Part shown: in pieces, positions 1 to 32,366 of the stretch
Position numbering within the stretch: position 1 is the first letter of the stretch
Layout of the letters: each line of letters opens with the position of its first letter
Source: Atractiella rhizophila
Taxonomy: Eukaryota
Assembly (NCBI GenBank): GCA_021432655.1
Contig: MU271683.1
Span: forward strand, 1-32,366
Reading direction: 5' to 3'
Length of the DNA: 32,366 bases
The notes under the pieces: generated by a model
Seen by the model: only the letters and a program-made list of their open reading frames with translations
Told to the model about the DNA's origin: nothing
The model's database searches: none
Translations under genes and position numbers: made by a program

Positions 1-380
1 TCTACATCGTTTCGCCTTGATCTTCTAATCGGTTAGGAAGTCAGTCTCATACTTATGGACATCTGAAAATCGGAGTTCGATTCTCCGTCGAGGCACCTTT
101 TGCCCTATCTATCTGCCCATGAACCTGAGCCGACTTGTTTGATTCTTTTTTGTACTTTACCAGTGCCTTCCTCGAATTGCACGATTATTGTACCCATAAA
201 TTGCAGCTTACAGAGCATGTCAGGTCATATAAAGAATGAAGTGGCAACTCAGAAGAAGGAAAAGATTGTTAGTGTACAACACCATCGACCCCTAGAACCC
301 ATACCAGTATCGCTTCCCAACAACGTGATAAGAAAATATGATGAAAACAACCAACACATCGAAATTCGAATCAACAGGTC

Positions 381-2581
381 TTAGCTCATCTCAGCAGAGA
401 GGAGGAGCAACAACGACCACCAAAAGGTTGACATGAATAGGATGGGGATGAACGATGGAAGTCTTAAATCAACGGAAGACGCGCCGGAGCTCCTTTCGAC
501 TTCCAACGCCCTCAGAGGCTGGACTCTTACTCCCCCTCCCGCTCCATAAACATCCTCACTCTCTCCAATCGCAATGACGGTGCTCGCATTATCGTACTCG
601 TGCTCGGTAGAGAGACGACACCCCGGTCCACCCTCTATCCACTCTATCTCCGGCGGGGTTCCCTCGTTCGTGGAATTGTCAGGGTTGTAGCACAGCAAGA
701 ACTGAAAGCTAGCCTTCTTCCAACACTCCCTCTCTCCATCTCCTCCTTCCATACCCTGCGAAGCCGGCATCACAGGGGGCATGCCCATCCCCACAGCCGT
801 CGCACCCGGTTGAACCACATCCATCTCTCCCATCCCCACGCCGTCGTTCCGATCCAGCCCAAACCTCACACCCTCCCCCAACTTCTCTAAATCCACAATC
901 GCAAACGTCGGTTCCACGTCCACCAAATCATGGCACGGATCGATGCTGTCCTCCCCAGACCTGACACCTCGAAACCTGGCGGAGGGAAGGACGCGGTTTC
1001 CGTACACAGACCAGTGGTGGACGCCGGCGAGGGCGAGGCCGAAGAGCATGTTGCGGCCTTTGAAGAGGTTGTTGCGCACAGTTGCGCCGTAGAGGGGAGT
1101 GTTGAGGTTGTCGCCCCAGGGTGGCGAGCCCATCGCTATCCTGTGGCAGTGGTTATCTGTCAGCCTCCGAACATTCGTTTTGTCGTTTGGATGGTGAATT
1201 GGAATTGGGGACATGGTGAAGACAAACCCGATTTTAATCTGCTTCTCCTCAGCAATGATGGTGTTCCCCTCAACGACGACGCCCTCGAAGCTTCCACGAG
1301 GGATGGAGTGGATGGAAGAATTGACGCCGATGTAGTCGACCATATTTATTCCTCCCAATCCATGTTGGTTCACGTTCGATATCGTGTTGTTCACTATTCG
1401 TGTGCCCTGTTCATCCCATCACCCCATCAAAATGACACATGTCAGCTGGGGTTCGTTCGGTATTTCATGTTCGGGACAAAGAAGGAAAAGAACTCACGGG
1501 AGCTCCAAACACGACTATCCCTCCATCCGTCGCGTCCACGATCGTATTATTAGCGACCAATCCATCGACGCACTATAAGCAACATCGTTCAATCCAGAAG
1601 GAGCGATAAAGGATAAGTGGAAAGGACGAACCTGGAAAGATATTCCGTCCCCTATTGGGCCGGTGTTCCAGGTGACACCACACGGTCCAATCTCGTTATC
1701 CAAGATTTTTGCGCCGGTGCATCCTCCGTCCCTACTTCCTCACATTAGTTGACAATTCAACAATTCGACAAATAAGAGGAAGATGGAAGAGGAGAAACGG
1801 GAGAGTAGAAGAGCGTACGCGACATGCAGACAACTCCAACTCCTCGTCCCCCACACTTTACAACCCTTCACAGTCAAATTCGCACTCCAATTCCCCAACT
1901 CTAACAGCGCAGGAGGATAAGATTTCTTAGGAGGGAGGGGGAGGACGTCTCTGCCACCGAAGACGCGAAGGGAGAGGAGGAGGATGGAGTGGCACGCTAG
2001 ACAACTGTGCGTGCTTATCGCTGTCGTAGATGTTGTGGGTTCTATTTTGGAGTCGGATGAGGGAGGGGTAGTTGTGGTCAGGTTGAGCAGGGCTCGGTCG
2101 TCGCCTGTGGTTGTTGGGCCGCCTATCGTTTGGAGGGTTTGTCTGGATGCTGCATTATAAGCATTATAAGAATAATGAGCGACATGAAGAAGGAAAGGAA
2201 TAAAAGGCGAACCTGTAAAGACGACCACTCCTCCCAGTTGGATGACGGCTCGTCGACAGAGGTTGACCACGGTCCCCTCTCCGCCTTGTTGGAAGAGACG
2301 GTTGATGTCTTTTTCGGTTGCCTCGCTGCCTAGACAACGCTCGGTGTGTCCGTACTCGTTGAGGTCGTAGTGCGGCGGCGGCGGGGTGTATGAAGTGTCG
2401 AGGTCGGTGGAAATGGATATGTGACTGTCGTGGGAAGGAGACGAGAAGGAAGGGAGGGAGGAAGGGAGCGGAGACAGGAAAGTGAGGAGGGCGGTGAGTA
2501 GGAGGAGGAGGAGGAGGGAGAGTATGCCTTTGCCCAAGCGGAGGGTGAGAGACGACGTTTTGTTCGATGGTGGGTGTGCAT
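381..2581 (-). CDS. Multi-exon secreted or membrane-anchored right-handed beta-helix (pectin-lyase-like) protein; start codon uncertain
   Basis: ORF pieces 1740-2537, 1515-1703 and 381-1394 join across short introns (e.g. in-frame intron 2150-2212). Motifs CLGSEATEKDINRLF..GGEGTVVNLC, RSWSCLHV, NEIGPCG, GDGIS, LGGINMVD, GVVVEGNTI and IKIG..IAMG match my recollection of a basidiomycete beta-helix family. Hydrophobic N-terminus (ILSLLLLLLLTALLTFL) and hydrophobic C-terminal tail. Confidence 0.65.
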
Positions 2582-3397
2582 GTTGGAGCCTGAGTGATGG
2601 TGCCGTGATGGTGTTGGATGTGGAAACAGTTGGAAGGTAGAAGTGGCGAGTTGAGATGGAGTTACAGCATATGAGGTGAGAGATAGAAGAGTATGGGAGG
2701 AGGAGGAGTAGGAGCAGTACAATATCGGAGGAGTAAGAGGAGAGTGAAGAGGCGGATGAGGATTATAATTATAATAATGTTGAGAGAAAAAGAACTCGGC
2801 GATCATATCAACATGCTTGCGAGATAAAGTTTAGTCCGTCCTCTTTCCTTGTCAACGTGCATCCATAATTCTAGAGCCAGGGGGCGTAACGGCATAACGC
2901 AGGAACTTGCAGTGAGCTCGTCTCTTTCATGTTGTTTGGTGATTACCGTTGCCAACGACATCGGCCATGCATTTTATGAACTCAATTCGAGTTATGTGCA
3001 GTCCTTGGAAATAAATAAATGCTTCACCAAAAACAGCCTCTGAAGGACTTGAAATTACTGAATCAAGTCGTTGGCGGACCAGTTTACTAGCTTGTTTAGA
3101 CTCGGAATTCGAGCGTTTATAGTGCTCATTCTGGCTCGTTCAAGCCACAGCTCCTGCCAGTATCCCGAGCGGCGGTTCTTTACTAAATCGCCGTCATCGC
3201 AGACATTTCCGCAATAGTTATTGCTTCAAATTTATCTGATATGTTCCTCTTCAATGAGCAACAGCCGACAAGAGAGATAAAGGACATTCATGCTGACAAA
3301 TACGAATGGGTTAGCAATCGCCAAACTGCCACTCCTCTCCCGCCTCCTCAAATCTCTTCCTCTCGTCCCTATTTCTATTTCAAAAAGAACAGCGACG

Positions 3398-4092
3398 ATG
3401 TCGTCTGCCATCGAACTCCAGACCGCCTTCCTCTCCCAACCTTCCTTCGCGGTGAGCTGATCCCTCCTCTCCTTGCTTCATTGCTTCCTCCCATCCACTC
3501 CCTCCATGCTCTCCGAGATCAAGACAGTTACATTGGTTCACAGGTGGTCGGAGCATCCAAGGATCCTTCAAAGTTCGGAAACAAGGTATTGAAGTGGTAC
3601 AAGGCCCATAACCTCTCCGTCACGCCTATCAACCCGAAAGAGAGTGAGATCGAGGGCATCGTGCGTCTCTTCTCAATTTCCTTACGGTACGCTCTCTGAC
3701 GCGGTGTGGATGATACGATGCCAGTCTGCGATACAGAGCATCGACAGCCTCCAGAACCCAAAGTCTACCTCGCTTTCCGTCATCACGCCACCAAAAGTGA
3801 CGATGACCGTCCTTCCTAAAGCATTGGAACTCGGCATCCCCTATATCTGGCTTCAACCTGGTTCGTCCTCATCTACTTTCTTCTCTCATTTAGTCTTTTT
3901 ATTTATCAAGCTTGACGGTTGCTGATCTGGTTGTTTATCTGCTTGTGTGTGTGTTGTGATGGCACAGGTTGCGAGGATGCTGAAGTCGTTGAGTGGATCA
4001 AGGAGAATGCGAAGGACAAGGTGCTTTACGGCGGAGTTTGCGTTTTGGTCGACGGTGAGAAGAGGATGAGGGAGGGTGCTACTCGCCTTTGA
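3398..4092 (+). CDS. CoA-binding domain protein (YccU-like Rossmann fold), 4 exons, about 143 aa
   Basis: Exons 3398-3451, 3544-3660, 3725-3860 and 3968-4092 with GT-AG introns splice in frame to MSSAIELQTAFLSQPSFAVVGASKDPSKFGNKVLKWY..VTPINPK..SLSVITPP..IWLQPG..VCVLV. VVGAS, PINP and WLQPG are the CoA_binding_2 signature. Confidence 0.9.
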
Positions 4093-4160
4093 TGACTGCT
4101 TGGTGCCATTAAGTTGCAGGAATTGTTTCTTGTGTACTCGTATCATTGAATATTGTATCT

Positions 4161-4649
4161 TGTCAGGCTTGCCCCTATGCATTACCAAAATGCACCATCT
4201 GAAGTCACGTGACCTACTTTACCATGTCATAAGATCATGTGCTTACCCATCGCCGCTTTGCTCATGTTCGCGCTGATCGCCGCCTTCCCTATCTCACACG
4301 AATCGCCGCTCAGCAAACCTTACACGTTTTGCCGGTCTGCACCGTCTCCATTATTGCTTTATTGTCCTTTCTCACTTGTACTGCTCAGTGTGACTTATTT
4401 CCGAGTATTCCCTTTATTGCTTTCCCGATCTAGCTATCTTACATGTTTCAAGAAACGTATGTTACAGTTTATGGCAGTGCCTTCACATAGGTATATATAC
4501 ATCGAGATGTAGTGATGGTGACCTCAGAGTATTCTCTTAGGTTTACCTCCACTACAGGTTAGTCTCCCCATGCCATACTATTCTCTTAAGTTTACCTCCA
4601 CTACAGACGTATCGCCTATCGGCGACCGCACATAGTGTCAGCCCTAACA
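4161..4649 (+). mobile_element. Solo LTR of the same family as the 8765-17695 element, in opposite orientation
   Basis: TGTCAGGCTTGCCCC...GCCCTAACA is the reverse complement of the LTRs at 8765-9254 and 17208-17695, with many CpG transitions. Flanks TATCT/CGAGG do not form a TSD. Confidence 0.9.
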
Positions 4650-5035
4650 CGAGGCAATGATGGCAGTATCTTTTGGACTCTTTTGGACTATAACTACTAC
4701 CATGTTAGTTCCTTAGCCCCCCTTCAGATCGCATACTATCCTGTTCCAACATATTCCGCACTTTGGTGATACATAAACTGAGGGTCTCTCAGTGTTCTTC
4801 TTGGATTGCTTCCCAATAGTGCCAGTAGTTTCCTAAGCCTTCCCATATTCTGTGCAGATCCAACCGAATTGAGAGTGTAAGTCTCAATATCTTGTTCAAC
4901 TCTCCTTTTGACGTACCCCATCCCGTCCGTATATACTATCACATGACAATCATACGCCAAGGACAGACACGCGCGGGACAAACGACACATTTCACTTCAA
5001 CAACCATGTTTTTTAATTCAATCGGAACAAGGAAA

Positions 5036-5527
5036 TGTAGACAAAGGCTAATTTAAGATAGAATAAGGACCACTAGAGAACTCCATCTTACCCTTAAATA
5101 AGAAGACAATGGCGATTGGACAAGATAGAAAATGTGGGCAAGATAAAAGAAAATAGGGCAACATAGGATTTAGGGCAGGATGTAGGAGATCAGAGGATGA
5201 GGGGGGAAAGGAGGTGGAGTTAGGTGGGATGCTAAAGGAAGAGGAAAGCTATAAAAAGGGAGAGTTTAGAGGGAAATATCATTCCTTACTCGTGCTATGA
5301 GCATCCTACACTGTCGTTTGACTGCTTACTTATTTCTCTCGCCCTCACGTGCTTGCTTTAGGTACTTTGGGTCAATTATAGTGTTGCAAAGCGTGTTTTT
5401 TTCATTACAAACACTAGTTTACTATCCTAGTCCTCTTTCGCTAAGCTGCTCAGGTATGTGCCCACCAAAAGTTTATTCCCAAATTCGAACTTTCCCTCTA
5501 GTCCGGGATAAGTGACTTCACTTTACA
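5036..5527 (+). mobile_element. Possible solo LTR of an unrelated family
   Basis: TGTAGA...TTTACA termini, about 490 bp, purine-rich first half, TATAAAA near 5250, internal inverted repeat TAGAGGGAAA/TTTCCCTCTA. No TSD and no second copy in the window. Confidence 0.25.
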
Positions 5528-5529
5528 TC

Positions 5530-8200
5530 AGCTCCTGATCAACAGCCAGCCAGCAATCAAGCATCAAATATCTCTTACCATTTGAATATATCCCAATCCA
5601 CCTCTAGTGGCCAGCCTCTCTTTATCCCTTCTGGTATCAAAGACCTAATGCTCGGTGATCAAAGCAGAACTGAGCATGCTTCCCCAATGCCAGCACCATA
5701 TGATTGGGATTTTTCATAGTTTCCTTCCTTTTGGCTACTTTGTCCATCGTCAGTACTTTTTGGCAAACAAGTCTATAGTCACTTTCCAAAGTCACATAGA
5801 TACAACTCACTCCACAGCAGGTTCTTCAGAGATACTCACATCATTCTGACCCTCTTCATCCACCTCTGGAGAAGTTCCAGCTTCTCCATTATCTTTCTAG
5901 AATGAGTAAGAAGCCCCTTCTCCAGACCCAATAGGCCACGAGCTGACAAGCAATGATGCACATTCTAGACCTGGATGTCTGCATTCAAGAAATTTGGGTG
6001 TAAGTCTCTACATGACATGTACTCTAGGAGAAGCTCACCCTGTCAGCTCTTCTGAGCATATTACCAATATGTCTGTTAAATCTGACCAAACACCTGGTCC
6101 ATCACTGAATGCCAAAGCAGCAAACTTCAATGAAACCTCTTACCTAACCTGCAAGTCACAAACCAAAATTTGTCCACATGTCATGCCAATGACTACATGT
6201 TGAATGGCCCCCAGAATATCAATCCTACACGGCTCCTCCTCTTTTGCCCCATTCAACACCTCCTTTGTCGACACTCTTGAAGAAGCATCGATCCATTTTG
6301 TCCAAACCTCTCCCAAACCTCCACTATATTTCACCAGACTCCTCTTAAGCAATAAATACCTTTGCTCAGACTGCTCCTTCTTTTTCCCCTTTCAGTTAGC
6401 AGCCTTCAGTTGAGGAAATGGATTTGTGTTAGAGGAGGGGGCAGAGTATGTTGCTGCTTGAGGCATAAGGAGGTTTGGCAGTAGGGCAGGGACAGATCGA
6501 CAGGTTATATTGCCCATGAGTCCGAGGGTAGGAGCAATGAAATTGTCGAGAACAGAATGAAATAGAGTGTGAACCCAGTGAAATATGTATATGTTTTAGA
6601 GGAAGTTATAACGTTCCATTATAAGTCAACATATTGCCATCTCTTTACTCACAATGAAGGACGTGTGCAAAGGAGTCTGTTGACATCGACTCAAGGCGAT
6701 CTACCGCATTGTCCACAAGACTGAACATCATAATGGAGGGAAGGCCGACTAAGATCTCTTGTCACGTACCAATATCATAATGTTTGAGGTAAGAATTCTT
6801 ACAGTAATGAGCAAGCAAACACAGTCTACCATCAGTGGCTTTAGAACAAAATCCTGAGCACAGACCAATGAAAAACTGATCCTTTAATGACAAGTTTCGT
6901 CAAGTCCACACATCATACAAATCTCACCACTTTCTCTGTCCACTCCAAATCTCCCAAACTGGCCCCAAGTCTGCCTATACATGCCAATAATTCCTGGCCA
7001 GAGTCTTCTTCAGCTTCCATCCAGTCTGTATTTGGTAACAGAGTGCTCTGCTGTGAACCCAGCAAAGGATGGAAGAGTGAGAGAAGGTATCGAAGACATT
7101 CCTGAGATTCTGATGAACTAAGGGATTGCAGGAGTAAGAGAAGGCATCGAAGACGTTCCTGGAAATCTGATGATCTAAGGGATTGCAGTCAATCCACAAA
7201 CTCCACCTCTTCTCGACGCAATCTCAGGCATTTCATTTGAATATTCACAGTGGCCCCGTTCGTGGGCAATTCTGCCATTGTGTCACCGCAAGTCTGCCAT
7301 GCATGGAAGAAAAAGCAGCTCCTGATCCTCTGAGGACTTGGATATCTCGCTGTTGTCCTTGTCCTCTGTTGTGTCACAGTTGTTGTTATTATCGTCCATA
7401 TCCTCATTTCCTATATATTCGTCATCTGATCGCAGAAAGTGATCACACCTATCTTTATCAGCTACTTCGGCCTCAACAACATCTTCCCCATCACCAAATC
7501 TGTCCTCATCTGTGTCCATAGAGTCCTCATCCATCAGCTCCTTGTCTGTGCCTCTCAATTGAGCTATTTCCACCACATTAGTCATCCCATCCCTCATCTG
7601 AGCTATAGCACCTTCTAACCCAACCCTATCATCCAGTCCTGCTACCTCTTTCTCCACTTCATAGGTTTCCCCTTCTGCAAGCCATACTCCCAACCCCTTG
7701 ACTTTTTTACCCATCAATTCCTTACTTGCACTACTCGAGATTCCAGGCAGAGACACTCCAGGCGCCACACCATCCAACAAGGCCGCTGGTGCGTGTTCAT
7801 CAACACTCTCTATACCTAAGTCTCCATCTCCACCTGTGGATATAGACCGTCCTCCCTAGTTTCTTCATCTCCTCTCTCCATAATGTTGGCCATGATGTTA
7901 TCTGGAGCTGGTGTCATAGACTTTATCAGCAAGTTGTTCGAAATGTTGAACAACATGGAAGACTGACCTTAATCCATTTGATAACCTACTTGGGACTATA
8001 TTTTAATTGTCGCTCCCACAAAGCTATCAATGGAGGCTTCCAGTGTACTTAGCAATAACATATCCACATTGTTTGGGGCCTTCAACATATACAAGGCTTC
8101 ATCTAGAAGGCTTAGGCTGTAAGTGAGGTAAGTTGGAAAAGTTAGAATTTAGACATGTAATCGAACAAGGCCATACCTGAGTAGAAGAGGTCTGCTCTTC
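5530..8200 (-). pseudogene. Degenerate CpG-depleted coding or repeat relic, including acidic ORF 7283-7780
   Basis: Broken minus-strand reading frames and scarce CG dinucleotides compared with neighbouring genes; no recognisable domain. Confidence 0.35.
7081..7188. repeat. Imperfect tandem duplication, about 57 bp x2
   Basis: gagaaggtatcgaagacattcctgagattctgatgaactaagggattgcag recurs as gagaaggcatcgaagacgttcctggaaatctgatgatctaagggattgcag. Confidence 0.8.
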
Positions 8201-8214
8201 ATCTCCTCATGAGG

Positions 8215-8545
8215 GACTATTTTTTAAAGAATTCTTTAAAAAAATTAAAAAATATGAATTTTATATATATGTCCTTATGAGATAAGAAATAAAAAATATG
8301 AGAAAAGAAATTATATAATTTATATATATTTATTACAAATGAATAAATAAATAATAAATAAATGAAATAAAATTAATAAAAGAAATAAAAAGAAATATAA
8401 CATAAAAAATATGAAAAACAACACAAAAATAATGATGAAAATTATGAGAAAAGAAATTATATTTTTCTCGAATTATTTTCTCAAAGATGTAAAATCTGTA
8501 TCTATAAATAAAAGATAATAAATAATTTATAATACATAAACATGA
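8215..8545. repeat. AT-rich low-complexity tract with (AAAT)n and TA runs
   Basis: Almost entirely A/T, e.g. aataaataaataataaataaatgaaataaaattaataaaag. Confidence 0.85.
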
Positions 8546-8764
8546 TAATGCGTAAAGTTCTGCTGAAGGAGAAAGAGATGGAAGAAATTGAGACCAAGTG
8601 GTGGTAGTTTGCAAGCATATTGTAGAGGTAGGAGTAGAGACTGAATCTTGAAGGCGCAGAGTTTTTACTGCATTGAAGAAGTGGGTGGAAAATATTTCGA
8701 GGCAGTAAAACCAAGGCTCGACTTATAAACAGACAAGGTAGTGAAAGTGCAGTCAGGATACCCC

Positions 8765-9254
8765 TGTTAGGGCTAACACTATGTGCGGTCGCCGATAGGC
8801 GATGCGTCTGTAGTGGAGGTAAACCTAAGAGAATAATATGGCATGAGAAGACTAACCTATAGTGGAGGTAAACCTAAGAGAATACTCTGAGGTCACCACC
8901 ACTACATCTCGATGTATATATACATATGTAAAAGCACTGCCATAAACTGTACCATAAGTTTCTTGAAACATGTAAGATAGCTAGATCAGGAAAGCAATAA
9001 AAGGAAAGCTCGGAAATAAGACATACTGAGTAGTACAAGCGAGAAAGGACAATAAAGCAATAATTGAGACGGTGCAGACCGGCGAAATGTATAAGGTTTG
9101 CTGAGCGGCGATTCGTGTGAGACAGGGGAAGGCGTCGATCAGCGAGAACGTGAGCAAAGCGGCGATGAGCAGGCGCGTGGTCCCATGGCATGGTAAAGTG
9201 GGTCACGTGACTTCAGATGGTGCATTTCGGTAATGCGTAGGGGCAAGCCTGACA
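8765..9254 (-). repeat. 3' LTR (490 bp)
   Basis: Direct repeat of 17208-17695 (about 14 substitutions and one 2-bp indel by eye). Contains a TATA palindrome at 8912-8925 and a duplicated tagtggaggtaaacctaagagaata motif. Confidence 0.97.
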
Positions 9255-9263
9255 ACACCCCCC
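9255..9263 (-). other. Polypurine tract
   Basis: Minus strand reads GGGGGGTGT immediately before the TGTCAGG start of the 3' LTR. Confidence 0.7.
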
Positions 9264-9378
9264 AAATTTCTGACTCGTGTACGTGAGTCACGGAATTTTA
9301 AAGTTAAGGTTTGCGGCTAGCTTGGGCGAAAAAATTTTCCAGTTCTACCACCATCACCCTCCGTCTACTCTTGCAAAA

Positions 9379-10895
9379 ATGTCGACCGATGCGCAACTCT
9401 TCGACTTTGTTCTGGCTAACAAGGATAGGAAGGAGAGCACCATTTTCTGGGACGTGGAGAAAGCGAAGGAGGTGAACTTCGGGCGTTTCGCCGATGTGTT
9501 GGAGTGGGGGAAAAGGTGCTACCCTCTGTATGTCAAATTTTGTGATGAAGTGCAGGCAGAGGTGAGTTTTCTTGTCTCATATATTTTGTGTGGTAACTCG
9601 TCGGCGATGGGAAGGTGCGAATGGCTTATGAGGCTGCCAAAGGTTTCGGTGATGGACGGGTTTTGTCATTTCCTCTGCATATGCCTGTGGAAGGCGTGCA
9701 GGCGTTGCGTGATGAACTTCGTCTTTGGGCCGAACAAGCGGCGCTCGTGGAGGAGGAAGCGGTGAGACTCGGGTTTCAGCCCTCCGAGTCGGCGAATGGC
9801 GACCCTGTTTTGCGGAGGAAAGAACGAGAGCTTTTCTTGTCCGACACGAAAAAACGCTTGGCGAAGGAAGAAGAGGAACGCAAACGGGTGGCGCTTGAAA
9901 ATAAACGACGAGCGGCGGAAGAAAATTTGCGTGCTCAAAAGTCGATTTCGGCGGTGAAAGGACCCGAGGTTGGGGTTGTGAGGACTCTATCTGACCATCT
10001 GGTTACTGCGACAACCTTTGTTCTGCCTGCAGCGTTGGGGGATCGAAATCCGTTCGCCGGTGCGCCGGTCGCCGAATTCCTAGTGCGCGACGGAAAAGTG
10101 CGAATCGGCGACAAGGAATTGGATGCGGCGAAATATCGTTACTTCTGGCCAGGTACCCGTGAGGCTTATTCTCATGCTGCGGCGAACATCAATCTGGGTG
10201 AATTGGAACTCGAATTGGTTATCATGACTCCTCGGGCGAACCCGCGCATCCTCCCTACGTTAACGAGCATCGGAACGCAGCGATGTAGTAATTGTACTGG
10301 AAAAATTCGAGCGGCGCCTGTCAAAGCGGCGAAAAAGAAGGCTAAGGCCGACAACGAATCTCAAGTGTGTGACTTCTCCGCTGGGTATGTTGCAACCGCG
10401 TTCGGTCGGGTTTGTTCGCGTTGTCACAGTTCGCGAAAGAGGTGTGAGGTCTTGCCTTTGGGTTATTTGCGGGAACTCTCTATGCTGGTCGTGATGTCGA
10501 CTACCTTCCATCCTAAACGCATAGGCGACGGGAGAAAACGTCCGTCAGCTTTCGCCGAGAGCAATTATGAGAATGTGTCGGACGCCGACGAGGACTCTCC
10601 CTCGCATTCTATGCTGAGCGCCGCCCGGTTGTACTCCGAAGCTTTCAGCATGGATTTCGCACGCACGATGCTCGAGGCCGCCAGGTTAAATGCGCAAGCG
10701 GCGGCGGATGCTCTTAAGGCCGCCGAGTTGCAAATGGAATTGTTTAAAAGGAGGCAGGATGAACGTGTTGCGGAGGATGGGGCCAGTGAGGGTTCTGTGC
10801 TGGAAGGTGTGATAGCCGATGTGACTGGTAGGGTGAGTTCATCTGTTTTTTCGGCGATCCGTCTGATTCTCCAGATGTTTGTTTAGGCATCGTAG
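9379..10895 (+). CDS. Spliced antisense accessory gene of the retrotransposon: coiled-coil plus variant Zn(II)2Cys6-like protein, about 469 aa
   Basis: ATG at 9379. Exon 1 is 9379-9561; intron 9562-9614 (GTGAGT..GTAAC..AAG, phase 0); exon 2 is 9615-10832; probable intron 10833-10886 (GTGAGT..CTGAT..TAG), then GCA TCG TAG. Motif CX2CX24CX14CX2CX6C at 10284-10445; E/K/R-rich helices on both sides. Confidence 0.8.
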
Positions 10896-11574
10896 GGCAC
10901 CTAACTCGTCGCCAGCTGTACAAAAGTCGTCGCATCGGCGAAATCGAGTTCCGACTCGGCGACTTGAAACCTTCGTTGGCTCAGGAGGCTTATGATAATT
11001 CCAATTTCGATGTGTATTCTGATTCTGTTTCGAGCAGTAGTGATAGTGAGGAATCTATTCGGAGCGGCGATTTTGAGCTTTGAAATGTATGTTTTGTGAC
11101 TCCGTATTAGCGGCGAATTGCCGGGCGGCGACAAGTGTAAATCATGTTGTGGTGGCATAAGGCATTGTGGTGAGTGGGGAGATCAATGGCAAAGTGAGTG
11201 ATGTGGGACTCACACTCCCCTGTCTAGGGGAGGACCCTCAGGCGTTCCTCCCACTAGCTACCCAAGCTTATTATGGAGCTCGCAACCAAATAGGCCTGGG
11301 CCACGCGTTCGTGGACACAACGCGCAGTATAACATATCGGCGGTTTGCATGTTCATCGCCGGTCTGTTTCCTTGTGGGATAGTGTGTTGTCGAGCGAACA
11401 AATATGGGAAACAAAAGGATAAAAGCAAAAAATAGAACACCATAAACATCAAAACCAGAACAGGGCGTGAGATGAGAGGGGGCGTTGTGTACCTCGCAAT
11501 TGAGGGATTTTTTGGGATTTGACCGGTGTTGTTTTCGTGCAATAAGCAACCGTTTTTGCGGAACTGGCGTGAGT

Positions 11575-11933
11575 GACTCACCAACAAACCGGTCGCCGAT
11601 CTGTCCGTTGAGGAACAGACCGGCGCCTCGCCTAGACCTATGTTCAACAATGTGACTAGGGATTCACCCAGCGAGGCATGTAGAGGAGTAGGACCTCTTA
11701 AAGTGAGGGGGAGGGGACCTCGCGATTGAGGGCAATTTTCGTAAATGCGACATTGGTGATGGTGCGAGAACGCAATGAGCATTCGTCTTTGACGGGCGAC
11801 GAATGGACTCACCAACGACCAAGTCGCCGACTTGTCCGTTGAGGAACAAGTCGGCGCCTTGCCTTGACCTAAGTATCAAAGACTAGGATTTCACCCGGCA
11901 AGGCATATAGGGGTGTTGGACCCCTTAAAGTGA
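11575..11933 (-). repeat. Two direct repeats of about 130 bp (11575-11706, 11806-11933) forming a conserved multi-stem RNA structure
   Basis: Differences between the copies are concentrated in paired positions that compensate each other (see findings). Confidence 0.8.
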
Positions 11934-14900
11934 AGAAGGCCCTTCAGCGCGTTTTCGTCGAAGGTTACGGAAACGCGCATTTGGGCGATTTTTGGCGGGT
12001 TCGGTATGGAATCGGGACGAACTGCGAGGGGATGTGCAGTGTGATAGTCTTTTATGGCATCTTGTGAGTTTTCTAGATCTGTGATGTTGATCCACTCGTC
12101 TTCAGATGGTGAATACCCTTTGTATCGAACGCGATATTTGAAAACTCTATTTCGGGTACCGAACCATTTCCCATCAACAATTTTTTCTACTTCCCATTCC
12201 TCAATTCCATTCACCAATTCCGGAGGAGGTTTGGGCAACTGGACTCTGCCCGGAATGTCGTCTTCGTTGACTTTTCGATTGCCACATAATGGATGTCGTC
12301 TTGGTTGACTTTTCGTATTAGCGTCCCACATGGAACACTGGATGTATCTTCCATGAGGATGGCAACTCGAGTTTGAAGGTTGAGGGGACCCACAACACTT
12401 GCAAAACGCGAAAAGGGCCATGCCATTTGTCGTCTAAACTTTTTGACAGGTCTCGTCGATTTGATGTTTTTCGCGCTCAACCAGACGAAATCGCCGACAT
12501 GATATTCGGGCGCCGGTGCGCGTTTTCTGTCATAATGTTTTGCCATGAGATCTGCTGCTTGCTCGAGTGCCGCTTGTGCTTCCCGGTCGGCGGTTTGCAT
12601 CTTTTCGACGAATTGCGCCGCCGCGGGAACGTCCTCGTCGGAGATGGGTTCAAAGGCCATGCGGGGATGTTGACCGCAATCGAGCGAAAATGGAGTTACG
12701 CCCGTCGCCGAACTGTACGCGATTGTTGCAGCTGCAAATTCATGCGTTGTGGCGTGCTTGCTCCAGCAATTTCATCTCTCTCCGCAGTGGCGGCATGGAG
12801 TTCGGCCCTTTTCCGAACTTAGCGATTGTTAGTGAATGCAGGGAGTCCTTCCACCCAATTATCCTGAAGGTGGTTGCAGAAAATGCGCAAATATTGTTCA
12901 ACCTCTTGGTTCATACGTTCAGTTTGACCATCAGTCTGCGGGTGATAGGCTGTCGATGGTGAACCTTTGATACCTAATAGGCGAAAAAGTGCAGATGTGA
13001 ATTTGGACACGAATTCTTTGCCTCGATCGAAAATTGCGACATCAAAGAGTCCGTGTAGCTTCCATACATGATCGCGAAAAAGTCTTGCAAGGCCTTCTGC
13101 ATCCATCGTCGAATGGGTAGGGATGAGATGGGTGCGTTTTGAAAGTCTGTCTACTATGACGAAAATCATGTCAAACCCCCCAGATTCTGGGAGTGGTCCA
13201 ACCAAGTCCATGCTGACAATTTGCCAGCGACGTGTGGGAATGTCATTTGGTTGCAAAAACCCGACAGGTGGGGAAGGAAAGTGTTTCGTTCTGTGGCAAG
13301 TGTGACAGGCGCCGACATAGCGGCGGACGTAGTGCGCTAAACCTGGCCACCAATAGTACCTTTTCACTAGAGCTGTCGTCGATTTTACGCCTGGATGACC
13401 GGCGATTTGCGAATCATGTAGGTCTTGCAAAATCGAGCGGCGAATTTCGTCGTCGCGGGGAATGTAGAGTTTTCCGCGAAAGTAGACAGCGCCATCGACT
13501 TCTTGCCACTCCCGTCGGCGAATTGCGTCGACTGGTTCGTCTAGGATCTCTCTCAAGGCTTTGACTACTTGTTCTTCTCGTTCAGGTACCTTTTTCACGC
13601 GTTCCAGTATACTCAACTCCGACGTTTGTCTAGTGAGCGCGACCGCGCTCCCAGTCGCGCTGATCGTGATACGATCCGTGTTGAAAAAACGTTCTGGGAG
13701 TAATACTACGTCAAAGTTATCGCAAGTCGCCGGTTTGTGATCCGGTCGCCGACTGAGCGCATCTGGTTTTGCGGAGTTCCGTCCAGGACGGTGTAAAAGT
13801 GTGAAGTTGAAGGATGCAAGTTCGGTGATCCAACGTGCCTGTCGGCGATTCAACTTCTGCGGCATTCTGAAATACTCGAGATTTTTGTGATCGGTCAGGA
13901 TCAGAAATGGCTCATCAGTACCTTGTAGGAGGTGTCTCCATTCTTGTAGTCCTCGCATAATCGCGAGCATTTCTTTGTCGTAGGTGTCGTAGTTCCTCTG
14001 GGCGGCGTCGAGCGATTTTGACACGAAACCGAGAGGATGAAACTTCCCATCTGACTTCATTTGCGACAAAACGGCGCCTGTCGCGAAATTTGACGCATCA
14101 ACTTCAAGCAAAAATCGTCCTATTTGTTCGGGATGTGCTAAAACGGGCGCCGAAGTCATGAGCCGCTTCAAAGCGGCGAACGAACGTTGCTGATCTACCC
14201 CCCAGACCCAGGAAATCTCTTTTTTGGTCAGTTCATATAGAGGTCTCACGATGTGACTAAATCTGTCACAAAAGCGGCGATAGAAATTAGCGAAACCAAG
14301 GAACATTTGGACTTCCTTCATGTTTTTCGGTTCCGGCCAATCCATCACTCCTGCAACCTTTACTGGATCCGGTTCAATCCCCCTGCTGGTAATGATCAAT
14401 CCTAGATACTCTACTTCGCTTTGACACCAGACACATTTCTGCAAATTTACGTAAAGTCCATTTTCGCGTAAAATTTGACAAACTTGTCGAACGCGTTCCC
14501 AGTGTTCTTCTTCAGTTTCTGTCGCAATTAGGATGTCGTCTATGTATATGAAGATGAACGCAGCGGCGATCATGGCGCGGAAAATAGAGTTCAGGAAAGC
14601 TTGGAAGGTCGCCGGTGAGTTGCAGAGTCCGAAATACATTACCAATGGTTCGAAAAGTCCCCGATTTGTGCGAAACGCCGCTTTGTGTTCGTCTCCTTCT
14701 TTGATACGAACGTTGTTGAACCCTTTCCTCAGATCAATCTTGCTGAAAAACTTCTTACCAGAAACCATGGAAAAGAGGTCAGCTTGAATAGGGAGTGCGG
14801 TCTTGTCTTTGACTGTGGCTTCGTTCAGCTTTCGATAATCGAAAAGGGGACGAAGTTCGGAGGAGTCTTTTTTATGCGTGAAAAAAACAGAAGCTCCATG

Positions 14901-15857
14901 TTCACCTGTGCTAGGACGTATACGACCGGCGCTTAGTTCGGCGTCAATGAACTGGTCGAGCGCCGCTTGTTCGTCTCTTTTCAAGGGGTAGACCGGGCCC
15001 GCATATGGTCGTGATTCGGGTATGAGGTTGATCGCGTGATCCCAAGGACGTCGGGGAGGAAGAGAAGTTTTGAATTTTTCGTCGTCGAAAATGTCCGCAA
15101 AATCGGCGATTTGCGTTGGTATTTCGACGACATTTTTTGGTCTCATCGCCGCTGCGTCTTTCGCCAGTTTCTGCGATTTTGTCATAGCGGCTCGTATCGA
15201 GGTAGATGATGGCGGGAATTTTTCGCGAGTGGTAGACACGTCATCTGCATTGCAACTGGTAGGGCAACGAGAGAACTCAACTTTCCCTGAGTCCCAGTCG
15301 ATCTCTGGGTTGTGGTGTCTTAGCCAGTCATGGCCTAAAATCATGTCGACAGTCCCTAACTCCGCTACAGCAAATTGCCAAACTTCATGGTGAGCGGCGA
15401 TCGAAATGGGCAAGTAAGTAACAGAATGGATGGATCCTCCTTGATTGAGGGATCCGTCGATGTTATAAACAGGTACTGGGGAGGGAAGTTGAGTGACAGG
15501 TAGGTTGTATGCCGAAACGAGTTTTGGAGAAATGAAAGAAGTAGTTGCGCCGCTGTCGACGAGCGCCGATGTGGCCTGTCGGCGATGGGAATGCGGATGG
15601 TGGAATGCGGTTCTGAGCTTCGTCTTCGAACTGACAAGGGATGCTGTTGTCGAGCGTAGGTGGACTTTGTCGTACATTTTTGCGACTTCTGCGCATCTTT
15701 GTCTCCAGGAGGGAAAACGCAATTTCGGGAATGGGGAGTCTTGTTCAGATGGGGGGAATACCGTGCTGGGCGGCATTTTGTTGGAAGTGATTTTAGATGA
15801 CATAAATGAATTGCAAGTCGGCGATGGGGACACTTCTTCCACCCACCGCCGTCCTAA
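11891..15857 (-). CDS. pol: Pol polyprotein (aspartic protease, RT, RNase H, integrase, chromodomain); frameshifted between about 12200 and 12850
   Basis: Protease LVDSGAT; RT FDYRKLN, KIDLRKGF, MYFGLCNSPATFQ, YIDD; RNase H VDAS, YDKEMLA, TDHKNL; integrase HDSQIAGHPG..CHTC, MDLVG, FDRG, HPQTDGQTER; chromodomain EEWEVEKIVD..KYRVRYKGYSPSEDEW at about 12040-12205. Confidence 0.95.
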
Positions 15858-15863
15858 AAATCC
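15781..15863 (-). promoter_or_regulatory. Putative -1 ribosomal frameshift signal (G GAU UUU plus downstream stem-loop or pseudoknot)
   Basis: Heptamer at 15857-15863 directly precedes the gag UAG and pol is in the -1 frame. Stem CGGCGGUGGG/CCCAUCGCCG starts 5 nt downstream. Confidence 0.8.
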
Positions 15864-17164
15864 TCCTCAAGATCTTTCGATTGGGTAACACTCGTTTTCG
15901 GCGACTGATCGGCGAATTGTCCAAATTGTCGTTCTTGGTGCATCATTTTCGAATCAAAATATTCTCCCTGGGCCCGAAGATATTGCTCCTTGTTCATAAT
16001 CGTTCTACACTCCCTTTCCCGGTGTCCTATCTTTTGGCATCGCCTGCAACGGGGAGGTCTAGACTTTGTCGCGTCGACTTCCATGTCATCGGGGTCTTTG
16101 GCCCTATGAGCGTGTGGAGCGGCGTTGGGTGACGGATCGGCGACCGGTGACAAGGCGGCGCTCGGTCGATACGATACGGGCGTTCTGTTCTCTCTGTGCT
16201 TTGAGGATTTTGAGTTGTCCCTTTTTGCAGAAAACGTATTTTGTGGTCCGTCTTTCGCCGATGGGATGTTTCGAAAGAAGGTTGAATGCGCAGATTCTTC
16301 CGCATCAATTCGCCGAGATTTTTCTTTCCAGTCTTCCAGCGATTTTGGGAACTCCCCTTGGGTTACTTTGAGATGTAGGGTAGGATTGAGTCCTCGTTTG
16401 AAGAAAAAGGTAAGGGCTTCATCATCAAAGTCAGCTTGATTTGCCAATTCTTCGAACTTGATGATGTAGGTTTCTAGGTTCCCCTTTTGCTGGAGGGAAG
16501 ATATTTTTGTCTGTGCAATGAGCTTGTGGTCTGTCTTGCAGAAACGCGCTTTGAACTCCGACAAAAATTGTTCCCACGCAATTTGTTCCTCATTTTCGAC
16601 AAGTCGGCGCAAAATCCCAGCGGCGAATTTTTCCGCATCTCCTTCTTTCATGTAAGAAAGGGTAAATAGGATTTTCGATTTTTCAGTCGGGAATTGACCT
16701 GGAACGGTAGAGGTGTAGACGTAAATTTCACGTAAAAATGTCGGAGCTGTGTTAGGAGCTCCTTTGAAGATTGAAGGTGGAGCGAGCTTGATTCCTGCAT
16801 ACGGTGCTACTTGGGCAGTCTGGGATATAGACGGAGGAGAATAAGTTTGAGGTATTGGGTCTGTTCGCGATAAGAAAGGAGAGGTGGTTCCACTGTCTCT
16901 AGGAGGGGGCAGTCTGGAGTCCAATAATTGCAAAATTCGATCGTTTGTGTTTTGGACGTCGGACCTCAGTTGCGCAATTTCGTTCGCATTCTGGGAGGTT
17001 TGCGCATTTTGTTGGTTGAAGCTTGATATGAGGTCTTGTTCGAGTTTTTTGAATTGCTTTTCAGTTGTGAGGTGTAGAGTTTGGAACATCCTTTCTAAGT
17101 GCTGGATGCGTTCTTCGCTCGTCGGCGGTTCGCGCGTTTCCATATCTCCCCAAATCTCCGACAT
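15854..17164 (-). CDS. gag: Gag (capsid plus CCHC zinc knuckle), 436 aa
   Basis: N-terminal coiled coil; PSIFKG..FPTEKSKILFTLSYM capsid region; LQQKGNLETYIIKF MHR-like segment; DPDDMEVD followed by CRRCQKIGHREREC (CX2CX4HX4C). Confidence 0.95.
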   Translation of the reverse strand: MSEIWGDMETREPPTSEERIQHLERMFQTLHLTTEKQFKKLEQDLISSFNQQNAQTSQNANEIAQLRSDVQNTNDRILQLLDSRLPPPRDSGTTSPFLSRTDPIPQTYSPPSISQTAQVAPYAGIKLAPPSIFKGAPNTAPTFLREIYVYTSTVPGQFPTEKSKILFTLSYMKEGDAEKFAAGILRRLVENEEQIAWEQFLSEFKARFCKTDHKLIAQTKISSLQQKGNLETYIIKFEELANQADFDDEALTFFFKRGLNPTLHLKVTQGEFPKSLEDWKEKSRRIDAEESAHSTFFRNIPSAKDGPQNTFSAKRDNSKSSKHRENRTPVSYRPSAALSPVADPSPNAAPHAHRAKDPDDMEVDATKSRPPRCRRCQKIGHRERECRTIMNKEQYLRAQGEYFDSKMMHQERQFGQFADQSPKTSVTQSKDLEEDF

Positions 17165-17195
17165 TTTTTATGTTTGGTTTCAAAATTTTAAGGAG

Positions 17196-17205
17196 AGAGT
17201 ATTCT
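17196..17205 (-). other. Self-priming primer-binding site (AGAAUACUCU)
   Basis: Lies 2 nt inside the 5' LTR boundary, lacks the TGG of tRNA-primed PBSs, and is exactly complementary to AGAGUAUUCU in the LTR (17320-17329). Confidence 0.75.
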
Positions 17206-17207
17206 TC

Positions 17208-17695
17208 TGTTAGGGCTAACACTATGTGCGGTCGCCGATAGGCGATGCGTCTGTAGTGGAGGTAAACCTAAGAATAGTATGGCATGAGAAGACTAACCTG
17301 TAGTGGAGGTAAACCTAAGAGAATACTCTGAGGTCACCACCACTACATCTCGATGTATATATACATATGTAAAAGCACTGCCATAAACTGTATCATAAGT
17401 TTCTTGAAACATGTAAGATAGCTAGATCAGGAAAGCAATAAAAGGAAAACTCGGAAATAAGACATACTGAGCAGTACAAGTGAGAAAGGACAATAAAGCA
17501 TTAATGGAGACGGTGCAGACCGGCGAAATGTATAAGGTTCGCTGAGCGGCGATTCGTGTGAGACAGGGGAAGGCGGCGATCAGCAAGAACGTGAGCAAAG
17601 CGGCGATGGGCAGGCGCGTGGTCCTATGGCATGGTAAAGTGGGTCACGTGACTTCAGATGGTGCGTTTCGGTAATGCGTAGGGGCAAGCCTGACA
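17208..17695 (-). repeat. 5' LTR (488 bp)
   Basis: TGTCAGG...CCCTAACA on the minus strand; direct repeat of 8765-9254. Confidence 0.97.
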
Positions 17696-18190
17696 CTATA
17701 GAGGTCCAGGTATTCGAGGCAAGAAGATATGTGAAGGCCTGCTGCGCCTGAAGCGGTCCTCCACATTGTAAACTTTGAGCCATCTGATCCTGTCACCCAT
17801 CCTCCGCAGAAAGCTCTCGATCTTCTCCTTCCTCCACTTTCTCGAACTCCATGGTTGGCTAAAGCTGACATTATCCATCCATTGTAAGCCTTCGATTGCA
17901 TTCAACACAATCTCCGCCTCCTTGACATTCCAAAAAGTGTCCATCTCCACTGTCATGACATTCTGTGAGCCAGCGATGACCTCCTTCACTTTCTCAACAT
18001 TCATTCTTTGGTAAAACCTCAGTTTGTCCTACAATGTCCAGCACCAGGATAGAGTTTCAACCACTTATATTTTGCCACCACAAAATCAGGTTCACCTCAT
18101 TAAGAAGCTGAAACAGTTCTCCAGAGCTGGCGTACTTTTGAGGAAATGGTACTATCGTTGAGGAAACTGAAAATGCAAGAGAGGCAGGCT
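17696..18190 (-). pseudogene. Truncated paralog of the LRR/RNI-like gene at the window end, cut by the LTR
   Basis: 17696-17797 aligns with 32265-32366 (tatagaggtc.agg.attcgaggc..ctttgagc..tctgatcctgtcac; LEYLDLY vs LEFLDLY). Frameshifted and stops at the LTR. Confidence 0.75.
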
Positions 18191-18193
18191 CTA

Positions 18194-18505
18194 CACTGCC
18201 ATAAACTGTAACGTATGTTTCTTGAAACACGTAAGATGGCTAGATCCGGAAAGCAATAAAGGGAATACTCGGAAACAAGATATACTGAGTAGTACGAGTG
18301 AGAAAGGTTAATAAGGCGAAAATGGAGACGGTGCAGACCGGTGAAATGTATAAGGTTTGCTTAGTGGCAATTCGTGGGGAAAGCGGCGGACAGCGCGGGC
18401 ATGAGCAATGCGGTGATGGATAAGCAGGTGATCCTATGATGTGGCAAAGTAGGTCACGTGACTTCATATGGTGCATTTCGGTAATGTGTAGGGGCAAGCC
18501 TGACA
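18194..18505 (-). mobile_element. Truncated LTR (U3 part only) of the same family
   Basis: cactgccataaactgt...ggggcaagcctgaca matches the last 320 bp or so of the LTRs; decayed, with a small deletion. Confidence 0.9.
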
Positions 18506-18598
18506 GATATGTTGTCACCGATAGGGATGAAGTGACTGTCCTGTTTGGAGTATAATGCGATGATGGAACGGAAGGTACTGTGTAGTACGTATAGTAAG

Positions 18599-19026
18599 TG
18601 TCAGGTTTGCATCTTAAGCAAATCGACGCCCGTTCGCCGGATTGCGTCTCCTATCGCCCATTTACGTTCTCTGCGAATCGGCGCCCGTTCGCTACTCTGC
18701 GGCTCCCGTCGCCTATTTGCGCCCATTTGTGCCTGCATCACCTCTTAGCCCTTTGTGTCTATTCTCCTCTTATTAACTCCCGCGTAATCCCACTGTCACT
18801 TCCCCCTTTTAGTTCTCTTATGTGTTTCATCTGCTCTCCTCTACACTCTGTGGCAGTGTTATTCCACTTGTATATATAGATCAGAGGGTAGTGGAGGTGA
18901 CCTTAGAATATTCTCTTAGGTTTATCTCCACTACAGGTTAGTCTTCATGTCATATCATGCACTTAGGTTTATCTCCACTACAGACGCATCACCCATTGGC
19001 GACCACATATAGTGTCAGCCCTAACA
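18599..19026 (+). mobile_element. Solo LTR of a related subfamily with 5-bp TSD GTAAG
   Basis: TGTCAGG...GCCCTAACA flanked by GTAAG at 18594-18598 and 19027-19031. The last 140 bp or so match R/U5 of the main family; U3 differs. Confidence 0.9.
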
Positions 19027-19099
19027 GTAAGGTAACTGTTGCTATGTTGTGCATTCAATGGTCTCTCTTCAGGTTTTCAATCATCCCCTCCCAAGCAAC

Positions 19100-19370
19100 T
19101 GTTAGGGCTGACATATAAGGCTATCAAGTAGGGGGCTGCCAAGTAGAGTGGATATCTTAAGAGAACCAATCTGGATATCTCGCTCCATTGGCAGGTGTAT
19201 TTATACACAGATAGCCACAAATTTCAGAATGTTCCAGCATACTTCACACCGAACTTTGCAGGGCTGGGTTAGTGTTGACATAGGGAAGGCTTAGTGCGGC
19301 TGTAGTGCAAATGTTAGAGCTGGTTCTCCTTGTGAGCAAACTAAGGCAAACTACAGGCAAACCTGCTATT
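19100..19370 (-). mobile_element. Possible diverged LTR fragment of a further subfamily
   Basis: Begins tgttagggctgaca (same U5 terminus) and has cttaagagaa and a gtgtatttatacac TATA-like palindrome in the same order. The other end is not defined. Confidence 0.35.
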
Positions 19371-21793
19371 GTGTTTAAGATCGGCTGAGGGGCTGGCTAA
19401 GGGGCTTTAAGGACCATCCAAAATAGAGAAGACCCAGAGGACTACAACAAAACAGGACTAAACAGTTCTTGAAATCAGAAAGGATCTCTTATTCTGTGAT
19501 TCCTTCCTTCCCTGCTAGAAGGGGTTAAAATATAGCAAATACAGCTTCCCAAGCATTTCAAAACCTATTAATTGAGAACTGAAGCGGTACTGAAGTCGAA
19601 AACGAGCCAACAAAGAGAAGAGCCAGTGAGCACAACGAACTTGGCAAAGTTCCAAGGCAATCCACATCACGTGAAGACTCTGAAGAGGACTAAGTGCCAC
19701 CAACTGGACAACGGAGCAGAACCGAGACGCCCACCCCAACACCCCAACGGTCACGAGTTCGAACTCTCCCTTGCTCTTAACATCCTCCCATCATCATCAA
19801 CATCTCCTCCCCTTTCGTTGCTTCCCACAACACCTCTTTTCTCTTCTTCGTCTCTGCCACGTCGTCGCCTAAAATCAATCCACATGAATCAAATACATGT
19901 TGTGGCAAGCATGTACTTCTCAAAGTAAGCTACTCATGTTGTTCAATTGCTGCCAGTCATTTAGACAAAGTTGGTGAACAACATTTTGGCGTAGAACATC
20001 GACGCCATTCATTGGTGCTCTTTTGTTGGATCTGAGATGTATTCAGAGGAGAATGAGAAAATAAGCTTTGAGACAGACTCACTGTTTGCAGAAAGAGGTG
20101 CCTTTTCTTCTCGTTCAGGTAAACTAACATTGTCACAACGGTATCTTAGAATCGGTAATCCTCCAACCCTGTTGCGGTTCTTGACCCTCAATATCCTCTC
20201 ACGTCTTCGGCAACCAGACTTTTGTGCCCCAGCTCGCTGTCAGTTTCAATGCGAAGGGGCGTGCAGCGTTGGAAAGGGATCCTTGGATAGCGATAGAACT
20301 CGGATGGTGAGAAGGAGGTGCTGGATGGGCCCGGGACGGCGACATGAGATGAGGGGCACGGGCGGCACATCAGTGGCTGCACTGAAGTCGTCTGGTATCC
20401 CTGTCGCCTGTCTGCCCCTTCTGTCTCACTACCCCGCGCTCCTATCATGGTCTGGGATCCATTTGCGATGGCCAGGAGTGACAGACAGTGTAAGAACCGC
20501 TGGAAGGTGAAGTGGAGGCAGAGATATAGCTAGGAGGGTGACAGAAAGTGTAGGACACGTCCTACATCGATCCTCGGCCCCCTCTGTCACCTCTGTCCCC
20601 CCCTTTCGGTGACGACCAGAAACGGGGGCGAGGGAGCAAAGAACCGTTGGCTTGTGTAGTAAGTACCTTTATACCTGGAGACGATATGGGTAGGAAGGGA
20701 AGCCCAATTGCGGCCAGAATACGAAGGAAGGCGGAGAGATTGGCGGAACCGGAAAGGGAAGGGATGACACTGGATGACGGGGAGGAACAGGAGGTGGAGC
20801 AAGAGAGTAATCGACACAAATGAGGTTGCGAATGATGTCACGGTGCACGGGAAGAGGCGTGGGAGGTCTTCTGGCCGCCCCTGCCACCTCTCTGCCCCTA
20901 CATCTCCTCTGCTCTCCGTTTCACCGCCCGAACTCTCCGTGCCCTCCGCAATCACTATCTCATGGCCAGGTTGGGAGAAGGTGCAGCACTGGCAACAGGT
21001 GGAGTGTAAGTATATGTGTAGCCTATACAAGGACCTAATAGTGCAATCTATAAATTATTTGCATTGTATCTAAGCAATCCCTGGAACACTAGAAGTGCAC
21101 TGATTTTGCGTACTAGCATGACACTGAGAATGCACTAACTGTGCACTGCAAAGTGCGAAATTATCTTCATTCAAAAATCACCAGCCAGGCACTGAAGGCA
21201 CTAAGTGTCGACTGCTGCGGAGCCAAAAATCGTCCCTAAACTGATCTAACTCTGCACTGTTTTGGGTGATGGTGCACTGATAGTGCATTGAGTGACTACA
21301 GCTGCACTAGGTCCGCCTGCAAAGTTCCAGGGCTTCACAGTTAACTCTATTTACCACATGCCTGATAAAACTTTCTAGACCATTTGTCACATATTCCAGA
21401 ATATGAGTCATACTCCATGAGCAAACCCTGACAGTAACCTATCTGGTATGATCAATACTTGTCATCTTCATCTCACTGAATTCTTTCCAGAGATTCTGCT
21501 CTTCAAACTCTGTTCACACCCCTTAGATTAGTGTATCTAGTTTCAGTGTTTTAGATATGTTATCTTTATGCCTTATGCTCTGTCCTCAGGCATATCATGT
21601 TTTACTATTATCATTCTGGCCTGGACTTCACTTCAGCTCCTGAAGTTGTTTCAGCTTCCAAGCTCTTGTAACAGAAGTAGACCAAAAACATGTGTGAAAT
21701 TAACAGGAAGTGTGGAAACATAGGTAAGATCTGAGAGCTAGCCATGAAAAACTTGTAGAGGCATATTGGCACAAATGGAGGCAATTACAGGAC

Positions 21794-24452
21794 TCATTCA
21801 GAAGCTGATTCCATGACAAAATGAGGTGGGCTGAGATTTATCTCGCTCTCCCCGGCAGCATGTGAAGATCTTTGATCACTCCTCTTGGGCACTTTGCTCC
21901 ACCAGTCCAGGGTTGTCCACTCAACAATGCCTTTATCGTCTCCCTCAGCTGTCTCCAGATTAAGATTGTCGAGTAACTCGATGTGGTCCCTGAGATTCCC
22001 CCTTTTTTCAGGCTCGACCTCTAAACCCACAACCACTATGGCATATATGCTCTGCGGTAAAATGTTATCTGTGTTGTTAGATGAAGTGAGTCCTGTTCTC
22101 TGCAAAACATCCTCAGGTACTGGTGCAGGACACAGTTTCTTTCGTTTCTCAAGTATAAAGCAGGCTGTTACTGCGAATGCAAAGATATCCGATGCAAACG
22201 TCCAGGTTGGTGTTCTTGTGCAGATTTCCGGAGCATGCCACCATTGATAATGAGGAACGCTGGCTCTGAACGATGTTGCAGCCTCATCAACAGTCTGCCC
22301 TTCGCCAAAGTCAATTAAGAGTGCCGTATCTTCTGAATCATAACCATCTGGCTGATACAAGAATGTGTTTTGGGTCACCATGATATTATTCAGGTGAAGG
22401 TCCCTACAACAATTTGATCCAAAGTTATGCTAGTCCTGAAAGGTACAAACCTGTGAATGATGCCTCGTTTGTGCAGTGAGTGGAGACCATTGGCAATGCT
22501 ACTTAGCATACCAATCACCAGACTCCAAGATTGATGGAACGACGTATGGGGCAGCTTCTCCTCTATGAAATCCATTATGCGACCTGCATTGGCGAACTGT
22601 GAGACAAGGACTTGGGTCTCACCAGCTGCTGATAATGAGGCAGAGGTATTTGGTAGGGTGACACTGGAAATGCCAAAGAACTCGGCTGTACCAACTGCTG
22701 AACTGCCGACCCCAATGTTCATACGCAACTGGGAGCTGATGTAAGCCCTTCCCATCGTCCTAGAGAATTGCACATGCTTACCTCTTGTTGGAACTTTAAC
22801 TCGTCCTGCAAACTGTTTCCCAGGTTCGACTGGAGGACTTTAACAATAACCCCAACTTCCTTTTTCCCCTGACCTCTAGACAACAGGATGCTGCCTGGCC
22901 TCATCCAGGTCGCTCTGTACACCGTCCCATTCTTGCCCTTGCCTATGTAGTTCCAATCAATTTTCAATTGGCACGACGGTATGTGCCTGAGAGGATGAGT
23001 CAACATTCGATCAGAAGCCTGGTATTGTTGATATTCCGGTGCTGGCTGCATGCTCGCCTCGGTCACGTTTCGAAAATATTCCAGGGCCCCAATATCGGTC
23101 TCGAATTGTTGAAGATTTCGGTACTGCATCCCAGGGATAGTTTCAAGAAGAAGAAGCTCGCCATTCAAAGAGTTCCAAGTAAGACAGGAATCCGTCTGAT
23201 ATTGGTGGTTAGAGTAACTACAAGTTCAAGTTGTCAGTGCTCACCCAAGCTTTCCAAAAGTCTGATTGCCTGTCAAAGAGTCTGGTATCTCCTACAGGCC
23301 TCATGGCAAACACCACCTTCCCATTTGGACTAAAATGGCCAGGAAAGTACTTATTATTGTCCAGACAGCACCCAAACACCTCATCCTCTGTATGGAGCAT
23401 GTGCCCAGTAAATGGAGTCACCATGCCAGGATCCCACTCAACCCAGCGTAGATCTTTCGCTTTAAGATTGAGGTGGTCCATATATGGAATGTTCATGGCT
23501 GAGGTGATTTGTTTGATCTGATCTATTGGTACCTCATGCAGATCGTCAGGAGATAGAATGCCAATACTATGTTTTATAGCCTGTGTCACCAGTGACCAGT
23601 CTCAGATCGGTGCAGGATGGTTAGTACAATTTTACAAACCTCTTGCATGGTACTAGCCCTTGTGGACCGTTCATGATCGCGGTAAACAGATTCCACAATG
23701 TCTAATACTGACCCACCCATCCCCTGATGCCATTGATTGATCTGATCTGTTGTTGGTAACTCGCAGAGATTGTCAGGAGATAGAATGCCGATACGTTGCA
23801 TGATCTCTTCCACATTCTCAAATCGGACAGGATGATTACTCGGCCTGGTAGACTGGTGATAAAAACTGTAAATCGATTTGAAAATGTCGAATGTTGGACC
23901 CTTGCACAACTCCTGCTGCCACACTAGATGATCTCTTTTCCACATCCAGTGAATGAGCCTCCAGTGATCTTTGTCATCTGGGTAGATTGCAGGGTGAAGA
24001 CAATCAACCGATTCATTGGCGACTAATACAGGGAGCTCCGGATTGGCGCTCTTCACTGCATCAGAACGGAATTGGTTCTCTGCGTGGCCACGTCCGATGG
24101 CCCTCCAGTGCAAGTAGTCACCATAAGCTCGTTCGAAGCTCCCTCCGTAATCTTTCTTGACGAGATCCTGTTGCAGTTCCTCTCTCAGAGGCACGAAGAA
24201 TTTCTCCACCCAAACCCATCGCTGAAAGATGTCGTCGATGTCCAATGGCCAGGCAGTGGGTAGGGTTGCAGCAGCGGCGGGTTCAATGATTTCGCACAGG
24301 AGTTTCCTCTCGAACGCAGCCAGGGGCACAAAGAATGATTTCATGATAAGTGAACAGTCCAGTTTCTGTACGGTTTGCTCGATGGTGGCTTGCTGGTGTC
24401 GAAATGGGGGCAAAACACCATTTGGGCATCGGAACATATAAACGGCTGACAT
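21794..24452 (-). CDS. Protein kinase (TKL-like) with a long uncharacterised N-terminal region, 5 exons, about 815 aa
   Basis: ORF pieces splice across short GT-AG introns (e.g. 23581-23639, phase 0). IGKGKNGTVY, VIVK, spliced HRDLHLNN, IDFG, WHAPE and SDIFAF are all present. Confidence 0.85.
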
Positions 24453-24632
24453 GATCTAGGAGCCTTCAATGGATCAGGGTTAACAGATGCTGAGGGGTGA
24501 ACGGCAGTCGTAATTCCACCAACCTTCTCCCAAACCGTCCAGGGACCGACGCTTCTTTTAAATATCAACATTCTCGACCCTGCAAGTTGTCAGGGCCATC
24601 CTCAAACTTCTTTTAATGCTTTTAATGCAGGC

Positions 24633-26606
24633 ATGGCCGACGTTGTAGGCAGCCTCACTGCGAGTAAGACGGGCGTGGAGACTATCGTGTACATCATCAG
24701 AACAGTTCGAAATGTCCAACGATTTGAGAGAGAGTGCCAGGGGATTCAAAAGCTCGTGGGGCTCATACAAAATGTGTTCGATTCCTTCAAGGCAGCAAAT
24801 ATACCCTTAGAGACCACAGATCGTGTTCAGAACAATTTATGCGAAGTCAAGGATTTCGTTATCGACTGCACACAGAAATCAAGTTTCGCACAGAGAGCGT
24901 GGGAGGTGATTTGGAGAAAAAGGCTCCCTAGGCTGATGGCGGGCTTACAGGAAACAGTGCTTTGGTTTCTCATGGACGCTGCTGTAAGTACTTCTCTCTG
25001 GTTCATTGATTCTTGGAATGACGGAGAGCACTTAGGCTCACGGCGTGATGGTTCAAGAACTGCTCCTGGACACTAGTCGAAATATTCATGACACTGTGAT
25101 CGGCATGAAGGCTACACTGGACCAACTCGCCGCCAAGGCTGTCATTGAGGAGAAAGGACAGATTAGCAATAGAACTGCTGCTGAATGGGACATTGAGTTT
25201 CCCCTGGAGGACAAGCGTCTCAAAGTGTCTCGAGACGACAAAGGAACGCTAGCGGGGACCGTTCAGTACCACGGCTTAACTAGCCAGGTCATCCTCCATT
25301 CCATCAGCAATCACCAGAAGGAGGATCCCTTTGGCGGCGGTCCTCGCCATGTCAGAATATACTCCAAGCTTTCTTCAGCTAACACCGCCGTCGAACGGTT
25401 TCACGGCCTGGCAGAGCTTGAGACGGGGAATTACTACGTGGTGATGGAAGATCTAAGGTCCGCCAAGTCGCTCGGAGCCTCCCTGCAGGATACGGCCAAA
25501 TTTGAGGACGTGAAGCTCAGAATACGGATGGCGTATGAATTGGCGAAAGCGATTGCCTTCCTACATTCCGTGCGAATCTTAGTCAGGTCACTTTCCGATG
25601 AAACTGTCAAGTTAGTACAAAGGGACGGCAAATGGAAACCTGTCTTGACGAATCTTGGAGAAGCCAGACTAGTAAGGCTGCCGTGCAACCCATAAATAAC
25701 CTTTCATGCTCACGGGTACAGTTATTTGAGGATACCTTGGAACAAAATGCAGATATGCGCTTCGAGGCTCCAGAGTACCACGATAGCCGCGTTCATAGTC
25801 AGGAAACTGATACATGGAGGTGCGTTGAGAAAGAATGCTCTGCCGGATATAGAAATAATGATTCGTGTGACAGCTTCGGAGTATTACTCTGGGAACTTCT
25901 GAATCTCAGACATCCGTTCGGGCATCCTGAACCCGTCTTCCGCTCACGCGACGCTGAGGCGTACCCAGCAGTGTCAATTATACAACAATTACAGAATGGC
26001 GGAATACCATGGACAAGGAAGGATAACACGCCGTTCCCTGGCCTTTCCGTGCTTGTCACCAGCTGCTGTCATCCTGAGCCTCGCTTGCGACAACCGATGT
26101 CATCAGTCGTGCGATCGCTTTGCATGCTCATGCGCGACGATCCAGCCTTAATACCGACGCCGAGCCAGGATCAAGAAGAGACGAAAGTACGAGTCCATTC
26201 ATACTTGGCGAAGAGAAAGTTGGTAGACAAACGGGATGTTGATGTCCTTCGAGATTTATCAGACAAAGGCGACCCCGTCGCTTCCGCCATTCTCGGGGCG
26301 GCTTACTGGCGGGGAATGGTGGCGTTGGAGGACGAGGATTTGGACGGCGAGACTATTATAACCTTTTCCCCTGAAGATCGAGATATTGGTACGTAACTTG
26401 TTATGTTATCGTCCAGAAGTAAGGCATAATAATAACCCTAACCAATGACAGAGAGGAAAGCTCTGCGTGCGCTTCCACTCCTGACGTTTGCTGCAACTGC
26501 AGGGAAAGGAGAGGACAAGTCAACTGTCAAGGATATAACCCTCATCCATAAAAAGCTGTGCACAATATATGGAAATCACTACCAACAATTGGCTTCTGTA
26601 CGTTAG
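24633..26606 (+). CDS. Pseudokinase with N-terminal helical-bundle (MLKL/HeLo-like) domain and C-terminal Sel1/TPR-like helices, 5 exons, about 585 aa
   Basis: Exons about 24633-24983, 25036-25671, 25722-25819, 25874-26388 and 26452-26606. The kinase C-lobe is recognisable (RMAYELAKAIAFLHS, RFEAPE, TDTWSFGVLLWE, P..RQPM) but HRD is VRS, DFG is NLG and there is no VAIK lysine. KGDPVASAILGAAYWRG is Sel1-like. Confidence 0.8.
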
Positions 26607-29600
26607 TTCTCCATCTTGTTGGGAATGTTACTTTGGTGCAATCTCAGAAATATGTCAATAATTACTACTAGCACAGTGCACAGTTCCATGGCATTCTCAC
26701 CGATTTGTATGTGATGACATTAGCTTGTTTGAGGAAAACAGGCAAGACGTTCTTTGCAAAGCCAATGTTAAAGCATAGAAAACAAAGTTCTGGTCCGAGT
26801 CCAATGCGCATGAGTAGCTGCAATATCAGGGTTTGATAATCCTCCATCCCCTTTCCCATGTTCCAAAGACCATTTCATTAGTTGGCAATTTGTTCGAGGT
26901 GGTACGGATTATAACCATGAAAGCTACCATTGTTTCTCGCGGATAGATGATCCACTTGTGGAGGACAACCGGAGAGACTCGGAGACGCCCGTAAATGAAG
27001 GAGAGAAGGCGAGAATGTTCGGTTTGAGAGAAGTGTGCGAGCAATATTAGAGTGTGAATAACTCACAAATGACAACCACCAAAGTGCACCTGTTTCACTC
27101 TTCCCTTTCTCCTCCTTCAGCTTCCCTGTCAACCACTCTGCACCCGTCGCTACTATATTCCTCCATCACTTGCGTCTTCCTCCCCTCCGTCATCCTCCCT
27201 CATTCAGGTCCGACCTCATTTGCCTTAGGTGGAGACGGAGATTCCTGTTCCCTTTCCTGCTTCCCACCCTGAAGCCCGTGAGCAAGGATTCTGAGGAATT
27301 GCACTTGTTGCCATCTGAGAGGGCGATCGTTCGTTGATGGAAGAAGGACGCGGTTCCATCGAGGCGGCTTCAAACTCGTCTTCTTCCTCAGGTCAAGCCA
27401 ATGTAGTCATTCGAATGGAAGAATGTTTCTCGCTTCGAGGGCTGGGAGTACGGAACGATGAGCTAACACCCTGGGATCCTTGTGAAAAGCGACGGAGAAC
27501 GAAATCTTTGACTCTGTGCCGAACCGTGTGAGGCCATGGACGATGCAGGGTGACGGGGAGGGATCGGCAAAGGGAGTAAGGGGAATTGCGATTTGTATGA
27601 CATTTGTTTATGGTCGGTCTTGGGATCGATGGGAGTGAATGGAGAAGTAGTCGGAGTGAGGAGCATAGCGGAGTCGTCAAAAGCTGTCCCAAATATGCAA
27701 CGTCAGTTTCCGAATCCATCTAGTAGCGGAACAGCATCGATGCAGACCTGAAGAGGAATACTACATCCTGCGAAAGATGACATTCCGACAAACGGCTAAC
27801 AAAGCCAGTTGGCGCTGAAGAGGAGAAGTTCCATCGCACAGTGATAGTGAGGGGGGCATTGCAAGGTACTAAACTTCGTGTGGTAGGCAAGTCCGTCATT
27901 CAAATGAGATTGTTGGAGGATGGAGCTGTCTTGTGTGTTGATATTCGTCGAGAATGTTTGAAGCTTGACGGGTAGCGGGTAGCGGGAGCATAAGGTGTGC
28001 TAATGGTCAGTTTCTCAAGCGTCTGAGTCCAGCAACATCGTCTATCTCCTTTGTCTTGGAGAAGAAGGCATACCAACGATGATTTCGTCGCTTGATACCC
28101 TCGCCTTTACCAACATGTTGGCTGCCAGCACTGCTGAGAAGACCGTGCAAGTCATCCCAGTCCCAGGTTAGACAGCGTGGCGGAGCCACGACGATATCCC
28201 ACTCTGCTTGCTGCTCCATCACATCACAAGGAATCAGCGCGGTGGAGAGTAAATAATGCGAAAGTAGGGAAGACAGACAACATGGTCACCTCATTCCACA
28301 AGAACCCTCCCTCATATGCTGCCTCCCATCTCGCAGCCTTTCCTCCTCGACACCCTTCTTCAATCCTTGCGCATACTCTTCAGCACTCCATCTCGACGTC
28401 TGCTCCCGCTTTCCATCCATCCTCCTCCTCTCTCAGCAAACACATTAGAGAATGAGGAAGTGTGCCTTTCCCGAATATCCCAAGTGGTGCCAGCGAGCTG
28501 GCTGGGGATATAGGAGGCGAATGACGCAGGCGAAGGATGGCTCGCTCGATGCATTGCTCACAAGGATGGCGAAGTGAAACGAGGGGGGAGCAGAGAGGAG
28601 GGACAGGATTTGGGGTGTACAGGATGGTTGAGAGGAGGTAAGTCGTCTATCCTAATGTCCTCCAGAGAGCCCGTAGAATGGTTACATGATGCCTGGCAGG
28701 AGGAAGAGCAGCAAACGGTAGGTAGGTGGTGGATGTGTTTCACCCCTCCCGCTGCTTCGTCCTCTCCTCTTCCTCCTCAGAATATGTATGCGCCTTGAAA
28801 CAAATCCTCCTCACCCGCTCCCTACGCTTTCTCCCTCACCAAATGCACCTCGAGCAACTGGTCACCCTCTCTGTCCTTCTCGTCCCCGTCTGCTGCCTTC
28901 GTAATCAATCTCTGTCATACTACTCCAACAGATCTATCGGTCCGGATTCAATGGAAGGAGGAAGGAGAGAGAAGATGGGGATGATACATCTTCGTCGAGT
29001 GCGGTACGAGTAGGCCTCTTCCAATGCGTGTTGTTGGGAGGCTCTGCGGTACGTTTGGTAGTGGTCCGTCAAACCGAAAGCGAAGGCAGCAGCAGAAACG
29101 AGAAGCGGAGGTGGAGATGAAATTTGTGTGTGGAGAGTTGAGGCTTGAGGAGGTGTCGAAGAGTGCCTGTGCGGGGTGGGGTCGTTGGGATTGGGAGGTG
29201 GGAGGGATGCCAGTGATGAGCTTTGGGTGGGGAAGGAGAGGAACAGCGCCGCTGGTGAGGCAGTTGACGTGGCGCGTCATGGCCATTGGTGCATGGTGGG
29301 CTGTATCTGGGCAAGATTAAAGAGCTGGGCGTCGAAGGAGTCGCTGACTTCCGAGCCAACTTGAATGACGTCGTCCATCCCGCAAAGTCCGCATTAGAGT
29401 TAGCCGCTCCATTCACGTCGGCCTCCCATTCTCCATTCTCGATCTTGCTCCGGCTTCCAGCCTCTTTGTCCTGCTACTTCTCCCTCTCCTTCGAGCTCCT
29501 TCCCCATACTCCTGACTCCAGAGCTGCACACGCCTGCCGTCTAGGAGCGGTTTTTCTGTCGCCCTTCCCCGCCGTACTGTCATCTTTCACGCTCAAGCAA

Positions 29601-31710
29601 GTCAGCGAGCACGCAGCGCACTGCATGATGCCCATATGTGGCTAACGGCCAAAGGGGTGACGGTAGGGGAAGGTCTAATGGGTAGGAGCAATCTGGAGAG
29701 TAAGACAGCAGAGGACATGTTCCATTGCTCTCAATAAGTATTATGCTTTTGACGCTGGTTCGCTTGCGGTGGAGGGAAAGCTGGATGAGGTCTTAGAACG
29801 GATCGTGAGATTATGAGATTCGTGTAGGAGGAAGAAGAATAATCCGGTCTCAAGATGAACTTGGAACGGGAAAGGCTGTTGTGGTCACAAAGACTCATCG
29901 ATCGAGGTAAGTCCTCGTTCCTTCCTTTCTTTACGGTGGTATTAACGTTCTACTACTCAGATCGTTTGATTGCAGCTACTGCCTTCAGATGCACGAGAGT
30001 GGCAACAGCGCGCGGACACTGGACCTACGCCGCTCCGTCTCTGATTCGTCCCTCCGTCCTCTCCAGAAGGCGTCCAACATCCCCTGCTCTTTCACCCCTC
30101 CTACTCCAGCTGCCCACAATCGTTCCCTTGCAGAAGAGGATCTGGAATTCTCTCAAAGCACCTCTTCCATCTAAGACAACAGAGGCACAACAACATGGCG
30201 GAGCAGAGTATCGCATTATATCCTGTCCCTCTATCATGCGGTCTAGCAGCAGGGCAGGAGGAGAGAGCAAGGAAGAATAGGTTGGGGGAGGTGTTGAATG
30301 TTATGAAGGCGTCGAGGGTTGAGAGCGGCGTGTTGAGGCGCCGGAGGAGGGTTCGCATTCGGACTCTGAACAGAATGTGAACGAGTTCTGACAAAGGGAG
30401 GACGGTAGGTCTTCAGAAAGGATGACGAGATTAGCGGACTCATTCTATGTTGTGTAGAAGCACGCAGAAAAGCTAGTCCAGATTCGTTAAGCTGGAGTAG
30501 GCAGAGGGGCGGAGCGGAGAGTTACTAGTCTACCTTCGTCCTCCCTCTTCCGCTCCTTGTCGCACTTCCGTTCCTCCACCTTTCTATCCTTTCTATTCTA
30601 CTTTGCGACTTTGGACCATTCAGATTGTTTGTTTCCGACTTGTTTTTCGCCTCCAATTCTGGAAAGTCAAAGCTGACCATGGATTGAACAGACTGTTCAC
30701 AAACCTACCAGCAACATCTGCTCCGTCACCATTGACGTTCTCGTGGCTGACATATCGTGCAAGAGACGATAACAAGAGACAGTCAAGAGCATGCTGCACA
30801 GATAGGGGAGAGTGACCAACATTCGGTTTATCGAAGTGAGTTCGCTCGTAGGCGGGAGGCTGCAAGAAGTACAGAGGAGCGACCGTTGCAGCGAATACCA
30901 AGTAGGTTGCACGCTCCAATTCGAGTGCGTCTCCCAGATCATGCTCTTTCATTCAATATCTAACCAGGCTGTTTTACAGCTAGTCCACTCAACTGTTCGA
31001 TCCCAAACGCGCTCCTCAACCCGTTGACTTCAGAGCTCATTTACTGAATATTGTCATTCTATTACAAACATGTATGTGGATAAGATGGAAGCAACAACGT
31101 GGACATTGAAGAAGCAAACGATTGAACGGAAGTCTTGGGAATATCATGGTATGTGAAGGCCGCTTTTCTTCATTGTCGTTTGTAGATCGGTGCTACAGTT
31201 GTCGTCAAATGGACAAAGACATCTGCAGTTGTCGCCCAAGCTGAGCCATGCCTCGTCTTCTGCTATTCACTGTGCAGAGAAGTTCAATTGCTTTTATCCT
31301 GTGCTCATACGCAAAGTCGCAATCGGAGCCCTCGCACTTTATTCTTATTCCTCGCTTCCTGTCGTGTCACCTTCCCGTCTGTCAATTCCAGGACTCGGCT
31401 TCGCAATGAACATGCAGAGTCATGTTTCATTCACAGTTGCTGAGTTGCTGTCAAAAGGCAGATTCCTCTATTGTACATTTACTCAACGAATCTACTCTTG
31501 TGTAAACGTCAGAGTAATGCACTTGAAGCCCCAGTGCAAGTGGTATTGTCCTAACCCGGAATCTAAGCATTGGACAGGGCTAGCGAAATCAGTCGTGTAG
31601 TCCCCTGTGTGTTCGGAGGCACGTCCTGTAGTCATGGACTGCTGAGAGCGATATGCGTCTGGATCTAGTAGCTCAAGAGGTGGAGCCTGGATCGGACTGT
31701 GCCTTCAACA

Positions 31711-32366
31711 CTATTCGTCCCCTTCCCCTGGCTCCCAAATGCCTGAACTCGGGCTCTTCCTGTACTTTCCCATCACACTCCTCGCAATCGCAAGCTCCTC
31801 CGCACTCCACTGTCCAAAGAATAAACGAACCTCAAGATGTTTTCCTATCTTCTCTCCATCCTCCAGATGACCCTTCTCGATCCCCCTCACCCGCCAATCC
31901 CCAAAGAACCAGCGGATGACGTCTGGAGAGTCGAAGGAGTCCACTACACAGTACCGGAGTCTTATCCGCTTTATGCCCGTTGCATTTTTGAGGGTGCCGA
32001 AGAACTCGCGGGAAACGAGGTTTGACGTTTCTTCGCCGCCGTCAAGGAGCAGCTCTGTGAGGCTTGTGAGGTGTGATAAGTCGAGTGGAGTGGGTAGCAT
32101 GGTCGTCTTTCCATTGGCCGAAAAGGGGCCCAGCTCGATCTCGACATGTTCCAGAAGAGGCGGCAGAGGGTAGTCTGAGATGGAGGAAGGGAGTGGACAC
32201 ATATTGCAGACTTCGAGGTGTTTGATGGTATGTGGGAGGGAGAGCGATGGTTGAGGCGGGTACTTATAGAGGTCTAGGAATTCGAGGCGAGGTAAGCGAA
32301 GACCTGCTGAGGCTGAAGCCGGAGAGTCTTCCACATCCCAAGCTTTGAGCTGTCTGATCCTGTCAC
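31711..32366 (-). CDS. 3' part of an LRR/RNI-like (F-box-associated type) hypothetical protein; 5' end lies beyond the window
   Basis: Open frame running to the window edge with repeated LxxLxL motifs (LPRLEFLDL, TIKHLEV, LLEHVEIEL, LTSLTELLL, IKRIRL). A paralogous fragment is at 17696. Confidence 0.7.
   Translation of the reverse strand, partial: DRIRQLKAWDVEDSPASASAGLRLPRLEFLDLYKYPPQPSLSLPHTIKHLEVCNMCPLPSSISDYPLPPLLEHVEIELGPFSANGKTTMLPTPLDLSHLTSLTELLLDGGEETSNLVSREFFGTLKNATGIKRIRLRYCVVDSFDSPDVIRWFFGDWRVRGIEKGHLEDGEKIGKHLEVRLFFGQWSAEELAIARSVMGKYRKSPSSGIWEPGEGDE

Follow-up and report, generated by a model that had tools for sequence, protein, structure and literature searches.

A CGGCGA word dispersed through a chromovirus of Atractiella rhizophila, a probable protein binding site

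Why should one hexanucleotide recur throughout a single retrotransposon of the basidiomycete Atractiella rhizophila and be sparse in the DNA around it? The question is raised by a stretch of 32,366 nt at the start of contig MU271683.1, analysed here as a whole and referred to as the window. According to the original prediction, the element at 8765..17695 is saturated with CGGCGA/TCGCCG, and this motif is the target of the element's own accessory protein in a VANC-like anti-silencing system. That interpretation was partly supported: the word is probably a DNA site selected for protein binding, whichever protein binds it, and we assign the binding only tentatively to the element's own product.

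The element and its excess of CGGCGA

Judged by its sequence, the element is a Ty3/gypsy chromovirus (Table 1), in which a spliced accessory gene lies antisense to gag-pol, between pol and the 3' LTR. The copy in the window is not pristine, since its LTRs are 97% identical (14 substitutions and one 2-bp indel) and the chromodomain is frame-shifted relative to pol; no target-site duplication is visible. Most other copies are distinguished from it by 1-2 nt indels in the chromodomain region (12322-12436), and the differences among copies are mostly transitions.

Table 1. Features of the element and of related LTRs in the window (motif, CGGCGA/TCGCCG)
Feature	Positions	Strand	Remarks
Older inverted LTR, same family	4160..4649	+	91-92% identical; 4 of 5 sites kept, one loss CGGCGA>CGGCAA
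Whole Ty3/gypsy chromovirus	8765..17695	-	gag-pol on minus strand; 51 motif copies, 84 CGGCG/CGCCG cores
3' LTR (element sense)	8765..9254	-	490 bp; 4 motif copies
Equivalent cluster in 3' LTR	9080..9165	+	intact sites 9080, 9106, 9160; third of four is CGTCGA
CACGTG palindrome	9204..9209	.	within GGTCACGTGACTT; between site cluster and LTR edge
Polypurine tract adjoining 3' LTR	9255..9270	-	element sense GAAATTTGGGGGG; read from sequence
Accessory gene, exon 1	9379..9561	+	61 codons, MSTDAQ...VQAE; N-terminus and splice junction match database proteins P0003-P0005
Accessory gene, intron	9562..9614	+	53 nt, GTGAGT...AAG; one motif copy at 9602
Accessory gene, exon 2	9615..10886	+	423 codons plus stop; 9 motif copies
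Six-cysteine cluster	10284..10445	+	CX2CX24CX14CX2CX6C, lysine-rich insert; residues 230-283 of P0001
Non-coding spacer	10887..11257	.	5 motif copies, all +; 13.5 per kb, top motif density
Chromodomain ORF	11891..12433	-	frame differs from pol in window copy; 0 motif copies
pol	12819..15866	-	protease, reverse transcriptase, RNase H, integrase; 15 motif copies, all 3 frames
gag	15854..17167	-	capsid and one CCHC knuckle; 6 motif copies
5' LTR (element sense)	17208..17695	-	488 bp; 5 motif copies
Four-site U3 cluster, regular	17521..17606	+	starts 17521, 17547, 17574, 17601; spacing 26-27 bp
Truncated older LTR	18194..18505	-	82-83% identical; 4 of 4 cluster sites decayed (CGGTGA, TGGCAA, CGGCGG, CGGTGA)
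Inverted LTR, variant family	18560..19030	+	84% identity across ~190 bp; remainder unalignable

The whole window contains 63 matches to CGGCGA/TCGCCG, compared with 9.94 +/- 3.03 (largest 18) in 100 dinucleotide shuffles. Fifty-one of these (34 on the plus and 17 on the minus strand; 5.7 per kb) fall within the element, for which about 50 had been claimed, and all nine positions given as examples are in the computed match list. The comparison DNA outside the element (17.5 kb) holds 3 in 1-4160 and 4 in 19031-32366, again as predicted (about 7); the last five comprise 4 in 4161-8764, all within the relic LTR, and 1 in 17696-19030. The copies are found on both strands, in several reading frames and, as anticipated, in coding and non-coding DNA alike: in the LTRs, gag, pol and the spacer (Table 1), in the antisense gene (11, the intron counted) and elsewhere.

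The enrichment persisted in every shuffling test, including the dinucleotide and codon shuffles that the prediction had named as possible refutations. When the element alone was dinucleotide-shuffled 300 times, 6.1 +/- 2.3 copies were expected (largest 13; z 19.5), and the word ranked first among all strand-symmetrised 6-mers; shuffling inside 500-bp blocks gave 6.4 +/- 2.5 (largest 15). Markov models of order 1, 2 and 3 predicted 6.1, 7.1 and 19.5 copies, respectively. Within the four ORFs, 31 copies were observed versus 7.4 +/- 2.5 (largest 15) after synonymous-codon shuffling, and none of 1000 shuffles reached 31, which excludes that the excess is due to codon usage or to the encoded proteins, in line with the earlier argument against simple codon bias.

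Fifty other chromovirus contigs, each at least 3 kb long, served as controls. Their highest 6-mer z ranged from 4.9 to 9.8, compared with 18.2 for the element by the same formula, and none of the 50, including three with normal CpG content, was enriched in CGGCGA. The accessory protein was encoded at none of 82 other chromovirus loci. The enrichment is thus missing from chromoviruses lacking the ORF, as had been expected, in a control set drawn from other, mostly CpG-poor host genomes (32-52% Pol identity), in which effects of the accessory gene and of the host are not separable.

The element is CpG-rich (observed/expected 1.19), in contrast to the DNA outside it (0.70) and to the CpG-depleted relics in 4161-8764 (0.44), as previously noted. 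Alternatively, the word might be a functionless by-product of context-dependent mutation, repair, gene conversion or preferential CpG survival in this context, which we consider improbable. Such an origin would suit the prevalence of transitions among copy differences, the removal of sites by CpG loss in dead LTRs, and an order-4 Markov expectation of 41.3 versus 51, by which 5-mers already hold most of the 6-mer excess. However, the density is about 12 times that of random sequence (0.49 per kb), so that CpG survival alone is insufficient to produce it; moreover, the excess is missing both from host DNA of the same genome and from the 50 control contigs, the element is not CpG-depleted without its sites (observed/expected 1.03 with core sites masked), and symmetrical information reaches to -5 and +9 around the core. 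The proposed protection from CpG methylation is a weak point of the prediction: in two relic LTRs, the decay of CpG positions is only 1.7 to 2.2 times faster than that of other positions.

An extended symmetrical site and its spread

The core of the word, CGGCG, is present in 84 copies in the element compared with 21.1 expected, and is embedded in a 15-bp near-palindrome, C-N2-A-K-CGGCG-A-H-N2-G (K, T or G; H, not G). On the left flank, C occupies -5 in 53 of the 84 cores (p 2e-14) and A occupies -2 in 47, with A at -1 in merely 2; on the right flank there is A at +5 in 51, G at +6 in none and G at +9 in 44 (p 2e-8). The informative positions are mirror-symmetrical around the central G, and three control CpG words had no comparable flank information. 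Near-symmetrical informative flanks are as expected of a protein binding site, and the word is probably the core of such a site of about 15 bp. At 12 bits or more, a weight matrix found 54 sites in the element, none in 19031-32366 (13.3 kb) and one in 1-4159; of these counts, those from host DNA alone are independent, because the element itself supplied the training sites.

The sites are placed in a manner compatible with random scatter (spacing CV 0.94 versus 0.97 for random placement). One DNA word is read as different codons depending on the strand of the gene: the antisense gene reads it as GCG-GCG-A, pol and gag as TC-GCC-GCT. Pol of the element contains 10 Ala-Ala and 11 Arg-Arg pairs, each about 10 per 1000 residues, compared with means of 3.0 (maximum 6.7) and 3.3 (maximum 8.0), respectively, in 35 homologous Pols. 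This excess is a trace left by the motif sites, although part of it is due to the higher G+C content of the element. Several motif sites in Pol carry residues unlike those of the homologues, of which 50, 59 and 61 have G, L and L, respectively; on average, residue conservation at motif sites is no lower than elsewhere in Pol (0.40 versus 0.41, p 0.68).

The word could instead act in RNA or replication, as packaging or dimerisation signals dispersed over the genomic RNA and read by the zinc knuckle of Gag, or as marks on cDNA; we regard this as a remote prospect. Owing to its near-palindromic structure, the site is present in the sense RNA regardless of the orientation of the DNA copy, Gag has a CCHC knuckle, TCGCCG favours the sense strand of the element (34 versus 17), and the non-palindromic subtype GCGGCGA is skewed to one strand (17 to 1, p 0.0013; internal copies 12 to 1, p 0.01). 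Against this, the strand bias of all cores falls short of significance (53 to 31, p 0.27), the flanks are symmetrical around the centre, which fits a dimer on duplex DNA, the odd central base blocks perfect self-pairing, and the sites are densest in the regularly spaced U3 cluster, at a promoter position.

This cluster, which Tandem Repeats Finder did not call a tandem repeat, lies upstream of a TATATATACA stretch in the element sense. Its equivalent in the 3' LTR is located 214-299 bp upstream of the ATG of the antisense gene, and the nearby CACGTG palindrome is unchanged in all four alignable LTR copies. The cluster predates the window copy, as it is present in the 92% identical LTR and decayed in the 82% identical one, and several GGCGA-type words also occur in the unalignable part of the variant LTR.

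In the explanation that we prefer, selection would have spread a protein site across the entire retrotransposon. The four regular U3 copies may form an upstream activating cluster, serving the sense promoter in the 5' LTR and, read in the opposite direction, the antisense accessory gene in the 3' LTR. The 70-odd further copies would have arisen via point substitutions across the coding and non-coding body, some synonymous and others changing residues to Ala-Ala or Arg-Arg. Jointly they could constitute dense private docking sites, missing from host DNA, by which a sequence-specific dimeric protein would find only the element's family and keep it transcriptionally open.

The antisense gene and the candidate binders

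The accessory protein (484 residues) contains six cysteines as well as stretches rich in lysine and arginine. Diverged paralogues (72-89% identity) preserve the ORF and the splice site, and the cysteine cluster is intact in two of the seven family proteins seen (P0001 and P0002). A Pfam search found no family, and when 1.84 billion representatives were searched with a profile (E <= 0.001), only three sequences were returned, namely two A. rhizophila paralogues out of six and a protein of 182 residues. In sequence comparisons the protein is an orphan, with no relatives outside A. rhizophila. The AlphaFold2 model offers no usable fold (mean pLDDT 39.8), and the Atlas comparison gave only scores of 0.79-0.84, under the level that counts. 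In one contig of a DNA run the LTR edge at 9254 was joined straight to 11975, indicating at least one variant without the accessory gene.

Either the element's own protein or a host factor could bind the putative sites. We tentatively favour the former as a possible binder of selected, element-private sites, in a loop of self-recognition, anti-silencing or auto-activation working like that of VANC/VANDAL. The position of the gene just downstream of the cluster, the retained ORF and splice site, and the cysteines and basic stretches speak for this orphan as leading candidate; the lack of a Pfam family, the cysteine cluster kept in only two of seven proteins and the gene-less variant speak against it.

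Binding by a host transcription factor, e.g. a zinc-cluster or other dimeric one, strikes us as only a little less likely. The sites would then have served first as an LTR enhancer and later as body-wide enhancers or chromatin openers, and the antisense protein would have an unrelated role. Every point for a selected site on double-stranded DNA serves this explanation equally; the U3 cluster has the usual position of fungal upstream activating sequences, beside the conserved CACGTG, no DNA-binding domain is recognisable in the accessory protein, and at least one variant dispenses with its gene. However, LTR retrotransposons usually contain few host-factor sites, limited to the LTR or leader, and enhancer capture would not predict about 75 internal copies with Pol reshaped too. 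The host part of the window (17.5 kb) yielded a single matrix match, in too small a sample to judge by.

Relation to known systems

Zn2Cys6 (Gal4-type) factors use CGG half-sites, and the Ume6/URS1 site is TCGGCGGCT. The site of the element contains CGG and resembles URS1 in TCGGCG, and the last three cysteines of the accessory protein (CX2CX6C, with basic residues) resemble half a Zn2Cys6 cluster. The antisense gene postulated in the original prediction does exist, and is spliced, but an assignment of its product to the Zn2Cys6 proteins is not supported: neither the whole protein nor the cysteine region alone matched PF00172 (Zn_clus) at E <= 10, the loop lengths are outside what we take to be the canonical range, and each site has a single CGG triplet.

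In maize En/Spm (TnpA) and Ac (AAACGG hexamers), the element's own protein binds many short CpG-containing subterminal words, and TnpA has been reported to counter methylation of its own element. In the chromovirus, a short word with a CpG is likewise repeated many times; in those DNA transposons, however, the motifs stay within a few hundred bp of the termini, whereas here they run through the coding sequences.

HBZ of HTLV-1 is a bZIP regulatory protein of an animal retrovirus, for which we know of no dispersed cis motif; the Pfam search detected no bZIP family in the accessory protein. It is transcribed in antisense from the side of the 3' LTR, and the accessory gene similarly lies on the 3' LTR side of its element. 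The available portion of PMC11963269, in which HBZ is also named, describes antisense extra ORFs with predicted DNA binding between pol and the 3' LTR of the plant Ty3/gypsy elements Retand, Grande and RIRE2. The location and orientation of the accessory ORF are the same; however, the plant elements are not chromoviruses, their ORFs mostly bear the TRP28 domain (PF04195), unlike the Pfam-less accessory protein, and that portion does not mention a body-wide motif for them.

The accessible text of PMC5735166 describes, for Arabidopsis VANDAL21, a motif (YAGTATTAY) arranged in non-coding tandem arrays of one orientation and absent from coding sequence; its density decides where VANC21 is located, it evolves within the family, and both binding and loss of methylation have been demonstrated for VANC. 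The present sites differ from these arrays in being scattered by substitution, in both orientations, through coding and non-coding DNA of an LTR retrotransposon rather than a DNA transposon, and the accessory protein, known here from its sequence, has no sequence relationship to VANC. By analogy, a VANC-like system is nevertheless plausible: like VANDAL21, as far as that text describes it, the chromovirus combines an accessory protein with a short motif that abounds within the family but is scarce outside it.

Structure and genomic setting of the retrotransposon

The region 8765–17695 is a single LTR retrotransposon of the minus strand (see the table). Since gag and pol lie between the LTRs and are followed by a chromodomain ORF, we classified the element as a Ty3/gypsy chromovirus. 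The Pfam domains of Pol are RVP_2 (residues 100–200), RVT_1 (331–492), RT_RNaseH (584–686), Integrase_H2C2 (806–862) and rve (879–976). The two LTRs are separated by 14 substitutions and a single 2-bp indel. No target-site duplication of 4–6 bp is visible (the flanks read ...ACCCC and CTATA...), which may reflect later recombination or mutation. The chromodomain ORF of the window copy is out of frame with pol, and indels within 12322–12436 leave most contigs from other family copies 1–2 nt short of the window sequence, which fits a frame break between integrase and chromodomain in the window copy. This copy is therefore probably slightly damaged.

Features of the element and of the adjoining DNA
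Feature	Position	Strand	Description
LTRs	8765–9254 and 17208–17695		direct orientation; TG...CA ends; TGTTAGGG...CCTGACA
gag	15854–17167	−	capsid and one CCHC knuckle; Pfam Retrotrans_gag, Ty3_capsid, zf-CCHC
pol	12819–15866	−	order protease, reverse transcriptase (RT), RNase H, integrase
Chromodomain ORF	11891–12433	−	PF00385, E 4.4e-9; downstream of integrase
Antisense accessory gene	exon 9379–9561, intron 9562–9614, exon 9615–10886	+	between chromodomain ORF and 3' LTR
Polypurine tract			adjoins 3' LTR
ORF with CoA-binding domain	3187–3699		

A 69-bp direct repeat (83% identity, units 231 bp apart) was observed at 11575–11643 and 11806–11874, within an ORF (11258–11875, −) that matched no Pfam family; both units contain GTCGCCGA and a GGCGCC. 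The element is flanked by three more LTRs or LTR fragments (4160–4649, 18194–18505 and 18560–19030; two are inverted) that belong to the same family or a variant of it, with no matching internal sequence between them. Together with the element and its lack of a target-site duplication, they give the impression of nested older insertions or of copies that have recombined. The interval 4650–8754 (about 4.1 kb) is A+T-richer and CpG-poor (G+C of 0.42 and CpG observed/expected ratio of 0.44 for the whole of 4161–8764); it contains no ORF of more than 190 codons, no Pfam match and nothing similar to the element. Several ORFs on both strands of 21794–26396 gave weak protein kinase matches (PK_Tyr_Ser-Thr, E 3e-7 to 7e-3), and are probably host kinase genes, intron-split or duplicated.

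The CGGCGA word and its extended site

The excess of CGGCGA/TCGCCG on which the original prediction was based is confirmed, and it is stronger and more structured than first described. The element contains 51 copies (34 on the + strand and 17 on the −), including all nine positions quoted in that prediction, whereas 7 occur in the two stretches used there for comparison. The density of the word is 5.7 per kb in the element vs 0.3–0.9 per kb in the rest of the window, and the window total of 63 compares with 9.94 +/- 3.03 in shuffled sequences. The excess holds under every null model tried. Dinucleotide shuffling of the whole element (300 replicates) gave an expectation of 6.1 +/- 2.3 copies (largest count 13, z 19.5) and dinucleotide shuffling inside 500-bp blocks one of 6.4 +/- 2.5 (largest 15), while Markov models of order 1, 2 and 3 predicted 6.1, 7.1 and 19.5 copies, respectively. 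None of 1000 synonymous-codon shuffles of four ORFs reached the 31 copies observed there (expected 7.4 +/- 2.5, largest 15). The dinucleotide and codon shuffles had been named beforehand as tests capable of refuting the excess, which survived both.

CGGCGA/TCGCCG is the most enriched of all the 6-mers of the element, and 42 copies remain in the interior when the LTRs are left aside. As the prediction had stated, copies occur on both strands and in coding as well as non-coding DNA: they were found in several reading frames and in all parts of the element (4.6–13.5 per kb) save the chromodomain ORF and two short spacers.

Three candidate sources of the word were rejected: (i) expansion of a (CGG)n trinucleotide (CGGCGG accounts for merely 11 of 84 cores), (ii) composition islands (block shuffles yield the same expectation), and (iii) duplication of a longer unit (no information was found outside 15 bp).

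Most of the signal is already held by the 5-mer core CGGCG/CGCCG (84 copies vs 21.1 expected), and the 6-mer expectation under an order-4 model rises to 41.3. Alignment of the 84 oriented cores revealed preferences in both flanks: C at position −5 (53 cores), A at −2 (47), T or G at −1 (71, against 2 with A), A at +5 (51) and G at +9 (44), with a complete absence of G at +6. Chi-square p values for the flank positions ranged from 2e-14 to 2.6e-6, and three control CpG words gave no comparable signal at −5 and +9. Since the informative positions are arranged symmetrically around the central G, we describe the site as a 15-bp imperfect palindrome, approximately C-N2-A-T-CG-S-CG-A-T-N2-G. This is the form that would be expected if a dimeric protein reads duplex DNA. 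The fully symmetrical 7-mer TCGGCGA/TCGCCGA is present in 26 copies, with balanced strands (14 to 12). A 12-bit weight matrix of the 15-bp site identified 54 sites in the element, 1 in 1–4159 and none in the gene-bearing 13.3 kb at 19031–32366.

The non-palindromic subtype GCGGCGA was split off only after the data had been seen, and its copies favour the + strand by 17 to 1 (12 to 1 in the interior, p about 0.01), i.e. the sense strand of the antisense gene (examples are 9106, 10126, 11065, 13438, 14174 and 16621 on the + strand vs 15146 on the −). One possible reading of this bias is a component that is directional or acts at the level of RNA. A role of the word at the level of RNA or replication, for which the bias of this post hoc subdivision speaks, nevertheless appears very unlikely.

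The spacing of the copies matches random placement (CV 0.94 vs 0.97), with one exception in U3, where four copies are 26–27 bp apart (17521–17606). Three of these four are intact in the other LTR; Tandem Repeats Finder called no repeat in this cluster. The LTR relics inform on its age: (i) in the inverted LTR 4160–4649 (91–92% identical) four of five sites are kept, and the lost one reads CGGCAA; (ii) in the truncated LTR 18194–18505 (82–83% identical) all four cluster sites are gone, mostly through CpG-to-TpG or CpA changes; (iii) in the variant LTR 18560–19030 the equivalent region is unalignable, yet it again contains several GGCGA-type words. The cluster thus predates the window copy, and is kept up or renewed in living lineages while decaying in dead ones.

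It is also worth noting a CACGTG palindrome (GGTCACGTGACTT; 9204–9209 and the matching places in 17208–17695, 4160–4649 and 18194–18505) that shows no difference among the four LTR copies that can be aligned, although these differ by up to 18% elsewhere. The palindrome probably represents a further conserved element of the promoter.

One DNA word is encoded by different codons on opposite strands, as GCG-GCG-A in the antisense gene and as TC-GCC-GCT or T-CGC-CGA in gag and pol. Ala-Ala pairs number 10 and Arg-Arg pairs 11 in the Pol of the element (about 10 per 1000 residues within the aligned spans), compared with means of 3.0 and 3.3 and maxima of 6.7 and 8.0 in 35 homologous chromovirus Pols. 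Part of this excess is explained by the higher G+C and Ala/Arg content of the element; each pair is still about twice as frequent as predicted from Pol's own composition. Residues at several motif sites are unlike those of homologues, e.g. A713 (G in 50), I782 (L in 59) and I808 (L in 61), but on average the motif-encoding residues of Pol are no less conserved than the rest (0.40 vs 0.41, p 0.68). We read the word as a putative selected protein-binding site, very probably functional and private to the element. That it is a non-selective by-product appears very unlikely.

The original prediction had also linked the CpG richness of the element to protection from methylation. The contrast in CpG content is real: the observed/expected ratio is 1.19 in the element, 0.70 outside it and 0.44 in 4161–8764. 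The core sites contribute 166 of the 636 CpGs of the element, and without them the ratio is 1.03. In two relic LTRs CpG positions change just 1.7–2.2 times as fast as others, and of the 14 differences that separate the two LTRs of the element itself, 4 affect a CpG. Neither the CpG content nor the decay of the relic LTRs demonstrates active protection from methylation-driven decay.

The antisense gene and candidate binders of the site

The antisense gene encodes, in two exons, an accessory protein of 484 residues, whose N-terminus and splice junction agree with database proteins. Its six database relatives are all named hypothetical proteins of Atractiella rhizophila (57–95% identity), so the window probably derives from this fungus or a near relative. 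When 1.84 billion representative proteins were searched with a profile, only three sequences were recovered, two of these six paralogues and one unnamed protein of 182 residues, and among JGI metagenome contigs 594 pattern matches included no relatives.

The accessory protein had been predicted to be of the Zn2Cys6 type, a label that the data do not support. No Pfam family was matched at E <= 10, and the Zn2Cys6 profile (PF00172) had no match at this threshold in four proteins of the family (P0001, P0002, P0003 and P0007) or in the Cys region alone. The latter gave only insignificant Pfam matches, none to Zn2Cys6, and only chance matches, to cytochrome b562, among PDB sequences. The canonical Zn2Cys6 spacing is CX2CX6CX5-12CX2CX6-8C; the six cysteines of P0001 (C230, 233, 258, 273, 276 and 283) fall outside it, being spaced CX2CX24CX14CX2CX6C, and the cluster is intact in just two of seven family proteins. 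Nor is the site a pair of CGG half-sites: the core CGGCG has one CGG, and the symmetry is TCG-S-CGA, not CGG-Nx-CCG. The last three cysteines, with RKR ahead of the final one, resemble half a zinc cluster. An AlphaFold2 model from the six-sequence alignment (pLDDT 39.8, too poor for a fold search) consisted of long helices and little else, and a predicted complex of two copies of residues 215–429 with zinc scored 0.02, which carries no weight either way. In the ESM Atlas the best scores (0.79–0.84, with a DUF3716 share of 28% in one cluster) were under the level that counts. Judging from its sequence, the product is a cysteine-rich, basic and possibly zinc- and DNA-binding protein.

Two sequencing runs of a single organism contained the family in many contigs, and two metagenomes contained pieces of it. 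Among the 40 listed of 1153 positions that differ between copies, none lies inside a copy of the 6-mer (about 1.4 expected). Contig depth was lower over the accessory gene than over pol, although the depth of contigs cannot rank parts of the element. One contig of run X1 joins 9254 straight to 11975, omitting 2720 bp including the whole antisense gene. This variant, which lacks the accessory gene naturally, lends itself to a comparison of copies with and without it. Two contigs of run X2 pass from the element (positions 10437 and 16388) directly into TTAGGG-type telomere repeats, so some copies lie at, or are truncated by, chromosome ends.

The original prediction also called for a comparison with chromoviruses that lack the ORF. 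With the Pol of the element as query, 82 viral or metagenome contigs were fetched (Pols 32–52% identical), none of which encodes the accessory protein. In the 50 contigs of at least 3 kb the strongest 6-mer, usually a low-complexity word, had a z of 4.9–9.8 (median 6.4); the same formula gave 18.2 for CGGCGA in the window element. In the three control contigs with normal CpG content, CGGCGA was at expectation (2 vs 2.4, 0 vs 2.6 and 4 vs 4.8). This answers the call for such a comparison only loosely: the control contigs derive from different genomes that are mostly CpG-poor, which confounds effects of the accessory gene with those of the host. We propose tentatively, and as less likely than not, that the binder is the element's own protein; a host factor is a slightly less probable candidate. 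If the binder is a host factor, the element would still be an unusual case of enhancer-like sites saturating coding sequence.

The U3 cluster is situated upstream of the TATA-like stretch in the 5' LTR and, in the 3' LTR, 214–299 bp upstream of the antisense ATG, adjoining the conserved CACGTG. From these positions a single cluster could drive the sense and the antisense promoter alike. Through the copies spread over its body, the family would have a site density that host DNA is without. In the joint reading, the 15-bp site would have been written into LTRs, spacers, gag, pol and the accessory coding sequence, altering Pol residues; a dimer of the orphan antisense protein would bind about 50–80 sites as a private self-recognition, keep the family open or unmethylated and activate both LTR promoters. 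Taken as a whole, this combination is unlikely. The element does offer a pair open to direct test, a single 15-bp site and a single orphan protein, and the motif is a practical marker of active copies of the family.

Comparison with known systems

Very few systems are known in which the escape of transposons from silencing without harm to the host is understood at the molecular level, namely VANC and perhaps Spm TnpA, which both belong to plant DNA transposons.

In its gene order the element resembles Retand, Grande and RIRE2 of plants, described as carrying an antisense extra ORF between pol and the 3' LTR (PMC11963269); the TRP28 domain (PF04195) of such ORFs is absent from the accessory protein in a Pfam search. 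Among fungal elements, extra ORFs are on record in gypsy elements, e.g. brtn in a Botrytis element (bioRxiv 10.1101/2021.04.13.439636), and TET/JBP genes in DNA transposons (PMC12730594). Among the papers covered, which included few subscription journals, our literature search found no report of the motif, the element or a comparable fungal arrangement, and no retrotransposon similarly saturated with one site.

The closest system in function is VANDAL/VANC, to which the original prediction had likened the element; its interpretation is partly supported. The likeness holds in that the motif is dense in its own family and sparse elsewhere in the window; for VANC21, localisation was shown to be decided by motif density (PMC5735166), and the same principle would apply here. 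The element is nevertheless no member of that system: the accessory protein matched no Pfam family and the profile search returned no VANC relative. VANC-type motifs form non-coding tandem arrays in one orientation, whereas the sites described here are placed at random on both strands, in coding sequence too, with regular spacing only in the U3 cluster. The rewriting of a retrotransposon body, coding sequence included, for one site would show that constraints on protein and codons can yield to selection on DNA recognition across the whole element. If the joint reading is true, no retrotransposon and no fungus would have provided an anti-silencing or auto-activation system of such a kind before, and none of these systems would previously have had sites that arose by substitution throughout the body of the element.

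Follow-up and report, generated by a model that had tools for sequence, protein, structure and literature searches.

Antisense genes placed between pol and the 3′ LTR are a known layout in retrotransposons of plants and of one other fungus. The fungal case is Boty of Botrytis, a gypsy element described in the available text of the citing papers as having a CHROMO domain in pol (PMC4227169) and an extra gene, brtn, located between pol and the 3′ LTR in antisense to gag-pol (PMC7264820); the source is Zhao et al. 2011 (Virology 417:248), as cited in PMC8365987, PMC7264820, and PMC4227169. In plants, the available text of PMC7264820 and PMC11963269 describes antisense open reading frames of the same kind, the aORF-3R, between pol and the 3′ LTR of maize Grande (gene23), rice RIRE2, Silene Retand, and Phaseolus PvRetro13. 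They occur in many copies, are conserved like the element's own proteins, and encode a suspected nuclear or DNA-binding regulator whose role is given there as unknown, and 97% of the Retand clusters encode a TRP28 (PF04195) domain (PMC7264820, PMC11963269). Extra ORFs acquired by transduction are noted in one or few copies, and HBZ of HTLV-1 and other retroviral antisense proteins are mentioned in the same text (PMC11963269).

The window analysed here, a stretch of 32,366 nucleotides from Atractiella rhizophila (contig MU271683.1 of assembly GCA_021432655.1), contains a Ty3/gypsy chromovirus on the minus strand, composed of gag, the protease, reverse transcriptase, RNase H, and integrase domains, and a C-terminal chromodomain, and flanked by LTRs (Table 1). 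The Pfam matches within pol were RVT_1 (3.9e-33), RT_RNaseH (8.2e-33), Integrase_H2C2 (5.4e-19), rve (5.9e-10), and RVP_2 (8.7e-10). The two LTRs aligned over 490 nt with 96.7% identity (14 mismatches and 1 gap, blastn), and the 3′ LTR carries the palindrome GTCACGTGAC at about 9203-9212. A target-site duplication was not found at the LTR pair (ACCCC vs CTATA), and given this result the window copy may be a recombinant. The element is not intact, as pol is distributed over three frames at its integrase end, with indels between the window copy and its siblings listed at 12322-12436 in the C-terminal integrase piece. An earlier note on this DNA had called the accessory gene of this chromovirus intact, a word that applies to the frame of that gene and not to the element around it. 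A nested transposon was rejected as the source of the region between LTR and pol, since 9255-11975 is without bounding terminal inverted or direct repeats.

Table 1. Positions of the chromovirus, its antisense accessory gene, and associated features in the window.
Feature	Position	Strand	Basis or remark
3′ LTR	8765..9254	-	TG..CA ends; pairwise LTR alignment; many sibling contigs stop agreeing outside 8765 / 9254
Candidate 5′ intron, 145 nt, GTGGGT..CAG	9198..9342	+	lead only; donor and acceptor present in the window
Polypurine tract region adjoining the 3′ LTR	9255..9273	-	minus-strand reading ...AAATTTGGGGGGTGT, direct sequence inspection
Accessory gene, 469 aa, three exons	9379..10895	+	in the gap that separates pol (chromodomain end) from the 3′ LTR
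Exon 1, 61 aa	9379..9561	+	open frame; 88-92% identity in paralog models P0004-P0008
Intron 1, 53 nt, GTGAGT..AAG, TAAC near 3′ end	9562..9614	+	needed to link two conserved frames
Exon 2, 406 aa	9615..10832	+	open frame
Cys cluster CSNC-X24-C-X14-CSRC-X6-C, Lys-rich KAAKKKAK in first loop	10284..10445	+	spacing count
Intron 2, 54 nt, GTGAGT..TAG, CTGAT near 3′ end	10833..10886	+	sequence
Exon 3, Ala-Ser-stop (GCA TCG TAG)	10887..10895	+	sequence
Downstream open frame	10889..11083	+	could lengthen the protein only through GTAGGG at 10828, a weaker donor
Two diverged tandem units of ~230 nt	11575..11706 and 11806..11933	.	83% identical; overlap the end of the pol frame
Last pol frame with chromodomain	11891..12433	-	Chromo PF00385, E = 4.4e-9
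Integrase C-terminal piece, second frame	12211..12771	-	small indels vs most siblings
pol: protease, reverse transcriptase, RNase H, integrase zinc and core domains	12819..15866	-	Pfam
gag with CCHC knuckle	15854..17167	-	Pfam Retrotrans_gag 3.3e-12, Ty3_capsid 8.1e-8
5′ LTR	17206..17695	-	LTR alignment, blastn

When compared to the described systems, the Atractiella element shares with Boty, as far as the available description of the latter goes, the condition of a fungal chromovirus with an antisense gene in the gap between pol and the 3′ LTR. Boty belongs to the Ascomycota, whereas the Atractiella element resides in a Pucciniomycotina basidiomycete, and the name brtn-106 (PMC4227169), if read as an indication of size, suggests a product much smaller than the 469 aa encoded by three exons here. 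A sequence relation to brtn, sought indirectly through a search of 1.84 billion representative proteins, was not detectable, as the matches (E <= 0.001) were confined to Atractiella. The likeness to the antisense ORFs of plant Grande and Retand drawn in the earlier note is apt, the accessory gene having the same position and orientation (inside the LTR pair, beyond the end of pol at 11891, on the opposite strand); brtn, as a precedent from a fungus, is missing from that note. In contrast to the plant aORF-3R lineages, which are non-chromoviruses and encode TRP28 in Retand, the Atractiella element is a chromovirus whose accessory gene has no Pfam domain.

The coordinates agree with the placement that had been proposed, inside the LTRs and antisense to gag/pol, for a product of about 469 aa. 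The start codon at 9379 is situated 125 bp beyond the LTR end at 9254 and is the first ATG past an in-frame stop at 9271-9273, and the two introns of 53-54 nt with GTGAGT..AG borders were located as described (Table 1). In exon 2, a charged region of helical character is encoded together with a conserved block, ELDxxKYRYFWPGT, and with the Cys cluster, patches of basic residues, a run of acidic ones, and a helix at the C-terminus. The GC content by codon position followed the order GC1 > GC3 > GC2, which is coding-like and also found in pol, and the minus strand beneath the gene bears short frames only. Host introns within the same window are short (about 65-107 nt) and have GTNNGT donors. The annotators' paralog models P0004 and P0005 share the intron 1 junction, unlike P0006, and from the sequence together with these models we infer that the accessory gene is spliced at two junctions. 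A longer C-terminus through the downstream frame was provisionally discarded, as it needs the weak GTAGGG donor and the segment is present in no database protein model.

Regarding the 5′ end, the candidate intron in the LTR-proximal region has its acceptor 36 nt upstream of the ATG and would link an LTR-borne first exon to the gene. The annotators' model of a sibling copy, P0003, begins within the LTR and joins ...WHGK to FYHHHPPSTLAKMSTDAQ; its residues 1-38 match the LTR at 9063-9206 and 17504-17647, after which the model enters exon 1. A sibling contig diverged by about 14% (48 differences) spans 9244-9585 and keeps the junction between LTR end and gene. HBZ, the bZIP protein of the vertebrate retrovirus HTLV-1, is transcribed in antisense from the end of the 3′ LTR and has a spliced form whose first exon is located in the LTR. 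The Atractiella gene resembles it in being an antisense gene at the 3′ LTR end, with a sibling gene model whose first exon lies inside the LTR, but it differs in that neither a bZIP nor any other domain was found in the protein and in that transcription from the LTR is here a lead taken from a gene model.

The search for relatives with HMMER among 1.84 billion representative proteins (E <= 0.001) returned three matches, all of them Atractiella paralogs, and no homolog outside A. rhizophila was found in this set. Likewise, a search with the Cys region only recovered four paralogs and nothing else of the kind among 22 candidates. In metagenome contigs, a scan with a protein pattern gave 431 pattern matches and no relative, and a 29-nt DNA pattern gave 0 matches. 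At least seven paralog gene models were identified, all from A. rhizophila, with 57-95% identity and spread over at least six other contigs (six models on six contigs of unequal length); the database search for paralogs returned no protein model of the window copy. These dispersed paralogs, the start of P0003 in the LTR, and the junction kept by the diverged sibling contig show that the gene moves together with the element. Runs X3 and X4, from soil and rhizosphere, covered the stretch to a small extent and with short pieces only, and no habitat reading is drawn from them.

Taken together, these data point to a real, selected, and element-borne coding gene, which we consider probable, and, with somewhat less assurance, we favour its reading as a lineage-restricted accessory gene of the A. 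rhizophila Ty3/gypsy chromovirus, read from the opposite strand. Among the best-supported 40 of 732 differences between the window copy and its siblings, a subset that may favour conserved stretches, nine of the 11 located in accessory exons were synonymous and at third positions (3 of 4 in exon 1 and 6 of 7 in exon 2; binomial P for at least 9 of 11 at third positions = 0.0014), and the two nonsynonymous ones were conservative (F>Y and V>L). In gag-pol, 11 of the 22 differences in the same subset were synonymous. All three indels listed within 9255-10895 (9258, 9329, and 10878) fell outside the coding exons. Since the listed differences are mostly synonymous, the frame appears to have been under purifying selection during the multiplication of the lineage. 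The proposal of an accessory gene carried by the element antisense to gag-pol is upheld. It is highly improbable that the frame is no gene at all, whether an open frame arisen by chance or an artefact of annotation spread among repeats. Such a reading would suit the mutual inconsistency of the annotators' paralog models and the want of a known domain or confident fold, but, in addition to the synonymous bias, in 2000 simulations of 9255-11975 under a first-order Markov model no stop-free frame exceeded 387 codons, against 429 in the gene, canonical introns link the two frames, and the Cys residues are clustered.

The gene could also be a passenger, namely a transduced host gene or fragment in one sublineage of the element, copied passively, useless to its carrier, and decaying. 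The accessory region has a G+C content of 54.2%, higher than that of pol (48.9%) and gag (47.0%), which fits a later capture; one contig joins 9254 straight to 11975, so that an element form without the region probably exists; and in run X1 places in the accessory region were covered by 4-13 distinct contigs, fewer than for gag-pol (4-26), the LTR reaching 23-58. Moreover, most paralog models are broken off or frame-broken, and transduced ORFs in one or few copies are on record in the available text of PMC11963269. We nevertheless regard this explanation as unlikely, because the accessory gene is present in at least eight copies, window included, its differences suggest a constraint at least equal to that of gag-pol (9 of 11 against 11 of 22 synonymous, among those listed), a transposon-free homolog was not found in the protein searches, and the frame is whole in a copy whose pol has frame breaks. 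This last point, a complete 469-aa frame next to a pol extended over three frames, would also suit an exapted copy, kept for a host function inside a dead element. The private indels listed at 12322-12436, with none in the accessory exons, and the missing target-site duplication, hence not a fresh insertion, agree with it. Exaptation is very unlikely, however, as the argument is built on a single copy in which zero indels in 1.4 kb are not improbable, the database search returned no protein model of that copy, and selection acting on the lineage of the element accounts for the synonymous differences just as well.

A further question concerns the earlier note's description of the product as Zn2Cys6-like. 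The proposed arrangement CSNC-x24-C-x14-CSRC was found in exon 2 with the spacing given: six Cys within 54 residues, including two CXXC pairs and separated by 2, 24, 14, 2, and 6 residues, with no further Cys in the exon. Five paralog models reach this region, of which one (P0003) keeps all six Cys and the others break off or shift frame there. The likeness to GAL4-type proteins (PF00172) consists of the six clustered Cys, the two halves each containing a CX2C pair, and an Arg/Lys-rich C-X2-C-X6-C half; this second half, VCSRCHSSRKRC, agrees with the pattern that the fungal zinc-cluster signature has in its first half. A weak language-model neighbour agrees with such a reading, a Basidiomycota cluster of the ESM Atlas auto-named 'Zn(2)-C6 fungal-type domain-containing protein', without a common Pfam family and with a score of 0.79, below the lead level of 0.9. 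The protein departs, however, from the Zn2Cys6 spacing (C-X2-C-X6-C-X5-12-C-X2-C-X6-8-C) in two of five gaps, 24 and 14 in place of 6 and 5-12, and the cluster is internal (residues 285-338 of 469) instead of N-terminal. PF00172 gave no row for the 406-aa protein at E <= 1, for the Cys segment of 80 aa at E <= 10, or for any of the 8 aligned sequences, paralogs included, in searches whose HMMER filters discard most matches above about 0.1. The best weak Pfam matches of the Cys segment were instead generic zinc ribbons (Zn_ribbon_IS1595, E = 0.061; DUF2039, E = 0.08), and ESM Atlas clusters that in part carry DUF3716 scored 0.76-0.82, similar to the Zn(2)-C6 cluster. AlphaFold gave no usable fold over the Cys cluster, with a pLDDT of 25-41 in two runs. 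The Zn2Cys6-like label is therefore not upheld; membership of the accessory protein in the GAL4 family is very improbable, and a genuine, diverged GAL4-type transcription factor binding CGG-type sites is hardly credible. A gag-type CCHC knuckle was likewise rejected, since C-X2-C-H-X5-C does not fit C-X2-C-X4-H-X4-C.

In the same two runs, the mean AlphaFold pLDDT was 43.1 over the whole exon 2 and 31.1 over residues 141-302. Helices were predicted at exon 2 residues 25-51, 64-112, and 329-388, with a block-mean pLDDT of up to 83 in 64-112; of the coiled-coil segments mentioned in the earlier note, it is these long predicted helices that stand, and nothing beyond helices. The accessory protein matched no Pfam family, TRP28 (PF04195) included, and a profile of 8 sequences against the PDB sequences yielded two chance-level potassium-channel rows only (E = 0.8 and 1.4). 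All ESM Atlas neighbours scored 0.76-0.87 and serve as leads only. Because neither a Pfam family, nor a PDB relative, nor a confident fold was found, the biochemical role can be read only from motifs.

For the lineage-restricted accessory gene of the chromovirus, which is the reading we prefer, the following mechanism may be proposed. The gene would be transcribed from the end of the 3′ LTR proximal to the polypurine tract, possibly starting with an exon inside the LTR, and would give a product of about 469 aa that combines long charged helices with a single module for zinc binding (Cys6, or C4 plus 2). The Lys/Arg patches of the product would direct its entry into the nucleus, where it could bind nucleic acid or chromatin proteins and thereby modulate the transcription, silencing, or copy number of the element, by analogy to the mode of action that is suspected or known for antisense proteins of HTLV-1 and plant Grande/Retand. 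A role as a nuclear regulator is a tentative suggestion drawn from these motifs, possible but doubtful. A more ambitious version is rather improbable: it would make the gene a fungal counterpart of HBZ, an LTR-started antisense regulator whose undescribed expanded Cys6 zinc module and charged helices bind the LTR or the host silencing machinery and set the transcription or copy number of the element; the protein would then be the first of a new class of DNA- or chromatin-binding proteins encoded by transposons.

Atractiella rhizophila is a root fungus whose isolation was reportedly described in an earlier study, and an example in an isolated fungus could make the function of such antisense genes testable. 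Antisense extra genes beyond pol and before the 3′ LTR have turned up repeatedly in gypsy elements of plants and in at least one fungal case, and the available text of PMC11963269 and PMC7264820 gives their roles as unknown. In the Atractiella gene the frame is intact, the signal of selection is clear, and two introns mark the strand of expression; if it were merely a decaying passenger, it would be ordinary. Since the word 'intron' is absent from the main texts of PMC7264820 and PMC11963269, intron-bearing antisense genes do not appear to be a described feature in these texts. In the sibling DNA of the Atractiella element, intron 1 was present with a variant at 9579 in 4 contigs per run, and intron 2 with a 1-nt deletion at 10878 in some contigs. 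This retention is to be expected, as antisense GT..AG sites are no substrate for splicing in the sense genomic RNA, the template of reverse transcription; the presence of the introns in sibling copies thus agrees with the earlier suggestion that antisense orientation lets them survive, and the accessory gene illustrates how orientation shields spliceosomal introns from loss in reverse transcription.

In the minus-strand chromovirus, a stretch of about 2.7 kb separates pol from the 3′ LTR and bears, on its plus strand, the frames for which an earlier note had proposed a spliced, antisense, Zn2Cys6-like accessory gene. The sequence observation was borne out in full, as the ATG position, exons, introns, length of 469 aa, and cysteine spacing were all found again. 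A sequence like a branch site, TAAC or CTGAT, precedes the acceptor of both introns by about 20 nt, and short introns are normal here, since those of a host CoA-binding-domain gene in the window measure about 65–107 nt (donors GTGCGT and GTTCGT). The stop-free frame spans 429 codons, and none of 2000 Markov simulations of this stretch produced one as long (maximum 387). The strand opposite the gene holds short frames only. No terminal repeats of a nested transposon were found around the region, which argues against its being one.

Coordinates of the element, its accessory gene, and the neighboring tandem units
Feature	Position	Strand	Description
3′ LTR	8765-9254	-	TG..CA ends, alignment
5′ LTR	17206-17695	-	TG..CA ends, alignment
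gag	17167-15854	-	Retrotrans_gag (3.3e-12) and CCHC knuckle
pol	15866-12819	-	protease, RVT_1 (3.9e-33), RNase H, integrase zinc and core domains
additional pol frame	12771-12211	-	after main pol frame
last pol frame	12433-11891	-	chromodomain PF00385 (4.4e-9)
start ATG	9379	+	first ATG past the stop at 9271-9273; 125 bp from LTR end
exon 1	9379-9561	+	61 aa
intron 1	9562-9614	+	53 nt, GTGAGT...AAG
exon 2	9615-10832	+	406 aa
intron 2	10833-10886	+	54 nt, GTGAGT...TAG
terminal exon	10887-10895	+	GCA TCG TAG; protein total 469 aa
tandem units	11575-11706 and 11806-11933		about 230 nt, diverged, 83% identical, overlapping the end of the pol frame

The name chromovirus is correct, because the domains follow the Ty3/gypsy order and the last pol frame has a chromodomain. 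Aligned within the window, the LTR pair is 96.7% identical over 490 nt (14 mismatches, 1 gap), and dozens of contigs from sibling copies cease matching at 8765 and 9254, the LTR edges. In the window copy, pol is split across three frames and carries small indels at 12322-12436 that are absent from most sibling contigs, and this copy is therefore damaged. No target-site duplication was found in the 5 bases flanking the LTRs (ACCCC at 8760-8764, CTATA at 17696-17700), and this element may have arisen by recombination between two copies or may have been rearranged later. Related LTR remnants are situated nearby: an incomplete LTR, in direct orientation, shortly past the 5′ LTR (18089-18505, 62–82% identical), and two in inverted orientation, at about 4209-4649 and at 18842-19026, with a mutual identity of 79–84%. 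The element thus appears to be embedded in a nest of related insertions. Directly outside the 3′ LTR, 8000-8600 is very A+T-rich (G+C 25.5%). The repeats are bracketed by host-like genes, namely a plus-strand CoA_binding_2 gene at 3187-4000, which is split by short introns (two of its exons match PF13380, at E = 9.5e-12 and 4.8e-6) and a minus-strand protein-kinase fragment at 21794-22429 (PF07714, E = 2.9e-7).

For the sibling comparison, DNA contigs of two runs from the same organism (X1 and X2) were aligned on 8700-17200, and the best-supported 40 of 732 differences were considered. Twelve of these 40 fell in the accessory gene, one in intron 1 and 11 in exons. Nine of the 11 exonic differences were synonymous third-position changes (binomial P = 0.0014 for at least nine of 11 at third positions), the other two being F>Y and V>L, while the 22 in the gag-pol frames comprised 11 synonymous and 11 nonsynonymous changes. 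The best-supported differences may over-represent conserved stretches, a bias that gag-pol would share. Among the listed indels, beyond which there were 15 more, three lay in 9255-10895 (at 9258, 9329, and 10878), none of them inside coding exons. Intron sequence was found in sibling DNA, as seen from a variant at 9579 (four contigs per run) and the intron 2 deletion at 10878 (three contigs per run), and no joint at either intron occurred among the 15 listed of 37 joints. The RNA that is reverse-transcribed is the sense strand, in which antisense introns read CT..AC and stay unspliced, so their persistence in sibling DNA is as predicted. At the level of DNA, these comparisons show an element-borne, intron-bearing antisense frame that appears to be under purifying selection.

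Database searches returned only hypothetical proteins of Atractiella rhizophila, with no match from other species. Six paralogs were obtained, 57–95% identical and on six contigs that differ in length, and a scan of 1.84 billion representative proteins gave three matches in total, including one additional paralog. None of the returned models corresponds to the window copy's own gene; the best covers 47% of the query, at 95% identity. The paralog model P0003 starts within the LTR, its residues 1-38 matching 9063-9206 and 17504-17647 before continuing into exon 1. A sibling contig with 48 differences covers 9244-9585, and the LTR-to-gene junction is therefore retained in diverged copies. The intron 1 junction is identical in the models P0004 and P0005, and P0006 reads partly into the intron, all of these being annotators' predictions and not RNA. 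Five models reach the cysteine cluster, with all six cysteines retained in P0003 only: P0007 and P0010 break off there, P0004 is out of frame, and P0008 has Tyr in place of the second Cys and diverges from there on. Since four of the five lose the cluster, most copies of the gene seem to be decaying, as transposon copies do. The C-terminal half of P0008, on another contig, is unrelated to the accessory protein, and a DUF4218 match (E = 3.3e-4) came from one of eight aligned members, probably P0008, which would be a chimeric model across a nested transposon.

Other evidence speaks against the accessory gene being a core gene of the element. One X1 contig joins 9254 directly to 11975 (the intervening letters were unread), a joint that we interpret as an element form without the accessory region. 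Counts of distinct X1 contigs, which reflect depth and not copy number, were 4–13 at accessory places, 4–26 at gag-pol places, and 23–58 at LTR places, a hint that the region is missing from many copies. The gene is also richer in G+C (54.2%, against 48.9% in pol and 47.0% in gag; GC3 57%, 49%, and 47%), which would fit its later acquisition. In another sibling contig, 11655 is followed by TGA and then by 8765, the outer edge of the LTR, hinting at a rearranged or non-autonomous derivative.

Exon 2 encodes exactly six cysteines (residues 224, 227, 252, 267, 270, and 277 in exon-2 numbering), spaced 2, 24, 14, 2, and 6, with KAAKKKAK within the long loop. Because they are clustered and include two CXXC pairs, they very probably bind zinc. 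The protein had no significant Pfam family (best whole-protein match DUF6720, E = 0.43). The 80-aa cysteine segment gave Zn_ribbon_IS1595 (0.061) and DUF2039 (0.08) as best matches and none to PF00172, the GAL4-type Zn_clus family, at E ≤ 10. A profile of eight aligned sequences found no relative among PDB sequences. AlphaFold predicted long helices at exon-2 residues 25-51, 64-112, and 329-388, the block-mean pLDDT being as high as 83 in the second, and pLDDT was below 50 elsewhere, including the cysteine cluster (means of 43.1 for the whole exon and 31.1 for residues 141-302). ESM Atlas neighbors, scoring 0.76–0.87, under the tool's own threshold and leads only, included a cluster from Basidiomycota that has no common Pfam family and bears the automatic name 'Zn(2)-C6 fungal-type domain-containing protein', as well as clusters from Ascomycota that partly carry DUF3716. 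The accessory gene proposed in the earlier note stands, while its claims of Zn2Cys6 membership and DNA binding do not, the former failing on spacing, Pfam profile, and position in the protein. VCSRCHSSRKRC does resemble half of the signature of fungal zinc clusters, a likeness that leaves room for a distant or rearranged kinship.

Transcription of the gene would proceed from that end of the 3′ LTR which adjoins the polypurine tract (PPT). A GTCACGTGAC palindrome (CACGTG core) at about 9203-9212, at this LTR end, is invariant in the third, diverged LTR at 18089-18505, and it forms, with TGAGTCA at 9284-9290 (about 90 nt upstream of the ATG), a pair of candidate antisense promoter elements, judged by motif resemblance; a T/A-rich box lies about 85 nt upstream of the ATG. 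Following the P0003 model, a first exon in the LTR would be spliced over a 145-nt GTGGGT..CAG intron (9198-9342). The donor (9198) and acceptor (9342, 36 nt upstream of the main ATG) both exist in the window, and removal of 9198-9342 would place an ATG at 9165 (segment 9165-9197) in frame with that at 9379. The LTR may thus supply a first exon, as it does in spliced HBZ, or the P0003 start may be an annotation artefact. With its charged helices, KAAKKKAK and KRIGDGRKRP patches, acidic stretch, and putative zinc module, the product resembles proteins that bind nucleic acid or chromatin in the nucleus, and it could modulate how the element is transcribed or silenced, or how many copies it has.

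According to reviews, maize Grande, rice RIRE2, Silene Retand, and Phaseolus PvRetro13 have antisense ORFs in this same place, with no established function; the product in Grande localizes to the nucleus, and 97% of the Retand clusters contain a TRP28 domain (PMC7264820, PMC11963269). In Botrytis and Sclerotinia, Boty-like elements, with a CHROMO domain in their pol, carry the antisense gene brtn, for which PMC7264820, PMC8365987, and PMC4227169 cite Zhao et al. 2011. The architecture is therefore already known, including in a fungal chromovirus. The accessory protein is an orphan, is encoded by several exons, and is larger than the name 'brtn-106' suggests for brtn. A limited open-access literature search found no basidiomycete or intron-bearing example, and the word 'intron' is absent from the main text of PMC7264820 and PMC11963269. 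The tandem units of the window echo tandem repeats described for the Retand pol-3′ LTR region. Each unit has a GACTCACC motif, and the second also contains a 16-nt hairpin (11820-11861).

What the first reader, a model, noticed from the sequence alone, without database searches (positions are those of the whole stretch)
21794..26606. Head-to-head active kinase plus MLKL-like pseudokinase: candidate fungal necroptosis-like module
Seen: the two ATGs (24452 minus, 24633 plus) are only 180 bp apart. One gene keeps every catalytic motif (GxGxxG, VIVK, HRDLHLNN, DFG). The other has lost all of them (VRS, NLG, no beta-3 Lys). It begins with about 120 aa of amphipathic helices (IVYIIRTVRNVQRFERECQGIQKLVGLIQNVF..LCEVKDFVIDCTQKSSFAQRAWEV), then brace-like helices, and ends in Sel1-like helices. 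Known: MLKL is a 4-helix bundle plus brace plus pseudokinase activated by RIPK3; fungal HeLo/HELL domains are MLKL-related; fungal immune and incompatibility genes often occur as adjacent sensor/effector pairs. Inference: a co-regulated kinase/executioner or toxin/antidote pair in an accessory, transposon-rich region. The NTD assignment is by eye only.
Basis: partly seen in the sequence, partly recalled or inferred. Interest (0 to 1): 0.8.

Follow-up and report, generated by a model that had tools for sequence, protein, structure and literature searches.

The report
Fungal MLKL-like pseudokinase with linked kinase
Two back-to-back fungal genes encode a likely active kinase and a dead kinase carrying a helical domain that resembles the membrane-killing part of the animal cell-death protein MLKL, and the same pairing recurs in other fungi, so they probably work together.

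Summary
The window is a whole 32,366-bp contig of Atractiella rhizophila. Two divergent genes start 180 bp apart. P0001 (584 aa, + strand) has a four-helix N-terminal domain, one long linker helix, a pseudokinase and C-terminal helices. P0003 (816 aa, - strand) has a ~440-aa region of no known family and a near-canonical kinase.

An AlphaFold2 model of the N-terminal domain (pLDDT 76) matches the MLKL executioner domain best in three PDB comparisons. The margin over designed helical bundles is under 1 Z, and no Pfam MLKL_N, HeLo or RPW8 profile reaches threshold.

The new result is linkage. In 4 of 5 metagenome loci that encode relatives of P0001, a relative of P0003 lies head-to-head upstream, at 25-40% protein identity.

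The best reading is a conserved two-gene module in which the kinase regulates an MLKL-architecture executioner. Binding, phosphorylation and toxicity are untested. Fungal HELL-plus-(pseudo)kinase proteins are already noted in a 2025 review, but three literature searches found no linked partner kinase. Verdict: new variant of a known kind, interest 0.65.

The parts
24633..26606 (+). Gene for P0001 (584 aa), an MLKL-architecture pseudokinase. Exons 24633-24983, 25036-25671, 25722-25819, 25874-26388, 26452-26606.
   Evidence: Hand model equals database protein P0001. tblastn back to the window.
24633..24983 (+). Exon 1: N-terminal four-helix domain (aa 1-117).
   Evidence: AF2 model, four helices, pLDDT 76. 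Best PDB matches are the MLKL executioner domain. ESM Atlas nearest clusters carry MLKL_N. 30 relatives at E<=1e-3.
25054..25185 (+). Long linker ('brace-like') helix, aa 124-167.
   Evidence: Full-length AF2 model shows helix H124-167, but pLDDT is only 43-58.
25195..26132 (+). Pseudokinase domain (aa ~171-448; includes introns 2 and 3).
25561..25608 (+). Degenerate catalytic loop (aa 293-308; VRS in place of HRD, no Lys, no Asn).
   Evidence: Alignment to PKG1 and RSK2. Degenerate in all relatives seen.
25651..25659 (+). NLG in place of DFG (aa 323-325).
25734..25736 (+). Thr334 in the activation loop, conserved in every relative where the loop could be read. Candidate phospho-acceptor (inference).
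   Evidence: Invariant column T334 in A1. Also present in L002 and in the L005 reading frame.
26151..26603 (+). C-terminal helical region (aa 455-584), absent from animal MLKL.
   Evidence: Helices in the model, pLDDT <50 after aa 517. Conserved in P0002, P0015 and P0017. No Sel1 hit.
24453..24632 (.). 180-bp shared intergenic region between the two start codons (presumed bidirectional promoter).
   Evidence: Start-to-start distances in related loci are about 130-305 bp in three of them; the start in the fourth (L004) is unresolved.
21794..24452 (-). Gene for P0003 (816 aa), the partner kinase. Exons 24452-23640, 23580-23245, 23195-22782, 22728-22451, 22403-21794.
   Evidence: Hand model equals database protein P0003.
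23640..24452 (-). Exon 1 of P0003: conserved N-terminal region of no known family (aa 1-271).
   Evidence: No Pfam, PDB-sequence or Atlas match. Homologous to ORFs upstream of P0001 relatives in L001, L002 and L004 and, via L002, in L005.
21983..22949 (-). Kinase domain of P0003 (aa 466-754; includes introns 3 and 4).
   Evidence: Pfam PK_Tyr_Ser-Thr 7.9e-22, Pkinase 3.8e-15. PDB sequence matches to IRE1, TNIK and LIMK1.
22385..22455 (-). Catalytic loop HRDLHLNN (aa 613-620), split by intron 4. His replaces the usual Lys.
   Evidence: The same HRDLH is seen in the L005 partner (HRDLHPAN).
22304..22312 (-). DFG (aa 645-647).
22839..22841 (-). Beta-3 Lys (K502 of VIVK).
22926..22943 (-). Glycine-rich loop GKGKNG (aa 468-473).

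Best explanation
This is a conserved, divergently transcribed two-gene module of Dikarya fungi.

Gene 1 (P0001) has the MLKL architecture: an N-terminal four-helix bundle of the MLKL_N / HeLo-like / RPW8 kind, a long linker helix, and a catalytically dead kinase domain. It also has a family-specific C-terminal helical region. Gene 2 (P0003) joins a ~440-aa N-terminal region of unknown fold, the likely regulatory or sensing part, to a probably active Ser/Thr-type kinase with an unusual HRDLH catalytic loop.

The most likely mechanism is inferred by analogy with RIPK3-MLKL and was not tested. The partner kinase binds and/or phosphorylates the pseudokinase; the invariant activation-loop Thr334 is the candidate site. 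This releases the four-helix bundle to oligomerise and attack membranes, giving regulated cell death of an immune or incompatibility type. The short shared promoter keeps the two in step.

Shown here: gene models, loss and retention of motifs, predicted fold, family distribution, conserved linkage. Inferred: physical interaction, direction of regulation, membrane activity.
For: (1) Architecture. Pfam finds a kinase domain at aa 202-444 of P0001. HRD, the catalytic-loop Lys and Asn, and the DFG Asp are replaced. The catalytic loop is degenerate in all relatives examined: P0002, P0015, P0017, P0036 and loci L001, L002, L003, L005.

(2) N-terminal fold. AF2 with 27 sequences gives four helices, pLDDT 76.2 and pTM 0.61.
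- Foldseek against 350,542 PDB chains ranks MLKL executioner domains 1st and 3rd (6d74; 6zvo_A with prob 0.99, TM 0.69, rmsd 3.2 over 116 columns). NRG1.1 CC-R ranks 6th.
- In the second look at 983 chains, 8 of the top 10 rows are MLKL (5), NRG1.1 (2) or NRC2 (1).

(3) Independent leads.
- ESM Atlas nearest clusters by features (score 0.89) carry PF22215 MLKL_N in 26-62% of members, together with DUF7792, RPW8 and MCAfunc.
- 15 of 29 N-terminal-domain relatives give sub-threshold DUF7792 hits. RPW8, SesA and MCAfunc are each hit by 2 of 29.

(4) Linkage. Of 5 metagenome loci encoding P0001 relatives, 4 have a P0003 relative on the opposite strand immediately upstream. tblastn E-values are 6e-9 (L001), 2e-10 (L002), 2e-7 (L004) and 7e-25 (L005).
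- In L005 both the N-terminal region (E 6e-29 to the L002 partner) and the kinase domain are present. The kinase again reads HRDLH in the catalytic loop.
- Start-to-start distances are 180 bp here and about 130-305 bp in three of the four linked loci.

(5) The matching part of the partner is its non-kinase N-terminal region. Two word-index searches of 5.8 billion proteins found that region only in P0003 itself. Chance adjacency is therefore not credible.

(6) The partner keeps the Gly loop, beta-3 Lys, HRD, DFG and APE.
Against: No Pfam MLKL_N, HeLo, Helo_like_N, SesA or RPW8 hit on P0001 or P0002 at E<=1. A profile of 27 N-terminal-domain sequences finds no MLKL or HET-s chain among PDB sequences at E<=10.

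The linker helix and the relative domain orientation are low-confidence (pLDDT 43-58; rmsd 16.6 to 4btf).

The N-terminal helix of P0001 is only moderately hydrophobic: Kyte-Doolittle 19-residue maximum 1.19, against 1.84-1.97 in P0015 and P0017.

The partner has His in place of the catalytic-loop Lys, so its activity is not assured. One of 5 loci (L003) shows no partner in its 860 bp of upstream sequence. No P0003 paralogue was found that could pair with the paralogue P0002.

Nothing was tested on interaction, phosphorylation, expression or toxicity.
Confidence: 0.5

Rival explanations
1. A conserved, co-regulated signalling pair with no lytic function. The four-helix bundle is a generic interaction or regulatory module, as in the Cbl TKB four-helix bundle or other helical adaptors. 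The pseudokinase is a scaffold or allosteric regulator of the neighbouring kinase.
Against: Three PDB comparisons put MLKL first. The ESM features point to MLKL_N / RPW8 clusters. The domain order is colinear with MLKL. The N-terminal 25 residues are the most hydrophobic stretch of the N-terminal domain in P0015 and P0017.
Confidence: 0.25
2. A toxin/antidote or guard arrangement. The kinase keeps the executioner switched off by inhibitory phosphorylation or binding. Loss or perturbation of the kinase, for example by a pathogen effector or by non-self alleles, releases killing.
For: Tight head-to-head linkage with a shared promoter, conserved in 4 of 5 loci. This is what one expects if the two must always be inherited and expressed together. 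The pair sits on a repeat-rich small contig. Fungal incompatibility systems are often closely linked gene pairs (review PMC10197012, passages read).
Against: No data on the direction of regulation. No sign of allelic polymorphism could be examined. The analogy with RIPK3-MLKL and the conserved activation-loop Thr favour activation at least as much.
Confidence: 0.12
3. The adjacency has no functional meaning: two unrelated genes that have stayed neighbours by descent.
For: Only five related loci could be examined, all unnamed metagenome contigs that might come from related fungi. One lacks the partner. The paralogue P0002 has no detectable partner paralogue.
Against: The linked pairs are only 25-40% identical in protein sequence, yet keep orientation and a short spacer. 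Named full-length relatives come from Pucciniomycotina, Eurotiomycetes and Sordariomycetes, so the family is old. Gene order is rarely kept over such distances without selection (general knowledge).
Confidence: 0.05

Closest known systems
[quoted passage not shown]
   Different: No sequence-profile match to MLKL_N. The pseudokinase is not specifically MLKL-like. There is an extra ~130-aa C-terminal helical region. The partner has no RHIM core and is not detectably RIPK-like. The partner is genomically hard-wired head-to-head, which to my knowledge RIPK3 and MLKL are not (recalled).
Fungal HeLo / HeLo-like (HELL) / basidiomycete MLKL-like (BaMLKL) domains of HET-S, HELLP and NLR N-termini
   Same: Fungal helical N-terminal domains grouped with the MLKL 4HB (PMC9815663 and PMC12881547, passages read). 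The review states that some HELL domains sit in proteins with a kinase/pseudokinase domain (PMC12881547, figure-legend passage). The hydrophobic N-terminal helix in some family members is a HeLo-like trait (recalled).
   Different: No Pfam HeLo, Helo_like_N, SesA or Goodbye hit on P0001. Only 2 of 29 relatives give sub-threshold SesA, and one Atlas structure row is a cluster with PF17111 in 11% of members. No amyloid motif or NLR partner was seen; the regulator here is a linked kinase.
Plant MLKLs and RPW8 / CC-R domains (NRG1, ADR1)
   Different: Different kingdom. No significant sequence similarity was shown. No linked partner kinase is described for plant MLKLs in the text I saw.

Membership tests
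MLKL-type executioner (4HB-brace-pseudokinase) | N-terminal four-helix bundle superposable on the MLKL executioner domain | tested here: met
MLKL-type executioner (4HB-brace-pseudokinase) | Brace helices linking the bundle to the pseudokinase | tested here: inconclusive
   One long helix, 124-167, is predicted, but at pLDDT 43-58. The domain orientation differs from 4btf (rmsd 16.6).
MLKL-type executioner (4HB-brace-pseudokinase) | C-terminal kinase fold lacking catalytic residues | tested here: met
   Pfam kinase domain. HRD replaced by VRS, the loop Lys and Asn lost, DFG replaced by NLG. Degenerate in all relatives seen.
MLKL-type executioner (4HB-brace-pseudokinase) | Sequence-profile membership in MLKL_N (PF22215) | tested here: not met
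   No Pfam hit on aa 1-170 of P0001 or P0002 at E<=1. Only an ESM Atlas lead (score 0.89, clusters with MLKL_N in 26-62% of members).
MLKL-type executioner (4HB-brace-pseudokinase) | Activation by an upstream kinase; membrane permeabilisation | not testable with these tools
   Complex prediction unavailable. No wet-lab data.
Fungal HeLo / HeLo-like (HELL) domain | Match to Pfam HeLo (PF14479) or Helo_like_N (PF17111) | tested here: not met
   No hit at E<=1 on P0001 or P0002, or at E<=0.1 on the 29 relatives. One Atlas structure row with PF17111 in 11% of members. The accession-to-name mapping is partly recalled.
Fungal HeLo / HeLo-like (HELL) domain | N-terminal hydrophobic helix with transmembrane propensity | tested here: inconclusive
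   Kyte-Doolittle 19-residue maximum is 1.19 in P0001 and 1.06 in P0002, but 1.97 in P0015 and 1.84 in P0017, all starting at residues 4-6.
Fungal HeLo / HeLo-like (HELL) domain | Control by an amyloid motif or NLR partner | tested here: inconclusive
   Only a recalled RHIM-core pattern was scanned: 0 matches in 5 proteins. No NLR gene was recognised in the window. Other amyloid motifs were not scanned.
RIPK3-like activator kinase (for P0003) | Catalytically competent kinase domain | tested here: inconclusive
   Gly loop, VIVK, HRD, DFG and APE are present. The catalytic-loop Lys is His, conserved in the L005 partner. Activity was not tested.
RIPK3-like activator kinase (for P0003) | RHIM motif | tested here: not met
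   No [IV]Q[IVLC]G core in P0003. The motif definition is recalled.
RIPK3-like activator kinase (for P0003) | Closest kinase relatives are RIPKs | tested here: inconclusive
   The top 60 of 108 PDB sequence matches are IRE1, TNIK, MAP4K4, LIMK1, Src-family and others; no RIPK is among the rows shown.
Sel1 / TPR-like repeats (C-terminus of P0001) | Match to the Pfam Sel1 repeat profile | tested here: not met
   No Sel1 hit at E<=1 on P0001 or P0002. P0017 has only TPR_12 at E 0.046. The region is helical but at low confidence.

The most novel reading that the evidence does not exclude
Fungi possess a hard-wired necroptosis-like cassette. A sensor kinase, with a new ~440-aa N-terminal sensing domain and an HRDLH-type kinase, directly switches on a four-helix-bundle/pseudokinase executioner encoded across a shared 130-300-bp promoter. 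This would be a RIPK3-MLKL-type axis that works without RHIM amyloids. It is scattered patchily through Basidiomycota and Ascomycota, so kinase-triggered 4HB killing would be older or more often reinvented than the animal and plant cases suggest.
Probability: 0.3. Interest if true: 0.85.

Novelty: new variant of a known kind. Interest (0 to 1): 0.65.

Why it matters
MLKL-type killing is well understood in animals. Plants have MLKL homologues. In fungi the related HeLo and HELL domains are known mainly as amyloid- or NLR-controlled effectors.

The 2025 review notes that some HELL domains sit on kinase/pseudokinase proteins. It also calls for work on how far necroptosis is conserved in fungi (PMC12881547). 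A family in which the MLKL-architecture gene is consistently paired with one particular kinase gene offers a concrete candidate activator. That turns 'is there a RIPK3-like step in fungi?' into a two-gene experiment.

It also defines a conserved partner N-terminal domain with no known family, a possible new sensor.

Tried and rejected
Tools that gave nothing
- No whole genome is held for this window. The neighbourhood of the paralogue P0002 and of the named relatives (Aspergillus calidoustus, A. pseudodeflectus, Gaeumannomyces hyphopodioides) could not be inspected.
- Earlier findings of this scan: nothing by place, words or sequence.

Sequence searches that led nowhere
- A profile of the N-terminal domain (A2) against PDB sequences gave only designed helical proteins and coiled coils, best E 0.0044, with no MLKL or HET-s.
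- HET-s HeLo and plant MLKL structures do not appear among the 50 rows listed. This does not exclude them.
- The P0003 N-terminal region has no Pfam family and only one PDB sequence hit, a synthetic protein at E 0.13. The ESM Atlas gave no usable feature hit, and its structure rows have TM <=0.30 on a poor model.
- A profile search for named P0003 relatives (A4) returned only P0003 itself. Only the 8000 candidates sharing most words were scored, so this is weak evidence.
- A first attempt to scan metagenomes with A2 failed because it has no conserved 7-10-column stretch. A1 was used instead.

Ideas rejected
- The pseudokinase as a recent duplicate of its neighbour: rejected, best pairwise BLASTP E 0.19.
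- P0007, a plant NLR, hit the N-terminal query through 10 stretches in its LRR region. I judged it spurious and left it out of all alignments.
- The flanking ORFs I scanned (11 ORFs of 95-147 aa between 17.7 and 31.6 kb, and 12 larger ORFs across the window) gave no Pfam family other than the retrotransposon and one CoA_binding_2 hit.

Literature
- A search for 'DUF7792' found 0 papers.


Full report
What is there

The window is an entire 32,366-bp contig of the basidiomycete Atractiella rhizophila. The protein database lists both gene products as 'kinase-like protein [Atractiella rhizophila]' on a contig of exactly this length. Reading the sequence, I built intron-exon models for both genes.

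The + gene has exons 24633-24983, 25036-25671, 25722-25819, 25874-26388 and 26452-26606. The - gene has exons 24452-23640, 23580-23245, 23195-22782, 22728-22451 and 22403-21794. Their translations are identical to the database proteins P0001 (584 aa) and P0003 (816 aa). The start codons are separated by 180 bp.

The partner kinase, P0003

Pfam finds a kinase domain at aa 466-754 (PK_Tyr_Ser-Thr 7.9e-22, Pkinase 3.8e-15). It has a glycine loop (GKGKNG, 468-473), the beta-3 Lys (VIVK), HRD, DFG and APE.

The catalytic loop reads HRDLHLNN and aligns to HRDLKPQN of IRE1, so the loop Lys is His. The same HRDLH occurs in a distant relative (HRDLHPAN in locus L005). It is thus a family trait rather than decay. 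I call the kinase probably active, not certainly.

The first ~440 residues match nothing. There is no Pfam family. There is no meaningful PDB sequence hit. The ESM Atlas gives no usable match.

The pseudokinase, P0001

Pfam finds a kinase domain at aa 202-444. In alignments to PKG1 and RSK2, the catalytic loop YRDLKPEN corresponds to VRSLSDET, and DFG corresponds to NLG. The beta-3 position reads VILH by my reading of the sequence.

The catalytic loop is degenerate in all relatives seen: paralogue P0002, P0015/P0036 from Aspergillus, P0017 from Gaeumannomyces, and loci L001, L002, L003 and L005. This is an old pseudokinase family. An activation-loop Thr (T334) is conserved wherever the loop could be read. 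Proposing it as a phospho-acceptor is my inference.

The N-terminal domain of P0001

A full HMMER scan of 1.84 billion representatives with exon 1 (117 aa) found 30 proteins at E<=1e-3, 9 of them at E<=1e-10. Most are 100-170-aa fragments from metagenome or Logan assemblies. In the alignment they run through the whole domain, and the column just past its end is almost always Val, after which the fragments diverge. I read that Val as a GT splice donor read through, which would mean the intron position is conserved.

The full-length named members are from Aspergillus calidoustus, A. pseudodeflectus and Gaeumannomyces hyphopodioides. The family is therefore small and scattered across Pucciniomycotina, Eurotiomycetes and Sordariomycetes. 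One hit, P0007, is a plant NLR matched through its LRRs. I dropped it as spurious.

AlphaFold2 on the 27-sequence alignment gives four helices (2-26, 32-52, 59-80, 86-116), with mean pLDDT 76.2 and pTM 0.61. Three comparisons with the PDB agree on the best match.
- Foldseek ranks MLKL executioner domains 1st and 3rd (6d74; 6zvo_A with prob 0.99, TM 0.69, rmsd 3.2 over 116 columns). NRG1.1 CC-R ranks 6th. However, E-values are 0.37-0.46 and nothing reaches E<=0.001.
- In the second look at 983 chains, 8 of the top 10 rows are MLKL (5), NRG1.1 (2) or NRC2 (1).

Sequence profiles do not settle the question. P0001 and P0002 have no MLKL_N, HeLo, Helo_like_N, SesA or RPW8 hit at E<=1. The family profile finds no MLKL or HET-s among PDB sequences.

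Weaker leads point the same way. Fifteen of 29 relatives give sub-threshold DUF7792 hits (best 25.1 bits against a cut-off of 27). RPW8, SesA and MCAfunc are each hit by 2 of 29. The ESM Atlas nearest clusters by features (0.89, a lead only) carry MLKL_N in 26-62% of members, together with those same families.

The N-terminal ~25 residues are the most hydrophobic stretch of the N-terminal domain in five of the seven family members checked. They reach Kyte-Doolittle 1.8-2.0 in P0015 and P0017 but only 1.2 in P0001.

Whole-protein model of P0001

The model has pLDDT 66.6 and pTM 0.53. It shows the bundle, then one long helix (124-167, pLDDT 43-58), the kinase fold (171-448) and C-terminal helices (460-581, under 50 after 517).

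The architecture is therefore colinear with MLKL, while the pseudokinase itself is not specifically MLKL-like. 'Sel1-like' for the C-terminus is not supported by Pfam.

Linkage, the decisive new evidence

A scan of metagenome contigs with two family-specific peptide patterns returned 5 loci that encode P0001 relatives, at 27-41% identity. tblastn with P0003 finds its relative on the opposite strand, immediately upstream, in 4 of the 5. The hits are L001 (aa 21-139, E 6e-9), L002 (aa 39-209, E 2e-10), L004 (aa 27-206, E 2e-7) and L005 (aa 331-695, E 7e-25). These E-values are relative to the five loci only.

In L001, L002 and L004 the contig ends inside the partner gene, so only its N-terminal region is seen. 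L005 has 10 kb of upstream sequence. There both the N-terminal region (E 6e-29 to the L002 partner) and the kinase domain are present.

Start-to-start spacers are 180 bp in the window, about 305 bp in L001, about 264 bp in L002 and 128-224 bp in L005. In L004 the start is unresolved. L003 shows no partner in its 860 bp of upstream sequence, the first 400 nt of which are 17-18% GC.

The matching segment is the partner's non-kinase region, which two word-index searches of 5.8 billion proteins found only in P0003 itself. Chance adjacency can therefore be dismissed. The two kinase domains are not recent duplicates of each other (best BLASTP E 0.19).

Two limits apply. The five loci are unnamed and may not be independent lineages. 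I also found no P0003 paralogue that could pair with P0002.

Surroundings

A complete Ty3/gypsy chromovirus-type LTR retrotransposon lies at 8830-17695. Its LTRs are 96-97% identical, and it carries gag, protease, RT, RNase H, integrase and a chromodomain on the - strand. Further LTR-like and dispersed repeats are present. None of the other ORFs I scanned on either side of the pair has a Pfam family. 'Repeat-rich small contig' is fair. 'Accessory region' cannot be tested without the genome.

How it most likely works

Shown: an MLKL-architecture protein and a probably active kinase form a conserved head-to-head gene pair with a short shared spacer.

Inferred, by analogy with RIPK3-MLKL (as summarised in PMC12881547, sections read): the kinase binds and/or phosphorylates the pseudokinase, with T334 the candidate site. 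This frees the four-helix bundle to oligomerise on membranes and kill the cell. The partner's unknown N-terminal region would supply the trigger.

Three rivals remain: a non-lytic kinase/pseudokinase signalling pair; an antidote or guard arrangement in which the kinase restrains the executioner; and meaningless synteny. No interaction, expression or toxicity evidence could be obtained.

Comparison with what is known

Fungal HeLo, HELL, Goodbye and basidiomycete 'BaMLKL' N-terminal domains are established as MLKL-4HB relatives, mostly on NLRs or amyloid-controlled effectors (PMC9815663, passages; PMC10197012, passages). [quoted passage not shown] The architecture as such is therefore not new.

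Three full-text searches found no description of a conserved, genomically linked partner kinase for such proteins. They were: MLKL + fungi + pseudokinase + HeLo, 15 papers; HeLo-like + kinase domain + fungal + necroptosis, 12 papers; and MLKL-like + fungal + kinase + adjacent, 7 papers. I read passages of only three of those papers, and no supplements.

The partner is not a RIPK. The RHIM-core pattern, as I recall it, is absent, and no RIPK is among the PDB rows shown.

Verdict

I rate it a new variant of a known kind, with interest 0.65.

Noticed in passing
window 8830-17695: Complete Ty3/gypsy (chromovirus-type) LTR retrotransposon on the - strand. The LTRs (8830-9254 and 17271-17695) are 96-97% identical. 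ORFs carry gag, aspartic protease, RT, RNase H, integrase and a chromodomain.
   Followed up: partly
window 18089-18505; 4463-4649 vs 18842-19026: A third, diverged LTR-like copy (62-82% identity) lies just beyond the element. A separate ~185-nt dispersed repeat pair has 79-84% identity.
   Followed up: no
window 23509-23567 vs 23733-23794: A ~60-nt direct duplication (83-90% identity) inside P0003. It gives a repeated IGILSPD... peptide at aa 221 and 277, on either side of intron 1, in the region between the N-terminal domain and the kinase.
   Followed up: partly
window 24633-24983 (aa 1-117 of P0001): The N-terminal family has two invariant cysteines (C35, C79) and a conserved W-E-V-x-W-x-x-R-L-P motif (W90, E91, W94, P99) across 27-30 sequences. 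Their role is unknown.
   Followed up: no
window 24984-25035 and 25672-25721; L002 2361-2422: Intron positions appear conserved across the family. Metagenome gene callers give exon-1 fragments that diverge just past a near-invariant Val at the end of the domain, which I read as a GT donor read through. The intron after ...ARL recurs in L002.
   Followed up: partly
window 3187-3696 (+): An ORF with a CoA_binding_2 domain hit (E 9.5e-12, partial). It is probably an exon of an unrelated metabolic gene.
   Followed up: no
window 8001-9000: A sharp AT-rich kilobase (GC 0.32, against about 0.42-0.55 elsewhere) that runs into the 5' LTR at 8830.
   Followed up: no
L003 1-400: The one related locus without a detectable partner has 17-18% GC in its first 400 nt. 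This is possibly a RIP-degraded or AT-isochore region where the partner would be expected.
   Followed up: partly
P0002 (paralogue, other contig of 102,810 bp): A. rhizophila has a second copy of the MLKL-like gene (65% identity, 629 aa). It has a Lys-rich insertion between the pseudokinase and the C-terminal helices. No second copy of the partner was found.
   Followed up: partly
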